Assembly (NCBI GenBank): GCA_965205025.1
Contig: CBDBFU010000011.1
Span: 96,001-160,000, forward strand
Reading direction: 5' to 3'
Origin: Candidatus Poribacteria bacterium
Lineage (GTDB): Bacteria; Poribacteria; WGA-4E; WGA-3G
Length of the DNA stretch: 64,000 nucleotides
Within the stretch, counting starts at the first letter, position 1; every line of letters starts with the position of its first letter. The translations under genes and the position numbers were made by a program. The notes under the pieces were generated by a model. The model searched no databases and was not told the origin of the DNA. It saw only the letters and a program-made list of their open reading frames with translations. This document shows positions 1 to 64,000 of the stretch, piece by piece.

Positions 1-377
1 GAGGAGTCTATACTCCACCATGAAATAGGGACATCTTCTCGACACTGTGAACCAAGAAGTTTATATACTGGAACTTCAAGAATTTTTCCAACTACATCAA
101 AGAGTGCAATCTGTAGACCGGCACCAAGTGAATCTTCATTCATATATTCAGCAGGACTTTCTCCGAGAACACGGTCCACACTTCCTTCACTCACACGACT
201 ATATGTATAATGTATAACTGTTTCACCCCATCCAATATGACCGGTATCCGTGGTAACTTTGATAAGTTCAAGTAATGACCAGTTATAAACAGTTGAAACA
301 CTTTCTCTGGTAATATTGTGTTGACGCGGTGTAAAAGGCACATCAACAAGAATACGTTCGATGTTGGTGACTTTCAT
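1..377 (-). CDS. Mandelate racemase/muconate lactonizing (enolase superfamily) protein, 5' part, runs off window start
   Basis: Manual translation from ATG at 377 (AAGGAG upstream): MKVTNIERILVDVPF...IKVTTDTGHIGWGET...GLQIALFDVVGKILEVPVYKLLG, a typical enolase-superfamily N-terminal domain. Confidence 0.85.
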   Translation of the reverse strand, partial: MKVTNIERILVDVPFTPRQHNITRESVSTVYNWSLLELIKVTTDTGHIGWGETVIHYTYSRVSEGSVDRVLGESPAEYMNEDSLGAGLQIALFDVVGKILEVPVYKLLGSQCREDVPISWWSIDS

Positions 378-488
378 GGATAGACTCCTTTAATGATTTA
401 AAAAGTCAGGACTTACGGACTTCTAAGGTAGGAAAGGGCAGGAAAATCTATTTATTTCCTACCCTCAAATTGCATGATTAAAAGAATA

Positions 489-1004
489 TTAATTATTCTC
501 TGCCCCTTCATTAATCCAATCAACAAATAGTTGTATCTGTTCGGCGTTTAAGGGTACTCCACCGATCGGCATTTGTGGTTGCATTTCACCTTTAATATAT
601 TTTACAACCAAACTGCCGTCACCATTCCCAACAACAAAGGCTGCACCTCTATTTCCACCAGCTTTGAAGGTATCGTATTCAGTTAAGTCAAGACCACCAC
701 CACCATTACCATCATGACAATTTGCAACGGCACACGTTTCGGCAAGAATTGGATTAATATCATCCTTAAATGAAACCTTCGGCTCTTCCGGCACAACGGG
801 TGGTGGATCGGGTTGATCTGGTGGAACTGTAGGATCAGTAGGTTCGGTCGGTTCAGTCTTATCACCTTCACCGGTTACCATTTCGGTTGGTGAATCACCT
901 TCATCACCACAACCCATGACAAATCCAAAAGATAATACTAATGAAAAAGAAAAGAGTAGAAGTATTAAGAATCGAAACCCAGTTAAATTTATTTGCACTA
1001 ACAA
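489..1004 (-). CDS. Lipoprotein with Pro-rich linker and planctomycete-type cytochrome c domain (CX4CH motif)
   Basis: Lipobox-like FVMGC, PTEP/PPDQPDPPP linker, VSFKDDINPILAETCAVANCH...MP...WINEGA. Confidence 0.75.
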   Translation of the reverse strand: MLVQINLTGFRFLILLLFSFSLVLSFGFVMGCGDEGDSPTEMVTGEGDKTEPTEPTDPTVPPDQPDPPPVVPEEPKVSFKDDINPILAETCAVANCHDGNGGGGLDLTEYDTFKAGGNRGAAFVVGNGDGSLVVKYIKGEMQPQMPIGGVPLNAEQIQLFVDWINEGAENN

Positions 1005-1244
1005 TTCCTCCGTTATGTTATTATAACCTATGCTGCTACATACAAGTATTAGACAAATAATGCCAATATACTATAGAATTCCATAAACTGTAAACTTTGC
1101 TCCCGCGGAGCGATATATAGTAATCAAAGCATTACATACATATACAATCACGTAATTCGCATTAATTTGTAGCACCTTTAGTTATTATAATTCCTTAAGT
1201 CGTATAATATAAAAAGAATACCATTACATCATGGAGAAGTCAAT

Positions 1245-2189
1245 ATGAAAATACTAATAACAGCTGAGATTACTTCAGATCAACAGAAACAAATTCAATC
1301 AATTTCAGAGGATTTGACCATAGTCAATCCGAATAGTTCAGATGAAACCCTACGAGAAATAGAGGATACCGATATAGTTTTTGGAGGATTTAACCGTTCC
1401 CTATTTGAAAATGCAAAAAAACTCAAATGGGTACAAGTCTGGGCTGCAGGTGTTGACGGTATTCTGTTTAAAGAATTTGTTGATAGTGAGATCATCCTAA
1501 CCAGTGCAAAAGGATATGTTGGAACACATTTAGCGGATCAAGCATGGGCACTAATATTAGGGTTAATACGTGGTATAGGAAGGTCTGTAAGAGAGCGTAC
1601 TTGGGATAATAAAATGTCTATCCGTGATCAAACATGGGAATTGTGTGATCGCACACTCGGTATTGTCGGTTTAGGTGGTACCGGTATTGAAGTTGCACGC
1701 CGTGCAGAGGCATTTGATACGCGAGTTGTTGCAGTAGATCCTGAATCAGTTGAACCCCCTACCTTCATCCATGATGTATGGAAAATGGACAAATTCAACG
1801 AACTACTTTCTGATTCTGACATTGTCTGTATCTGTGCACCATTGACACCTGAAACTGAAGGGATGTTTAACGATTCTGCGTTTGAATTGATGAAAACAAA
1901 TGCTCTTATCATCAATGTCACACGCGGTAAAATAATTGATGAGCAGGCATTACTTCGTGCATTAAAGAATGGACTCATCGGAGGGGCAGGATTGGATGTA
2001 ACACCCGTTGAACCCCTACCCCAAGATAGTCCATTGTGGGATATGTCAAATGTAATTATTACGCCACATGTTGCCGGTGGTTCTCCAATTCGTATGGATC
2101 GCACAGTAGACCTATTCTGTGATAACTTAGAGCGATATCTTGTTGGAAAACCACTACTCAGTATAATAGATAAGCAGAAAGGATATTAG
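1245..2189 (+). CDS. D-2-hydroxyacid dehydrogenase (NAD-binding)
   Basis: GIVGLGGTG Rossmann motif, INVTRG, GAGLDV, TPHVAG. Confidence 0.93.
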   Translation: MKILITAEITSDQQKQIQSISEDLTIVNPNSSDETLREIEDTDIVFGGFNRSLFENAKKLKWVQVWAAGVDGILFKEFVDSEIILTSAKGYVGTHLADQAWALILGLIRGIGRSVRERTWDNKMSIRDQTWELCDRTLGIVGLGGTGIEVARRAEAFDTRVVAVDPESVEPPTFIHDVWKMDKFNELLSDSDIVCICAPLTPETEGMFNDSAFELMKTNALIINVTRGKIIDEQALLRALKNGLIGGAGLDVTPVEPLPQDSPLWDMSNVIITPHVAGGSPIRMDRTVDLFCDNLERYLVGKPLLSIIDKQKGY

Positions 2190-2207
2190 ACTAATTAATA
2201 GCATTTT

Positions 2208-3218
2208 CTAATCTAAGTCTGCTATTTTTACCAATTGTTTCCCAATGTTCCCACCTTTTAGCATACTAATAAAGGCTGTAGGAGCACTTTCGATTCCACC
2301 ATCATTAATCGTCTCGCGGTACTTTAATTTCCCTTCTCGTAACCATTCTGCGATTTGGGCTAAACCTTCAGGGTGTCTATCGGCAAAATCCGATACAAGC
2401 ATTCCTTCAATCCGAGCGCGTTTTGTAATGCAATACCACAAAAAACGTGGTCCTGTCTCCGGTTTTTCAAGATTATATTGCGAGATCTGACCACAAATAA
2501 CAACACGACCTTTAACTCGTAAATTCGGAAAGACTGCATCTGTTATCTCTCCACCAACATTATCAAAATAAACATCTATCCCATCAGGATACAGTTCGGA
2601 TAACTTCTCTTGATAATTCGATTCCTTTTTGTAGTTGAAACCGTCATCAAAACCCAATTCGTCTGTAATATAGGAAACCTTCTCATCAGATCCTGCTGAA
2701 CCGACAACATAACACCCTCTAATCTTCGCTATTTGTCCAACAACTGATCCTACAGCACCAGCCGCCCCAGAAACAAATACTGTTTCACCTTCTTGTAGTT
2801 TACCTACTTCAAGTATACCGAAATATGCAGTCAATCCAGGCATCCCAAGTATCCCTACACCTGTAGAAATAGGGGCAATATCAGGATCAATCTTTCTCAA
2901 GCTATCCCCATCCGTCACACCATACTCCTGCCATCCAATATGAGCATTGACAATATCCCCCTTGCTATAGTCGGAATGTTTAGAAGCAACAACTTGCGCA
3001 ATTCCTCCACCAATCATGACTTCATTGAATTCCACATTTGGGGCGTAAGAACGCGTTGCATTCATCCGTCCTCTCATATACGGATCCACAGAAAGATATA
3101 TGGTCTTCACAAGTACTTGTCCGTCTTCAGGTTCAGGTATAGGTGTTTCAACAAGTTGGAAATCAGTTTCTTTAGGATAACCTTTAGGTCGTGCTGCTAA
3201 TGCTATTTGTCTGTTCAT
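2208..3218 (-). CDS. NADP-dependent oxidoreductase (prostaglandin reductase/CurA-like MDR family)
   Basis: YLSVDPYMRGRM, GMPGLTAYFG, VSGAAGAVGS, YFDNVGG; start moved to MNRQ (3218), which follows GAAGGAG. Confidence 0.92.
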   Translation of the reverse strand: MNRQIALAARPKGYPKETDFQLVETPIPEPEDGQVLVKTIYLSVDPYMRGRMNATRSYAPNVEFNEVMIGGGIAQVVASKHSDYSKGDIVNAHIGWQEYGVTDGDSLRKIDPDIAPISTGVGILGMPGLTAYFGILEVGKLQEGETVFVSGAAGAVGSVVGQIAKIRGCYVVGSAGSDEKVSYITDELGFDDGFNYKKESNYQEKLSELYPDGIDVYFDNVGGEITDAVFPNLRVKGRVVICGQISQYNLEKPETGPRFLWYCITKRARIEGMLVSDFADRHPEGLAQIAEWLREGKLKYRETINDGGIESAPTAFISMLKGGNIGKQLVKIADLD

Positions 3219-3219
3219 C

Positions 3220-3945
3220 TTAACTCCTTCTATTAAATTGGACTCGGTCTTTACCGTGAATAACAATTAGTTCGTGTTTAGGTGAATCCCAATCAAAAAC
3301 TTTCACTATCGGTACGATTACCCTAACAGCCAATCCTATTCTTCGTTTATCAGAACGGTTTGCTTCTGAATGATGCATAGTCCGTTCATTAAAAAGTACA
3401 AATTCTCCCGGTTGCATCTCAAGATTGACTATATTGGAAGTGTCAATGTAATTCAAATCACCCATCTGATTAAAAGCCATATCTGAAGTTGCTTTTATAT
3501 GAGGTATCACTTTACGATGGGATCCAGGTAAGATCTGTAGACAACTGTTCTCAAGTGTTGCTGAATCAATTGCTATCCAAGCTGATATAATAATCGGGGG
3601 TTCCACTGGCCAATAATTGAAATCTTGATGCCACGGTATCTCTTTTGCTCCTGGCTCTTTGACGAAAAAATTGGTTCTCCATAATAAAAGGTCTGGACCA
3701 TAGATCGATGCCATGCGATTAACAATAGTTGGATGGGTTGCAAGCTTATATATCAAAGGATAATCGAGATGTCGATTATGTACCCTAACTTTATGGTCTG
3801 GGGCATCAGTTTCAAGAATATCCTCAATATCTGGCTGCATGTTAACCATATCTTCTGGACTACATAGAGTATATGGACCAAGGTACCCCTTTTCCCAAAA
3901 TTGTTTTTTCTCATCTTCACTTAATCGATGATTTGTGTTTGACAT
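3220..3945 (-). CDS. Fe(II)/2-oxoglutarate dioxygenase, PhyH family (SyrB2-like scaffold with HQD triad)
   Basis: PWHQD...HHS...R motifs; RHLD and GPDLLLWRTNFFVKEPG segments; start MSNT after GGAGG. Confidence 0.88.
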   Translation of the reverse strand: MSNTNHRLSEDEKKQFWEKGYLGPYTLCSPEDMVNMQPDIEDILETDAPDHKVRVHNRHLDYPLIYKLATHPTIVNRMASIYGPDLLLWRTNFFVKEPGAKEIPWHQDFNYWPVEPPIIISAWIAIDSATLENSCLQILPGSHRKVIPHIKATSDMAFNQMGDLNYIDTSNIVNLEMQPGEFVLFNERTMHHSEANRSDKRRIGLAVRVIVPIVKVFDWDSPKHELIVIHGKDRVQFNRRS

Positions 3946-3978
3946 ATATTCCTCCAAATTAATCTCTATAGTTTAATG

Positions 3979-5020
3979 TTAATATTCTTGACATACATGC
4001 ACTTTTACTGCGCCAGATGTCTTATCTGCTGAAATACGAAAAGCTTCCTGGATTTCTTCAAGTGGATAGTAATGTGTAACCAATTTCGTTGTATCCACTT
4101 TTCCAGAGTCAATCAACTCAATTGCTGCTTCAAAATCAGTTTCCATACCACTATATCCATAACAATTTGACCCTATTATAGCCGCTTCAGACCACACAAT
4201 AGTAGACAGATTTACTTCAAGGGGTTTATAGTATCCAGCAACAAGCACTACTGTTCCCTGTTTTCTAACAATTGTTGTCGCTGTGTTGAAATTCTCTGCA
4301 CCACCCACAGTTTCTATAACCGCATCAAAACCAATTCCACTCGTAACATCTTTTACATAGTCATTTACATCGGTATTACTAATGTTAACTACATGGTCTG
4401 CACCAAGTTCCTTAGCAAGTTTCTCCTGTTGTTCGTATTTAACTGTAATCAAGGTTTCTTTAACACCGGAAGCGACAGCGTCTGCCAAACAAAATTGACC
4501 AATTGTACCACCCCCAATAATAGCAATCGTATCCCTTGAATTTACTCCAGATCGCGCTACAGCACGGTGTGATACTGCTAAGGGTTCAACAAGTGCACCT
4601 TCCTCAAATGTCATCGTATTAGGCAACTTAAAGAGACCGGTATGATGTGTTGATGTGAATTCCGCAAATCCACCATGCATATTCGGTGAAATCCATTGTC
4701 TATGAATACATAGATTATATTGTCCGGTTTCACAGAATTTACATGATCCGCAATGTGAAAAACACTCTACAGCCACTTTATCGCCAATTTCAAATTCTGT
4801 CACACCCTCCCCAAGTGCAGCAAACCGTTCCGCAGGTTTCATGTCCAGCTGCATGCTCATGGGATTGTCCCCAATGACCAAAATAACTGTGCAGATCACT
4901 ACCACAAATCCCTGTCTGTTTGGTATCCACAAGGACATATCCGGGTGGTGGAATATCCCTTTCTACCTCACGCACCTCAATCCCTTCTATTCCTGTATAT
5001 ATCGCAGCTTTCATTTTCAT
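3979..5020 (-). pseudogene. Zn-dependent alcohol/polyol dehydrogenase split by a single frameshift
   Basis: ORF 4790..5020 carries GICGSDLH/GHE; ORF 3979..4938 carries CGSCKFC..C and GGGTIG; removing one A from 4822-4824 joins them (GHETCGTVAALGEGV). Confidence 0.85.
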
Positions 5021-5066
5021 AGAAAACTCCTTACAGTATATAATTATCGTATCAAAACCATATTCA

Positions 5067-6707
5067 TTAAGAATCTTTATCCAAATTAGTTACAATTTGT
5101 CGTATTGCCTGCTTATCTGTTTTTCCAACGCCACTTTTTGGTATCTCTTCAACAACTATGAATCTGTCTGGTATCCAGAATTTTGGAAAAACTTCAGTAA
5201 GATAATCATTCATTAGAAGTGAAATTTCATCAACGGATTCATTTAACACAAGGATCGCAATTGGACGTTCCCCCCAAGTATCATCAGCAATACCTACAAC
5301 AGAAGCATCCATAACAGATGGATGGGAGATTATGGAATTCTCTAAAGCTACTGATGAAATTGATTCTCCTCCACTACGTATAATTGATTTTGTCCGATCA
5401 ACAATGTTCATATAACCTTCAGGATTAATTGTAGCCAAATCTCCAGTACGTAACCATTCATCCTGTGTCAAATCATCCTGAGATCCACCGTTTTTGTAAT
5501 ATGCATTTGCTGTCCAATGGCTTCTTACTTGAACTTCACCGATTGAAGCACCATCCCACGGAAGTTCTACATCCTTTTCATCAACAATCCGAATCTGTAC
5601 CCCAGGAATGGGACGACCTTGCATCGATTTAATTGTCCATTGTTCATTATCTGACAAGGCTTGGTGAAAACGGTTCAGGTTGCAGATAGTTCCCGTGGGT
5701 GACATTTCTGTCATACCCCATGCATGACGAATTTCAACATCTAATTCTTTCTCAAACGTTTCAATATGTGCTGCTGCAAAGGCTTCGCCTCCAACGATTA
5801 TTCTACTTAATGAGGAGATTTTATCTCTATTCTTGAGTAATTCAGGTAGTAATCTTATCCAGACTGTAGGAACCCCTGCAGCAATAGTAACACCTGTTTT
5901 GGATATCAAATCTATGATCATATCTGTGTTTTTTCCAGGGAGAACAATGTCTGCCCCAGCAAACATTGCTGCATAAGGGATTCCCCATCCTAACGCGTGG
6001 AACATTGGCACAACAGGCATGACAACATCATTCTCTGTAATACCAAATCCATCTGCTTGATTCGCCGCTAAAGTATGGAGAAACATGGATCTATGGGAAT
6101 AAATAACTCCACGAGGATCACCAGACGTACCACTTGTGTAACATAATGCCATCCCCAAGTTTTCGTCTTGGATATACATTCTTGTCTTACCGCTATTAGA
6201 CATTAGGCTTTCATAGTCTAATTCGTTCCTTCCTTTATTATAGTGTATACATTTTGAATTTGTTTCTATTATTACCGTACTAATAGGATTAATCTCTTGT
6301 TTAAACTTAGAATAACCACCCAACAGATCACTATCAACAAAGATCATTCTATCTTCAGCATCATTTACAATTGTTGCAAGTTGTGGTGATGAAAATCGTA
6401 TATTTAATGGATGGATGATACCACTAACCAACGGTATAGCAAAATATAACTCAAGATGTTGGTAGGAATTAAATGCGTATGTAGCAATTCTGTCTCCCTG
6501 TTGAATACCAAATTCTCCTAATGAATGTGTTAACGAATTAACACGTTCATATAGATCTGTATAACTATATCTATGGATTTCTCCATCATGAAGTTGGGTG
6601 TAGACCTGTTTATCTCCATGAATTTTGTATGAATGATCCAAGATCTGATCAAGTGTCATCGGATAATTCATCATTGTACCGTACATATCTTTCCTTATAT
6701 ACAACAC
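5067..6707 (-). CDS. Acyl-CoA synthetase, AMP-forming (medium/long-chain, DmdB/AlkK-like)
   Basis: YTSGTSGDPRG P-loop, VPMFH, WGMTE, RTGD, KSGVGK. Confidence 0.9.
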   Translation of the reverse strand: MLYIRKDMYGTMMNYPMTLDQILDHSYKIHGDKQVYTQLHDGEIHRYSYTDLYERVNSLTHSLGEFGIQQGDRIATYAFNSYQHLELYFAIPLVSGIIHPLNIRFSSPQLATIVNDAEDRMIFVDSDLLGGYSKFKQEINPISTVIIETNSKCIHYNKGRNELDYESLMSNSGKTRMYIQDENLGMALCYTSGTSGDPRGVIYSHRSMFLHTLAANQADGFGITENDVVMPVVPMFHALGWGIPYAAMFAGADIVLPGKNTDMIIDLISKTGVTIAAGVPTVWIRLLPELLKNRDKISSLSRIIVGGEAFAAAHIETFEKELDVEIRHAWGMTEMSPTGTICNLNRFHQALSDNEQWTIKSMQGRPIPGVQIRIVDEKDVELPWDGASIGEVQVRSHWTANAYYKNGGSQDDLTQDEWLRTGDLATINPEGYMNIVDRTKSIIRSGGESISSVALENSIISHPSVMDASVVGIADDTWGERPIAILVLNESVDEISLLMNDYLTEVFPKFWIPDRFIVVEEIPKSGVGKTDKQAIRQIVTNLDKDS

Positions 6708-6799
6708 TATTAACGTTGATTTTGAATATAGAACTTTAGTTCTTGTGTATCAAGTCACGTCTGAACGAAATTTCTATCTAAAATGTATCATAAGACTCT

Positions 6800-6882
6800 T
6801 TGAGTTCTGTAGGAACGAAATGTTTATAGAAAAAGGTTGATAAGATTGTTTGAGTCCCGTAGGGACGGAATGTATATAGATA
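6800..6882 (+). repeat. Two degenerate tandem copies of an extragenic palindromic repeat
   Basis: TTTGAGTTCTGTAGGAACGAAATGTTTATAGA and TTTGAGTCCCGTAGGGACGGAATGTATATAGA; related copy near 12595. Confidence 0.65.
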
Positions 6883-7215
6883 GCAATTTCCTCAATACTA
6901 AACTCACCTAAGAATAAACCTATTTTAGTTTATCATATTCACTTAGTTTTTTGATAGATTAATATGCATAAAACCCACATTATATCTCATTCAATTCAAA
7001 TGTTAATTCTACAGACCTGATTAATTTATATTTGCATTCTCAATTAGAATAAGTCATAATTATCCTTAGTAACGGTACATTCTATATGTAAATTTGGTTT
7101 TTAAGATAAATGACTCTATTTAAAAAGATGTACCGAATGATGAGTTAAGAATACTTAATAACGTGAACTCGACGTAAGAGAATTAAGTGTTAAATCACTA
7201 AATCCTGTTTTAATT

Positions 7216-7247
7216 GCCACGGTAGGTGTGGTTTCTAACCGCACCGA
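7216..7247 (+). repeat. GTAG-type REP hairpin (intact copy)
   Basis: GCCACGGTAGGTGTGGTTTCTAACCGCACCGA; a second copy starting at 7263 is interrupted by a MITE. Confidence 0.75.
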
Positions 7248-7282
7248 AAGTTTGTTTTCACTGCCACGGTAGGTGTGGTTTC

Positions 7283-7425
7283 ATGAGGATTAAGTTTTAA
7301 ATTCGGTAATTCCTATTTTCCAAACTCGGTAGGTTCGGTTTCCTAACCACGGGGAATGCTAAATAGCATTCATACCGTTGATTCGAATTTCTAACACATT
7401 ACCGAATTATTATTTTAATCTTCAT
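7283..7425. mobile_element. MITE family A (ATGARGATTAA...AATTCGGTAAT ends) inserted in a REP loop
   Basis: Left end ATGAGGATTAAG..AATTCGGTAAT, right end ATTACCGAATT..TTAATCTTCAT; flanks rejoin to GGTAGGTGTGGTTTC|CTAACCGCACCG. Confidence 0.8.
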
Positions 7426-7474
7426 CTAACCGCACCGATACTAATATTTCTTATAACGTGTTCAAGTTGTTAAT

Positions 7475-7524
7475 TAAAAACTATTTAAGGAGTTCTAAGT
7501 AAAAACTATTTAAGGAGTTCTAAG
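7475..7524 (+). repeat. Perfect 25-bp tandem duplication containing the Shine-Dalgarno region
   Basis: TAAAAACTATTTAAGGAGTTCTAAG twice, just before the TonB-dependent receptor start. Confidence 0.9.
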
Positions 7525-7533
7525 GAGAAATTT

Positions 7534-10323
7534 ATGCTGATTTCAGGGAATTATAGGTATTTTAGTCTTGTGATGCTTATTTTGGTATTATTTGTAATAT
7601 TACCTATAACAGCAAATGCAGAGACACTAAAAGTAATCATAAAAGATCAAGATGGGAGTGCAATCTCATCTGCTAAGGTTATGATCGGTGGAGAAGAGAA
7701 AACAACGGATAACGAGGGTACAGTAGAGTTTACTGATGTGTCAGGAGCTGATTCAGTTCAGATTACTGCAATCGGTTATGCTGGTAGACGAGTGAATATC
7801 ACATCTGGACAAACAGAACTTATGGTTGCTCTTGCACCAATACAGACAATCGAATCTATTGTTGTTGTCGGTACAAGAAGTATTGGGAGACGAGCATTAC
7901 AAGCACCTGTCCCAATTGAAGTGGTAGAAAGAGAACAACTAAGTTTGACTGGACAATCTGAAACTGGAAGAATTCTACAAATGTTAGTTCCATCATTCAA
8001 CTTTTCCAGTTCATCTATTAGTGATGGAACAGATGCATTACGGCCTGCAACCCTTCGGGGTTTAGGTCCAGACCAAACATTAGTTCTTATTAATGGAAAA
8101 CGACGCCACAAAAGTGCCTTACTACACATCAATACTTCTGTCGGACGCGGAACATCTGGAACGGATTTTAATGCCATACCATCATCAGCAATCAAGAGAA
8201 TCGAAGTCCTACGGGATGGGGCTGCTGCACAATATGGCTCAGATGCTATTGCTGGCGTCATAAATATTGTATTGAAAGATGATGTTGATACTGGGGATGC
8301 AAACCTATATTGGGGACAAACCTACGAAGGTGATGGAGATACATGGATTGGGAACGCAAATTACGGTATGAAGGTTGGCGAATCGGGTTATATTAACCTT
8401 ACCGCAGAATGGCGGGATAGATACCGAACAAACCGTGCTGGACTTTCAGGTACACGACAATATGATTGGTTAGAAGAAAATCCTGGTCGACCAGCAGACA
8501 GCATACTTGAAATAGAAAATGATGATGGCACGGTTACAGAAAAACCTGTCTGGTATGATTCAAGAGAATATACTTTTGATAGACAGAACTTCCGCATCGG
8601 TGATGCTGATTCATCACAAAAGGTCGGTTTTTACAACTTTGGCTTACCACTCGCAGCAGGTATAGAACTCTATTCATTTGGCGGTTATTCAACACGCCAG
8701 AATAATAGTGCCGGGTTTTATCGGAGAGCCAACCAAGCTGAAAGAACTATCACAGAGATATACCCAGATGGATTCTTACCTGAAATCAATACTGGGATTG
8801 AAGATGTTTCATTAGCATTAGGTATGGACTGGACACATGAATCTACAGATTTGAATGTTGATGTCAGTGTGAATCACGGACAAAATATATTCGACTTTTT
8901 CATTTCTAACTCACTTAATGCATCATACGGTGTCGGAAGTCCCACTTCAGCAGATGCCGGTGGTTTTGAACTCTCACAAACAGCATTTAATTTAGATGTC
9001 TCATATCCGTTGGAATATCAGTCATCCTTAATTAATTTGGCTGGTGGTTTGGAGTTCCGTCGTGAAGGTTATGGTATCAATGCTGGTGAACCAGCATCGT
9101 GGATAAATGCAGGTCTCGGCCCGGATGGAGCTGCCTCTGGTATACAAGTCTTTCCTGGATTCAGACCAAACCAAGAAACTGATGAAAATCGAACTAATAT
9201 CGCGGGATATGCTGATTTTGAATCATACCTGAGTGGGCAACCTGGTAGTGGACTACTCGTCGGTGCAGCTGTTCGAGGTGAACAGTATAGTGATTTCGGT
9301 TCCACTATTACAGGAAAAGCTACTACACGATATGACTTGAGTAAACAAATCGCTATACGCGCAGCAGGAAGTACTGGTTTCCGAGCGCCTTCTCTACAAC
9401 AACTCTATTTCAACAACATCAGTACACAGTTTAAGATCGATACAGATGATATCAATGGTAATGGTGACACTACGGAATTGATACCACTTGAGGTGGGTAC
9501 ATTCAGAAATGATAGTGATGCTGCCCGCGCATTAGGTATTCCTGAATTGAAAGAGGAAACAGCATTTAACGTCTCTGGTGGGGTTGTATTGAAACCTATA
9601 GATAAACTGTGGTTGACAGTTGACGGATTCCTTATTCAAATTGATGACCGAATTGTATTGAGTGGAAGTTTCAGTGCTGATAAGGTTCCAGGTTTAGCAG
9701 AAGCCGGTGCCAATAGTGCACAGGTCTTCACGAATGTAGCACAAACTCGTACACAAGGGGTAGATGTAGCTGCAGGTTATCTCTACGCATTTGAAAATGA
9801 GTCACTTCTAAACCTGAAAGTTGCCCTGACACTTGCTGATACTACCGTAATAGGTGATGTAGATGCCCCTGAAATCCTTGTTGGTTTAGAGGACACACTC
9901 TTCCCTTCACAGGAACGATCTATGATAGAAGAATGGCAACCAAATACTCGTATCAATATCAATGCTGACTATTTAGTTGGTGATATCACGCTTGGTGGAG
10001 CATTACGCTACTTCGGTGAATATACTGTACAGGAAGGTAGTGGTGATGATCCCGCACGCCAAACTTATGGCGGGAAATGGCTAACAGACATCCAAGGTAA
10101 TTACCGTCTGAATGAAGGTCTCTCCCTCACCATTGGTGCGAATAACTTGTTAGATCAAGTGCCTGATGAAAACCAAATTGGACAATCTCGTGGCGGAACC
10201 CTTGTAGATGGTAATGACGAAGTCATTGTAGATTCCCCAGGAGTCTTCACATATTCAAGAAGGGCTGCTCCATTCGGTTTCAACGGTGGACTCTACTACG
10301 CGAAACTATCCTATAGTTTCTAA
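7534..10323 (+). CDS. TonB-dependent outer-membrane receptor with N-terminal carboxypeptidase-regulatory-like domain
   Basis: Signal peptide, ESIVVVGTR TonB-box region, plug motifs LRGLGPDQTLVLINGKR and RIEVLRDGAAAQYGSDAIAGVINI, C-terminal YSF. Confidence 0.95.
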   Translation: MLISGNYRYFSLVMLILVLFVILPITANAETLKVIIKDQDGSAISSAKVMIGGEEKTTDNEGTVEFTDVSGADSVQITAIGYAGRRVNITSGQTELMVALAPIQTIESIVVVGTRSIGRRALQAPVPIEVVEREQLSLTGQSETGRILQMLVPSFNFSSSSISDGTDALRPATLRGLGPDQTLVLINGKRRHKSALLHINTSVGRGTSGTDFNAIPSSAIKRIEVLRDGAAAQYGSDAIAGVINIVLKDDVDTGDANLYWGQTYEGDGDTWIGNANYGMKVGESGYINLTAEWRDRYRTNRAGLSGTRQYDWLEENPGRPADSILEIENDDGTVTEKPVWYDSREYTFDRQNFRIGDADSSQKVGFYNFGLPLAAGIELYSFGGYSTRQNNSAGFYRRANQAERTITEIYPDGFLPEINTGIEDVSLALGMDWTHESTDLNVDVSVNHGQNIFDFFISNSLNASYGVGSPTSADAGGFELSQTAFNLDVSYPLEYQSSLINLAGGLEFRREGYGINAGEPASWINAGLGPDGAASGIQVFPGFRPNQETDENRTNIAGYADFESYLSGQPGSGLLVGAAVRGEQYSDFGSTITGKATTRYDLSKQIAIRAAGSTGFRAPSLQQLYFNNISTQFKIDTDDINGNGDTTELIPLEVGTFRNDSDAARALGIPELKEETAFNVSGGVVLKPIDKLWLTVDGFLIQIDDRIVLSGSFSADKVPGLAEAGANSAQVFTNVAQTRTQGVDVAAGYLYAFENESLLNLKVALTLADTTVIGDVDAPEILVGLEDTLFPSQERSMIEEWQPNTRININADYLVGDITLGGALRYFGEYTVQEGSGDDPARQTYGGKWLTDIQGNYRLNEGLSLTIGANNLLDQVPDENQIGQSRGGTLVDGNDEVIVDSPGVFTYSRRAAPFGFNGGLYYAKLSYSF

Positions 10324-10341
10324 TAAGAATAGCAAAAAGAA

Positions 10342-10387
10342 AAAGCGTTATACTGGTAACTGTTTGTACCTGTATAACGCTTTCTTT
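10342..10387. terminator. Bidirectional intrinsic terminator
   Basis: AAAGCGTTATAC...GTATAACGCTTT stem with A and T tails between convergent genes. Confidence 0.75.
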
Positions 10388-10464
10388 ATGTTAACTATCC
10401 TAACCCAAGTGGGCTACTAACGGATGTGAAATTCTCTGTTCTATTGAAATAGGTGTAATAATGG

Positions 10465-12084
10465 TTATTCTTCGAGTGTATCCGTTTCAGATGTAAGATA
10501 ATAATACCCAACGATAATACACATTTCGTCTTCAGAGGTAAATCCAAACTCAAGCGGTACATCTCGATCATAGTTGCTATAGGTACACTGAAAACTAAGT
10601 CCATCCGTAGCATCAAGCATCAGCGGAGGATTATAGAACGTTATAGGGGCATCATCATAAGCAATGCTCCTATGTAGCAACTCATTTGTTGACATCTGAG
10701 TAATTTCAAACAATTCACCATGTCGATGCATGTGAGAGGTCAGCATCATTATATTCACGACTGCATCCGGGGCTATACCTCGGAGGTCAAGTTCATCTTC
10801 AATGTACCAGTCCATTTTAGCAATACGGGTGAGTCCGGGAGGAACGTTAATAGTCGTGTTGGAGATAAAAATTTCAACCGCTTCATGTTTGACTTCTTCA
10901 GGTGGTAACGTATAGAGATTCATATATACCTCACCTATGAGTGTTTTAGTACCTAACAAATTAATGTAGTGAGAATTCAAATCGAATATAGTATCACCGG
11001 AGAGTCGAAGTGCAACACCTTCTGGAAATTTAAAAGAGAAGTCTTTGCTTTGTGTCCCGCCAACGAAATACCGGTGTGTACCAAGATTACCAAGTGCTTG
11101 CGCATCGTCTGGATTAAGTTCACGGAAAACATGATTCGGGTCAACTCCTATTCCCGGGGTGATACCAGTATGAATAATGTCTTCTTCTATACCCCTTTCA
11201 GTGATTCTATATAAAATAAAATGATGGCTTCCTGTTGGGTAAAAAATTTCGTATCCGTTGATGAATATATCACCTTCTATCAGATCCCCATTTTCATCAC
11301 GGATCTGTGTTGCGTAAAACACCTCACGTTCGGTACCCGGCTCGATTGTGTAAGGTGGTAAATGTAACTGATACCCTTGTCCAGGTAGCGGTGCTGGCGG
11401 TGGTACAAATGTTTCATCGGGATCTCGAAGCACACCAAGATCGCCAATTCCTTCTACTTTTCCTGTCTGTGGCGCACCGGCAGCAATCCATTTACGAATC
11501 GCATCTATTTTACCGTCGTGAAGCACACCACTACCAAGTGGCATTATTGACCCATACTCTTGTGATATGGGGGCAATCAACTTCGTCAATAAGAAACTAT
11601 TTTCAGGATTGCCCGGATCAACAAGTTTCATTCCAGATGCCAATGCCGCCGGGTTCTCTGGTGCTTGTCCTACTAACTCCTCATAGGAAGACGTATAGGT
11701 AAGGTTCAATCCAGCAATATTTGTCGGTGCCGCATGGCACGCACTATTCGCACAGCTCTTATCAAAAATATACTCTTGTATTGAGTGATAAGTTGAATGC
11801 TCATCCGGTACTGTTTCTCCAAAACGATTGCTGACGCGAACAAGATCAAGGATATTGATAACACCATCACGATTCACATCAGGGTCATGTAAAGCAGTGC
11901 GATCTCGCGACTGGCCAATAGCAGCAGCCACAAGCACTAAGTCTTGAATATTTACAACACCGTCTTTGTTCACATCCTCTAACAAACTCGGCGTATCACT
12001 GTGTCCAAACACAGTACAAGGCACAGTCACCATAAGCACAAAAAACACAAACAAATAAACTATCTTTTTTAAAATCATTAACAT
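10465..12084 (-). CDS. Secreted dockerin-like + cytochrome c (CX4CH) + copper type II (PHM/DBH-like) monooxygenase fusion
   Basis: Signal peptide; two DVNxDGVxNIxDLV repeats; CANSACH; Cu ligand motifs SHHFILY, NSHYIN, SHMH and EDEMC. Confidence 0.8.
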   Translation of the reverse strand: MLMILKKIVYLFVFFVLMVTVPCTVFGHSDTPSLLEDVNKDGVVNIQDLVLVAAAIGQSRDRTALHDPDVNRDGVINILDLVRVSNRFGETVPDEHSTYHSIQEYIFDKSCANSACHAAPTNIAGLNLTYTSSYEELVGQAPENPAALASGMKLVDPGNPENSFLLTKLIAPISQEYGSIMPLGSGVLHDGKIDAIRKWIAAGAPQTGKVEGIGDLGVLRDPDETFVPPPAPLPGQGYQLHLPPYTIEPGTEREVFYATQIRDENGDLIEGDIFINGYEIFYPTGSHHFILYRITERGIEEDIIHTGITPGIGVDPNHVFRELNPDDAQALGNLGTHRYFVGGTQSKDFSFKFPEGVALRLSGDTIFDLNSHYINLLGTKTLIGEVYMNLYTLPPEEVKHEAVEIFISNTTINVPPGLTRIAKMDWYIEDELDLRGIAPDAVVNIMMLTSHMHRHGELFEITQMSTNELLHRSIAYDDAPITFYNPPLMLDATDGLSFQCTYSNYDRDVPLEFGFTSEDEMCIIVGYYYLTSETDTLEE

Positions 12085-12131
12085 CCTAACTTTCTATAGT
12101 TGTGTCAATTATTGCAACTAATATATATAAA

Positions 12132-12270
12132 CTAACCTGAGTTGATATAAACAAAAACTCTGATAAATAGAGAACTCCTAAGGTATAAAGAAATTATACA
12201 TAAATCACTATCATAAGAAGTTCTGTATGTCTATTATACAATTTTTTTGGGATATTATCGACTCATAATT
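12132..12270. mobile_element. Degenerate MITE/IS remnant
   Basis: Imperfect terminal inverted repeats TAACCTGAGTTGATAT / TTATCGACTCATAATT. Confidence 0.4.
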
Positions 12271-12317
12271 GACTTTGAAACAAAACCCCGATCCTTCAAG
12301 ATCCTTTTACCACCCTT

Positions 12318-12460
12318 GGTAGGCTTGGTTTACGGGGAATGTCTTATGAAGATTAATTTTTAAATTCGGTAATTCTAATTCCCCAAGACCCAGTAGGCGG
12401 GAATGCTAAATAGCATTCATACCGTTGATTCCTTGATTCCTTGATTCCTTGATTCGCGGG
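12318..12460 (+). mobile_element. Nested REP half, GGGAATGC element and left end of MITE A, followed by TTGATTCC tandem repeats
   Basis: GGTAGGCTTGGTTT|ACGGGGAATGTCTT|ATGAAGATTAATTTTTAAATTCGGTAAT...GGGAATGCTAAATAGCATTCATACCG then about four TTGATTCC units. Confidence 0.7.
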
Positions 12461-12466
12461 TGAATC

Positions 12467-12582
12467 TTTGTAGAAAACGCTGAAACCCACTAAATAAGCC
12501 CCAGCGGGGCGAAAGGTGTGTAGAAAACGTCATAACCCTAAACAACAAGCCCCAGCGGGGCGAAAGGTGTGTAGAAAACGTG
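12467..12582 (+). repeat. Tandem CCCCAGCGGGG palindromic repeats (about 51-bp period)
   Basis: AAGCCCCAGCGGGGCGAAAGGTGTGTAGAAAACG twice, with a partial third; relatives at 15030-15100, 15261, 18309 and 53220-53290. Confidence 0.85.
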
Positions 12583-12878
12583 TTTATCCACTATCTTGAG
12601 TTCCATAGAGACGGAATATCTATAAAATACCTATTGAAGTAAATTGACTTTTTCGAATGCTAATAATGTAAACTAATCAATAGAATTAGTATAATCTATC
12701 TGATAATTATCCAAACTATAGTCATTTAGTAATGAGTAATCATCATATTAAATGGTATAATGTATAATCAATATATGAGATGAGTATAACTCCTTGAAGT
12801 CGTGTTGTAGAAGATGAATCTTGGAATAGTTATTGAGATTCAAACACAAAAAGCCTGAATTCATGCTAAAAACTTTAA

Positions 12879-12975
12879 ATACCCAATTTCAGCAAATCCA
12901 TTGCATGCATTTATCATGTTTGTTAAAATAAACCAATATGCTATTGCTGTATCGTCCGAATTTGTAATAATTCCA
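12879..12975 (+). promoter_or_regulatory. Duplicated promoter-like block, copy 1 (TTGCAT-N17-TAAAAT)
   Basis: Near-identical to 18649-18745; -35 at 12901, -10 at 12924. Confidence 0.55.
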
Positions 12976-13039
12976 TTTAGGATGTTTAATAATATTCTAT
13001 GATGATACCGATATAATATGATATGATTTAGATTTCATC

Positions 13040-13381
13040 CAACGGAACTCTCGCAAACACTATATTAGTCCCAAAACATTGGGATAGGTAGTTTATGACA
13101 CATGACATCATTTGCTGGTGCCTGCAAGCAACGAAATTTCAGTATATTGCATACTTGGTTATCAAGTGAAAATGGTCCTATATTAATTTACAGATTTGCA
13201 TATGGACTTTGGTGAAATAATTAGAGGAAGACATATTTCACAAGTCAGTGTTCCACTATTGAGTGATGAAAATACCCAGCGGGAAATAAACAATACAGTT
13301 TTGGAAGCGATTCAGAATCGAACCGAAGTCTATAACTTGGAACAGAAGGCGTTGAGGATCCATGATGAAAAGGTTATCTAA
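13040..13381 (+). pseudogene. Type I RM specificity subunit (HsdS-like) C-terminal remnant
   Basis: Broken frames read GTLANTILVPKHWDR*FMTHDII...WLSSENGPILIYRFAYG...HISQVSVPLL...QREINNTVLEA. Confidence 0.6.
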
Positions 13382-13421
13382 GCACATTTAACTTCCGTTG
13401 AGGTAATTACACTACTGCCAA

Positions 13422-14759
13422 GTGTCGTGGGTAGTTAATGAAAGGGAACTAATGGATAAGGAAAAGAAAAATCTAGAAAATAGAAAGGAAGATTGGATAG
13501 CGAGTGTTTTAAAAGCAACCCTTGCTCCTTTTCCTATTGTAGGTCCTTCACTCTCAGAATTAGCGAGTAAATTAATTCCGAATCAGAGAATTGACAGAAT
13601 TGCCTCTGAACTCAAAAGTTTAGAATCAAAGATAAAAGACATTGGTGAGACCGTTGATCTGTTGAAACCGGAATTCGCTGAAGTTTATTATATTCGAGGA
13701 GCTAAGGAAGTTCATCAAGGGAAATATGAGAGTGCTATTGACAACTATAATAATGCGATTCGACTCAATTCTGAATTTGCTGAAGCCTACAACGATCTGG
13801 GTGTTGCGCAAACCATGCTTTCTCGTCATAATGAAGCTGTCCTAAATTTTGACAAAGCGATTGAACTCAGATCGGATTTTGCCATAGCATACTACAATCG
13901 AGGCCACTCAAAATTCTATCTTGATCAATATAGTTCAGGTATCTCTGACTATGATGAGGCGATTCGTCTGAAACCAGGTTTGTTTGGTGCCTATATCAAT
14001 AGAGGCAATGTAAGGTTCTTATTTGGACAGTACGCTGACGCCATTTCTGACTATAATGAGGCAATTCATCTGAAACCAGATTCAGTTGAAGCGTATACTA
14101 ATAGAGGCAATGTAAAAAGCAAACTTGGGCAGTATAGCAATGCTATTTCCGATTATAATAAGGCGATTCGTTTGGAACCAGATTTTGCTGATGCTTATAT
14201 CGGTCGCGGTATTACGTATTCTAATTTTGAAAAATACAAAGAAGCCCTTGCTGATTTTAACAAAGCGATCCATCTAGACCTGAATTCCGCTTATGCCTAT
14301 ATGAATCGTGGTATCACGTATGCTAAACTTAAAAAATACAGAGAGGCTATTTCGGACTTTGATGAGGCGATAAGACTGGATCCTGCTTCCACTAACGCCT
14401 ATAGAAGTCGTGGTAATGTGAAGAGTTTTCTTTGTAAATACGACGATGCAATTTTGGACTATAACGAGGCGATTCGTTTGGATCCTGCTTCCGCCAATGC
14501 CTATTTTAATCGTGGTGTCACGTTTGCTCAACTCAAAAAATACAAAGAGACTATTTCGGACTATGATGAGGCGATTCGTCTGAACCCGGATTTCGCTGAA
14601 GCATACATCAATAGAGGGGCTACAAAGCAAAGTCTTAGTAAATATGAGGAGGCAATGGTGGATTTCCAGACAGCTTTAAAAATCGCTGAAGAACAAGGGA
14701 AAGCACACCTCAAAACTCATATTGAGCAAGCGATTCAAGAACTCAAAGACAAAGAGTAG
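13422..14759 (+). CDS. Tetratricopeptide repeat protein (about 10 TPRs)
   Basis: 34-aa repeats of the form AYxNRGxxxxxLxxYxxAIxDYxxAIRLxP. Confidence 0.93.
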   Translation: MSWVVNERELMDKEKKNLENRKEDWIASVLKATLAPFPIVGPSLSELASKLIPNQRIDRIASELKSLESKIKDIGETVDLLKPEFAEVYYIRGAKEVHQGKYESAIDNYNNAIRLNSEFAEAYNDLGVAQTMLSRHNEAVLNFDKAIELRSDFAIAYYNRGHSKFYLDQYSSGISDYDEAIRLKPGLFGAYINRGNVRFLFGQYADAISDYNEAIHLKPDSVEAYTNRGNVKSKLGQYSNAISDYNKAIRLEPDFADAYIGRGITYSNFEKYKEALADFNKAIHLDLNSAYAYMNRGITYAKLKKYREAISDFDEAIRLDPASTNAYRSRGNVKSFLCKYDDAILDYNEAIRLDPASANAYFNRGVTFAQLKKYKETISDYDEAIRLNPDFAEAYINRGATKQSLSKYEEAMVDFQTALKIAEEQGKAHLKTHIEQAIQELKDKE

Positions 14760-14998
14760 TATTTTACTCAAGCGGAGCTAAAGAAGGGAAAACCAAGACC
14801 CGTGTTCTTCCAGAATTAAACTTTCACGGCATTCCCACTCAAAACGGCACCCCAAACACAAAACACCCCATCATAATCCATAATTTCAAAACAGCGATAC
14901 CCCATCATCGGTGTCTGCAAACGGTTCGTGAAATCCCAACCCACGAGACTAAAACCCGGAAAACAACCCATCAGGATCGGAAGCAGAATGAAATTACT

Positions 14999-15358
14999 AT
15001 AGTTTGGACAGTTTGAGCGGTACATATTTCGCCCCTCTGGGGCTTAGACCTTGGTAAGGTATGGCGTTTCTACAAACATTTCACCCCTCTGGGGCTACAC
15101 TTTGGTCCATCCGAGTCTATTTTCAAGAGTTGGATTGGTGTGAGAAACGTGGAGAAAAACCACAAACACTTTCAAGATAGGTGAAGCATCTCTCACAAAT
15201 TGTCCATAATATAGTATACGGTATTAACTTGTAGAAAATCTATCATATATAAATAAGAACAGCCCCAGCGGGGCGGAAGGTGTATCCATAGGATAACATT
15301 GATATGACTAGTTCTGCTAATCAAGACCAATCTAAGAACTTTAAACTGTCCAAACTAT
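14999..15358. mobile_element. MITE family B bounded by a perfect 16-bp inverted repeat, carrying CCCC-N3-GGGG repeats
   Basis: ATAGTTTGGACAGTTT (14999) and AAACTGTCCAAACTAT (ends 15358); the same end motif recurs at 28331-28369. Confidence 0.7.
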
Positions 15359-15364
15359 TGTGAA

Positions 15365-15590
15365 ATTATCCAATCTTTCCCACTCATGCCGTGTATGGTT
15401 CGGTACTGGTAAATATCTTCATTGATGTCTCAGAAGAATCCGCACGTTATCACGAGACACGATCCAAAAAACGATCTTCCTTGCGAACAAGAAGTCTGTC
15501 TTGAAACCGAGTTCTTGATTGTAGAAGTCTATTGACTCCGTCAAATTTTTGACATTAAGACTGGGTAGATTCATTCAAGTGTCGTATTAA
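15365..15590 (-). pseudogene. VOC/glyoxalase-bleomycin-resistance family remnant
   Basis: Manual translation PSLNVKNLTESIDFYNQELGFKTDFLF...VSRDNVRILL followed by a stop; ends next to MITE B. Confidence 0.55.
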
Positions 15591-15820
15591 ACATTATAAT
15601 GAATTAGTTTTAAATTTTGTTAACCTCTGTTATACTGACTTATTATCTTTCGAACAAATATTTTCTGGGGTTTTTATTTTGCGAGGGTTACCAGGCAACT
15701 TTTTTATCTGCGTTGGACATTTTTTGAGTTGCAAGTCTACAATTGAAAAGAAGACGGGCGGAGGTGAGTCGTAAAAGCATGCATTTATGTGTGTTGCGGA
15801 GGTATATAAGGAGAATTGAT

Positions 15821-16360
15821 ATGCCAGAGAAAACGGCACCTAATCTTGGTGTTGAAGACATAGATCATATAATAAGAAAAATTGTTGATAATCCTACTTT
15901 TTCTAAGGAGAAGATAAACGAACTAGCGGGTATTGGTTCTCGGCAAAGTAGAGAGAATCTATTATTAACCCCTTGGATATTGGATAATACGCGTCTTGTC
16001 TTGGGTGAGGATATTGATTTGCGGCAAAATGAAGAACTTCGCAGTCTGCGGGATGATAAAATATATCCTGATTTGGTAGGTAAAGACCTCCGAGGGTATC
16101 CTATTATTGTTGAAGTGAAATTTAAGTTCGATTATCCAGAAGATAAAAAACAGAATCGCACAGATCCTGAATACATGGCTATTGGTCAGATTCTTCAATA
16201 TTCTCGTGCGTATAGGAGAGAATATCCATCAACTGAAGACCTGCGTTTGTTAATTGTTAGTATAGATTATTCGCCAGATGTGGAGGATGTTTGTAAATTC
16301 TTACGATCAAAAAGCATTGACATTCGCTATATTTCTATCAAGAAGATATTATGCAAGTGA
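15821..16360 (+). CDS. PD-(D/E)XK nuclease, NucS/EndoMS C-terminal-like
   Basis: YPDLVGKD...IIVEVK...AIGQILQY; start MPEK follows AAGGAG. Confidence 0.7.
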   Translation: MPEKTAPNLGVEDIDHIIRKIVDNPTFSKEKINELAGIGSRQSRENLLLTPWILDNTRLVLGEDIDLRQNEELRSLRDDKIYPDLVGKDLRGYPIIVEVKFKFDYPEDKKQNRTDPEYMAIGQILQYSRAYRREYPSTEDLRLLIVSIDYSPDVEDVCKFLRSKSIDIRYISIKKILCK

Positions 16361-16405
16361 TTTGAGAGGAAGTACACCCAGCTAAGCCCGTGTCGTTACG
16401 GTGGA

Positions 16406-16930
16406 TTAGCGGAAAGGATTGCTTTTGTTGACTCTTTTTAGTTTGCCTAATGCTTGTTCCAGCGGAGATCGGAAAGGATTTTGTTGTTCAAGTCTGTTTC
16501 TTCCTGTGAATTTTAGAAGTTTCTGCAATGGTGTCTCTAAATCGGGGATGTTGACAAAGACAAGGTCAACGTTTACCGGTAAGCGTTCAGTTATTTTGGG
16601 TGGGTATATGATCCCTATGAACTTCTCAATACCCCTTAGTGTATCCGTGTATTCGTCCGTGGATACATTGAGCCAATATCCCCATGGTATAGTAGCCCAC
16701 GTCACATAGAGGCTATAACGTTTATACACTTGAATTTTCGGATCATTAATATGTTCCCTCAACCTATTTTTTATTTCCCCGCTTCCAACTTTTAGTATAG
16801 TTTGCGGATGAGTATCTGCCCAAATTATATAATTCCCCGTTACACTTAATCCCCAAGGGAATTCAAGTCGAGGATTATCTATTAGTGAATTATTGAAAAA
16901 GTCCGTCTGTCAATGTAGTTTCATGTACAT
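16406..16930 (-). pseudogene. GIY-YIG-like nuclease with an in-frame TGA at codon 7
   Basis: MYMKLH*QTDF...TGNYIIW...LKVGSGEIKNRLREH...RGIEKF, in frame with track ORF 16406..16762. Confidence 0.55.
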
Positions 16931-16955
16931 GATACAACCCTTCATAAAAGTTGTG

Positions 16956-16980
16956 GGTCGCCAGTTTGAACTGACGACCT
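16956..16980 (-). terminator. Stem-loop downstream of the 16994..17458 gene
   Basis: GGTCGCCAGTT-TG-AACTGACGACC. Confidence 0.5.
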
Positions 16981-16993
16981 CGTTGTGATGCTG

Positions 16994-17458
16994 TTATTCT
17001 TTTGAATTCTCCTGTGATTTTTCTTCTGGATGTATCGGCGGGGGTTCAGTGAACTCCTCGCCTCGATCCTCCGCCTCTTTCCGCCGACGTTCCCATTCTG
17101 CAAACTTTCGATAAGCTCTTGCTTCTCCTTCAGCGATTCCTTCTGCTTTGGCAGTTTCTATGGCAGCTGCTATCCGCTTCTCACGTCTTGCTTCAATAAA
17201 GTCTGATAGTAACATGATTAGGTCTATGCCTCCGATTATCATTGCAACGAGTGCCGCACCCACCGGGATAAATGCGGAAATGTCTTTTGTGACATTTTGA
17301 ACAGAAACGTGTTCCTTCCAGCCTTGTGTTATCTCATAATCCAGTGCGATATACCCGTATATGAGAGCGAAAAGAGAAATTAGGAATAAGGCAACGCCTG
17401 TTTTTCCTGTTCTCCAGAAGTCTCGGACGGCGTGCCAGAAGGTTCTAATCTGTTTCAA
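16994..17458 (-). CDS. Hypothetical two-TM membrane protein with charged C-terminal tail (AEGIAEG...EPPP)
   Basis: Two hydrophobic segments and a coiled C-terminus; GGAG upstream. Confidence 0.65.
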   Translation of the reverse strand: MKQIRTFWHAVRDFWRTGKTGVALFLISLFALIYGYIALDYEITQGWKEHVSVQNVTKDISAFIPVGAALVAMIIGGIDLIMLLSDFIEARREKRIAAAIETAKAEGIAEGEARAYRKFAEWERRRKEAEDRGEEFTEPPPIHPEEKSQENSKE

Positions 17459-17984
17459 AATGTGCTCCGTTCTGTTGTATACAATATAACATATTTCAGA
17501 TAAGTAATCAAGGCAAATCTACCTAAAGGGTGTGTAAAGTTTTTGTCACATTACTAAGTACCAAAAAAACTCAATTCCATATACCTTCATTTAGAATTTC
17601 ACATTTACAGTTTATTCATCACTACACTAATGCCGATTAATATCCCTTTCTAATTTACCCCAAAATATATTTATTGAAAAATAAATTGAAGAAAACAAAA
17701 ATATCTAACAACTAATATACAGATATCACAATAACATAAAACAAATTAAAAATATTTGTCAAAATGAAAATAAAATTGTATAATACTATATCGTTCAATA
17801 ATTATAAACTAAATACAACAAATTACTTGGAAGTTACGAATTTAGAACTTTTTGGGACATACCGAATTATAGGAAAATATTTGATGAAATGTCATAACAC
17901 TCATAATCAGAAAGAAATAACAAATACTTCTATGAATACGTCTCTTTTTGCGGAAAATAGAAGTCCTAAACAGAATGGAAACAA

Positions 17985-18125
17985 AAGCACAAAATCACAC
18001 TTTTTAGATTTTTTTATAATTTCATTTAAAATTGCTGTAAAGTCAGTATACAAAAGGGTTCATAGCCCATATTTGCACCAATTTCAATGTCACACCATGT
18101 GACAAAAAGTGTAACTTTTTTCATT
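17985..18125 (+). repeat. Non-coding palindrome module B
   Basis: AATGTCACACCATGTGACAAAAAGTGTAACTTTTTTCA; inverted copies at 52185 and 52592. Confidence 0.7.
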
Positions 18126-18374
18126 TTTCCGAGGCATAGACTAATGCACCAACAACTCGATCTACTGTCTGAGTATTTAGGATTAAATGACTGTTTTTAG
18201 ACCTTATTTTTTGTCTGTATATTTGGAATTAACAATTCTAATTCAGGGAAAACTGAGTATCTAATGATAAGTCTATTTTTTGAAGTTTTGTATATCAAAA
18301 ATACCGTACTCCAGCGGAGTGCTATGTGCCGATACACTTCGTATGAAAAACATATTAGTACTTAATACACACTT

Positions 18375-18557
18375 AAGTTATAGTGTGATTAACGTATGTG
18401 ATTCACGGAGAACGGGTCTACTTTAAATTATAAACCCTTATAGAATAAGGCTTCGTAAAATTGCTCCGTGAAGGTTTCCGTGAAAGTGTAAAAAATTCAA
18501 GACGACAAATATTAACAGTTTTTTACAATACACAGTATCCATAGATCTAACATAACT
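18375..18557 (+). repeat. Non-coding module A (TTCACGGA repeats around ATAAACCCTTATAGAA)
   Basis: Inverted, closely similar copy at 51790-51970. Confidence 0.8.
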
Positions 18558-18648
18558 GGGGTTGAGATGAATACTAAAGATGATATTGGAGATAAATATT
18601 GGTATCCAAGTATGATAGCAGCGTAATGTATAGTGATAATAACTTAAC

Positions 18649-18745
18649 ATACCCAATTTCAGGAAATCCATTGCAAGTATTTATCCTGTTTGCTAAAATA
18701 AACCGATATGCTATCGGTGTATCGTCCTAATCTGTAATTATCCCT
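18649..18745 (+). promoter_or_regulatory. Duplicated promoter-like block, copy 2 (TTGCAA-N17-TAAAAT), upstream of the cytochrome c gene
   Basis: -35 at 18671, -10 at 18694, followed by the CCGATA-TGC-TATCGG dyad. Confidence 0.55.
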
Positions 18746-18819
18746 TTTTGGTGTTGGATATTCGTCATTGATTATTGCGATACAATATTGAATAGCTTCA
18801 GATAAAGGGAGAACAATAC

Positions 18820-19383
18820 ATGAATCGGACAATATATATAATTGGATTAACGGTGATAGTTATTGCTGTTGTCATAGGAGTATCTATTAAATCCGTTGAT
18901 AGTCAGAATGATATGGTAGAACGGGGTAAATACCTTGTTGATGCAGTGGCAGCCTGTGGTTTCTGTCATACACCTCGTGCTGGTGCAGAATATAACGCAG
19001 ATATGTACCTTGCAGGACATGCAGAAGGGGATCTCTATTCACGTTACGATCGGAGTTTGATGCAAAGAGGTATATTTCTTGCATCACCCCCAACTCTGTC
19101 AGCATTTTCAGGTCCTTTTGGAACAAGTTTCGCGACAAATTTAACACCTGATAAAGAAACAGGACTGGGGGAATGGACTGAAGAGATGTTCATTAACGCA
19201 ATGCGGACAGGACATCATCAAGGAAATGTAAATAATCGGAAGATATTCCCACCAATGCCGTGGAAACATTATGCACAAATGAATGATTCTGATCTCAAAG
19301 CTATTTGGGCTTATTTGAAAACAATTAAACCTGTAAAAAATGAAGTTAATCCTATACTAAATCCAATGGGTAGACCATATTAA
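18820..19383 (+). CDS. Membrane-anchored monoheme cytochrome c (gluconate/alcohol dehydrogenase cytochrome-like domain)
   Basis: VERGKYL...CGFCHTP...NLTPDKETGLGEWT...PPMPW...DLKAIWAYL. Confidence 0.88.
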   Translation: MNRTIYIIGLTVIVIAVVIGVSIKSVDSQNDMVERGKYLVDAVAACGFCHTPRAGAEYNADMYLAGHAEGDLYSRYDRSLMQRGIFLASPPTLSAFSGPFGTSFATNLTPDKETGLGEWTEEMFINAMRTGHHQGNVNNRKIFPPMPWKHYAQMNDSDLKAIWAYLKTIKPVKNEVNPILNPMGRPY

Positions 19384-19431
19384 AAATACCTATGTTATAG
19401 GATGTATCTTAGATAATATTGGAGATAATAT

Positions 19432-20496
19432 ATGGCATCGAAACAGAAAAAAGTCCGGGTAGCAGTGGTAGGAATGGGAATTGGTAGACCGAATGGTGCT
19501 GCACTATCAAGAAATCCAAGAGGTGAAGTGGTTGCACTTTGTGATCTGGAAGAAGAACGAATGAAAGCATTCGCTAAGGATTTACCGAGTAAAGTTGAAT
19601 TCTATACTGATTACAAAAAGATGTGCAAAGCAGATGACATTGATGCTGTCTTTGTTGGAACACCAAATCAATGGCATGCACCCATCGCTATGGAAGCAAT
19701 TAACAATGGAAAGCATGTGATGGTTACCAAACCGTTAGCAGATTCTGAAGAAGCTGCTGCTGAATTAGTTGATGTAGCAGAAGCATCAGATGTGGTTAAT
19801 ATGATGTCTCTTTCCACACGATTCGGTCGCCAATGTCAATACCTTGGTAAACTATATCGTGATGACTATTTTGGTGAGATATATTATGCCAGAGCAAGAA
19901 GCGTCCGTAGAAGTGGTATACCTGATTGGAATCTCGGATTTATTCAGAAAGGTGGAGGTGCATTCCGAGATATGGGGGTACATGTTCTTGATTCTGTTTG
20001 GTGGATTATGGGGATGCCAAAACCCGTCTCTGTTCTTGGGGCTGCAGGTGCAAAATTCGGTCCGAAAGGTCTCGGATATTGGAAGGGAGTAAAAGCAAAG
20101 AAAGAACTCTATGAAAAATACGATTCCGATGATTATGCTGGTGGCTTCATTACCTTTGAGAATGGTATAGGTTTACAAGTTGAAAGTTTCTGGGCATCAC
20201 ATCAACCTGGAGAATTTCAGATCGAACTGTTTGGAACTGAAGCTGGAGCAACAATGGATCCACTTAAAGCCTACCGTACTGATAAAAACGGAGAATTTGA
20301 AGATATTGATCTTAAACCACCAAAAAGCAAATACGAACAGACATGGGATGCAATCGCAGACCATTTTATTGAGTGTATTTTGGATGATGTGGAATGCCAA
20401 GCCCCCCTTCGTCATGGATTAATTGTCCAAAAAATGATGGAAGGTCTACTTAGAAGTGGTGAAACTGGACGTGAGGAACTTATTGAGGTTGAATAA
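19432..20496 (+). CDS. Gfo/Idh/MocA family oxidoreductase
   Basis: VAVVGMG, GKHVMVTKP, GGGAFRDMGVH. Confidence 0.92.
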   Translation: MASKQKKVRVAVVGMGIGRPNGAALSRNPRGEVVALCDLEEERMKAFAKDLPSKVEFYTDYKKMCKADDIDAVFVGTPNQWHAPIAMEAINNGKHVMVTKPLADSEEAAAELVDVAEASDVVNMMSLSTRFGRQCQYLGKLYRDDYFGEIYYARARSVRRSGIPDWNLGFIQKGGGAFRDMGVHVLDSVWWIMGMPKPVSVLGAAGAKFGPKGLGYWKGVKAKKELYEKYDSDDYAGGFITFENGIGLQVESFWASHQPGEFQIELFGTEAGATMDPLKAYRTDKNGEFEDIDLKPPKSKYEQTWDAIADHFIECILDDVECQAPLRHGLIVQKMMEGLLRSGETGREELIEVE

Positions 20497-21197
20497 TGAG
20501 CATTGACAAATCAACATTACAAAGTGACTTTGAAAATACCGGATTCGCAATTGTACCTAATCTGTTTTCACGTGATGAAGCACAACGACTAAAGCAGGAA
20601 TGTATTGATATTCTAAAGGCTGTAAAGGAAGAAACAGGGCATGAGGCAGGTAATGGGGTATTAGTAGGATTAGCTGCGCGGAGTCCAGTATTTCAAGAAG
20701 CTGTAGGTGATGGACGTTTACTCGATGTATTAGAGAAGATACTTGCACCGAATATCGAATTTCTAAGTGATAAAGTCGTATTTAAAAGTGAAACCATGAC
20801 ATTTGCAAGTCCATGGCATCAAGATTGGCACTATTGGCATGGGGCACACAAATTCTCTATTTGGGTAGCTCTCGATGATGCTACTGTGGACAATGGTTGT
20901 CTAAAACTCTTCCCAGGCTCACATAAATCCGCAATTGTACATGATGGTGATGCAAGTGATGGATACGGTTTCGGAAATAGACTTCGACCAGATGCCGTGG
21001 ATGAAAACCTTGCTGTAACCGCAGAAATAGAAGCAGGGGGTGCTGTCTTCTTTCATGACCTTACACTCCACTCAAGTCATCCGAACATCTCTGGTGAAGA
21101 ACGATGGGTATGGATACCAACCTATCGTGATGCTAAAGCAGAGGATAACGATTATCCATGGGCTGTTGCAGCGAAAGTAGTACGCGGGAATAACTAA
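20496..21197 (+). CDS. PhyH family Fe(II)/2OG dioxygenase
   Basis: PWHQD, WVALDDATVDNGCL..PGSH, LHSSHPN...R. Confidence 0.92.
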   Translation: MSIDKSTLQSDFENTGFAIVPNLFSRDEAQRLKQECIDILKAVKEETGHEAGNGVLVGLAARSPVFQEAVGDGRLLDVLEKILAPNIEFLSDKVVFKSETMTFASPWHQDWHYWHGAHKFSIWVALDDATVDNGCLKLFPGSHKSAIVHDGDASDGYGFGNRLRPDAVDENLAVTAEIEAGGAVFFHDLTLHSSHPNISGEERWVWIPTYRDAKAEDNDYPWAVAAKVVRGNN

Positions 21198-21368
21198 TAC
21201 TATTTCTGAACATAAAAGTCTCTTTTATGTAGCATAAACTTTCAGCTTGTGCAGTATTTCAAGTTATACATAACAACTATTCATGGGATAAACATTTTTA
21301 AAAAAGGTATAACATACCAACTACAAATTACGATCACACAAGTAAAAAACTGAATTACAGGAGAGAAT

Positions 21369-22223
21369 ATGTTTAAAAATCTAAGTACTGGTGCAATTGG
21401 AATAAGTGCAAACATGCAAGAAGGTTTAGAACTGGCAAAGAATGCAGGTTTTGAAGGATTGGACATCAATATCGGTGAAGCACATCAACTGGCAGAAGAA
21501 CACTCCGTACAACACGTTAAAGACTTATGGTCAGATGCTGGAATTAAGATGGGTGGTTGGGGTTTTGGTGTCAATTGGCGCGGTTCTGATTCGGATTATT
21601 ATGCAGGCTTAGGTCAACTCCCTCAACGCGCCGAATTCGCTGCTGAACTCGGTTGTTACCGTACAAATTGTGTTGTTGGTCCATCATCCAACGATATGAC
21701 TTTTCAGGAAAACTGGGATTTTACTGTCAAACGTCTACGTTCAATTGCTGAAATACTCAAGGATTATGGACATTCATTAGGTCTGGAATTCATTGGACCT
21801 GCTACAAGTCGGAAGGGGGCAAAACATCTCTTTGCCTATTCAATGGATGCAATGTTAGGATTAGCTGCAGCCATCGGTACAGGAAATGTTGGTTTATTAT
21901 TTGATACATGGCATTGGTACACTTGTCACTCAACTTTAGATGATGTACGAAAACTATCTGCATCGGATGTTGTTTATGTCCATATCAACGATGCTCCTGA
22001 TGGTATTGAAACCAACGAACAGATTGACAACATTCGTTGTTTACCGGCTGAGACAGGTGTAATTCCACTCACAGAACTGATGCAGATTCTTGCTGAAATC
22101 GGATATGATGGTCCAGTAACTCCTGAACCGTTTAGTAAGAAAATCGGGGAGATGGAACCAGCTGACGCAGCAAAAGCAACTGCTGAATCCTTAGATCAGG
22201 TATGGGAAAACGCTGGCTTATAA
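21369..22223 (+). CDS. Sugar phosphate isomerase/epimerase (xylose-isomerase-like TIM barrel)
   Basis: GLEF, FDTWH, VHIND, GYDGPVTPE metal-binding motifs. Confidence 0.9.
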   Translation: MFKNLSTGAIGISANMQEGLELAKNAGFEGLDINIGEAHQLAEEHSVQHVKDLWSDAGIKMGGWGFGVNWRGSDSDYYAGLGQLPQRAEFAAELGCYRTNCVVGPSSNDMTFQENWDFTVKRLRSIAEILKDYGHSLGLEFIGPATSRKGAKHLFAYSMDAMLGLAAAIGTGNVGLLFDTWHWYTCHSTLDDVRKLSASDVVYVHINDAPDGIETNEQIDNIRCLPAETGVIPLTELMQILAEIGYDGPVTPEPFSKKIGEMEPADAAKATAESLDQVWENAGL

Positions 22224-22255
22224 GCTACAACTGAATTACATAAGAAGGACACAAT

Positions 22256-23062
22256 GTGAACTTAATTGATAAAGATATCATTCTTGCCATTACACAAAAA
22301 TGGGAAGGGGATCGGTTTCCAGATGGACGTCCACGCGTTCCTGATGACATTCTACAAAGAATGAAAGCTATTACTATTGAGCAAGCGTGGGGAGTTCTTA
22401 ATGGAAACGGTTATAAATACCAATTCGCTGGTGAGTGGATGAACCTACATCCAGACAGAATTCTGGTTGGTAGGGCTGTAACCTGTGCATTTGTACCTAT
22501 CCGTCCTGATTTCAATGACGCTATTTCGCAACAAGGTGAAAAAGAAGGACGCGTTGGGGGACAAAATTCTTGGGTGATTGACACACTTGTAGAGGATGAT
22601 GTCATTGTTGTAGATTTATTCGGTAAAGTCAAAGAAGGCACTTTTGCAGGGGATAACCTTGGGAACTCTATCTTTGCAAAAACCGGAACAGGAATGGTTA
22701 TTGACGGTGGTATTAGAGATTTAGATGGAATTTATGAACTACCAGATTTTTCAACTTTTGTTCGAGGTGTAGATCCAACTGGTATAGCGGATGTCACACT
22801 TACCGGCATCAACATACCTATTCGTATTGATGAAGTAACAGTATTACCCGGTGATGTTGTATTAGGCAGACGTGGTGGCGTGATTTTCATACCTCCCCAA
22901 TATGCACAACAGGTTGTAGAACAAGGTGAAGAGGTTAACCTACGCGACCGTTTTGGACATCAACGATTACGAGAAGGAATCTATACACCCGGTGAAATTG
23001 ATAGAAAATGGAGTGAAGAAATTGAAAAGGATTTTGAAAAATGGCGGTCCACTCAAGAATAA
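22256..23062 (+). CDS. RraA/HMG-CHA aldolase family protein
   Basis: LVGRAVT, GDNL, VIDGGIRD, VLPGDVVLG. Confidence 0.88.
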   Translation: MNLIDKDIILAITQKWEGDRFPDGRPRVPDDILQRMKAITIEQAWGVLNGNGYKYQFAGEWMNLHPDRILVGRAVTCAFVPIRPDFNDAISQQGEKEGRVGGQNSWVIDTLVEDDVIVVDLFGKVKEGTFAGDNLGNSIFAKTGTGMVIDGGIRDLDGIYELPDFSTFVRGVDPTGIADVTLTGINIPIRIDEVTVLPGDVVLGRRGGVIFIPPQYAQQVVEQGEEVNLRDRFGHQRLREGIYTPGEIDRKWSEEIEKDFEKWRSTQE

Positions 23063-23107
23063 TACTAACTACTACCTCACATCCATATTTGAAAGGTAAT
23101 CTCTCAA

Positions 23108-23818
23108 TTGCGTGAATATTCTAAAATAATTGATCGGTTAAATGAACTCGACCTACCTAAAAATATAATCGGTACAGTTCATAACTACCCTATCTTTAAA
23201 CTGTACCTACAATCATCAACCAAAACACAGAAACATGTGCTAATTACAAGTGGGTTACACGGTGATGAACCTGGTGGAATTGAAGCATCATTACAGTTCC
23301 TATCAAGAGATAACTCTAATCTTCTAAAGACATTTAACTTTATTGTTATACCATGTATCAATCCTTACGGTTATGTTCATAATACCCGTGAAAATAAAGA
23401 TGGTATTGATATTAATCGTATGTTTGAGAGTGATGAGATTAGAGAAGTAATGATTATTAAAGAAGCTTTGGATGAAACACAGTTTTCGTTTACAATTGAT
23501 TTTCACGAAGATTATGATGCAACGGGTTTTTATCTATATGAAGGTAAAGATGATGGGAAATTGATTGGACCTGAAATCGCACAACAAGCTACCTCCATCG
23601 GTCCAATTGATACGGATGATTCTGGTGAAGATACTACAAGTATAGTTAAAGGCGTGTATAATGTTTCTCCGAAATGGGGAGCAAAAGGTTTAGCACCATA
23701 CCTATTAAAATACCATACTAAACATGTTCTCATCACAGAGACGCCAACTGTATGGTCTATTGAACAACGTACTTCACTTCATTTAGGTTTATTAGATGCT
23801 GCATTGACATACTATTAA
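23108..23818 (+). CDS. M14 metallopeptidase/succinylglutamate desuccinylase-like protein
   Basis: GLHGDE, INPYG..NTREN..DINR, IDFHE, ITETP. Confidence 0.85.
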   Translation: MREYSKIIDRLNELDLPKNIIGTVHNYPIFKLYLQSSTKTQKHVLITSGLHGDEPGGIEASLQFLSRDNSNLLKTFNFIVIPCINPYGYVHNTRENKDGIDINRMFESDEIREVMIIKEALDETQFSFTIDFHEDYDATGFYLYEGKDDGKLIGPEIAQQATSIGPIDTDDSGEDTTSIVKGVYNVSPKWGAKGLAPYLLKYHTKHVLITETPTVWSIEQRTSLHLGLLDAALTYY

Positions 23819-23829
23819 GAGGAATATCT

Positions 23830-25089
23830 ATGGAGACACAACCAAATCTATCGAATGTAAATACCGCTTCTTGTCCATCAGAATTGAAGATAACTGATAT
23901 GCGTATAGTACGTACAAAAGTTGGTGGACCAATCCTAAAGTTAGACACAAATCAAGGAATCCATGGTCTTGGGGAAGTACGGGATGGTGCCAGTCCAACT
24001 TATGCATTAATGCTGAAAAGTCGGATTATAGGAGAAAACCCGTGTAATGTTGATAAGATATTCAGACAAATAAAGCAGTTTGGACACCATGCCCGCCAAG
24101 GAGGTGGTGTATGCGGAATTGAAATGGCATTGATGGACTTGGCTGGTAAAGCTTACGGTGTACCTTGTTATCAACTTGCTGGTGGCAAATTCAGGGATAA
24201 GATACGGTGTTATAGTGATACTCCATCTTTGAAAGACGCAGAAGCAATGGGGAACATTCTTCAGGAACGGATTGACAGAGGATTTACTTTTCTTAAGATG
24301 GATATAGGTGTTGGCTTACTACGTGGATTAGATGGCACACTTTCTGCCCCAGATGGTAATTTAGATACAAATTCACTGATGCACCCTTTTACAGGTATTC
24401 GTCTAACAGAGAAAGGTATCAGTATCCTGTGTGAGTATGTTGAAACAGTCCGAAACATAATAGGTTATGAAATTCCATTAGCAGTAGACCATTTTGGACA
24501 TATAGGTATTGAGGATTGTATTCGACTTGCAAAAGCATTAGAAAAATACAATTTAGCGTGGTTAGAAGACATGGTACCTTGGCAATTTACAGACCAGTAT
24601 GTTAGACTATCGAATTCCTGTGCAACACCAATCTGTACAGGTGAGGATATCTACTGTAAAGAGGATTTTATGCCATTATTTGAAAGTCGGGGAATTGCAG
24701 TATGCCATCCTGATATTGCAACCTCAGGTGGCATTTTAGAAACAAAGAAGATAGGGGATCTTGCAGAAGATCACGGAATTGCAATGGCACTACATATGGC
24801 TGGTACACCTGTATGTGCAATGGCAAGTGTTCATTGTGCTGCAGCGACTTCAAATTTTATGGTTTTAGAGAACCACTCTGTGGATAATCCGTGGTGGGAT
24901 GAGATGGTAACAGGATTGCCAAATCCAATTATACAGGATGGTTATATCACAGTCCCAGATACACCTGGATTAGGTATTCAGTTGAATGAAGAGATAATCA
25001 AAGAACATCTACATCCAGATGAAACTGGATATTTTGTACCTACAACACAATGGGATAACGAACGTTCACATGATCGATTGTGGAGTTAG
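23830..25089 (+). CDS. Mandelate racemase/muconate lactonizing family dehydratase
   Basis: MDLAGKAYGVP, FLKMD, DHFGH, WLED, TGED, ALHMAG. Confidence 0.9.
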   Translation: METQPNLSNVNTASCPSELKITDMRIVRTKVGGPILKLDTNQGIHGLGEVRDGASPTYALMLKSRIIGENPCNVDKIFRQIKQFGHHARQGGGVCGIEMALMDLAGKAYGVPCYQLAGGKFRDKIRCYSDTPSLKDAEAMGNILQERIDRGFTFLKMDIGVGLLRGLDGTLSAPDGNLDTNSLMHPFTGIRLTEKGISILCEYVETVRNIIGYEIPLAVDHFGHIGIEDCIRLAKALEKYNLAWLEDMVPWQFTDQYVRLSNSCATPICTGEDIYCKEDFMPLFESRGIAVCHPDIATSGGILETKKIGDLAEDHGIAMALHMAGTPVCAMASVHCAAATSNFMVLENHSVDNPWWDEMVTGLPNPIIQDGYITVPDTPGLGIQLNEEIIKEHLHPDETGYFVPTTQWDNERSHDRLWS

Positions 25090-25100
25090 CGGTTGGTAAA

Positions 25101-25580
25101 TTATAGTAATTCCGATAGTTTTGATCCACACCTTGCTATTTTGATATCTGATGAATCACCTCTAAGTACCACTCTGGAGTAAGATTTTCTCAATTGTCTA
25201 ATCTCAGAATTGGAAATACCATTGTGGAGAAGTAAAGGAATGCATATAACATCTACATTCATGGGGATATAGCCTTTAGCGAAATCAACACCACCTTTTA
25301 ATTGTTTAACTGCTTTATTAGCTTCTGCATTTCCTCCCTTGAGTTCCATTGGTACTACTACAAACTTATTTGACTGGTCAAAGTAAAAGAGTACACACTC
25401 ACATTGATTTTCACTATCACGTCCATCTGGATATACAGAATCAAGATCAACAATTACTCGATCATCCTCTGAAACATTAGTTAGGTTAACTCTACATTTA
25501 CCTTTTTTAAATATGTTCCCTTTAAATAAGTGCTCTTTACCGATTTTATTCCGTATACTCTGTAGTATCTTACTCTTCAC
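25101..25580 (-). CDS. Small putative PD-(D/E)XK-like nuclease coupled to the ABC ATPase
   Basis: CECVLF...VPMELKGG...AVKQL; 4-nt overlap with the ATPase stop. Confidence 0.6.
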   Translation of the reverse strand: MKSKILQSIRNKIGKEHLFKGNIFKKGKCRVNLTNVSEDDRVIVDLDSVYPDGRDSENQCECVLFYFDQSNKFVVVPMELKGGNAEANKAVKQLKGGVDFAKGYIPMNVDVICIPLLLHNGISNSEIRQLRKSYSRVVLRGDSSDIKIARCGSKLSELL

Positions 25581-27055
25581 TCGTGCTTATCTCCTGTCTT
25601 TTCCATGAGTAAGGTTCGTAGATCTACAGATTGATTGTATAACCCCTCCGCAACTTCCCCATAATCCATCGGTTCAAAACCGTTAATTGGATCAAAAATT
25701 ATTTCCTCAACTGGTTTGTCAGAATGAAACCACCATGTACCAACCTCATCTGCTGTAAGCCAAGATTCTGACTCGGTTTGATTCTCTCCTCTTTTCTTCA
25801 TTTCACCAATGCGAACTAAGTTACTAATCTGTTCAAGGAACCACTCACTATGTGTTGTAATAATCACACGGACTCCTGCTCTTACTAATTTAGCTAATGT
25901 AATTGCTACTTGTGTCTGAGCACCAGGATGTAAATGGGATTCTGGTTCTTCAATTATGAGGGTATCTCCCCGTTTAACAATTCCACGTAAAAACAAGACC
26001 AATGGAGTAAGTTCTGATACCATAGATGAGGATTGATTCATTTGAAAATTCTTATTTGTTTTATTTGGGTGATAAAGGAATTCTGGGTATGCTGACGGAG
26101 CTGTTCGGTTAACTTGTATCTTCCCTCCCAGTACCTCTTCCTCTAATTTATCTGCGATTTGTCGTATTTTATTGTCACTTCTACTTCGTTTATTTTGCTC
26201 TTTATAATGTATGATAAACTTAAGAAAATCTACAATCATACCTGAAAATGTAGATATTTCAGGAAAAAGTTCTATTCCTATACGAGATGAACGTTCTACA
26301 AGTGAACTGGCAATTACACCATGACTCTGCATAATTCCACTTCGTGCAGCAGGTAGGTAGTATGATTTTCTTCTCTGTTTAAAGAAAGAAGAATGTAGAT
26401 ATTCATTCAGCTCCTCAAGACCAAGTGTCTTTTGTAACTTCTTCTTACCACTAGACAATATTACTAAATCCGGATTTATGATTCCTTCTACTACGGGTTT
26501 CTTAGTACCAGAACAATTCAGACTAAAATTCCAAAGATTCTTTTTTCCATCATCAACTTTTATAGAAACAGATAGTCGACTTGACTTATTGCCTGTATTA
26601 CGTCTCAAGTTAGAGATTGACTCGTGGTCAAAACATCTCTTAAGCTCTTCTATCAAAAAAGATGAATCCTTAAAATCTGAGATAAGATCGGTATATATTC
26701 TCTGTGGTAGATCAGAAAAAGTGAAGGGTTGATCAATATTATTCAGTTTTTCAAGAGTATTACGTATATCTTCCTTTTCTGATTCAGTTTCTGCTTCGTT
26801 AATCCTATAGAAGTAGTTTTGAATGAGAAAATAGTGTAATTGATAATGAGTAGATATAGACCAAGGAAATTGTGGAAAACCATCAAATGCACGATGCATG
26901 GCATAAATGAGTGCTGAAAGATAGGTCTTCCCTGAATTACTTTCTCCAACAAACACAGTTAATGGACGGAGATCAATTTCAGCACTTTTTATAGGTCCAA
27001 AGTTTTGAGCTGAAACTTGAATTTTCTGATTTCTTGAACTTCTAATATTTCTCAT
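25577..27055 (-). CDS. ABC-type ATPase (AAA_15/AAA_21, OLD/AbiE-like)
   Basis: NFGPI, Walker A GESNSGKT, LIIEEPESHLHP, ITTHS. Confidence 0.88.
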   Translation of the reverse strand: MRNIRSSRNQKIQVSAQNFGPIKSAEIDLRPLTVFVGESNSGKTYLSALIYAMHRAFDGFPQFPWSISTHYQLHYFLIQNYFYRINEAETESEKEDIRNTLEKLNNIDQPFTFSDLPQRIYTDLISDFKDSSFLIEELKRCFDHESISNLRRNTGNKSSRLSVSIKVDDGKKNLWNFSLNCSGTKKPVVEGIINPDLVILSSGKKKLQKTLGLEELNEYLHSSFFKQRRKSYYLPAARSGIMQSHGVIASSLVERSSRIGIELFPEISTFSGMIVDFLKFIIHYKEQNKRSRSDNKIRQIADKLEEEVLGGKIQVNRTAPSAYPEFLYHPNKTNKNFQMNQSSSMVSELTPLVLFLRGIVKRGDTLIIEEPESHLHPGAQTQVAITLAKLVRAGVRVIITTHSEWFLEQISNLVRIGEMKKRGENQTESESWLTADEVGTWWFHSDKPVEEIIFDPINGFEPMDYGEVAEGLYNQSVDLRTLLMEKTGDKHE

Positions 27056-27094
27056 TTATATATTATATAATATTATAACCCAAATTGCTATCTT

Positions 27095-27285
27095 GTAGTA
27101 TAAACTCATCGCACACACTTTGATAATCCATCCACGTGGTGGGATCGGTCGTTTTGCCTTCTGTCCACTAATCTGATAAAGGATCTTAGTCGGTTTACCT
27201 TCACGAGTGATTTCACACCAGAGAACCCACTGATCTAATTTTTGAGTTCTTTAGGGGCAGCCGTATATGGGTCAGTATAATTCAT
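27095..27285 (-). pseudogene. Phage primase-polymerase (NrS-1-like) N-terminal remnant
   Basis: With frameshifts reads PKELK.LDQWVLWCEITREGKPTKILYQISGQKA..TDPTTWMDY, matching the PxELKxxxQWVxW...GKxTKxPY...AxxxDPxTW pattern. Confidence 0.6.
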
Positions 27286-27349
27286 ACCTAACTATTTTTA
27301 CTTTACAAAATCCTTCCAAATATAGTATCCTGATTAAATCATGAAAACT

Positions 27350-27442
27350 TGGTAGAGATTCTTACCCGTGTCGCAAGGCGCGGTCTCTACCATCAACAGT
27401 CTGAAGACCGGAAGTTCGTGATCGTGGTGGTTCGTGACTTCC
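27350..27442 (+). ncRNA. Candidate structured RNA (two hairpins, GCAA tetraloop)
   Basis: TGGTAGAGA/TCTCTACCA enclosing CCGTGTC-GCAA-GGCGCGG; second stem GGAAGT/ACTTCC. Confidence 0.35.
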
Positions 27443-27556
27443 AAAGTTAACATAACCTACAAACGCATAAATTAATATACCTAAACCAATTAAACTCTTT
27501 ACTGAGTTCGTGATATGTGGGGATAATACCCCTCACGCCAAAAAGGGAGAATACCC

Positions 27557-28117
27557 ATGAAAAAGTTTGTCGGAATACTGATAACTCTGTTTATTATCAT
27601 GACTTTCTCAGGATATACGAAACAGGAGACACCTGACGTTAAAATTGGAATATTCGCTGATGTAAGATGTAATGACAAAAACATGAAAATATTAATTGAA
27701 CGATATATTTCCAAAGAATTAAAGAGTTTAGATGGTGTCCACTTAGGACTTACAAGTTTAGGTGAAATTGTTCTCTTTGCTGAAAATCTATCTATAACTC
27801 ATTATTTGCATATCCTTGCAGTTGAAGCTGAACGGATAGGAATTGGCAAAACTGGCGAGATAGCAGTTTCCGCTGCTTATACTGAAATTATTGATCCTGC
27901 TTCAGAACTTGCACCTGTCCTTCAATCTCGTTTATCACCTAAAACTTACAGTGACGTATCAAAAGATCTCGCTGGGAAAAAATGGCTACTATCGCTTGAA
28001 GTAATGCGTGGTCATTTTCTAAAGCTTGGTCATAAAAGAGACTTGGAAAATATCTGTAAAAAAATTGTTAATAACTTTGATGAAACAACATTCCATTCAT
28101 CACGAAAAAGCAGATGA
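27557..28117 (+). CDS. Hypothetical exported protein
   Basis: MKK plus hydrophobic signal-like N-terminus; GGGAG RBS. Confidence 0.65.
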   Translation: MKKFVGILITLFIIMTFSGYTKQETPDVKIGIFADVRCNDKNMKILIERYISKELKSLDGVHLGLTSLGEIVLFAENLSITHYLHILAVEAERIGIGKTGEIAVSAAYTEIIDPASELAPVLQSRLSPKTYSDVSKDLAGKKWLLSLEVMRGHFLKLGHKRDLENICKKIVNNFDETTFHSSRKSR

Positions 28118-28330
28118 TTTATGAAACGTCATCCATTACTTGACTTTGACCCTGATACTGGTAGTCAAACACCGAAGATGGATTTAGATTAGAAAATAGG
28201 CTGTTTCGGTGTAGGCAGTTTCTATTTTTTGATTGCCCTGATTTTTTACCATATTTTCATAAAAGGGTGTTGAACACCTCCGTTAATCAAATCAAGATTA
28301 TTATTGTAGATATATCAGATATGTTAAAAC

Positions 28331-28369
28331 ATACTAAAGTTTGGACATAAATTGTCCAAACTTTAGTAT
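28331..28369. repeat. Perfect 17-bp palindrome made of two MITE-B ends (possibly also a terminator)
   Basis: ATACTAAAGTTTGGACA-TAAAT-TGTCCAAACTTTAGTAT between convergent genes. Confidence 0.8.
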
Positions 28370-28464
28370 AGTAATAGTTTATAATAGATAAAATTAATCA
28401 CATCTATGATTGGCACAAATTTACGAGTACAGAATGCACCATTATAGCAGACAGTTATATTAAC

Positions 28465-29253
28465 TTACCGTTTTAGATTTCCCCAAGTTGTAGTCAATTT
28501 GCCGCGGACAGAAACAACCAGTGTTTCGTTGATGATTTTCTGTATATCCGCTTCTGATAAGGCATAGTTAGCTAACATGAGTTCGTCCATACTTCCTTGA
28601 AAGAATCTTGGACAACATCCATTAGCTTCACCACCAAACCTTAAGACTCGATCAGGCGCACTTCTACCTGGACCTTTTTGAGGAATTACTTTCCCATCGT
28701 GTTCACCGTTGAAATAAAACTTTGCTTCGCTGCCATCCCATACAAGTGCTACATGTGACCACTCTTTTGCTTTTATCTTCCCATCAGAAATATGATATCC
28801 TGGAGAAGTAGTGTCATAAAAATAGTATGCAAGTTGACCTGCTCCCGGTTCAATCTGTAAATAATAACTGTTTTTATAGAAAATTGTACCTTTATTTTCC
28901 TGACCTCCAGCTGGGAGTTCATCCGGAAATATCCATGCCATCATTGTTATCGCTGCATCAATATCAATTTCATTTGAATTGGGAACTTCAATAAACTGGG
29001 ACTTACCCACTTCTCCTGACATTTTTACTGCCTTCCCAAGTATCCCATCTGTCCATTTGATATCTCCGTTAATTTCTCCCTCTAAACCAGCAGTTGCGTC
29101 TTTAACTTTATTTCCACTTCCTTCATCAAAATGCCACACATATAACTTTTTGCCGAGTTGTGCCTGATTTCCTTTACCTCCAGCTGTGAACCCGTCATTG
29201 CAAATAGTTATACTTAGAAAAAGAATCAATATTATCCAAATATGGAACTTCAT
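28465..29253 (-). CDS. Secreted LamG-like jellyroll protein with C-terminal GKLTTTW motif
   Basis: WHFDEGSG, WSHVALVWDG, FQGSMDE, VSVRGKLTTTWGNLKR. Confidence 0.88.
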   Translation of the reverse strand: MKFHIWIILILFLSITICNDGFTAGGKGNQAQLGKKLYVWHFDEGSGNKVKDATAGLEGEINGDIKWTDGILGKAVKMSGEVGKSQFIEVPNSNEIDIDAAITMMAWIFPDELPAGGQENKGTIFYKNSYYLQIEPGAGQLAYYFYDTTSPGYHISDGKIKAKEWSHVALVWDGSEAKFYFNGEHDGKVIPQKGPGRSAPDRVLRFGGEANGCCPRFFQGSMDELMLANYALSEADIQKIINETLVVSVRGKLTTTWGNLKR

Positions 29254-29400
29254 TGTGCTCCTCCATGTATGTAATTATGTTAGTATTGGTAATGTGACAG
29301 GATTAACTATAGAATTTTTGAGGTAGAGGGTAGGTGAATTACCTACCCAAGGTTAAGTGAGAGAAGTGTTACAGTGAATTACAATATTTAAAGTAAGTAA

Positions 29401-30171
29401 TTATTCTTTAATATCCGCCCAAGTTGTAGCCAATTTCCCACCCGGAGATACATCAAAGAATACACCTTTATTCATATCACTGTTGATTTCATCTTCTGAT
29501 AAAGCACGGCTGTAGACAGCAACTTCATCAACCATACCGATCATCCCCGCAAGACCTGTTTGACCTTTTCCTATATGAAAGACAATATCTACGCTGGTAA
29601 TCTTACCTGCGGGTGGTTTGAATTCAACATCCAATTTTCCATCTATATATTGACGTATCATATCACCATCATAGGTTGATGAGACATGATGCCATTCTTT
29701 CAAGGCAGGTTTAATCGTTTGTTTGTTACGAGTTCCTTTCCAACCGCTTATGTCAATCCACGTCTCAATTTGGGGAGCACCTGTAAACTGTGCACTCCAT
29801 TGTAGACAATATCCACCTTGGTTACCAGAGGTTCTACGACCCATAAGGTTTGAATCTCCTTGAGATTCTTCTGGAAAAAACCACGCCTGGATTGTGAGTT
29901 GATCAGTTATATCAAGCTCAGGAACTGCACCTATCTCAACGAATTTTCCTGTTCCATCCAGATGTATACAACCCCCAAATTTTCCGTCTTTTGACCAAGT
30001 TGCTCCATTAAAGGTTGCTTCAAGATTATTACCACTTGCATCTTTAGCTGTATTACCTGTCCCCTCGTCAAAAGGAAAATACATCATGAGATCTTTGTCA
30101 TCATTAATGCCCCATGCATTATAAGATAGGGTAATAAAGAAGATTAGGGCTGAAATAGATATAATTTTCAT
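29401..30171 (-). CDS. Secreted LamG-like jellyroll protein with C-terminal GKLATTW motif
   Basis: YFPFDEGTG, WHHVSSTYDG, DEVAVYSRALS, VSPGGKLATTWADIKE. Confidence 0.9.
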   Translation of the reverse strand: MKIISISALIFFITLSYNAWGINDDKDLMMYFPFDEGTGNTAKDASGNNLEATFNGATWSKDGKFGGCIHLDGTGKFVEIGAVPELDITDQLTIQAWFFPEESQGDSNLMGRRTSGNQGGYCLQWSAQFTGAPQIETWIDISGWKGTRNKQTIKPALKEWHHVSSTYDGDMIRQYIDGKLDVEFKPPAGKITSVDIVFHIGKGQTGLAGMIGMVDEVAVYSRALSEDEINSDMNKGVFFDVSPGGKLATTWADIKE

Positions 30172-30298
30172 TTGGTTTACTCCTTACTGTATTGGTTAAT
30201 ACATATCCAATATCTTATTAAAGGTTAAATGAGTGAAGTATTTGACTGGATTAAGTACATATTGTTCGAAACAAACTAAAAGTAGTAATAATGCTAAT

Positions 30299-31933
30299 TT
30301 AGAATCTTGATATTTCAAGTTCTTTTGATGTAATGAACTCCAATAAAACAGGTACACCTTCTTCTGTCTTTTGGATACCGCGTTTTATTGCAGGTATAAT
30401 ATCTTCAGGAGATTCGACTCGTTCACCGTAACCACCAAACGCTTTAGCCATATCTGCATAATTGCCAGATATATCTGTTGATCGGTATTTCTCAGTTGAG
30501 ACTTGCATGATAGGAATTTCAATTGCCATAGAGAAGTTATTGAATAACACAGAAAGTATGGGAATTCTTTCGCGTACTGCAGTCTCAAAATCCATGCCAG
30601 TAAATCCAATTGCTGCATCACCCCAAACATTTACACAAAGAGCATCAGGTTTAGCAAGTTTAGCACCCATTGCTAAACCAAGACCGTAACCGAGTTGTGT
30701 GGTTTTACCCCATCCTATATATGAGAGTGGCGTAACAGATTCCCAGAAAGGAGAGAGTTGATCCCGCGGACTACCAGCATCATGTGTGATAATTGTGTTC
30801 TTAACATCAACTGTCTGCATCATATCCCATATTACACGATACGGGGTCATAGGATTTTCGGTTGAGGTAAGTTTCGGCATCCACTGTTTTAACCATTCCT
30901 TTTTAATGTCACTTATTTCTGTAGTAACCGATGTTGCATCTCTTTCAGGTTTTCCTTTTATACGTTCACGAATTGCCTCTACCAATCCTTCTAAAATTAA
31001 TCGTGCATCACCAACCAGAGCTGCATCTACTGGAACATCTTTGTTTATATCTTCGGGATCTAATGTTGCATGTATAACGCGTTTTCCATCTGGAATAGTT
31101 ACCCCGAAGTTAGTTCTTGTGAAGCTACATCCAATTCCAAATAGTAAGTCTGTCTTTTCGAGAAAATGATGTAAAGGTTTTGGGATGGAACGACCACCAG
31201 AACCAAGGGATAATGGATGATTTTCAGGGAAAGCACTTTTACCACCTAAGCTTGTTGTTACAGGGGCAGCAAGAAGCTCAGCAAGTTCAATCAGAGAATC
31301 CCATGCTTGGGCATAATGAACACCTTGTCCTGCATAGATGACGGGACATACAGCATCAATTAATGCAGCTGCTACCGCATCAATCTCAGAACTATCAGGA
31401 ACATAACGTACTTTTGGCACAGGTATTGGATCAAATGGTTCTGGTACTTCTGCATTCATCAAATCTCCTGGTATCTCCACAAGAGTTGGTCTGGGTCTAC
31501 CGTTCCTTACCTGTGTAAAAGCACGTCGCATTACCTCTGGAAGTGCCTCAGGAATCGTCAATTGTTCACAGGATTTTGTTACATTTCGATAGTTCAAAGA
31601 GGAATTAAAGTTGGGTTGTATCTGTGTTAATGTTCGAGCGTATCCCATAGGTAGAACAACAATAGGTGCTGAATCTCCATAGGCTTGTGCAACGCCTCCA
31701 AAAGCATTTTCAGATCCTGGTCCACTCTGCATACAAAAAACACCGATCTTTTCACCAGAAGTTATTCTACTTAATGCATCAGCCATGTGTAAACCGATAC
31801 GTTCTTGCCGAACAATTATAGGTCTAATATCAACCTTTGCAGCTGCCTCTATCAAATGGTTCACAGGATAGGCAAAAAGATATTCTACTCCTTCTGCCTT
31901 TAAAACTTTAGCAACCGCATCAATGACTTTCAT
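30299..31933 (-). CDS. Thiamine diphosphate-dependent enzyme (acetolactate synthase/2-hydroxyacyl-CoA lyase superfamily)
   Basis: RQERIG catalytic Glu; GDAAIGFTGMDFETAVRERIP...FNN ThDP motif. Confidence 0.9.
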   Translation of the reverse strand: MKVIDAVAKVLKAEGVEYLFAYPVNHLIEAAAKVDIRPIIVRQERIGLHMADALSRITSGEKIGVFCMQSGPGSENAFGGVAQAYGDSAPIVVLPMGYARTLTQIQPNFNSSLNYRNVTKSCEQLTIPEALPEVMRRAFTQVRNGRPRPTLVEIPGDLMNAEVPEPFDPIPVPKVRYVPDSSEIDAVAAALIDAVCPVIYAGQGVHYAQAWDSLIELAELLAAPVTTSLGGKSAFPENHPLSLGSGGRSIPKPLHHFLEKTDLLFGIGCSFTRTNFGVTIPDGKRVIHATLDPEDINKDVPVDAALVGDARLILEGLVEAIRERIKGKPERDATSVTTEISDIKKEWLKQWMPKLTSTENPMTPYRVIWDMMQTVDVKNTIITHDAGSPRDQLSPFWESVTPLSYIGWGKTTQLGYGLGLAMGAKLAKPDALCVNVWGDAAIGFTGMDFETAVRERIPILSVLFNNFSMAIEIPIMQVSTEKYRSTDISGNYADMAKAFGGYGERVESPEDIIPAIKRGIQKTEEGVPVLLEFITSKELEISRF

Positions 31934-31951
31934 ATAATAACTCCTCTGTTT

Positions 31952-32761
31952 CTATTGTGAAGTGGTAGGAATACCCGAATCCATAACAAGTGGAAAATGG
32001 TCACCTGCCAGTTTTTCTCCATTATTCACAGTGACAAAAGGTTTCATTACATGATTGCCACTCTCATCATATAATGTCTCGCTTGTCATATAATGTACTG
32101 CTATCGCACGTCTGGGACTTCCACTCTTATTGTCATGAGATCCATGCCAAGTTAGTGAGTGATGATAATGGACATATCCTTTTGGTACAGGGCAAAGTTC
32201 CACATCCAATTCATTATCCTCAAATTTTTCTGGCATAGAATGTATATCTGGCACAGTATGTAAGAATGAAATCTGATTTCCCCATTTATATGAACCTGGG
32301 ACCATACGCATACACCCATTACTTTCATCAACATCATCTAATGCTACCCAACCTGTAACTTGACTTGTCTTTGGTGTAAGTATAGGCCAGTAGGGTGAAT
32401 CCTGATGCCACATGTTAACACCACCTACCTGCGCAGGTTTGTATTGTATCTGATCATGCCAAACTCTAACTTCTGTGGCAGATGTTAACTGTCCTATCTC
32501 TTCAACAATAGAAGGATTGTATACCAATTCATGATAGGCAGAACTCGCTTCCCAAATATTCACTATTTGCCAGACAGGAGTCTCTTCCTTACCGCCAAGG
32601 TTAACAATATGGACGGGTTGTGGGATATCCTCTTTTTTGTAATCATCTATGACCCGTGTCAATTCAGATCGTAATTCGTCAACCTGGTCATCACTTAATA
32701 CACGACTTCCAAGGACAAAGCCCTTCTCACTAAATGTGTCGATTTGGGCTTGATTCAGCAT
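31952..32761 (-). CDS. PhyH family Fe(II)/2OG dioxygenase (tandem paralog 1)
   Basis: WHQD, VALDDVDESNGCM..PGS, WHGS...RRA. Confidence 0.92.
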   Translation of the reverse strand: MLNQAQIDTFSEKGFVLGSRVLSDDQVDELRSELTRVIDDYKKEDIPQPVHIVNLGGKEETPVWQIVNIWEASSAYHELVYNPSIVEEIGQLTSATEVRVWHDQIQYKPAQVGGVNMWHQDSPYWPILTPKTSQVTGWVALDDVDESNGCMRMVPGSYKWGNQISFLHTVPDIHSMPEKFEDNELDVELCPVPKGYVHYHHSLTWHGSHDNKSGSPRRAIAVHYMTSETLYDESGNHVMKPFVTVNNGEKLAGDHFPLVMDSGIPTTSQ

Positions 32762-32884
32762 ATTTATCTCCGATTCATAGTTATTTAATAAGATTGAATT
32801 ATATTATATGTATGAAAGAAATGCTAATTACTTCTCATCTAAGGATGAAAATATGGTAAATGACTTATTCACATAATGGTGATA

Positions 32885-33697
32885 TTACGATACTGCTTTC
32901 GTTGGATTACCAGATTCCATTACAAGCGGAAAATGGTCACCTGTAAGTTTATCTCCATTATTGACGGTTACAAACGGTTTCATTAAGTGGTTTCCACTTT
33001 CATCGTAGATTGTCTCACTGGTCATATAATGAACTGCTATTGCTCTCCGAGCAGCATCGCTTGTGTTGTCATGTGAACCGTGCCAAGTTAAAGAGTGATG
33101 ATAATGGACATGACCTTTCGACACAGGACATAGTTCCACAGATAGATCATTCTCTTCATAATTATCAGGCATTGTATGTATATCTGGTAGTGTCCGTAAG
33201 AAATCCATCTGACTACCCCAGTGGTATGATCCTGGAACCATTCGCATACAACCGTTATTTTCATCAACATCATCCAATGCAACCCAGGCTGTCACTTGGC
33301 TTGTTTTCGGCATGAGTATTCCCCATAAAGGAGAATCTTGATGCCATCGATTAACACCACCTATTTGTGGGGGTTTGTATTGAATTTGGTCGTGCCAAAC
33401 ACGTAACTCTATCGAAGAGGTTAACTGCCCTATTTCTTCAACAACGGTTGGATTATATATAAGTTTGTGAAAAGCATGACTTGCTTCCCATATATTTACA
33501 ATCTGCCAAACAGGACTCTCTTCTTTTCCACCAAGATTGGCAATGCGAACAGGCTGTTTTACATCAGGTTTCTCATATTCATCAATCACCCTTGCTAATT
33601 CAGAGCGCAATTCCTCAACTTCATCATCAGATAAAACACGGTTTCCAAGGAGAAACCCCTTCTTTTGAAACAAATCCACCTGTGATTGAGTAAGCAT
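32885..33697 (-). CDS. PhyH family Fe(II)/2OG dioxygenase (tandem paralog 2)
   Basis: Same motifs; collinear with 31952..32761. Confidence 0.92.
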   Translation of the reverse strand: MLTQSQVDLFQKKGFLLGNRVLSDDEVEELRSELARVIDEYEKPDVKQPVRIANLGGKEESPVWQIVNIWEASHAFHKLIYNPTVVEEIGQLTSSIELRVWHDQIQYKPPQIGGVNRWHQDSPLWGILMPKTSQVTAWVALDDVDENNGCMRMVPGSYHWGSQMDFLRTLPDIHTMPDNYEENDLSVELCPVSKGHVHYHHSLTWHGSHDNTSDAARRAIAVHYMTSETIYDESGNHLMKPFVTVNNGDKLTGDHFPLVMESGNPTKAVS

Positions 33698-33772
33698 ATT
33701 CTATTCGTCTCCTAAGCAGTAAGTCTACGGCATTATATCATTTAAGTTTCTTTGAGTCAATGTACATAAACA

Positions 33773-34807
33773 CTATCCATTCATTACACGGTTTTTCAAT
33801 TCAACCCATTCATCATCAGAGAGTTTTGGTGGATACTCAATTCTGTTCCCAATTAGAGCAGACCGATATGCAGCCATTATTATGTCAAAACCGTGTAGTG
33901 CATATTCAAGTCTGTTACGATGTGGTTGATATTCATCATCAAGCCATGTAGCAATAGCTTGTGTGAATGCTTTCTGTCCAACTTTATCGTCTTCACCAAA
34001 GTGGGTAGGTTCAACAAAAGGATCAACCATACCGTCAAGATGGTATCCCCATGAGCCATTTTCGCGCCACCATATACGCCCCTTGGTACCCCAGAAATCT
34101 ACATTACACCTTGGATTACTGCCTGGGAAATCTATTGTGCCAAATGCAGATCGGGCAGATTCAAAGAATACTCTGGCACCATTCTCAAAGGTATATTGTG
34201 CCATGAGATCTTCAGGACATTGACGATCTGGTACATCATAAATCTCACCACCTTCGACAACACCCCATACATGTGTAATTGTTACATCTTTTAATGCGAA
34301 CAGAACAACATCCATTAAATGTGTGTCCATATCTGTGATGTCTCCTTCTGTACAGGCGCGTATAAAGTGTATGTCACCAAGACTATCTTCAGCAAAAAAT
34401 TCAAGCAATTTTTCAGCAAATGGTAAATACCTCCGTTGATGATTTACGATTATTTTTAAGCCTGTTTTTTCATGAACATCGGCAAGTGCTTCTACTTCAC
34501 TTGGACGAAGAGCAATCGGTTTTTCAATTACCAAGGCTTTAACACCGGCTGCAGCAGCAGGTTCAACCCATATATGACGAGGCACAGTTGGAGCTGTTAC
34601 AGCATGGACAATATCTGGTTTTTCAACTTTTAACATTTCCTCATAATCAGAATATCCAGTAACGTTTAATTCTGAGGTAGCAGCATTACGTGTATCTTCA
34701 TCTATTTCACATAATGCGATTACCTTCATATTATCTATACCCGCATAACAGCGAGCATGGTGGACTCCTCTTCTTCCTCCAACAATTGCTGTTTTATAGG
34801 TTGTCAT
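33773..34807 (-). CDS. Gfo/Idh/MocA family oxidoreductase
   Basis: TAIVGG, IEKPIA, VNHQRRY, DMDTH. Confidence 0.88.
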   Translation of the reverse strand: MTTYKTAIVGGRRGVHHARCYAGIDNMKVIALCEIDEDTRNAATSELNVTGYSDYEEMLKVEKPDIVHAVTAPTVPRHIWVEPAAAAGVKALVIEKPIALRPSEVEALADVHEKTGLKIIVNHQRRYLPFAEKLLEFFAEDSLGDIHFIRACTEGDITDMDTHLMDVVLFALKDVTITHVWGVVEGGEIYDVPDRQCPEDLMAQYTFENGARVFFESARSAFGTIDFPGSNPRCNVDFWGTKGRIWWRENGSWGYHLDGMVDPFVEPTHFGEDDKVGQKAFTQAIATWLDDEYQPHRNRLEYALHGFDIIMAAYRSALIGNRIEYPPKLSDDEWVELKNRVMNG

Positions 34808-35354
34808 ATTTCCTCCATATTATCAGTTGATGACTGATACAAATTAGAGATCCTTCTATATGCTAAGTATTTCCTCTATATCGTTTTAAGATAATTCCTT
34901 CAATTGAACATTCCTACCGGGTACATTATATCAGAATTCATTTTAGAGCATTCTATTATTTACACAAAGCTTATATCTAATAGGTAATCTTATTCGGTAG
35001 AACTTCATACACATAGGATGTATTAACAGGTATGTTCATAATGACTTTCCACATCTATAGACCACGTTTTATTCTTTTTTACTTCTTTATATTTCCTTAT
35101 GTTGGATGTTTCTATTCTTTTCTAATATGCAGTGGACTGAACCCTACATGGGTTTACTACTTTATGGCGTAATCAATCAAGAATCCGTTACGTAGACTAT
35201 TCACCAGATGAAAAAATGTTTACTCTGAGGGTATTAAAGTCTTAAGATTTATTAGATGTATTCTGCAAGGAATCCAATTGATTGAGAATAAACAGGATTT
35301 TTGGTATATTACATTCAAGGACCTTAAATTATCTGACCTATAAGGAGAATTAGA

Positions 35355-37364
35355 ATGGCTGAACAACATCATGAACTTGGTCATGTTTTTTCTGATCCAA
35401 CACAGACTGTTAATGATGCAAGAGGAGCCGCATCACGGGATCTAAACACACCGTATACCTTTCCTAATTATACTAAGGAAGAATGGATAAAAAAGTCTGA
35501 ATCGCTGAGACAACAAATACGGGTTGCCAACGGTTTATTACCTGAACATGAACAATCCCCATTAAATGCACAGATATTTGATAAAATTGAACATGAAGAT
35601 TATTCTGTGGAGAAAGTATATTTTGAAGCTTTTCCAGGTTTCCTTACTACTGGTAATCTCTATAGACCAATAGGTAAAACAGGACCATTTCCAGGTATTG
35701 TTAATCCACACGGACATTGGAATCGAGGAAGGATCGAGAATATTGAACGCGGTTCAATTCCTGCACGTTGTATCAATTTTGCAAAACAGGGATATATCGC
35801 TTTCGCCTACGATATGGTGGGATATAATGACAGTGGGAAACAGATGGAACACCGCTATGGTGGTGGAAACGAAGCATTATGGGGTTTAAGTGCCATGGCA
35901 CTTCAATTACAAAATGGTATTCGTGCCATTGATTTTCTTGAAAGTCTACCAGATGTGGATAGCGAACGAATAGGGTGTACCGGTGCATCTGGTGGTGGAT
36001 CTCAAACTTTCATATTGACTGCAGTTGATGAACGGGTCAAGGTCTCTGCCCCCGTGAATATGATCTCTGCGACGATGCAAGGTGGATGTATATGTGAAAA
36101 CGCTCCAAATCTACGATTAGAAACAAGCAACCTTGAAATAGGAGCATTGATGGCACCACGACCACTCCTCCTTGTATCTTGTACAGGTGATTGGACATCC
36201 AAGACTCCCACAGTGGAATATCCTGCAATCAAGAGTATATATTCATTTTTTGATGCTGAGGATAAGATACATCAAGTACAGGTGGATGCAGAACATAATT
36301 ACAATTTGGCAAGTCGGGAAGCAGTATATGCGTGGTTTGCTAAATGGTTATTAGGGGTCGAAAATACATCTTCATACAAAGAAGTTCCGTATGAGGTAGA
36401 AACTGATGAGGACTTTTTGGCTTTTGCTAACAGAGAACTACCTTCTCATTCTTTGAAACAAGAGGAGATATTACCAGCTTGGATAAACCGATCAGTTATA
36501 GCGATTGACAATACTAAACCATCAAACGAGAGTGAACATAAGGTATTTTCAGATGAGATGGGTTCCGCACTAAAACATTCACTTGGATTGCATATCCCAA
36601 AAAGTAGTAATATTACCCAATATGAACCTAAAGGTGCATTCCCAACAAGCTACCAGACAAATTTCTCTGCACAACACTTTGTTATAGGAAGGAAAGGTAT
36701 TGGGGATGCAATTCCTTCAGTACTTTTCCGTACTGAGCCATTGGTAGGTCATGATCCTGTTGTCGTTATTGTCCATCCTGAAGGTAAAGAAAAAATGATA
36801 GATGTAGAGTCTGGTGAACCCTTACCCATCATCACAGATCTCATAAGTTCTGATCGTAAAGTATTGACTATTGATGTATTTGGGACTGGAGAACATAGGG
36901 AGTATGAAAGATCGGAAGAAACAGGTTTTTTTACAACTTATAATCGAACAACAGCTGCATTACGTATTCAGGATATTTTAACAGTCCTTCTATATTACTC
37001 TACCAGAGGTGATGTATCTGATGTGAGTTTAATTGGTATTGGAGAAGCAGGGTTGTGGGGTTTACTCGCAGCAGGATTTACAAATATAAAGAATGTTGTA
37101 GTAGATGCAGCACAATTTGATAATAGTGTAGACATTTCATTCTTAGAATCATTACCTATTCCGAGTATCCGTAGAGTAGGTGATTTTCGTACTGCAGGAA
37201 CATTGATTGCTCCTCGGAATCTGATAATACATAACACAGGTGATATTTTTGACAGTTCATGGGTTGAAGATGTATACCGAAATATCGGAGCAGAAGAGAA
37301 TCTACTTGTGAGAAAGGATGAGATGGATGATAGTGAAATAGCAGGCAGAATTGCTGAACAGTAG
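35355..37364 (+). CDS. Acetyl xylan esterase/alpha-beta hydrolase with duplicated hydrolase domain
   Basis: NPHGH, GCTGASGGG nucleophile elbow, GGCICEN, APRPLL, EHNY. Confidence 0.82.
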   Translation: MAEQHHELGHVFSDPTQTVNDARGAASRDLNTPYTFPNYTKEEWIKKSESLRQQIRVANGLLPEHEQSPLNAQIFDKIEHEDYSVEKVYFEAFPGFLTTGNLYRPIGKTGPFPGIVNPHGHWNRGRIENIERGSIPARCINFAKQGYIAFAYDMVGYNDSGKQMEHRYGGGNEALWGLSAMALQLQNGIRAIDFLESLPDVDSERIGCTGASGGGSQTFILTAVDERVKVSAPVNMISATMQGGCICENAPNLRLETSNLEIGALMAPRPLLLVSCTGDWTSKTPTVEYPAIKSIYSFFDAEDKIHQVQVDAEHNYNLASREAVYAWFAKWLLGVENTSSYKEVPYEVETDEDFLAFANRELPSHSLKQEEILPAWINRSVIAIDNTKPSNESEHKVFSDEMGSALKHSLGLHIPKSSNITQYEPKGAFPTSYQTNFSAQHFVIGRKGIGDAIPSVLFRTEPLVGHDPVVVIVHPEGKEKMIDVESGEPLPIITDLISSDRKVLTIDVFGTGEHREYERSEETGFFTTYNRTTAALRIQDILTVLLYYSTRGDVSDVSLIGIGEAGLWGLLAAGFTNIKNVVVDAAQFDNSVDISFLESLPIPSIRRVGDFRTAGTLIAPRNLIIHNTGDIFDSSWVEDVYRNIGAEENLLVRKDEMDDSEIAGRIAEQ

Positions 37365-37371
37365 AATGAAG

Positions 37372-37398
37372 TAAGGACGGACATAGTGTCCGTCCTTA
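37372..37398. terminator. Hairpin between convergent genes
   Basis: TAAGGACGGACA-TAG-TGTCCGTCCTTA perfect 12-bp stem. Confidence 0.7.
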
Positions 37399-37448
37399 TT
37401 ACAAAATAGTTGAATGACACTATAGAATATCATTCATGTATATGATAT

Positions 37449-38834
37449 TTATAGATTATATCCACGTTCGTTGTGCTGTGATAGATCAAGCCCCATCATT
37501 TCGTCATCGCCCTCAACGCGTAATCCAACAATAGCGTCAACGATTTTTAGGATTATAAACGATAGTATTCCACTCCAAATAATGGTTATGATAATACTGA
37601 GTAATTGTGCCCAGACTTGTTGTCCTATTGAGATACCTTCGGTTAAACCAGCACCGCCTAAAGCTGCATCAGCACATATTCCTGTCAATACAGCACCTAC
37701 TATCCCACCGATACCGTGTACACCAAATGCATCTAACGAGTCATCATACCCAAGTTTTGCTTTTAAAGTTGTAGCACCCCAGAAACAAATAGCTCCTGAG
37801 AGGAATCCTATTATCAGTGCACCGATCGGTCCAGCAGTTCCTGAAGCAGGGGTTATTGCAACCAATCCGGCAACTGCACCAGTGACTATACCTAATACAC
37901 TGGGTTTACCGTGTTTAATCCATTCAATAAACATCCAAGTGATTGCAGCGGTGGCAGTAGAAACTTGTGTAACAAGTAGTGCCATTCCAGCAGTACCATC
38001 TGCAGCCAATTCACTTCCAGCATTAAAACCGAACCAACCTACCCAAAGCATTGATGCCCCAACAACAGTAAGAGTTAAACTGTGTGGTGGCATGGCTGTA
38101 GTTTGATATCCGATTCTTTTTCCAACTAAAATTGCTGCTACTAATGCTGCAATTCCTGCATTAATATGGACAACTGTACCACCTGCAAAATCAAGAGCAC
38201 CAATTATGTCTCCAAATAGTGAACCATCACCTGACCATGCCATATGGCAAAGTGGAGCATAGACGATAATTGACCATAGAATCGAAAAGATCAACATTGC
38301 TGAAAACTTCATCCGTTCTGCAAAAGCACCAGCAATCAAGGCTGGTGTAATAATAGCAAAAGTCAACTGGAATGCAAGAAAAACTGTTTCAGGTATAGTT
38401 CCATGTAAACTGTCAACATTAACCCCAGTCAGGAATATTTTATCCAATCCTCCAATAAATGAGTTGAATGTAATTTTCCCTGCTTCCATACCAGCAGTGC
38501 TAAAGGCTAAACTGTAACCACAGATGATCCACAATACAGTGATGATTCCTGTCAAAGCAAAACACTGCATGAGAACTGAGAGTACATTCTGTACACGTAC
38601 AAGTCCACCATAAAATAATGCAAGTCCTGGTATCGTCATAAATAACACAAGTGCGGTTGCGGTTATCATCCAAGCAGTATCCCCTGAGTTGAGTTCGGAC
38701 GTTGCTTCCGCAGTAGTTTCCTGTGCAAATAAAAGGTTGGGTAATCCTGTAAATAAGAATATTAGAACTAAAGCACCAATTATAGTGTAACTAATACGTT
38801 TCCTTGTAAATTGCGATGCACATCGTTGTTGCAT
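37449..38834 (-). CDS. amtB: Ammonium transporter, AmtB-type
   Basis: GDTAW, FQ/FAIIT..AERM, DFAGGTVVHINAG, WFGFNAGS, DDSLDAFGVHG (both pore His present). Confidence 0.96.
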   Translation of the reverse strand: MQQRCASQFTRKRISYTIIGALVLIFLFTGLPNLLFAQETTAEATSELNSGDTAWMITATALVLFMTIPGLALFYGGLVRVQNVLSVLMQCFALTGIITVLWIICGYSLAFSTAGMEAGKITFNSFIGGLDKIFLTGVNVDSLHGTIPETVFLAFQLTFAIITPALIAGAFAERMKFSAMLIFSILWSIIVYAPLCHMAWSGDGSLFGDIIGALDFAGGTVVHINAGIAALVAAILVGKRIGYQTTAMPPHSLTLTVVGASMLWVGWFGFNAGSELAADGTAGMALLVTQVSTATAAITWMFIEWIKHGKPSVLGIVTGAVAGLVAITPASGTAGPIGALIIGFLSGAICFWGATTLKAKLGYDDSLDAFGVHGIGGIVGAVLTGICADAALGGAGLTEGISIGQQVWAQLLSIIITIIWSGILSFIILKIVDAIVGLRVEGDDEMMGLDLSQHNERGYNL

Positions 38835-38986
38835 CTGTTCCTCCTTAGTAGAAACAAGTTTGAGTAACTTGTTTAGTAATAACTGTATGGCAGACTTAAT
38901 TGTCTACCTTAGGTTTTAATATTATACTTGAAATTCTTAGAACTATATCTATAGGTATTGATGTACTTATTGAGTAATGATTTGGA

Positions 38987-39015
38987 ATTTTAGCAGAATA
39001 ACATTCAGGTATCAA
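38987..39015 (-). promoter_or_regulatory. Sigma-70-like promoter for amtB
   Basis: TTGATA-N17-TAAAAT on the minus strand. Confidence 0.45.
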
Positions 39016-39051
39016 GTAATATGACCAATTGATGTGGTGTTTATACCTAAC

Positions 39052-39125
39052 AGGAATAGGAACGACTACAGACTCCGAAGTAAACCCAGGGATAAGTTTA
39101 TCTTCCTGCAGACGTCCCTATTCTT
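39052..39125 (-). other. Long imperfect stem-loop between the two amt genes
   Basis: GAATAGGGACG...CGTTCCTATTC outer stem with inner CTGCAG/CTGTAG and GAAGATAAAC/GTTTACTTC pairings. Confidence 0.5.
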
Positions 39126-39164
39126 AATTATCCTTCCAAATTGGAAGGTATTTGCAGAATTAAT

Positions 39165-40547
39165 CTATCTTATAGATGAAACATTGAAGTCTGGATAGGC
39201 ATTGGCACCGTGTTCACCATAATCAAGTCCTTCCATTTCTTCCTCTTCTGTAACACGTAAACCAGTCACTGCTTTAATACCATAGAAGAGAATGAATCCT
39301 GTAACCAGACACCATACAAATACCGCTACAACACCAACTATTTGTGCCCAGAGGAATCCGAAACCACCCCCAAAGATAATGCCTTGTTCACTATGGAAGA
39401 AACCGAGTAGGATGGTTCCTAATGCACCACATGTTCCGTGAACAGAAATCGCACCAACTGGGTCATCAATACGTAGGTTTTCAAGTAGAAGCACACTGAG
39501 GACAACGACGATGCCACCTAAAGCACCAATTATGAATGCCGAAGAAGGACTAACGAACGCACATCCAGCTGTAATTGCTACGAGACCGGCAAGGGCACCA
39601 TTTAGTGCCATACCTGCATCCGGTTTACCAAGAAAAATCCAAGCTGTAATCATAGCAGTAATAGCACCTGCAGCGGCGGCTATGTTAGTGGTAATTGCAA
39701 TTAGAGAAATATCTGCAGCGTCTGCCCCCATCTGACTGCCGGGGTTGAATCCAAACCATCCTAACCAGAGAATGAACACACCGAGTGCTGCTAACGGTAG
39801 ATTATGACCAGCAATAGGTCTGGGTTTTCCTTCGTTATCATACTTACCAAGTCGGGGACCTAAGACAATAGCACCAGTCAAGGCAAGCCATCCCCCAGTA
39901 GAGTGTACGACAGTCGAACCCGCAAAATCGAGCATACCATCACCGAAACTTGACAGCCATCCACCACCCCAAATCCAATGACCAACGATAGGATAAATTA
40001 GACCAGTAATAAAGACACTATATATTAAATAACTCTTAAATTGTGTTCTTTCAGCCATAGCTCCAGAGACAATTGTTGCGGCAGTTGCTGCAAATACCAA
40101 TTGGAAAAGCCATGCTGCATAGGTTGGAACTGAACTCCATTCTAAAGAACTAAAAACACTAGTACTTGTATCTGCTCCTGCTGTTAAAGATTCAGAAGGA
40201 ACAAACCACCCACTCGTCCCCATAAAAGCATTGCCTGCACCAAACATTATGGCGAACCCGATTGCCCAATAGGCGATGGAACCCATAGAAAAATCCATTA
40301 GGTTTTTCATAAGGATGTTTACAGCATTTTTTGCACGTGTGAAACCCGATTCCACCATTGCGAATCCTGCCTGCATGAAGAAAACAAGAAACGCAGCGAC
40401 AAGCACCCAAAGCGTATCACCCATGTATTTTGAATCCTCAACCTTTTCGAGTTTGCCATCAGAATCGACTAAACCGTTTAGGGCAAAGGCGTTAAGACTC
40501 AATAAACATGTTAAGGTAAGAACCGTAATGATTATCCGTTTATTCAT
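39165..40547 (-). CDS. amt: Ammonium transporter, Amt1-type
   Basis: FFMQAGFAMVESG, KNAVNILMKN, DFAGSTVVH, WFGFNPGS, DDPVGAISVHG; start MNKR follows AAGGAG. Confidence 0.95.
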   Translation of the reverse strand: MNKRIIITVLTLTCLLSLNAFALNGLVDSDGKLEKVEDSKYMGDTLWVLVAAFLVFFMQAGFAMVESGFTRAKNAVNILMKNLMDFSMGSIAYWAIGFAIMFGAGNAFMGTSGWFVPSESLTAGADTSTSVFSSLEWSSVPTYAAWLFQLVFAATAATIVSGAMAERTQFKSYLIYSVFITGLIYPIVGHWIWGGGWLSSFGDGMLDFAGSTVVHSTGGWLALTGAIVLGPRLGKYDNEGKPRPIAGHNLPLAALGVFILWLGWFGFNPGSQMGADAADISLIAITTNIAAAAGAITAMITAWIFLGKPDAGMALNGALAGLVAITAGCAFVSPSSAFIIGALGGIVVVLSVLLLENLRIDDPVGAISVHGTCGALGTILLGFFHSEQGIIFGGGFGFLWAQIVGVVAVFVWCLVTGFILFYGIKAVTGLRVTEEEEMEGLDYGEHGANAYPDFNVSSIR

Positions 40548-40696
40548 TTGAAATAGATCTCCTTTTAACATCCAACTTTCTTCATAGACAGAGGAAATAT
40601 GACCACATACGATAATCATGAACCATTGTATTCTTGAAGTTCGCGAATCAAGGTTCATGTATTTTCTTGATTCGCGATGGACTAACTAATTACACC

Positions 40697-41407
40697 TTAC
40701 CAAGTACGAAGGAAGGTCATTCTTCCTGTAAGTCCAGATTCTTCGTCTTCTTTCTGTGTTTCAAAACCACCAAAGATTCCAAGTGTATTGTTTTCACCGT
40801 ATCCCAGATTCAGACGCAAACCAACAGCCAAACTTCCAAGACCACTCTCATCACCTAAATCAATAGTAGCTTCGACTTGAGGACCAATAGCCACGGTATC
40901 GCTAAGTGAATATGTGATAAAATCACGTGTGTAAAGCGAATCAGCGGCTTCTTCATCAAAAGGGGTATTGAAGAATCCTTGGATCCAAGATTCAAAATAA
41001 ATGGAACCTGCACTTAGAATTGTAAAAAGTTGAGGAGCAATAAGTGATGATGGTCCGTTTGGTGTTGCATAATCAAATCCGATACCAACCATTGGAGTAA
41101 AACTGAGTGACAATGAATCACTTTCAACAGCGGTAAGTGCCAATCCAAGATCAAACTCCCCAAAGGTATCAACAACATAAATATCACTTGCGATTGAAAG
41201 ACCACCCAAGGAATGGGTTGCCCCAAACCAAATTTGTGTCCCTAAACTATCTGTATCAGTACGGAACCAACCATCTATACTTGACTCTTCCATTTCCATC
41301 TCTTCACCTGCCCCATGAGCATCAGCAAAAACGATAGGAACGGATGTTACTGCGAGAATACAAACTATTGATAATAATTGAACTAACCATAATCCTTTAA
41401 TCTTCAT
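40697..41407 (-). CDS. Uncharacterised exported beta-barrel-like protein (putative outer-membrane channel), paralog 1
   Basis: Signal peptide (VFA|DAH), alternating amphipathic strands, C-terminal TFLRTW. Confidence 0.6.
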   Translation of the reverse strand: MKIKGLWLVQLLSIVCILAVTSVPIVFADAHGAGEEMEMEESSIDGWFRTDTDSLGTQIWFGATHSLGGLSIASDIYVVDTFGEFDLGLALTAVESDSLSLSFTPMVGIGFDYATPNGPSSLIAPQLFTILSAGSIYFESWIQGFFNTPFDEEAADSLYTRDFITYSLSDTVAIGPQVEATIDLGDESGLGSLAVGLRLNLGYGENNTLGIFGGFETQKEDEESGLTGRMTFLRTW

Positions 41408-41543
41408 TAGAATCTCCTTAGTATTTTCGATTCAAACTTTTTACGAGCATATTGAAATCATCTATGTCAGTCATTGAAACTATTCTTGATTCCGACATCA
41501 TCTTGTGATAGAATCTGTGCTTAGTTGCACTATAGTGCTTTGA

Positions 41544-41559
41544 AGCAATATACGTGCCA
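41544..41559 (-). promoter_or_regulatory. Sigma-54 (-24/-12) promoter
   Basis: Minus strand TGGCACG-TATA-TTGCT, an exact TGGCACG-N4-TTGCW match, upstream of the barrel-amt genes. Confidence 0.8.
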
Positions 41560-41722
41560 ATTACTTAAAATCCATTTATTATATCTATTGTTATCCTCTT
41601 CAAACTCCTATCAACCTAAGACACCTTATAGTTAAATCCCTTTAATGACTATCTATGATAGATTTTATGTGTGAAATAATTGGATTTTATTCTGTACCTA
41701 TTGTAGTAAAATCAGGTTAAAA

Positions 41723-43141
41723 ATGCTGAAAATTTCATCAGAAAACTGCCTAAAAAATAAGCATATAATACTAATAATTATAGTCTTTATTGGAGCATTT
41801 TTACGATTTTGGAATCTTGGAAACTGGAGTTTTTGGATTGATGAAGTTCTTACTGTACTTGATTCTAAAGAAATCTCTCTAAATAATTCTCCCATAAATC
41901 CAATTCCATATTTTGCAACAAAATTCTCAGTTTATATTAGTGATAAGCTATCATTCCTATTAGGTGGGAGTGAGGAATGGAAATACAGGTTTATCTTTTG
42001 CATTGCAGGTATACTTTCTTTATGGGTTATTTTTTATCTTGCACAGACCTTATATGATAAGAAAGTTGGAGTACTTGCTGCCTTATTTGTTTCGTTATCT
42101 AATTGGCATATATTCTGGTCTCAGAATACCCGTTCATATATATTTACATTTTTTTTTGGGGCATTGACTGCATGGTTTTTCTATAGGTCGTTTGAGAAAG
42201 ATTCCTTACTATTAACAATAAGTGCGTTGCTTTCTTGTGTTTGCCTGATCCTGTCACATCTTCTTGCAGCTGCAATTATACCAGCGTTAGCAGTCTATTC
42301 AATTTCTCTTCTGTTAGAAAATAGAAGTCGTAGACGAATCATCAACCTTCTTATTTTTTTTATTCCTTTTACTCTCCCGCTATTTTTACTATTAATTCCG
42401 TATATACGAAGCCATTTATTTTCTGGTTGGGGACATAATGAATGGGGTCGGAGTCCATTTTATATTATACTAACTCTGGTACAAGGGGTCACAATACCTA
42501 TAGCAGTTACAGCTTTCATCTCTGGTCTTGTTAGTCGAAAAGATAAACCTACCCGCTTTTTACTCTGTTTTGCTGTTATACCGCTTATTCTGCTAATTGT
42601 AGCATCGCAGTTTCAGAATGTGGCTGGTTATTATCTGTTTTGGTCAACACCTGCATATTTTATACTCTCTGCATTTGTTTGTATTCACCTATGGGGTGTA
42701 ATAGGTGACAATAGGCATATCTTATTAAAGTCTCTACTCCCGTTAGTATTAATTATGGGACTTGTATCGCAGGATTATCTGTATTTTAAGTATGAGAACG
42801 GAGGGAGACCAAAATGGAGGGAATCCTTTAATTACCTTGAATTACAAATGGATGCAGAAGATAGGGTAGTACTTTCAGAACCACGGATGGGTGAGTTTTA
42901 TCTGCCAGAAATGGAGCAAGTTTACATAGGAGAATTGATAAAGGATAAGGAGGATTTTGAAGAAAGAGTTGCATCAAATAAGAACCGTTGGTGGTTTCTT
43001 GTGGATGTCGCAAGTTTTAACGTTTTTGATGCGGATCAGAAAATTAGAAATTGGATAAGTAGACGTTGTCGTATGGTACATTCTGTGCCAGCATTCTCTC
43101 GTGCAAAAGATAGAACTATTCATATTTATCTATATGAATAG
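41723..43141 (+). CDS. GT-C fold membrane glycosyltransferase (GT39/ArnT/PMT-like)
   Basis: LRFWNLG..SFWIDE, multiple TM segments, SQNTRSY. Confidence 0.82.
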   Translation: MLKISSENCLKNKHIILIIIVFIGAFLRFWNLGNWSFWIDEVLTVLDSKEISLNNSPINPIPYFATKFSVYISDKLSFLLGGSEEWKYRFIFCIAGILSLWVIFYLAQTLYDKKVGVLAALFVSLSNWHIFWSQNTRSYIFTFFFGALTAWFFYRSFEKDSLLLTISALLSCVCLILSHLLAAAIIPALAVYSISLLLENRSRRRIINLLIFFIPFTLPLFLLLIPYIRSHLFSGWGHNEWGRSPFYIILTLVQGVTIPIAVTAFISGLVSRKDKPTRFLLCFAVIPLILLIVASQFQNVAGYYLFWSTPAYFILSAFVCIHLWGVIGDNRHILLKSLLPLVLIMGLVSQDYLYFKYENGGRPKWRESFNYLELQMDAEDRVVLSEPRMGEFYLPEMEQVYIGELIKDKEDFEERVASNKNRWWFLVDVASFNVFDADQKIRNWISRRCRMVHSVPAFSRAKDRTIHIYLYE

Positions 43142-43154
43142 TTCAGTAAGAATA

Positions 43155-43180
43155 TAGGCGTGGACAGATTCCACACCTAT
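43155..43180. terminator. Hairpin between convergent genes
   Basis: ATAGGCGTGGA-CAGAT-TCCACACCTAT. Confidence 0.55.
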
Positions 43181-43188
43181 ATCGTAGA

Positions 43189-43923
43189 TTACCATCTCCG
43201 AGTAAAATTCATTCTACCGGTAAGTCCGGTTTCATCTTCCATCTTTTCAGTCTCATATCCAACATATATACCGAGTGTATTATTCTCACCATAATTAAGG
43301 TTCAGACGCCCTCCAAAATTTAGAGCCCATAGTCCACCTTCATCACCGAGCCCCATCACTGTTTCAAACTGTGGACCAACAGCCACTATATCGCTTATAG
43401 CATATGTAATGTAAGTCCGGTTGTAAACTTCATTCAAGCTTTGGTCATCAAATATGGTTTTGAATGTGCTGATTGTCCAATGGAAACCAAAGATTTTACC
43501 AGCAGGTAGGATAGCGAAGAATTGTGGGTATAAAGCATAAGGTCCATCTGAGTTGGCATAATTAAACCCAACACCGAGCATTGGTGTTAACAGAAGTGCC
43601 ATGCTGTCATTTGCGATTACAGGGAATGTAATACCCATATCATATTCACCCAAAAACTGCCGTGAACCATCGGGTCCAGGATTACCATTCACATAGATAT
43701 TTGAATCAAATGAAATACCGCCGCCGAGTGGATGACTGGCACCAATTAGAAAATAGGGACCTAAACTATCCACATCGATCTGGAACCATCCAGTAATCTT
43801 CGGTTTTTCTTCCATTGCTTCCTCTTTGGCTTCATGACCATCTGCAAATGCACCAGTCCAACCAACTAATACCATACCTATGATTAAACAATAAGTCACA
43901 AAACGAAATCTGTAAAATTGCAT
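43189..43923 (-). CDS. Uncharacterised exported beta-barrel-like protein, paralog 2
   Basis: Collinear with 40697..41407 (GWF..D.DSLG, TPM.G.GF, GPQ.E, YGENNTLGI, GLTGRM.F.R.W); start MQFY follows AAGGAG. Confidence 0.6.
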   Translation of the reverse strand: MQFYRFRFVTYCLIIGMVLVGWTGAFADGHEAKEEAMEEKPKITGWFQIDVDSLGPYFLIGASHPLGGGISFDSNIYVNGNPGPDGSRQFLGEYDMGITFPVIANDSMALLLTPMLGVGFNYANSDGPYALYPQFFAILPAGKIFGFHWTISTFKTIFDDQSLNEVYNRTYITYAISDIVAVGPQFETVMGLGDEGGLWALNFGGRLNLNYGENNTLGIYVGYETEKMEDETGLTGRMNFTRRW

Positions 43924-44039
43924 CAATTTCTCCTTTACTTTTGACACATTATTTTTGTATATTCATTCAGGTAACAGATAAAATAATGTAAATAAGTTAT
44001 CTACTACCATTTCAAGAGTATATATAACAATCGAAATAA

Positions 44040-44738
44040 TCAGTTTGAGTATTTCGCTTTTCTAACCTGATCCATTAAACGAATAAGTTTTCCATTATCC
44101 TTGACACCTTTACTTGCTTCAACACCAGAACACAAATCAATTCCGTATGGATTCATTGTTTCAATAGCATTCTTAACATTCTCAGGCCGTATTCCACCAG
44201 CAAAAAATACAGGTATAGGACTACCATTAATTAATTCAGATGCCAGTTCCCAATCACACGTTTTGCCTGTACCACCATATCGATGGGGTGTCTGACTTGT
44301 ATCCACAGTATCAAATAAGAGATAATCCGCGCCAGCATTTGAATATGCTTCCATCTGATCATGTATCATAGATTTATCTACACTGCTAGGATCACCAGCA
44401 GGTAAATAAACTGATTTCCATAGTTGACAAGACACCATTTTTCTTAGTTCTTCAACTTGTGAAGCTGTTTCTTGTCCGAGAAGTTGTAGTGCAAACGGTT
44501 GAATTTGGTTAACAGACTCTTGTATATCTATTGTAGTCCTATTATATAATAACAATACAGTTGGTATCGGACTATTATTAGCGATTCTTTTAGCCTGATT
44601 GACCTTCAGTGACCGTTCAGAAGATGCAACATCAACCAAGATTCCTACATAATCTGCTCCAGCATTCTTAGCAAGAGAAGCGTCATGTACTGATGTTATA
44701 CCACAGATCTTAACTTTACATCTACTTGTTTTAGACAT
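44040..44738 (-). CDS. trpF: Phosphoribosylanthranilate isomerase
   Basis: KVKICGIT, GGTGKTCDW, AGGIRPENV, GIDLCSGVE..KG.KD. Confidence 0.85.
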   Translation of the reverse strand: MSKTSRCKVKICGITSVHDASLAKNAGADYVGILVDVASSERSLKVNQAKRIANNSPIPTVLLLYNRTTIDIQESVNQIQPFALQLLGQETASQVEELRKMVSCQLWKSVYLPAGDPSSVDKSMIHDQMEAYSNAGADYLLFDTVDTSQTPHRYGGTGKTCDWELASELINGSPIPVFFAGGIRPENVKNAIETMNPYGIDLCSGVEASKGVKDNGKLIRLMDQVRKAKYSN

Positions 44739-44779
44739 AATTAATTACGTGTTTTGGATTATTTATAGATTGTCATAGA

Positions 44780-45142
44780 CTATTCATCACAGAAAACAGT
44801 CTGTCTATCAGCATCAGAATAGCAAATAATCATTGTTACTGGTTGCCATCCAGTATTTACAGCATTATGTTTAATATTTCGTGGTATACGCAACATCATA
44901 CCTTGTCTTAGAGGTATGATTTCATCACCCAATTTGTGGTCACATTGACCAGATAGGACATAGATGAGTTCCTCACAATTCGGATGGTAGTGTGTTGGAT
45001 TTCCCTCACCTGCGTTAATATAGACAATACCGAATGTCATCTCTGCATCAGGATCAATTTGGTCATTACATAACCATTTGATTGCACCCCATGGAAAATC
45101 CAATGCATCTTGTTCATTGCTATTTGTAAGGGTAATCTCCAT
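44780..45142 (-). CDS. Cupin domain protein
   Basis: HYHPNCEELIYVLSG...IPRNIKH..N. Confidence 0.88.
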   Translation of the reverse strand: MEITLTNSNEQDALDFPWGAIKWLCNDQIDPDAEMTFGIVYINAGEGNPTHYHPNCEELIYVLSGQCDHKLGDEIIPLRQGMMLRIPRNIKHNAVNTGWQPVTMIICYSDADRQTVFCDE

Positions 45143-45170
45143 TCCACTCTCCTTTCTGATAATTCTATAT

Positions 45171-46013
45171 TTAATCATCTAAATATATACAAGTCAAACT
45201 TCGTTCAGCATAGGTTTTTAATCCATCCAATGGGAATTCATGCAGATACCCAACTGGGGAACATACCACTCTAAGATTATTAATCATTTTATCAACAGTT
45301 TCATGTAAATGACCGAAAAAAACATGTGTTACAAGTGATTCTTGTGAACATATTTCTCCTAATCCTTCACTTCCCATAAAAGCGTGAAAATAATCAGAGG
45401 ACAAATCACCACGGTATCGCATACATTGTCGAAAAGGCACATGATGTGAGACAACTGCAATTCTCTCAACCTTATTTTCTATAGAGGTTATATGACTTGA
45501 AAGATGATCCTCAAATCTTTTTGCAACCGTTTGATCAGTATCCTCCCATTTTGCGTATCGTTTATCATTCCAGATTTTTCCTTTTAATTGTTTTTTCTCA
45601 TATTGTTCTGTAGTAACATTGAATTCTTCAGAGGCAAAGGAATAGTCGTACCAACCTATAGTTCCACAGAACCCAATGTTATCTTCAATATATGGTTTAT
45701 CAATTAAGGAGTGGAAACCATGATCCTGACAGATTTCAGAAATAATTCCGCATTTCTGTGTACTGGTCATCTTTGCATTTTCATTCACCCAAATGTCATG
45801 ATTTCCCGGAACGAATAACTTACGACATTGTAATTGCGTCTGATTAAATTGATCTAAAATATCGTAGAATTCAGTTAAACTTGATGTTATATCCCCTGCG
45901 AGAATAAAAGCGTCAAGTTCTGCAGCTTCAATTGCAGAGATAAGAAATGGAATTAAATCTTTGTTTGCTTGTGTTGCATCGGTATGTAGGTCAGAAACCA
46001 ATCCAATTTTCAT
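45171..46013 (-). CDS. Calcineurin-like metallophosphoesterase
   Basis: SDLH, AGD, PGNHD, HHVP, GHLH. Confidence 0.9.
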   Translation of the reverse strand: MKIGLVSDLHTDATQANKDLIPFLISAIEAAELDAFILAGDITSSLTEFYDILDQFNQTQLQCRKLFVPGNHDIWVNENAKMTSTQKCGIISEICQDHGFHSLIDKPYIEDNIGFCGTIGWYDYSFASEEFNVTTEQYEKKQLKGKIWNDKRYAKWEDTDQTVAKRFEDHLSSHITSIENKVERIAVVSHHVPFRQCMRYRGDLSSDYFHAFMGSEGLGEICSQESLVTHVFFGHLHETVDKMINNLRVVCSPVGYLHEFPLDGLKTYAERSLTCIYLDD

Positions 46014-46081
46014 TTCACATGTTTGAAATAACGAACCCTCAGCATGACACTATACTCTATAGTCAAGATACTCTTATTCGG

Positions 46082-47521
46082 TTAGTTCTGTAATTCATTA
46101 TTATCCTGAAATGACAAGCTGTTGAATACCTCATCCAGGAATATACGAATTGCAGAATCATCTTCTTGAAAACGATCACGTTGCCGTTCAAGCGCAGTTA
46201 TGGAGGGTTTATCACCTATTTTTGCTATTGCGTCTACGAGAGTTAGTTGTATTGCAGGATCAACAGTTGAATCCAAAGTTTTAATCAGAAAATCTCGTGC
46301 GATTTGACCACCTATTGTTCCCAAAGAAGAAACAATAATATTTTTCCCAGCATCGTCTGCTTCATTATATACAGAAATGAGAGTGTCAACTGATGGATCT
46401 CCAATCCGACTCAACCCTAATCCTGCTTGGAAACGTATGCCGGGTATTTCGTTGTCATCTATTAGTACATTTATAAGAGGTTGAATAGAGGTCTCTGGTT
46501 TTAAAATTCCTATAATTGATAGGCATGCTCTACGTATTTCTTGATCTGGTTCTTTAGATAGTTGTATGTGTTTTTCTGCCACCTCAACAAGTGACCCATC
46601 ATTTACTTGTTTGAATAACTGATCTGATCTTCGCCGAAATTGTATACCAAATGGAGCTTGAAGAGTCGCAGTTTTTGCAGTTTGATCAATCATCAAGAGT
46701 CCAAGGATTTCAGCTGATTCACGTAGTTTGGGGTCAAGACTATCAGTCGGTAATTGATTTACATTCTGTTCTCTATATTTTGCGAAAAGAGGATTGAGAC
46801 CACTTAAAATTACAAGTCTTTCAAGGCTTTTTACTGCAGATTTCCTTAAAGACAATTCAGGATTATTTACTAATACATCAATTAAAGGGTTTACTGCTCT
46901 TGCATCACCTAAATTTCCAAGTGCAGTCACAGAGGCAATTTTCACACCGATCAATTCTGAAGTCCTGAACTTCAGTTCAGAATTGATCTTAGCAAATTCA
47001 GTGATTGACTTTTTATAATCTGCCAGACTGAAGATTTTTCTCTCATCTTCAATCTTTTCTATTATATCACCAACTTGAATGTCAGGATTATTAGAAGCCG
47101 GTGTCCCCGGTATTATATTCTTGATTCGAACAGTATCCCTACCTTCTACCTCAATGCCAACTTTATCACCGATCTGTCGTATAGCAATTCGAATTGGTGG
47201 TTTTTCTTTGATATATAGAAGTAAATTGTTGTCTTTAGCAATTGCTTTTTTTATTGCTCGTTTGAAGTCTGCTGTACTATTGATTGGATACTCACCAATG
47301 ATATAGGAAATTAGTTCTCCTTGTACTAGATCTGCTTTATTTGCAGGTCCATTCTGTTTGATATTCTTTACAACCACACCACTTGTAGACCATCGGTTTT
47401 CAAGATCTCTATCAAGTTGCTGGACTTCCATTTTTGAATAATCATCATAGTAAGTGTTTTCACAACCTACTATCAAGAGAAGTGAAACAAAATACAAAAT
47501 TATAGGTGTATACCTATGCAT
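46082..47521 (-). CDS. Lipoprotein with two PDZ-like domains and HEAT repeats
   Basis: LLIVGC lipobox; GPANKADL..GE and GTPA...IQVGDII PDZ segments; ALGNLGDARAV and AIAKIGD HEAT repeats. Confidence 0.72.
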   Translation of the reverse strand: MHRYTPIILYFVSLLLIVGCENTYYDDYSKMEVQQLDRDLENRWSTSGVVVKNIKQNGPANKADLVQGELISYIIGEYPINSTADFKRAIKKAIAKDNNLLLYIKEKPPIRIAIRQIGDKVGIEVEGRDTVRIKNIIPGTPASNNPDIQVGDIIEKIEDERKIFSLADYKKSITEFAKINSELKFRTSELIGVKIASVTALGNLGDARAVNPLIDVLVNNPELSLRKSAVKSLERLVILSGLNPLFAKYREQNVNQLPTDSLDPKLRESAEILGLLMIDQTAKTATLQAPFGIQFRRRSDQLFKQVNDGSLVEVAEKHIQLSKEPDQEIRRACLSIIGILKPETSIQPLINVLIDDNEIPGIRFQAGLGLSRIGDPSVDTLISVYNEADDAGKNIIVSSLGTIGGQIARDFLIKTLDSTVDPAIQLTLVDAIAKIGDKPSITALERQRDRFQEDDSAIRIFLDEVFNSLSFQDNNELQN

Positions 47522-47582
47522 CAACGTTCCTTTCAAAATGGATGTTTTGAGTAATTTCATTGATAGTATCCAAGTATGTTTA

Positions 47583-48503
47583 TTAATTCTGAAAATTAAC
47601 AATTACTTCACGACTGCTTTTTTCTTGTAATGCATCCAATAGGGGTTGCACTGCTTTTTCATCCCCAAGTGTTGATAATGCACGAATTGCGTCAACTCTA
47701 AGAGATGATCCTTTATTTTGTGTGATTTTTACAAGTTCAGGAACAGCCTTACCCCCAATTTTCCCAAGTGCAGCCACTGCCAATTGGCGTACTTCCGGTT
47801 CTTCACGATCAGATTCCCGTTTTGCAGAACCTGAATCTACTATTGTAGCAAGGACAGGTATTGCATCTTCACTTCCAATTTCACCCAATGCTTTTACGAC
47901 ATTTAGGCGTGTCCCCATTTTCTTATGTTGTAATAGGTCAACCAGTAATGGAACAATTGTAGATGGATCAGATTTACCTATATTTGCCATTACCCAATGC
48001 GCATCATGTCGATCTCTATTGTCATTGGACTTAATTGCTTTTTCAAGTTGTTTTAAGAGTTGTCTACGGTCCCCCTGTTGATAAACAAGAGTTAATGCTT
48101 CTAAAGCAGCATTCTGTACATTTACATCATCGTCCCTGAGTGTATCAAAAATCAATATTTCAAGATATTCAGATGGATCTTCTTGATATGCCTTAAACAT
48201 ATGCTGTCCCCGTTTGGCAATTGATGCATTGTTCCAGTCAGGTTGATTAATATCGTAATATTCTTGTGAATCATAAAAGCCGAGTAGATAATGTGCCTCA
48301 GCATTATCACTCTCGATTTCAATTGCCAGTTTAAATTCACGAACTGCGCGTTCTTCTTTTCTTCGTTTATCAGATTTTATTAACTCTTTTCCTTTTGCAA
48401 GGTGTTCATTTTGATTGCCACACCCACATATAAATACTATAAGCCCAATTAATAGACATATTTTTCTCATCTTGTGTACCTGTCTGTTAAAAACAATACT
48501 CAT
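47583..48503 (-). CDS. Lipoprotein with TPR and HEAT (PBS-lyase-like) repeats
   Basis: ICGC lipobox, NAEAHYLLG, ALGEIG/ALGKIG/ALSTLG repeats. Confidence 0.78.
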   Translation of the reverse strand: MSIVFNRQVHKMRKICLLIGLIVFICGCGNQNEHLAKGKELIKSDKRRKEERAVREFKLAIEIESDNAEAHYLLGFYDSQEYYDINQPDWNNASIAKRGQHMFKAYQEDPSEYLEILIFDTLRDDDVNVQNAALEALTLVYQQGDRRQLLKQLEKAIKSNDNRDRHDAHWVMANIGKSDPSTIVPLLVDLLQHKKMGTRLNVVKALGEIGSEDAIPVLATIVDSGSAKRESDREEPEVRQLAVAALGKIGGKAVPELVKITQNKGSSLRVDAIRALSTLGDEKAVQPLLDALQEKSSREVIVNFQN

Positions 48504-48529
48504 GAAATAAATTTATTCCTGAAAATAGA

Positions 48530-49084
48530 TTAATTCTCATTTAATAGACTTTGTTGTTCTGCTTCAGGAGCGTCTTCTTGTTGCAGTTCATCTGTATCTT
48601 CTTCAACTTTATCATCTTCAATGACAGGTTCAACTCCTTCTGTAAGAGATTTTTCTAAAGTGACAATTGGTTTCTCAGAAAACCCCCAATCCTTGTATCT
48701 TTGTATCACAGGATTATCCGTAGAATTGATTTCGATTTCAAGTGTATTCAATCCTGCATCTTTCGCTGCTGACTCTGCAGCTGCAATCAGGTGGTCAGCC
48801 ACCCCTAACAATCGAAAAGGTCCTGAAACAGCGAGATTATTAATCTGTCCAGTTCCTTGATTCGTTGGATGTGGTTCTACTGAAATATGTCCGACAGCAT
48901 AACCGCTTGAATCAGCTACCAATCGTATCGTATTGTTGTCATCTGATAAATCAGTTTTTAATTCTTCCATGACTTCTGTATTAGTCTTATCTGGAAAACA
49001 GTATGTTTGTAAATGAACAGCATCATCTTCACTGGCTATTCTAACTTGTAACTTGCCTATCAGGTCAAAATCTTTATTATCCAT
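48530..49084 (-). CDS. GNAT N-acetyltransferase with acidic C-terminal tail
   Basis: LAVSGPFRLLGVA motif A, N..VIQRYKDWGF. Confidence 0.78.
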   Translation of the reverse strand: MDNKDFDLIGKLQVRIASEDDAVHLQTYCFPDKTNTEVMEELKTDLSDDNNTIRLVADSSGYAVGHISVEPHPTNQGTGQINNLAVSGPFRLLGVADHLIAAAESAAKDAGLNTLEIEINSTDNPVIQRYKDWGFSEKPIVTLEKSLTEGVEPVIEDDKVEEDTDELQQEDAPEAEQQSLLNEN

Positions 49085-49131
49085 ATTCGCCTCCAAGTTT
49101 ACCTTGAACAAACAATTCGGTCTATATAGTA

Positions 49132-51573
49132 TTATATTATATGATTTTCTGTTGTTTCTGTTGTATCAGTATATTCTATTGATTGTAATAAATCTTGTTC
49201 TTGTCCAATTCTCAGTTGTCGTTCAGCGTCTACTATATCACGATTTATCTTGCCAATACATCTATTAAGTTTTTCAGTTAATGTGTTGTGTCCTGTCATT
49301 GACCTGCGAATCTGACGCAGTTGGTCTATAACTAATCTGAAGGATCTTACAAAATCCCCATCATCAATATCCGCATATTCGGTTAATTTATCGAATGAGC
49401 AACCCCGACTCCATGCTAACATAGCAGTACATAAGCGTGTTTCTAAATATGGAACTAATTCCGTTACTCTTAGTTTTTCTTCTAATTGCCGTATGTGTAT
49501 AATTTCATCAGTAGCAGCGCCAAGAATAGATAGCATCTTTTTTTCTTTAAGTTTCTTAAAGTATCCATCTTTTCGTGGTTCTGATACAATTGTTATCATG
49601 AGACAATTAATTTCATCTTCTGTCATTCGTTCAAAAAAACCGCTATACAATAATTGGGTTAATTGGAGTTCGTATCCGTAAATATGTGATGCAGTGTTTC
49701 CTCGTGGAAGGAGTGTTTCAGATTCAATATAACCAAGTGACTTAAGTACATTAAGGCGTGCCCCTATTTGGTCCTGATGATAACTTTCTATAGATGTCTG
49801 TTTCTTCTTTAGATTTGTAATATACTGTTCATGTTTACGAATTGCTTGATACCTACTCAAGCACTGTTTCCGTTGATGACATTCAGTACAAAGGTTTTTT
49901 GAAAGCTCACTTTGTAATCTCTTCATCTTGTAGTTAATAGGTTCAAATTTCTCTTTCCGTTCTTTCTTTCTGGATTTCCCTTTTGGTAAATGTGATTTTA
50001 ACGTTGCCAATTCTACATACAACCTTTCAAGGGAATTATCCGTATTCCGTTTTTGTCTATAGTATCCCTCTATCTGTCTCATTGCATCAATGTTATCATG
50101 GATGCATGTAGGGAGTGGTAATTGTTCTCGTTTCTTATCCTGTTGGTCAATCTGTTTTTTTATTTCATGAATTCTTTTATAATTTTGATGGTTACTAAGG
50201 CTCATCGTATAGACATCATAAATACCTTCAGCGAATTTCTCATACAAATTCAGAATGCTTGAATAGGATAAATTAAACTGGCTATTGATGGGTTCTATTG
50301 TTTTCGAAACTGCTTTACTTACCTCAGGAAAAGTTGCATATATAGGTTCAATTTGTGAATAGACGTATCCGATTTCGTCAATTCCTCGTCTTCCTGCCCT
50401 TCCTGCCATCTGGTGATACTCTCGAGCCTTAAGATAACGGAAATTGACTCCATCAAATTTTTCAAGACTGTCAAATACAACTGTACAGGCTGGCATATTA
50501 ATTCCAACAGCAAATGTCTCTGTTGTGAACAGTAGCTGGATCAAACCCGAAGTAAACAATCTTTCAACAACTTCTTTGAGAGTAGGTAACATTCCTGCAT
50601 GATGATAAGCAATTCCACATTGTATTAATTCCCGAAAGTCTTCAATTTTCTTCTCTTCAATAATATCAAACTGTCTACAAAGAGAATCAAATTCCTTTAG
50701 AATCAATTCTCTTTTACTTTCCTCAAGAAAATTGGGTTCACCTAATGATGAAAAATAACGTGCGTTACTTTCACATCTTTTACGACTAAAACAAAAATAT
50801 AAACAAGGAAGTCTTTTTTCATCATGTAAGTATGGAATTAGTTCTTTCGAAAGAATACCTTTGGGAATAGTATCTTTATCTATCCTATTTTTTCCACTTG
50901 TCTTTTGAGATTTACTATTAGATTTCTTTTTTTTACGACTATTCTTAGCAATTCTGCGTAGATCTTTGAGATGTTCTATATTTCCAATACCAAAACCCTG
51001 ATAGTAAAGATTATGTTCTAATGGAACTGGTCGTTCTAATTCCTCAACAACTTTGATATCAATATCCCTTACACTTTGCATCCATTCTGCAAAAGATCGA
51101 ATATTGGGTATAGTAGCACTAAGACTTACGAATTTGATATGTTGTGGAGCAAAGATAATACTTTCTTCCCAAACAGTACCGCGTTCAATATCATTTATAT
51201 AGTGAATTTCGTCAAAAATAACATAAGAAACATCTTGTAGTCTTGTAATATCATCAAAGATTGTGTTTCTAAATATCTCAGTTGTCATTAATAAGATTTG
51301 TGCATAAGGGTTTAGGACGACATCACCGGTAACAATACCGATTCTATCACCATATACTGATTGAAAATCTCTATATTTTTGGTTGCTTAGTGCTTTTATT
51401 GGAGCGGTGTAGATGACACGGTTGTTGGTTTGAAGACACTTTTCTACAGCATATTCTGCAATAACTGTTTTTCCTGCTCCAGTTGGGGCAGTAACTATCA
51501 CCGATATATCATGATTAATCGCTTCAATTGCTTCTACTTGAAACGGATCAAGTTTGAATCCTTTGTATTGCAT
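49132..51573 (-). CDS. Ski2-like (HelY/DOB1) DExH helicase
   Basis: APTGAGKT, PIKALSNQKY, DEIH, LSAT, HHAGM, QMAGRAGRRG, DSHCT-like C-terminus. Confidence 0.93.
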   Translation of the reverse strand: MQYKGFKLDPFQVEAIEAINHDISVIVTAPTGAGKTVIAEYAVEKCLQTNNRVIYTAPIKALSNQKYRDFQSVYGDRIGIVTGDVVLNPYAQILLMTTEIFRNTIFDDITRLQDVSYVIFDEIHYINDIERGTVWEESIIFAPQHIKFVSLSATIPNIRSFAEWMQSVRDIDIKVVEELERPVPLEHNLYYQGFGIGNIEHLKDLRRIAKNSRKKKKSNSKSQKTSGKNRIDKDTIPKGILSKELIPYLHDEKRLPCLYFCFSRKRCESNARYFSSLGEPNFLEESKRELILKEFDSLCRQFDIIEEKKIEDFRELIQCGIAYHHAGMLPTLKEVVERLFTSGLIQLLFTTETFAVGINMPACTVVFDSLEKFDGVNFRYLKAREYHQMAGRAGRRGIDEIGYVYSQIEPIYATFPEVSKAVSKTIEPINSQFNLSYSSILNLYEKFAEGIYDVYTMSLSNHQNYKRIHEIKKQIDQQDKKREQLPLPTCIHDNIDAMRQIEGYYRQKRNTDNSLERLYVELATLKSHLPKGKSRKKERKEKFEPINYKMKRLQSELSKNLCTECHQRKQCLSRYQAIRKHEQYITNLKKKQTSIESYHQDQIGARLNVLKSLGYIESETLLPRGNTASHIYGYELQLTQLLYSGFFERMTEDEINCLMITIVSEPRKDGYFKKLKEKKMLSILGAATDEIIHIRQLEEKLRVTELVPYLETRLCTAMLAWSRGCSFDKLTEYADIDDGDFVRSFRLVIDQLRQIRRSMTGHNTLTEKLNRCIGKINRDIVDAERQLRIGQEQDLLQSIEYTDTTETTENHII

Positions 51574-51789
51574 TAATGCTCCGTTTATAAATAATATAAC
51601 AAAAATTAGTATATCTAATCTAAGGTAAATTGTCAAGATGGGTATGTAAAGTTTTTGACATGAATTCCCTTATCTTGTGTTTGGATTACGCGGATTACAC
51701 GGTTAACGCAGAGAAGATGATAATCGTTTTTTCTAAACTCTGGATACTACAAATGCTACTTATACTTTCAAAGTGAGATAAAATACCTA

Positions 51790-51970
51790 ATTATGTTAGA
51801 TGTATGAACGATGTGATTTGAAAAAGTGTTAATATTTTTTGTTCTGAGATGATTGCACTTTCACGGAAACCTTCACGGAGCAATTTTACGAACCCTTGTT
51901 CTATAAGGGTTTATAATTTTAACTATACCAATTTTCCGTGAATCACATATGTTAATCGTGTCATAACTTC
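51790..51970 (-). repeat. Non-coding module A, inverted copy
   Basis: CACTTTCACGGAAACCTTCACGGAGCAATTTTACGAA...CTATAAGGGTTTATAATTT, the reverse complement of the 18375-18557 core. Confidence 0.8.
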
Positions 51971-52184
51971 AATTATCAGGACTAATTAAAAGAAAAGATC
52001 TTAGGCATTTGTAATTGAGATTTCACTACTTCATTGTGCCTTTAGATTGCATCTCAACAGACAAAGAGGATATGAAAGTCCTATAAGAGATTATCTAAAC
52101 ACATTTGTCCTGTTGGGGTTATTATCCTATATATTTACCTTATTTCAATGATTCTCAATAGTTATATTTATGTTATTTTATTGT

Positions 52185-52312
52185 TGAAAAAAGTTACACT
52201 TTTTGTCACACGGTGTGACATTGGTAAAACCTCTCTCCCGTCAGTACTACACTGGGTTTAAAGCCATTTTTTTAATGTCACAAGAATTTGTCACAGTGAC
52301 GATTTTTGTGTC
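52185..52312 (-). repeat. Non-coding module B, inverted copy
   Basis: GAAAAAAGTTACACTTTTTGTCACACGGTGTGACATTG. Confidence 0.7.
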
Positions 52313-52368
52313 TTTTTCTATTTTTCTTATCTATTGATTTGACATGTTAGTTTTCATTAGAAATGTTC

Positions 52369-52486
52369 GGAATCCAGGAATCCAGGAATCAACGGTATGA
52401 ATGCTATTTAGCATTCCCCGGGTATGAATGCCATAAATCAACGGTATGAATGCCATTTAGGCATTCCCCGGGCATTCCCCGCCTAC
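52369..52486 (-). repeat. Self-nested GGGGAATGC(C)TAAAT...GCATTCATACCGT elements with GGAATCCA tandem repeats
   Basis: ACGGTATGAATGCTATTTAGCATTCCCCG and ACGGTATGAATGCCATTTAGGCATTCCCCG. Confidence 0.75.
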
Positions 52487-52591
52487 AGAAGAGAAGATTG
52501 CGTAATTCAACCAATAGGGAGGTTCCGTCCCTACAAAGAGGAATTATATTAATTAGAAGTATTCTAAATAATGGGATATTCTGTAGTAAAA

Positions 52592-52710
52592 TGAAAAAGT
52601 TACACTTTTCGTTACATGGTGTAACTTTGAAAAAACGCTCTAATCCCTGTTCCAGACTGGATTTATGGCTATTTTCTTGAAATTTAAGAATTTTGATTTT
52701 TGTGCCATTT
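52592..52710 (-). repeat. Non-coding module B, third copy with altered palindrome core
   Basis: GAAAAAGTTACACTTTTCGTTACATGGTGTAAC. Confidence 0.6.
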
Positions 52711-52888
52711 TCGGGTTTTTCTGATTGTCTTGACTTCTGAAGCCATCCGTTATTTTTTCTATGTCTGATTGTATTTTTATAAAGATTTTGGATTTTCATT
52801 TCTTTTTTCCTATTTATTGCTCTTACGTGATTCTGATAAGACACATTGTAACCGGGACTTTTAGTTAATACCAGAGTGCACAAACTGG

Positions 52889-53002
52889 ATGAAGATTAAT
52901 TTTTAAATTCGGTAATCTTAAAGATAAGATCCCGTGCGGTTAGGAAACCGCACCTACCGGTTTGGGAAATTAGAATTACCGAAATATTTTCTTAATCTTC
53001 AT
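52889..53002. mobile_element. MITE family A inserted in a different REP and carrying a REP
   Basis: ATGAAGATTAA...TTAATCTTCAT; flanks rejoin to GCACAAACTGG|GAAAGTTTGTGCTAC; internal GTGCGGTTAGGAAACCGCACCTAC. Confidence 0.85.
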
Positions 53003-53091
53003 GAAAGTTTGTGCTACAAAGACTATCTTCAGGACAAAATTCTGTTTATCGAACTGACATTTGTTATTATCAAACTGGCGTTATTGTAACC

Positions 53092-53199
53092 TAATGGGTT
53101 GTCCATCCTAAAATTATAAGTATCAATAAATCATGTCGCGACCAGGAGGTCGCTCCTACAAAAAAAACTACTCACAAAATTAACGTGGACAATCCACTA
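53092..53199. mobile_element. MITE family C (TA-flanked, IS630/Tc1-like ends) carrying a REP
   Basis: TAATGGGTTGTCCA / TGGACAATCCACTA ends; internal GCGACCAGGAGGTCGCTCCTAC. Confidence 0.65.
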
Positions 53200-53217
53200 A
53201 GTTGCCACCTATTCACT

Positions 53218-53290
53218 TACATAGCACTCCGCTGGAGTGCGAGAATGTGCCGATAGTGTTTTCTATAGACATAGCACTCCGCTGGAGTGT
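53218..53290 (-). repeat. Two CACTCCGCTGGAGTG palindromic repeats
   Basis: ACATAGCACTCCGCTGGAGTG twice; a copy also at 18309. Confidence 0.85.
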
Positions 53291-53446
53291 AATACCATTT
53301 CTATAAATGATTCTCCCATGATTAGGTGATAGTTGTGTCTTGAAATACCACACAAACTGGAAGTTTGTGCTACATTAAAGAGATTCTATTAAAGAGACTT
53401 AAATTACCAGAAATGGTGTAAGAATGTCCTGTATGTACGATTCAAT

Positions 53447-54196
53447 TTATGAGATACCCTGTTGTATGGATTCCTTACTATTCTCGGACATTGTGATTTT
53501 ATTCAATGTCTGAATAGTTTTGGTAATTGAATTTGTAATCAGGTAAATATCTCTGGCAGTAATATCTTCTTTTTCCAAAGCACTCTGCATCTGTTTTACA
53601 TTATCAACTAATACACTAATCTGTTCAGCTGTATTCGTTAAAGGTAGGTTTGTAGTCAATTCAATTTTCCTACGGCGTGCGTCTCTCCATATCTCTCCAT
53701 ACTTTTGTTCTGGCCAACGTGGATGTCCAGGTTTGAGATGAGCTAACCGTTGAACTAATGCCCTTCGTATTTTTTTTATTCCTATTGCATCTTCTAATGC
53801 TAATCGTCGCATTGCAGGATTTTCCTCTATCATTGTATTTATGGCTTCAGTTGTAGTACACCCTTGTGCATGATATTCCACAACACTTCTTCGTATATTT
53901 TCCACAAAAAAACTGGTGAGATATTTGATTAATATCTGACTAACAATACTCTGAATAATTTCTATTGTCCCCTCGTCTGACTCTTCAATTGTCTCAATAT
54001 CCATGATTGATAGAATATTGCTAATAACGTATTCCTGTACGGCTGCAACAAATTCGTTAACAACAAGATCGGTATTCTTAGCAAGTCGAAGTATATCCAT
54101 TATTTTATCTGGAAGATTGTTAATATACTTAATATATTGGACTTCATCTTCTAACAGCAACGTTCTTAGCTTAGTAGTATGTTCATTGGTTGACAT
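53447..54196 (-). CDS. Hypothetical protein; C-terminal half resembles phage DUF2280 proteins
   Basis: ...AHLKPGHPRWPEQKYGEIWRDARRRKIELTTNLPLTN...; AAGGAG RBS; TTGACA-N17-TACTAT at 54505-54477. Confidence 0.55.
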   Translation of the reverse strand: MSTNEHTTKLRTLLLEDEVQYIKYINNLPDKIMDILRLAKNTDLVVNEFVAAVQEYVISNILSIMDIETIEESDEGTIEIIQSIVSQILIKYLTSFFVENIRRSVVEYHAQGCTTTEAINTMIEENPAMRRLALEDAIGIKKIRRALVQRLAHLKPGHPRWPEQKYGEIWRDARRRKIELTTNLPLTNTAEQISVLVDNVKQMQSALEKEDITARDIYLITNSITKTIQTLNKITMSENSKESIQQGIS

Positions 54197-55037
54197 GGTA
54201 GTTCTCCTTTATAGGTATTAATATTTTCATAACAAAATATTTAGATGTGAAATTTCAAACTGGTCTAAAGTCAGTCTTAGTAAGGGTTTATAGATATTTC
54301 TGAAAAATGCGTTATTTTTTATTTTTTTTACTAATTTCATATTCTGCTGTTGTTTGAACTGTTCTAAACCCTGTTCTGGTATGGGTTTGTAGGCATATCA
54401 GAATATGATTTCCTTTTCATAACTGTTATGAAAGTTTCATAACAACTTCTCACGACCTGATTTTAATGTGATATATATAGTAACATAATAAAATTTATAT
54501 GTCAATCAAAAAATCATATATTGTGAGATATATTTTTATTTTATTTACTGATATTAGTAATATGTTATGAGTATATCTACAATATTATATCTTTAGTTGT
54601 ATTATGGTTTGGTTTTCTTCAATAATTCTTCAATTATTTCTTGGTTGTTGTGTTTAAGTTGAATTTTTCTATGTGTTAATTCATTTTTTATTTGGGAGCT
54701 TATAGGGAAAGATGGCTTATCGTCTGAAATGCGGATTTCACGGATTGCGTGGAAAAGGTTGAGTTTCTGATTTCCTGTTGCAAGTATAGTGATTTGGTTT
54801 CGCAATAAGTAGATACGGGCTTATATATGTATGTGAGGATTTTTTTGTTTGTTTGTTTAGTATGATGCATTGTATTCTTAGGAAAAAACCGATACCAAAA
54901 TTGAGTTTTAGACTTGCGAATTATGCATAAGTTCCTTATGATTGTATACATAATCAGGGGGCTTCGCACGACACAGATCAAACAACCATAATTCATTCAT
55001 TGATACCAATGTCAATTTATAACAAATTAAACCTAAC

Positions 55038-55835
55038 TCACTTACCTATCAATTGACGAATTTCCCCAGCAGCATAATCTATTAGTTCAATTACATGTCT
55101 CTGTTTTATAACAATGCCGAGCCCAAGTATCTGCTCAATCCCAACACCAGACATATTTGCGGGCAAAATTTGAAGTTGTGAATTCTTAACCATCGTTTGA
55201 CAGATAACACCAAGTAATAAAGCATCATGACCAGACTTAACAAAAACTGGACTTCCACTTTGCCCTTTAAACACTTGTGCATCAATAACAACTTCACCTC
55301 TACCATTAAAATCTACATCTGGCATTGATGCTATAGTTCCTGTCCTAATCAAAGGTAGATTGTTTACGGTATCATATCTGTTTTCTGGATAACCAGCAAA
55401 CATAACATCACTACCTAGAGCGATTGTCCCATAATCTATAGGCTCTAAATTCCGCTTGTCTAAACATCTAAAATGAACATTTTCATTTAAAAAATCAGTA
55501 ACATCTAAACATGCTAAATCAATATCTGAATCTGGATGGGGATAATACCTGTACCTAAAATCCTCTATAACAAACCCTTCTATATTCCCTAAATCTGGTA
55601 TTTCATTATCCTTTTTTCGATTCAAAAAGACAGTCAATTCCCTATCCAATTCAGACATATCTTCTGAACCAAGAATTACATGTTTATTCGAAATCAGCAT
55701 TAGTTTTTGAAAATTTACATCATTCCAAATAACATCAAGATGGAAAAAGAAACCTGTTCCAATTAAAAATTTATCTTCAGATACCTTAACATGAATTTTT
55801 GTAGTTAGATACGGTAATTCCTGTTGTAAGCTCAT
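55038..55835 (-). CDS. Stand-alone cytoplasmic trypsin-like serine protease
   Basis: GTGFFF, SNKHV (His), DLA (Asp), GYP, GQSGSP (Ser); no signal peptide. Confidence 0.85.
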   Translation of the reverse strand: MSLQQELPYLTTKIHVKVSEDKFLIGTGFFFHLDVIWNDVNFQKLMLISNKHVILGSEDMSELDRELTVFLNRKKDNEIPDLGNIEGFVIEDFRYRYYPHPDSDIDLACLDVTDFLNENVHFRCLDKRNLEPIDYGTIALGSDVMFAGYPENRYDTVNNLPLIRTGTIASMPDVDFNGRGEVVIDAQVFKGQSGSPVFVKSGHDALLLGVICQTMVKNSQLQILPANMSGVGIEQILGLGIVIKQRHVIELIDYAAGEIRQLIGK

Positions 55836-55904
55836 TTATAACATCCTTTTTATAATAAGTTTGAAAATTATACGCAAGTTCCTTATAATTCGAGACAAAT
55901 ACTA

Positions 55905-56147
55905 ATGAATGGTGTAAAAATGACAGACACACAAAATGACAAATTGGAATACCCAAACCTTAGAGAACAAATGGGTGATGAAGCATACGAGAAAATGGTT
56001 GAAAAAGTGAATTCAGAGTTCAGGGAATGGCTTGATAAAAGAATTCAAAAACGCCTTCAATTTTATAAAGTCATAAACGAAATTGCTCTCTTTGCTGCAA
56101 GAATTGTAGACGAACCCCATTGCTGCAAGTGCATCGATAAATGCTGA
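55905..56147 (+). CDS. Hypothetical small protein
   Basis: 80-aa ORF overlapping an opposite-strand TPR-like fragment. Confidence 0.35.
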   Translation: MNGVKMTDTQNDKLEYPNLREQMGDEAYEKMVEKVNSEFREWLDKRIQKRLQFYKVINEIALFAARIVDEPHCCKCIDKC

Positions 56148-56339
56148 ATCTCGTTTTGCTATTGCCCTGTTATATTTCAAAAACCTAAACTCAGGATATG
56201 ACTCAGATAAATCATTAAACTTAGTTATACCTTCATCAAACTTTCCTTGAAGGCATAATACTATTGCTACCCTATTTTGTATTCTCAAACTATCATCTAT
56301 ATAACTATTATCTGTTTTAGTAAAAATATTTATATTCAC
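56013..56339 (-). pseudogene. TPR-like gene fragment
   Basis: QNRVAIVLCLQGKFDEGI..F...YP....KYNRAIA single TPR-like unit. Confidence 0.35.
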
Positions 56340-56433
56340 TGTTAATCAATATTTCTTCAGGAAATTTTTCAATCGATTCTTCATTTTCCATTTTACATAT
56401 CTCCGTTTCTTACTCAAAAACCACCTATTTGAA

Positions 56434-57294
56434 TCATATCTCATCTATCATATTCAACAAGTCCTCTACAAGAATTATGTACTGACATTTTTTATCAAGA
56501 ATAAGTTCATCATGAAGATTCCATACAGAGACAGTCTTCTCATTTTTTAATCTGGTATCAGATATATTTGTATGTGTTTTAATATAATCTTTTCCTGTAT
56601 GAAGAAACCAATCCAATTGAAGATGTTTGAAAATATCTAAATATCCGACATTTCTACATCCACCATCAACAATTGATCCGCTCCAATCCACCTTAAAAAA
56701 AGTTATAAATCCCTCTGGCAAATTATAATTATCTATTTTTCTTACAAGGTTGAATAAATACTCTATAGATTTAACTGTTTTATTTCCAAAGAGTTTATCT
56801 CTTTCTTCAATTCCATCATCAAATTGCATATCACTTTTTAGAATCTTTATTGTATTTGACACAAGAGGTTTTAGAATTTTGCGGTCATTTTCTCCTATTT
56901 CTTTTGATATATTTAGGAATTCTTCCAGCGATATATTTCTAAGATACAAACCCTGATACTTATAATCTTTATCCGACATTATATCAAGATTCTCTATTAC
57001 AGAATGATCATGAGTTTTAAAACCTATACGAAATTCTATATGATGCCTTATTACATCTATAATTTTTTCTAAAGTAATATCTATATCTTCTCCACCGCCA
57101 ACTTTATATAGTACAGATGAATTTATATTATTAGATCCATAATCTGGTATTACTTCCAATATTTTTTTCAATATGGTTGACACACAATATAAATGAACCT
57201 GAACTCTATCTATAGCAAACATTCCAAAAGGCGAAAATTCTTCTACTCTATTTATTTCATACATTAACTTTTCTCTAAACATTTGTAAATTCAT
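56434..57294 (-). CDS. Hypothetical protein
   Basis: 286-aa AT-rich ORF with AAGGAG RBS; no recognisable motif. Confidence 0.7.
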   Translation of the reverse strand: MNLQMFREKLMYEINRVEEFSPFGMFAIDRVQVHLYCVSTILKKILEVIPDYGSNNINSSVLYKVGGGEDIDITLEKIIDVIRHHIEFRIGFKTHDHSVIENLDIMSDKDYKYQGLYLRNISLEEFLNISKEIGENDRKILKPLVSNTIKILKSDMQFDDGIEERDKLFGNKTVKSIEYLFNLVRKIDNYNLPEGFITFFKVDWSGSIVDGGCRNVGYLDIFKHLQLDWFLHTGKDYIKTHTNISDTRLKNEKTVSVWNLHDELILDKKCQYIILVEDLLNMIDEI

Positions 57295-57529
57295 TTAGGA
57301 TAATCTCCTTTATCACAAATCAGTTTAAAACAATTCATTGGCATATATTTCCAACAAATTATATAATAGGTGGTGAACGGAGAAGATTGCTCGCTCTTTA
57401 GGAGTTTTTACTTGTTAAAGTAGACAAAGTATTTAGAAGTAATTCAAGAGGAGGCAACTCATTCATCTCTGGACAAAGGGTTGAATAAAAGCAACAGCTA
57501 AACTGCCTTCCCCTTCAATCTATCTATTA

Positions 57530-57558
57530 ATTATATCCTGTGTCTTTACCGATGTCAA
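57530..57558 (-). promoter_or_regulatory. Consensus sigma-70 promoter
   Basis: TTGACA-N17-TATAAT exact on the minus strand. Confidence 0.8.
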
Positions 57559-57788
57559 TTTGATGTCAATTTATAATTGGCATATCAACTGAACGAAATA
57601 CACGCCCTGTATATAACAGAGGCGTGCGAAAAATATAACCATAAAAACAAGAACGTTTTTATAATTGTGAGATCATAAATGAAGTTTAAAAAAATAATTA
57701 AGAAACTTTTTAGAAACAAAAAAAAGCAAAAAATACAAGAACAAGTTTTTAGACATTCCTTAATGAATCAATAAAACAAAGCAAAAAT

Positions 57789-58010
57789 TCAAGGTGATTT
57801 ATTTGCCATTGCTTTGTCTGTAAGTTCTTTTAGAAGTTTTTTAGCTGTCACTAAATTTTCTAAAAAACCACACAGTTCTTGAATTTCCGAAAGAATTTCT
57901 TCATAATTTTTCTTATTCTTAGCATCATATTCCAATTCATGAAATTTAGAAGCAAGAAAAGATGATATTGGATCATCTTCTTGATTGCTTTTAACAACTT
58001 TTTCACTCAT
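57789..58010 (-). CDS. Hypothetical small protein
   Basis: MSEKVVKS start after GAAGGGG; helical composition. Confidence 0.45.
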   Translation of the reverse strand: MSEKVVKSNQEDDPISSFLASKFHELEYDAKNKKNYEEILSEIQELCGFLENLVTAKKLLKELTDKAMANKSP

Positions 58011-58071
58011 TAGATTCCCCTTCATTCGTGTAAAGCAGACAAACATAAATCTACCCGCTTTTAATTATGTT

Positions 58072-58930
58072 TTACTTCAGTATAATCATTTTTCGTATTG
58101 CACTGAAGTTACTTGCTTCTAACCTATAAAAATAGACACCGCTGGATACCTTCTCCCCACCGTGTTTTTTCCATCCCAATAAGCTGCACGATCACGAGTT
58201 AGATAATATCCTGGAGCCCGTTGCCCAATATCCAATTTCCTAACAACATTTCCATTAGCTGCATAAATTGTAAGGACTACATCGGCAGTTTCTGAAAGTT
58301 GATAAGGTATCCATGTTTCAGGATTGAACGGATTTGGATAGTTATTCAACAGTAACGTTTCCATTGGAGCATCAATGCCAAATAACCGATTAAGTGTTGC
58401 TATACCCTTATTAACCACATTTGTGGGCAGAGTCTTGTAGGCTTGTTGATACTCAAAACCCTTATTTGAAATAGAAGGTGCACCTTCTACTTCGGGCATA
58501 TCTTCTGTAACCAAAACAATGTCTTTGACATCAACAACACCATCACGATTTACGTCTGGATTAGGAAATAGATCACCCGTTATCTTTTCACCATATCTTA
58601 CTGCAACAAGCACCAAATCAACAATGTTAACGACACCGTCATCATTGACATCTGTATCCTTTAGACTCACTTCATAAAAAAGTTTGGAATTTGCCAAAAC
58701 GAAATGATCACAACCCCGACCACGTATAGCCTCTGATACAGATATAGAGAATTTCTGCGTTTCAGCAGGAATGTCAACAGATAACATATACTTATTATCT
58801 TCATCTTCTACTTTTCCAAGCAATACACCTGAATTATAGATTTCAGCATCATCTGCATATAAAGAAAGTTCCACTGAAGCAACCTCAGTATCACCCTCAT
58901 AATCAGCACAAGAATTAGGTAGATAAAAGA
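58072..58930 (-). pseudogene. Truncated secreted protein: NPCBM-like fragment, dockerin-like repeats and FlgD-Ig/T9SS-like C-terminal domain
   Basis: Two DVNxDGVV repeats, NYPNPFNPETWIPY, AYWDGKN; adding one G at 58156-58159 restores GEKVSSGVYFYRL...RKMIILK*; no signal peptide. Confidence 0.75.
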
Positions 58931-59074
58931 TCGCAATAAGTAGTTTCGGACTTGCAATGTTTATTAGGACGTTTGTTTATGTGACTCCTTAAAACATCTT
59001 TTTCTTAAGATAGAATTTTGGGCGTGATTAGGTTTTAAGTTTAGTTAAATTATAAATGGTGGTATTGTTTTTCT

Positions 59075-59566
59075 TTAACAACTTACTATTGTTGCTATTA
59101 TTCCAGCAATTCCAAATATTACAGTAACAGCAATCGGATTTAACATTATTTTTTTTGCTTTTAATCTTGCTTTTAACACATAATGTCGTATAGGAATTAT
59201 AGGTTTAAATGCATCATACTGTATTCTTTCTATTTCACCCGCATTCCAGTTGTTTAATATTCGATAACCATCCTCTTGCATTCCACGCCCATAAGAAGAA
59301 AATTCAACTAGATCTCCAACATAAATTTTATTAAGTACAATAGGTTCTTCTACATTCAATAAATCAACATCTAAACTACATTTCTCAAAATTACTTGGTG
59401 GAATTGCTATTTTACATGAATAAACTCTTATGCGTATAATCTCATTAACATTAATAGACATTTCCCCTTTATGATTAAACCCATTAATTTCAAGAAATTT
59501 TGAAATTTCTTTTAAATCCACTGTTGTTTTTATTACCTTGCCTGTATATACTCTCATTTGTGGCAT
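59075..59566 (-). CDS. Hypothetical protein with C-terminal TM anchor
   Basis: 163-aa ORF ending PIAVTVIFGIAGIIATIVSC; GGAG RBS. Confidence 0.6.
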   Translation of the reverse strand: MPQMRVYTGKVIKTTVDLKEISKFLEINGFNHKGEMSINVNEIIRIRVYSCKIAIPPSNFEKCSLDVDLLNVEEPIVLNKIYVGDLVEFSSYGRGMQEDGYRILNNWNAGEIERIQYDAFKPIIPIRHYVLKARLKAKKIMLNPIAVTVIFGIAGIIATIVSC

Positions 59567-59770
59567 ATTGTAACTATTGCTCCAGAATTACACTATATAT
59601 ACTTTCGGAATTAATAGATTTGGACTTGGTAGTTTTATTTTTTCAGATTTCTCACGTCACACCATCGGTGAGAAACTTCTCAAAAATGTTGGTTTCTCGG
59701 TAGTTATACTTGTAGCATACTTCTGCGAGATATAATACCATTTTTAATTGACAAATTACCATAATATATT

Positions 59771-59848
59771 GTAGGTCGGGTTGAGGAACGAAACCCGACA
59801 GGACACTATAAAAAGTCGGGTTTCGCTACCGCTTCTACCCGATAGACG
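59771..59848. repeat. Inverted REP pair (REPIN-like)
   Basis: GTAGGTCGGGTTGAGGAACGAAACCCGAC ... GTCGGGTTTCGCTACCGCTTCTACCCGA. Confidence 0.75.
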
Positions 59849-59916
59849 AATTAATATAATAATATCATATAGAAATGGCATAAGGACGTGTATCCTGTTG
59901 AATAATTCTGAATAAT

Positions 59917-61215
59917 TCATTTAGTAGAGGATAACAAATTACATTGACCTTTGAAGTATGGACATTTATCTATAATATCATCAATTTCTTGTACTGTGAA
60001 CCCAATCAATTTAAGAAATTGGAGTCGAAAAAGTACATTCATTTTAATACAAAGAAAATTTAATAGCTGCCCTTTAGCAGATTCTTGCTCTAATTCTGGA
60101 TTAAGATGTGTGCGATAGTTACGTGTTTTAACAATCTTGTCAATCATCCCTGGTCTTCTGTCTCCACACATATATTTTTCAAATGGATCGGTCAATTGCT
60201 CTATCCTATCTCTTAGTGGCATTTTATTACCTGTTAGGCTATGGAATGCTTCTAAGCCTTGTATCAAAGTTAGAAAATGCATATTCAATGATGGTACCGT
60301 ACCAGTTTTTGTACGGAAGTATAATTCTAAGGCAGGTGATATCTCATCGTAATTTTCTATCCATAGATTTATCATACTTTCAAAACGCTGTTGGTAGTCT
60401 GTAAACTTAAACAACATATCAAGCTGATTGATATCGGGTTCATTTTCAGCATAAGGCCAAGTTGGATTATAAACCCCAACAGTTATCGGATAAGTGCGTC
60501 CATCTCCAAAATCTTGTTGTAGACTTTCAGATGTAGTTGACATGTTATCTATAGACACTATTTCATTCATAACAAAACACAGAAATCCTGCAATCATATT
60601 TGCCACAGATATGAATTCGTCTAACCCACAACTATCCTCTGAAACCAATTTGAAGTAAGTATTTTCGATCACTTCTGCATTCCTAACTATTGGAAGTATA
60701 GGAGGAGTGTATGCAAAAGTTATATACAACTGCATTCCATTTCTAAGTTCGAAATCTAAATTTGATGGTCTTTTATAGGATATTGTCAAAGCATTCTCTA
60801 AATTGTCTTCAACTTTAATACCACTGATTCCCACCCATTCTTCAATTCCTTCTACAGAAAAACTGAAAGTATTAAATTGTAGATTTGGGTTTTCATCATA
60901 AGGAAAACTGGTTAATAACCTGTCTGCTAAAATAACATCACCTCCCATCACTCTACCATGTGTAATATTAGTCCTTTTTTGTTGGCTATAACACCTATCA
61001 ATTAGAATAGGTCCATCCTTTTCAACATGACCAATTATCTGGTTTAAACCTTCAGTTGGTCCAAATATTGATTCCAAATTGGTATCAATCGGTTGCATAA
61101 GGTCAAGTTTTATGGTACCACCATCTGATATTGTAAGGGTACCGTCGATTTCTCTTTCTGGTTTAGAAGGCAACCAAAACCTGCCGGATCTCTTTATCTC
61201 TTCTTTAATTCTCAT
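59917..61215 (-). CDS. ApeA-like HEPN ribonuclease (ApeA N-terminal domain + HEPN)
   Basis: GRFWLP....IDGTLT N-terminus, FLTLIQGLEAFH, RNYRTH (RX4H). Confidence 0.8.
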   Translation of the reverse strand: MRIKEEIKRSGRFWLPSKPEREIDGTLTISDGGTIKLDLMQPIDTNLESIFGPTEGLNQIIGHVEKDGPILIDRCYSQQKRTNITHGRVMGGDVILADRLLTSFPYDENPNLQFNTFSFSVEGIEEWVGISGIKVEDNLENALTISYKRPSNLDFELRNGMQLYITFAYTPPILPIVRNAEVIENTYFKLVSEDSCGLDEFISVANMIAGFLCFVMNEIVSIDNMSTTSESLQQDFGDGRTYPITVGVYNPTWPYAENEPDINQLDMLFKFTDYQQRFESMINLWIENYDEISPALELYFRTKTGTVPSLNMHFLTLIQGLEAFHSLTGNKMPLRDRIEQLTDPFEKYMCGDRRPGMIDKIVKTRNYRTHLNPELEQESAKGQLLNFLCIKMNVLFRLQFLKLIGFTVQEIDDIIDKCPYFKGQCNLLSSTK

Positions 61216-61462
61216 TGGATTTTCCTTACTGTTTTCTTATTTCATATAATCGTTTATGATTGAGTGTATTGTCATAGTATTCAATGAGAATTGTTCAGGA
61301 TTTTCTCACAAGTACTTGACATCTTACAACTAAAATTTCGTAGTTAAATTTGGGTTTTGGAATTTAACCCCTTATGGGTTACAATATGTGTTAACTATCA
61401 AATTACGTTGTCATAACTATTAACATTTCAACTAAATGTATAATAATTAGGAGAAATATAAA

Positions 61463-61846
61463 ATGCAAAGAATTTACACCACAACAACGACTAAAACTGG
61501 GATAAATGGAACGATCTATCGGAAAAAAGGTGAAACTAAGTATATTCGAGTAGGTAAAATTACTGGATGGACTTTACAACTTAAACAAGAAAGAATCCAA
61601 GCAACTTTACAGGGTGGAATTGAAGACTTTTCTGGTCATCAAGACTGGGAAGTGGATGTAGATGGAATTTTCATTGATGATGTTACCAAAATCGGTGAAG
61701 TATATCTAAAATTACACTCCTTTGAGGGTACAAAAGTAACTTATGAAGGAACTGGAATTTTACAGGATTTCTCTCCCACAAATGAACCAGATAAATTCAG
61801 TGGAAAGATAATGGGGAATGGTCGACTTGAAATTTCAGAAACATGA
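61463..61846 (+). CDS. Orphan phage tail-tube (major tail)-like protein
   Basis: VGKITGWTL...E.I.AT..G...G.QDWEVDVDG...YEGTG....FS.....FSG.I.GNG.L pattern; AGGAG RBS. Confidence 0.55.
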   Translation: MQRIYTTTTTKTGINGTIYRKKGETKYIRVGKITGWTLQLKQERIQATLQGGIEDFSGHQDWEVDVDGIFIDDVTKIGEVYLKLHSFEGTKVTYEGTGILQDFSPTNEPDKFSGKIMGNGRLEISET

Positions 61847-61899
61847 TTTTTTCAAAACAGTCATCAATAAGAAATCCAATGGAAGTTGGTAGGATAGCA

Positions 61900-64000
61900 T
61901 TACTCATCAGTTATCTCAGAAGGTAAACCCTCAATTATCTTAGTAGACTCAACACTTACGTAAACAATCCGTTCTATCGCAGTGATAAGGTCCCGAGGAT
62001 TTTCAAACCAACCGTTTGGATCATTGACTATACCACTTTTCTTATCTGTTGTTATTTTATAACGATTGATAAACCATTCCAACGGAGTTCTCCCATTGAC
62101 TACATAACGATGTGCTTCCTCTGGAATTCCTGATATTTGGATATGTTCATTAATGATGAGCACATCTTTCTTGTTTTTATCTTTGTATTTCATTGCCTTT
62201 GTTCCCAGTAGGAAATACTCAGGTTCCTCTTGATACAGTAATTGTTGTTGTTGTTGGGCAGACTCAACTTTGAGATTGGAGTATTTTTCACATGTTTCAT
62301 AATTAAGATGTAGATCTGCAAGTGCTTTACCAGCATCTGCAAAGGCGCGGAAGTCTGGAGCATAAGGGATACGTGGGAGCATCTTTGACAAGTCGTTTGC
62401 GAACTGTTCTTTATAACTTGGAGAGTGTAGGATCCCGTAAACATAGTTGAAGATGTCATTTCTTGTGATTGAGTCGTCGCAGTAGTTTTCTTTGAAGGCG
62501 TGCAATGCTGTATCTGATATGTTGTCAATACGTATTCTTTCGTTTTCCATCGTAATTTGCGATTGGGCAGTTGGTTTGAGATAACGCCATCGAGGGAAGC
62601 ATTGTGCTGCTTCAACAAAATGCAAGTCTGGCATTTTATTAGTTATAAGAGAAGAAAATAACTTGCTACCTCCTCTTCCAGGGAAGCATATCACGCGGTT
62701 TTTACTTGATTTATTTGGAAAAATTAAATCCTGCTGGTATTTGCAATTTGCAAATGTGTAGTCAACATAACCATTTGATTTTACAAATGGTCGGTAAGCC
62801 ACCGTTCTTATATAACTCTCATCAAATTCGGTAGTTCTTCTTCGTCTTAGATTATTCTCAAGTTCCCTATCCCATCTGACATTTGCTGTGTGTCTACGTG
62901 CCACAACGTCCTCTGAGAGTTCAGTATTTTCCTCAAGCTCAGAAAGTGCATTTAGATAATCCTGTGTCATTAATTCGGCATTTGCAGCACAAGCATTCCG
63001 TGAGAAATTATAGATGTAGGCATCTCTACTCGTAGCCAATCCTCTTGAATATAACACGAATATTGCATTATCTGCTTTTCCTGCTTTTGCTTCTTTTGTT
63101 CCAAGTGGGTAGAAATCTGTAAATACATCGCTGCGTTGATTAATCCAATCGTAGTATTGGTTTGGTAGGATAACTTGCCAATCATTGAAACGTTTTACTG
63201 AAGCCGTTTCACTAAGTATTCCTAACTTCTGTTTACGTTTTAAATGTCCCCCAATATCTCTGTAATGAATTCGGTATTCCTCGTGCACAGCATCTGTATT
63301 TTTTACCAGTATCGTGATTGCCACTGGTGATTGTGTAGCATTACCGAAGACACCTTCTCCCTGATATTTTCCTTGTTCTCCGTGTATCCTTGCATCTCCT
63401 AATAAGTTAAGAACATAAATTGAGTTGAACTCTTTTGGTAAACATGCACGGATTCCCGCGTCAACGTTTCCATCTATCCAAGAAGCAGGTGTGACAAAGG
63501 CGACAATTCCATTTTCTTGTTCTTGAAGTCTATCAGTTGCCCACCGGAACGCCATCTTGTATGTGTCATAAAGGCTACTCTTCAAGGTAGCTGTCGTATA
63601 TGCTGCGTAGGTTTCACTAATACGCTTTTCAAGTTCAGGATACTCAACGTTAGGGTTATCATCCGCAGAACTTTTTTGCCATGCTGACCATGGTGGATTG
63701 CCCATAATAACCTCTATCGGAATATTTTGCTGACGTTCAACTCGTTCGTTGTTTTCTACCATCTGTTGTTCTTCAGGAAGAAGGGGTGGGTCTTTCTCTG
63801 CTTTGTATAGATTGAATGTATCTGTTAGAACGATACCGTCAAAAGAAACATGTCTTTCGTTTTCTCCATGCTGTCCTTGATAGGCTTCTTCAATATTAAC
63901 AGATGCAATGTAGTATGCAAGTAAGAGGATTTCGTTTGCGTGGAGTTCCTTCTTATATTTCCTTTCGAGATCTTCAGATTGGAGGAGTCCAGACTGCAGT
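61900..64000 (-). CDS. Type ISP restriction-modification enzyme (methyltransferase + C-terminal specificity domain), 5' part outside the window
   Basis: LHANEILLLAYYIASVNIE, NIVLTDTF-like segment, VIMGNPPW, AFRWATDR, YRPF, YVYGILHS..Y, YVVNGRTPLEW; frame open to the window edge. Confidence 0.92.
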   Translation of the reverse strand, partial: LQSGLLQSEDLERKYKKELHANEILLLAYYIASVNIEEAYQGQHGENERHVSFDGIVLTDTFNLYKAEKDPPLLPEEQQMVENNERVERQQNIPIEVIMGNPPWSAWQKSSADDNPNVEYPELEKRISETYAAYTTATLKSSLYDTYKMAFRWATDRLQEQENGIVAFVTPASWIDGNVDAGIRACLPKEFNSIYVLNLLGDARIHGEQGKYQGEGVFGNATQSPVAITILVKNTDAVHEEYRIHYRDIGGHLKRKQKLGILSETASVKRFNDWQVILPNQYYDWINQRSDVFTDFYPLGTKEAKAGKADNAIFVLYSRGLATSRDAYIYNFSRNACAANAELMTQDYLNALSELEENTELSEDVVARRHTANVRWDRELENNLRRRRTTEFDESYIRTVAYRPFVKSNGYVDYTFANCKYQQDLIFPNKSSKNRVICFPGRGGSKLFSSLITNKMPDLHFVEAAQCFPRWRYLKPTAQSQITMENERIRIDNISDTALHAFKENYCDDSITRNDIFNYVYGILHSPSYKEQFANDLSKMLPRIPYAPDFRAFADAGKALADLHLNYETCEKYSNLKVESAQQQQQLLYQEEPEYFLLGTKAMKYKDKNKKDVLIINEHIQISGIPEEAHRYVVNGRTPLEWFINRYKITTDKKSGIVNDPNGWFENPRDLITAIERIVYVSVESTKIIEGLPSEITDE

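Follow-up and report, generated by a model that had tools for sequence, protein, structure and literature searches.

Gene order, promoters and a predicted outer-membrane barrel at a conserved ammonium transporter locus of Candidatus Poribacteria

The genome of a Candidatus Poribacteria sponge symbiont contains, within the 64-kb window analysed here (the whole stretch of DNA, 64,000 nt), a sigma-54 promoter followed by a gene for a predicted barrel protein, an Amt1 transporter gene, then hairpins and, behind a sigma-70-type promoter, an AmtB-like transporter gene, all on the minus strand. Every element named in a preliminary description of this DNA was found where it had been placed. The features of the locus, with a paralog of the barrel gene, are as follows.

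41545..41560, minus strand: sigma-54 (-24/-12) promoter TGGCACGTATATTGCT, recognised by an exact core match and by conservation across loci
40697..41407, minus strand: barrel gene, encoding a 236-aa exported protein (ORF; AlphaFold; no Pfam or NCBIfam match)
40641..40677, minus strand: perfect inverted repeat of 12 bp, TCGCGAATCAAG, 13 nt, CTTGATTCGCGA, located after the stop codon of the barrel gene and before the start of Amt1
39165..40547, minus strand: Amt1, 460 aa (PF00909, E 2e-129; the longest ORF reaches 40658)
39054..39148, minus strand: a small (39148..39132) and a long (39123..39054) stem-loop 3' of Amt1, by folding against shuffles
38987..39015, minus strand: sigma-70-type promoter with an extended -10, TTGATA, 17 nt, (TG)CTAAAAT (10 of 12 positions, TG present)
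38854..38872, minus strand: leader stem-loop ACAAGTT-ACTCA-AACTTGT, about 10-15 nt 5' of the AmtB-type gene's SD
37449..38834, minus strand: Amt2, AmtB-like transporter, 461 aa (PF00909, E 1e-116)
37372..37398, minus strand: terminator-like hairpin after the AmtB-type gene (12-pair stem, 6 GC pairs)
43189..43947, minus strand: barrel paralog, 252 aa from a GTG start, 49% identical to the barrel protein

The gene order is conserved. Among 80 Poribacteria loci (1.93 Mb of locus DNA), 77 show the barrel gene followed by an amt gene, which is Amt1 in 66 and directly the AmtB-type gene in 11, the latter being minority lineages without Amt1. These counts cover Poribacteria loci, while the wider family also includes members from Myxococcota and metagenome proteins, and the amt link may be peculiar to one phylum. 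The absence of a P-II gene was confirmed by a domain scan of all 54 ORFs in the 64-kb window that reach 80 aa or more, and P-II was also not found in the gap ORFs of related Poribacteria loci. The preliminary description had treated the lack of glnK as a departure from the usual pairing, but amt without an adjoining glnK is not unusual in itself, since SAR11 is a documented P-II-independent case (PMC3870248).

The 3' end of TGGCACGTATATTGCT lies 137 nt upstream of the ATG of the barrel gene at 41407, in good agreement with the distance of about 135 nt reported before. The window has a single exact TGGCAC-N5-TTGC core where 0.08 would be expected, and 8 of 100 shuffles had one or more; with one mismatch allowed, four sites were found against 2.48 expected, which is chance level, so that the single window site is suggestive only. 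It is the phylogenetic footprint, not the window count, on which the promoter is judged real: in 76 of 77 amt-linked loci the motif precedes the orthologous barrel gene, and of the 79 copies on both strands of the 1.93 Mb of locus DNA, 77 sit at this upstream site. The one amt-linked locus without it, L034, lacks it throughout the 406 nt upstream, and it is absent from all three loci whose barrel homolog is not amt-linked. Many regulons unrelated to nitrogen also use sigma-54 promoters. The proposal of nitrogen regulation is favoured by the sigma-54 motif together with the amt linkage, which suggest nitrogen control, but no NtrC-like site was found upstream of the barrel-gene promoters, nor any activator site conserved in all of them, and no sigma-54 activator gene is present in the window.

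Both transporters belong to the Amt family. Amt1 probably starts at the ATG at 40547, in front of which stands the SD AAAGGAG, and its N-terminus resembles a signal peptide; it scores 448.7 bits with TIGR00836 (above the cutoff of 343.3) and 432.8 bits with the marine subtype TIGR03644 (below the cutoff of 514), and among solved proteins it is closest to 6eu6 (E 2.3e-85) and 8qj3. Amt2 reaches 452.6 bits with TIGR00836 (again above 343.3) and 465.9 bits with the AmtB equivalog NF007947 (below its cutoff of 657), and matches the solved AmtB 9cs5 with E 6e-117.

The inverted repeat at 40641..40677 has no T-run after it and is probably an intercistronic stem-loop serving mRNA stability, processing or partial termination; in 56 of 77 loci the 90 nt 3' of the barrel gene form a stable structure (z < -2, mononucleotide shuffles). 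Because this stem-loop stands between the barrel gene and Amt1, co-transcription of the two is put no higher than likely. The long hairpin noted between the Amt genes was recovered at 39123..39054: the 131-nt region after Amt1 folds at -43.8 kcal/mol (z -4.06; none of 200 shuffles as stable), and stable structure (z < -2) follows Amt1 in 63 of 64 loci. These stem-loops probably end the transcript after Amt1 or act as a barrier in front of the AmtB-type gene. Promoter-like sites in the window as a whole are at chance (27 found, 23 +/- 5 expected); the sigma-70-like promoter attributed to the AmtB-type gene is nevertheless borne out by its conservation, with TTGA[TC]A-N17-TA[AT]AAT in 36 of 65 Amt1-Amt2 spacers and just 39 occurrences in the 1.93 Mb of locus DNA. 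Both promoter motifs of the locus are thus conserved. Moreover, of 69 anchored leaders of the AmtB-type gene, 60 carry ACAAG[C/T]-loop-[G/A]CTTGT, where the variable pair of the stem is C:G in 47, T:A in 8, T:G in 5 and C:A in none, and stable structure (z < -2) is found 3' of Amt2 in 63 of 75 loci.

The barrel protein is confidently predicted to be a 12-stranded outer-membrane barrel of the monomeric-porin size class, made up of a signal peptide, a short acidic linker, the barrel and a beta-signal-like C-terminus (...GRMTFLRTW). An AlphaFold model built from 62 diverse sequences gave a signal helix and 12 strands (pLDDT 91.3, pTM 0.79), its five models all lying at pLDDT 88.5-91.3, and an earlier model from 12 sequences also had 12 strands, in keeping with the exported beta-strand protein first described. 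Hydrophobic and polar faces alternate on all 12 strands. The terminal Trp reported for the protein is there (...FLRTW), and W or F ends 56 of the 62 family members; this end and the alternating strand faces are hallmarks of outer-membrane proteins and suggest an outer-membrane location. The best solved matches are 12-stranded monomeric channels, namely VhGalP (8xua, Z 16.7-17.5), KdgM (4pr7, Z 16.7-16.9) and NanC (2wjr, Z 16.0-16.1), followed by the COG4313 channel 4rl8 (Z 15.3-16.0) and PcoB (7pge, Z 13.6-13.7), and Foldseek matches include OmpG, FapF and KdgM with E about 1e-6.

No Pfam or NCBIfam family, those of TorF and KdgM included, matches the barrel protein. The resemblance to KdgM, NanC and VhGalP (PF06178; 4pr7, 2wjr, 8xua) lies in size and predicted fold (161-178 residues aligned, rmsd 2.6-3.6), and these are the nearest named ESM Atlas clusters once DUF6733 is excluded (score 0.95, 165-168 shared features); identity is just 8-10%, and the gene context of the barrel is one of ammonium transporters. 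Membership in PF06178 was rejected, as neither the window protein nor the 62 family members gave an HMM match at E up to 1. KdgM-family channels pass acidic sugars through basic-lined pores, whereas the lumen of the Poribacteria barrel is rich in acidic residues. A cluster of DUF6733 (PF20507), whose commonest phylum is Bacteroidota, is also among the nearest Atlas neighbours (score 0.97, 188 shared features), and seven of the 62 family members show colinear sub-threshold matches to it (11.7-18.3 bits, best E 0.0017); all of these fall short of the gathering score of 27, and none comes from the window protein. A search for literature on DUF6733 found nothing, so this likeness gives no functional information. 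TorF (PF09694 Gcw_chp / TIGR02001) is similar in length and is an Atlas feature neighbour (score 0.95, 155 shared features), to be read as a lead only. The preliminary description did not recognise the protein as TorF, and by HMM it is not TorF: neither PF09694 nor TIGR02001 matches it, nor does any curated porin family. An ORF scan of two proteobacterial amt neighbourhoods revealed neither a TorF-like gene nor glnK by amt, the annotation of a third showed no porin or glnK gene 5' of amt, and a literature search on TorF-like genes preceding glnK-amtB returned nothing relevant. The suggestion of a new channel family calls for qualification: no curated family matches, but the fold is the known one of 12-stranded monomeric porins, with sub-threshold matches to DUF6733 and with DUF6733, KdgM and TorF as Atlas neighbours.

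The polar strand face of the barrel has a distinct charge pattern in the 62 diverse members used for conservation. It has nine conserved acidic positions (D51, D53, D75, E84, D86, D112, E139, E179 and E216, acidic in 72-100% of members) but three or four basic ones (R49, R161 and R229 at 93-100%, R198 at 50%). Conserved aromatic residues on the same face are W47, W60, Y77, Y137, W141, Y159, F163 and F212, and lumen glycines are conserved at six positions. From the model, the barrel may form an open pore, and the acidic lumen and the gene context point to selectivity for cations and for ammonium or amines.

On these grounds, the locus may be a two-membrane ammonium acquisition unit in which an inducible, cation-selective outer-membrane channel feeds Amt, a reading to which we assign a probability of roughly 0.5; the barrel itself is probably a cation channel that passes ammonium over the outer membrane. 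The sigma-54 promoter would drive a bicistronic message for the barrel and Amt1 once its activator fires, presumably at nitrogen limitation, and the cation-selective channel would be inserted in the outer membrane. The channel might then raise the flux of NH4+, perhaps also of methylammonium and other small amine cations, into the periplasm, from which Amt1 in the inner membrane would take up NH4+. The stem-loops 3' of each cistron might tune the relative amounts of transcript and terminate the message, while the AmtB-like transporter, with its own sigma-70-type promoter and leader hairpin, would provide separately controlled uptake. The interpretation given in the preliminary description is thus partly supported.

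Outer-membrane channels induced by nutrient limitation are known to work with inner-membrane uptake systems, as in PhoE/OprP with Pst, LamB with MalFGK and the amide/urea porin FmdC of Methylophilus. The proposed unit resembles them in having a dedicated outer-membrane channel co-regulated with a cytoplasmic-membrane transporter for a scarce nutrient, but there the channels are trimers with 16-18 strands that belong to other families. To our knowledge, no channel of this type is dedicated to ammonium, and the literature searches listed no paper on an experimentally characterised ammonium-specific outer-membrane channel. The NtrC dependence of the nlmA operon of Herbaspirillum seropedicae implies a sigma-54-type promoter. 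Passages of PMC3023670 describe NtrC-dependent expression of nlmA-glnK-amtB with a strong rise at nitrogen limitation, and in both systems an envelope-protein gene of unknown function leads an ammonium-transporter operon. Compared with the operon as it appears in those passages, the Poribacteria operon has no glnK, and it has two Amt genes from different clades, the second with its own sigma-70-type promoter.

NH3/NH4+ is small enough for passage through general porins, so the need for a dedicated ammonium channel is an assumption. The barrel might instead be an inducible general or broad diffusion porin for small hydrophilic nitrogen compounds (amines, urea, amino acids, ammonium) that shares a starvation regulon with amt, which we consider rather unlikely. 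No classical trimeric porin was seen within the window, and the same genomes hold non-amt paralogs, as would be expected for differently regulated isoforms. By contrast, the best-scoring 12-stranded barrels KdgM, NanC and VhGalP are narrow and substrate-specific channels, and the strongly conserved, charge-biased lumen and the tight, conserved operon with Amt (77 of 80 loci) suggest a matched substrate. In favour of a general porin, the documented nitrogen-responsive porins are general or broad in the passages drawn on here: in N-limited SAR11 the porin OmpU rises, which its authors suggest helps ammonium diffusion (PMC3870248), and in P. putida porin genes are regulated by NtrBC (PMC4253122).

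It is improbable that the barrel conducts no solute and is a plugged or structural element, for instance an anchor, the base of an adhesin, an enzyme that faces the lipid or an NlmA-like regulatory or structural accessory beside Amt, NlmA being an analogue without known function in the passages of PMC3023670. Intimin (5g26, Z 14.8-15.5), autotransporter domains (Z 12-14.5), LpxR (Z 12.6) and OMPLA (Z 10.5-11) are among the structural neighbours, the many conserved Arg-Asp/Glu residues of the lumen could form a closed salt-bridge network and not a conducting path, and the variable Ala/Pro/Glu-rich linkers after the signal peptide, which place the first strand at median residue 62 with the signal peptide included, could be interaction segments. 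The true channels nevertheless outscore these barrels (Z 16-17.5), neither the Pfam scan nor the AlphaFold model of the protein contains a passenger, plug or catalytic domain, and six lumen glycines are more in keeping with a narrow, open pore than with a packed core. Very improbable, in our view, is an operon outside nitrogen control, with the sigma-54 promoter answering another signal, for example carbon, stress or a cue from the host, and the barrel conducting another cation, for example a metal. That no NtrC-type site or activator gene was found would be compatible with this, as would the copper-related 12-stranded PcoB among the structural neighbours, at 14% identity; but the downstream genes encode bona fide Amt-family transporters, in nearly all loci of the set, and the neighbourhood contains no metal-handling gene.

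The paralog at 43189..43947, which does not figure in the preliminary description, sits 3' of metallophosphoesterase-cupin-trpF genes without amt linkage, and no sigma-54 motif was found upstream of it; the family as such is therefore not tied to ammonium. Two Poribacteria paralog lineages lack amt linkage, and this copy belongs to a derived clade whose stem branch is long. Relative to the family-typical lumen it carries R49Q, W60L, D75N, D112N, Y137F and E139F, so that residues kept in the amt-linked copy, three acidic ones among them, are lost in the non-amt paralog.

Ammonium uptake is usually seen as an inner-membrane matter of Amt and GlnK, and at the outer membrane general porins are taken to admit ammonium by free diffusion. 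A small, acid-lined barrel encoded before Amt and apparently driven by sigma-54 suggests that some bacteria, here sponge symbionts using host nitrogen waste, may regulate the outer-membrane step too; if so, oligotrophic and symbiotic Gram-negative bacteria would regulate, and be limited by, the ammonium permeability of their outer membrane. Three minus-strand genes in a row, that of the barrel protein first, lie within 37449..41560, and the features of this region and of the adjoining genes are as follows.

Features of the amt region and its neighbours in the window
41560..41545, minus strand, sigma-54 motif TGGCACGTATATTGCT, 137 nt 5' of the ATG of the first gene
40697..41407, minus strand, barrel ORF of 236 aa, first of the three genes
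39165..40658, minus strand, Amt1 ORF of 497 aa
39015..38987, minus strand, sigma-70-type box TTGATA-N17-TAAAAT with an upstream TG, before the AmtB-type gene
38854..38872, minus strand, leader stem-loop ACAAG[C/T]-loop(5-8)-[G/A]CTTGT, 10-15 nt 5' of the AmtB-type SD
37449..38834, minus strand, AmtB-like Amt2 ORF of 461 aa
41723..43141, plus strand, PMT_2/ArnT-like membrane glycosyltransferase gene (PF13231, E 1e-10), between the two barrel paralogs
43189..43947, minus strand, barrel paralog of 49% identity ending ...FTRRW

The promoter of the first gene is well supported, by motif and position, as one of the sigma-54 type. An exact promoter ahead of an exported protein of no recognised family had been claimed in the preliminary description, and the motif is indeed present at 41560..41545 upstream of the gene, with GG at -24 and GC at -12 in the TGGCAC-N5-TTGC spacing. 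Exact TGGCAC-N5-TTGC occurs once in the window against 0.08 expected (at least one in 8 of 100 shuffles), the count with one mismatch allowed is at chance level, and the window taken alone gives modest support. Strong support comes from the cross-locus comparison, in which TGGCA[CT]-N5-TTGC[AT] was scanned on both strands over 1.93 Mb from 80 loci around barrel relatives, namely the best 80 of 129 relatives from a profile search of genome contigs, all 80 from Poribacteria. Among 79 occurrences, 77 lie just 5' of a barrel gene, and this footprint is found in 76 of the 77 loci having a barrel gene and then amt; the sole amt-linked exception (L034) has no convincing site in its 406 nt of upstream sequence, and none of the three loci with a homolog unlinked to amt has the motif. 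The distance from the motif to the divergent glycosyltransferase ORF is fairly constant (110-300 nt, mostly about 150-170 nt). At one locus (L027, 5821..5860), belonging to a lineage where the AmtB-type gene comes straight after the barrel gene, the motif appears twice in tandem, 24 nt apart, 5' of the barrel gene.

The two downstream genes encode Amt proteins, both of which align full-length to solved Amt structures. Amt1 matches PF00909 (E 2e-129, 432.2 bits) and reaches 448.7 bits against TIGR00836 (cutoff 343.3), which places it in the Amt/MEP/Rh family, while its 432.8 bits against the marine subtype TIGR03644 fall under the cutoff of 514; its nearest solved proteins are PDB 6eu6 (E 2.3e-85) and 8qj3 (E 5.3e-74). 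Amt2 is AmtB-like (PF00909 E 1e-116, 390.4 bits; TIGR00836 452.6 bits; E 6e-117 to the solved AmtB 9cs5), with 465.9 bits against the AmtB equivalog NF007947, under the cutoff of 657. Judged from these matches, Amt1 is of a different Amt clade from Amt2. The true start of Amt1 is probably the ATG at 40547, since AAAGGAG lies shortly 5' of it and the N-terminus resembles a signal peptide; the ATG of the longer ORF sits in the loop of a perfect 12-bp inverted repeat (40677..40641).

Gene order was mapped by BLAST of all locus ORFs from the 80 Poribacteria loci against the window proteins. The barrel gene, Amt1, the AmtB-type gene and a convergent 669-aa esterase-like gene follow one another in 59 loci, and in 5 more the same order was found with the esterase gene not mapped, some loci ending soon after the AmtB-type gene. 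Barrel and Amt1 genes reach the locus end in 2 loci, the barrel gene is directly followed by the AmtB-type gene in 11, and the remaining 3 (L078-L080) carry a barrel homolog without amt, a third paralog of 51-54% identity. Within Poribacteria loci, the co-occurrence of homologs with amt and sigma-54 sites that had been proposed as a check is therefore observed, the amt linkage holding in 77 of 80.

No P-II domain (PF00543) was detected in the 54 window ORFs of at least 80 aa. In related loci, 25 ORFs of 70 aa or longer fall largely inside the gaps between operon genes, nine of these were scanned, among them each of the three plus-strand ORFs that reach 95 aa, and none has the domain; across the window and these scanned gap ORFs, no P-II gene adjoins amt as in a glnK-amtB pair. 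The claimed absence of a P-II gene thus extends to the gap ORFs, and since the three genes, the motif and this absence were all recovered, the original description of the genes was accurate. One of the nine gap ORFs belongs to Amt2 itself: in locus L007, on a Poribacteria chromosome, the AmtB-type gene is broken into two ORFs (8635..9096 and 9144..10052), of which the upstream 153-aa N-terminal one has the start of the Amt domain, as a result of frameshift, pseudogene formation or misassembly.

The barrel topology proposed earlier was recovered when AlphaFold prediction and Foldseek comparison were run. With a 12-sequence alignment, AlphaFold returned 12 strands at pLDDT 75.4; an alignment of 62 diverse family members raised the pLDDT to 91.3 (88.5-91.3 over the five models), with pTM 0.79. 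Residues 6-21 are modelled there as a helix (signal peptide), followed by an acidic linker of low confidence and, across residues 44-235, the 12 strands. In an exhaustive structural comparison run on both models, the top matches were 12-stranded monomeric channels, including VhGalP 8xua (Z 17.5 and 16.7, 177-178 residues aligned), KdgM 4pr7 (16.9 and 16.7), NanC 2wjr (16.1 and 16.0) and the COG4313 channel 4rl8 (16.0 and 15.3), together with FapF (15.6 and 15.2), the intimin barrel 5g26 (15.5 and 14.8) and PcoB 7pge (13.6 and 13.7). Foldseek gave matches of the same kind (OmpG, FapF, KdgM, PcoB and NanC at E 1e-6 to 2e-5), and barrel folds dominate the match lists. The predicted fold is that of the KdgM-type 12-stranded monomers, with Z 16.0-17.5 to 8xua, 4pr7 and 2wjr over 161-178 residues. 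Hydrophobic and polar faces alternate in 12 of 12 strands, and the C-terminal residue is W in the window protein and W or F in 56 of the 62 members, so that a signal peptide, an even number of amphipathic strands and an aromatic C-terminal beta-signal, as in outer-membrane beta-barrels that are BAM substrates, are all predicted. Because of the alternating faces, the terminal W or F and the fold matches, the protein can be regarded as a classical outer-membrane barrel of small monomeric-porin size, with a predicted fold and a presumed location and oligomeric state.

The relatives of the barrel protein are numerous and have no family name. A word-indexed search returned 539 at E <= 1e-3; the best 120 of these share 67-96% identity, the named ones among them are all 'hypothetical protein' of Candidatus Poribacteria, and none of the 120 carries a precomputed Pfam domain. 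The nearest genomic locus (L001, PYJD01000023.1, a Poribacteria MAG) has 96% identity. An exhaustive profile search gave 160 representative clusters (50% identity) at E <= 1e-3, including 55 at E <= 1e-30, and many of the clusters listed have an Ala/Pro/Glu-rich linker after the signal peptide, with the first strand starting from median residue 62, signal peptide included. For distant members, a cluster look-up returned no name beyond 'hypothetical protein', a single-sequence search with P0201 yielded 2 proteins, and another profile search yielded 18, of which the two with names, from Haliangium sp. and a Myxococcales MAG, are the only named members outside Poribacteria. A tblastn search with three distant members as queries found no relative in plasmid records.

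Pfam and NCBIfam scans assigned neither barrel paralog of the window to a family. The TorF models (PF09694 Gcw_chp / TIGR02001) have no match at E up to 1 in either paralog, which agrees with the initial remark that the protein was not recognisable as TorF, and PF09694 is also absent from the Pfam scan of all 62 diverse members. Likewise, the KdgM HMM (PF06178) has no match at E up to 1 in the 62 members, and their profile has only a chance match (E 0.24) among PDB sequences. The window protein does not match DUF6733 (PF20507), and 7 of the 62 relatives match it colinearly at 11.7-18.3 bits, below the gathering score of 27; a distant kinship with DUF6733, on which nothing was found in print, is plausible. 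In the ESM Atlas, whose feature neighbours serve as leads only, the nearest, at 0.97, are a DUF6733 cluster, in which Bacteroidota is the commonest phylum, and unnamed clusters, in which it is Acidobacteriota; KdgM clusters (165-168 shared features) and TorF clusters (155) come next, both at 0.95. Since the HMM matches are absent or sub-threshold and the predicted fold is that of small porins, the barrel protein is an unnamed branch of the small-porin structural class, outside every curated family.

The polar face of the strands, presumably lining the lumen, is rich in conserved acids: D51, D53, D75, E84, D86, D112, E139, E179 and E216 are acidic in 72-100% of the 62 members. Basic positions number three or four (R49, R161 and R229 at 93-100%, R198 at 50%), and eight aromatic and six glycine positions are conserved as well. 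KdgM-family channels are basic-lined, for acid sugars, the opposite of the acid-rich lumen predicted here. A narrow barrel with a net negative lining and aromatic rings is what would be expected of a cation-selective channel.

Because this acidic, aromatic lumen coincides with a conserved position before Amt under one sigma-54 promoter, the simplest explanation, to which we assign a probability of about one half, is that the barrel is an inducible route by which NH4+ or small amine cations cross the outer membrane to reach Amt1. The sigma-54 promoter would induce the barrel as the entry, the barrel would supply Amt1, and the AmtB-type gene would be transcribed separately with its own leader element. 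More tentatively, the barrel may be a dedicated cation-selective outer-membrane ammonium channel and the founding example of an unnamed 12-stranded family distantly related to DUF6733, whose named members come from Poribacteria and Myxococcota and whose neighbours in feature space are from Acidobacteriota; NH4+ would be enriched in the acidic, aromatic-lined pore of the barrel and passed on to the periplasm-facing Amt. This would be the first function for the unnamed family, and possibly also for DUF6733 and the NlmA-type genes 5' of glnK-amtB in Proteobacteria. The hypothesis is directly testable in bilayers, because the mature protein has about 200 residues and is cofactor-free, and proteins of this class refold well.

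Other explanations have to be weighed against an ammonium entry. If the channel were unselective, it would be one more starvation-induced porin, and such a broad-specificity porin is somewhat doubtful but has precedents: porin genes of P. putida are under NtrBC control (PMC4253122), and OmpU is up in N-limited, P-II-less SAR11, where, the authors suggest, it may make ammonium diffusion faster (PMC3870248). It is the conserved acids of the presumed lumen that speak for selectivity instead. The barrel might also be a non-channel protein or an Amt accessory like the unexplained NlmA, whose gene likewise stands in an amt operon; this is unlikely for a protein whose best structural matches are monomeric channels. 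Least probable is an operon controlled by a signal other than nitrogen and conducting another cation. In its favour, no sigma-54 activator gene was found within the window, and no palindrome or 8-mer common to all loci and no NtrC-like site was seen upstream, the only palindromes being clade-specific ones at about -70 to -95; the linkage to amt points the other way, and we infer nitrogen control of the promoter from the genes that it drives. The observations of the preliminary description were thus confirmed and extended, and its interpretation was sustained in part only: for two-membrane ammonium uptake through a new channel, the barrel fold, promoter and amt linkage hold, and nitrogen control and selectivity are what we infer from them.

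The nearest documented system is nlmA-glnK-amtB of Herbaspirillum seropedicae (PMC3023670), and no further paper was found in which nlmA, glnK and amtB occur together. With this operon and nitrogen-responsive porins documented, systems of this kind are already known, whether as nitrogen-regulated amt operons that begin with the gene of an envelope protein or as porins induced by starvation. The barrel operon differs in its protein family, the lack of glnK, the two Amt clades and the split sigma-54/sigma-70 control, a comparison with NlmA drawn from the published description. In the literature searched on porins with amt/glnK, TorF or sigma-54, no experimentally characterised ammonium-specific outer-membrane channel was found. 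The remark that a TorF-like porin precedes glnK-amtB in some proteobacteria found no support in the four amt neighbourhoods read: neither TorF nor glnK was seen upstream of amt in three records whose ORFs were scanned against Pfam, and the annotation of the Cupriavidus amt region has no porin or glnK gene upstream of amt and places a porin gene downstream, beyond a divergent LysR-type regulator gene. Another pairing of an outer-membrane protein with amt, different in kind, occurs in a Bacteroidota replicon (L081, Persicobacter psychrovividus pPP1, 1462..5299), where a TonB-dependent receptor gene lies directly 5' of amt on the same strand with no P-II gene between them.

The paralog at 43189..43947, overlooked in the preliminary description, sits 3' of metallophosphoesterase-cupin-trpF genes, an order kept in many Poribacteria loci. 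The glycosyltransferase gene is always the divergent neighbour of the sigma-54 barrel gene and lies between both barrel paralogs in most loci. A quick maximum-likelihood tree was built from 27 of 77 amt-linked, 24 trpF-side (both sets thinned by locus number), 3 third-paralog and 20 outside sequences. The Poribacteria sequences form one group (support 99), within which the amt-linked copies lie on short branches and a single derived group (support 100), on a long stem of 0.53 changes per site, unites the trpF-side with the third paralogs; rooting was by midpoint only, which leaves the direction of change unproven. The amt-linked copy retains the whole-family residues, and the window paralog differs from it by R49Q, W60L, D75N, D112N, Y137F and E139F. 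The loss of three conserved lumen acids, together with the long branch, suggests a different substrate or role for this paralog. At L078, the one third-paralog locus looked at, a transposase, an ABC ATPase and LRR proteins are encoded next to the barrel homolog, an uninformative setting.

Stable RNA structure (z < -2 in cross-locus scores from mononucleotide, not dinucleotide, shuffles) follows the barrel gene in 56 of 77 loci, Amt1 in 63 of 64 and the AmtB-type gene in 63 of 75; in the window, the region after Amt1 reaches -43.8 kcal/mol (z -4.06). Promoter-like hexamers in the window are at chance level (27 versus 23 +/- 5). The sigma-70-like promoter claimed for the AmtB-type gene nevertheless stands, as boxes of the type TTGATA-N17-TAAAAT occur in 36 of 65 Amt1-Amt2 spacers whose sequence has otherwise diverged, with only 39 occurrences in all locus DNA. 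The leader stem-loop is found in 60 of 69 anchored leaders (L001-L076), including loci with the AmtB-type gene directly after the barrel gene. Its variable pair is C:G in 47, T:A in 8, T:G in 5 and C:A in none, though the pattern permitted C:A, these being counts of sequences and not of independent events. It could be a cis-regulatory or stability element. At E up to 1, Rfam gave no family for positions 37000-44500 of the window, which places the hairpins and the leader outside known RNA families. A GTTGTCTG[C/T]C box recurs about 30 nt further 5' of the leader stem-loop.

The window has a GC content of 37%. Its four phytanoyl-CoA dioxygenase (PhyH) genes (3220..3957, 20496..21197, 31952..32761 and 32885..33697), with several oxidoreductases and proteins with Laminin_G_3 and dockerin domains, are consistent with Poribacteria. 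Defence-type genes lie at 59917..63762 and 25577..27055, both on the minus strand, and this set comprises an ApeA-like HEPN protein (PF18862/PF18739), a Type ISP restriction-modification C-terminal domain (PF18135) and an AAA_15/AAA_21 ATPase.
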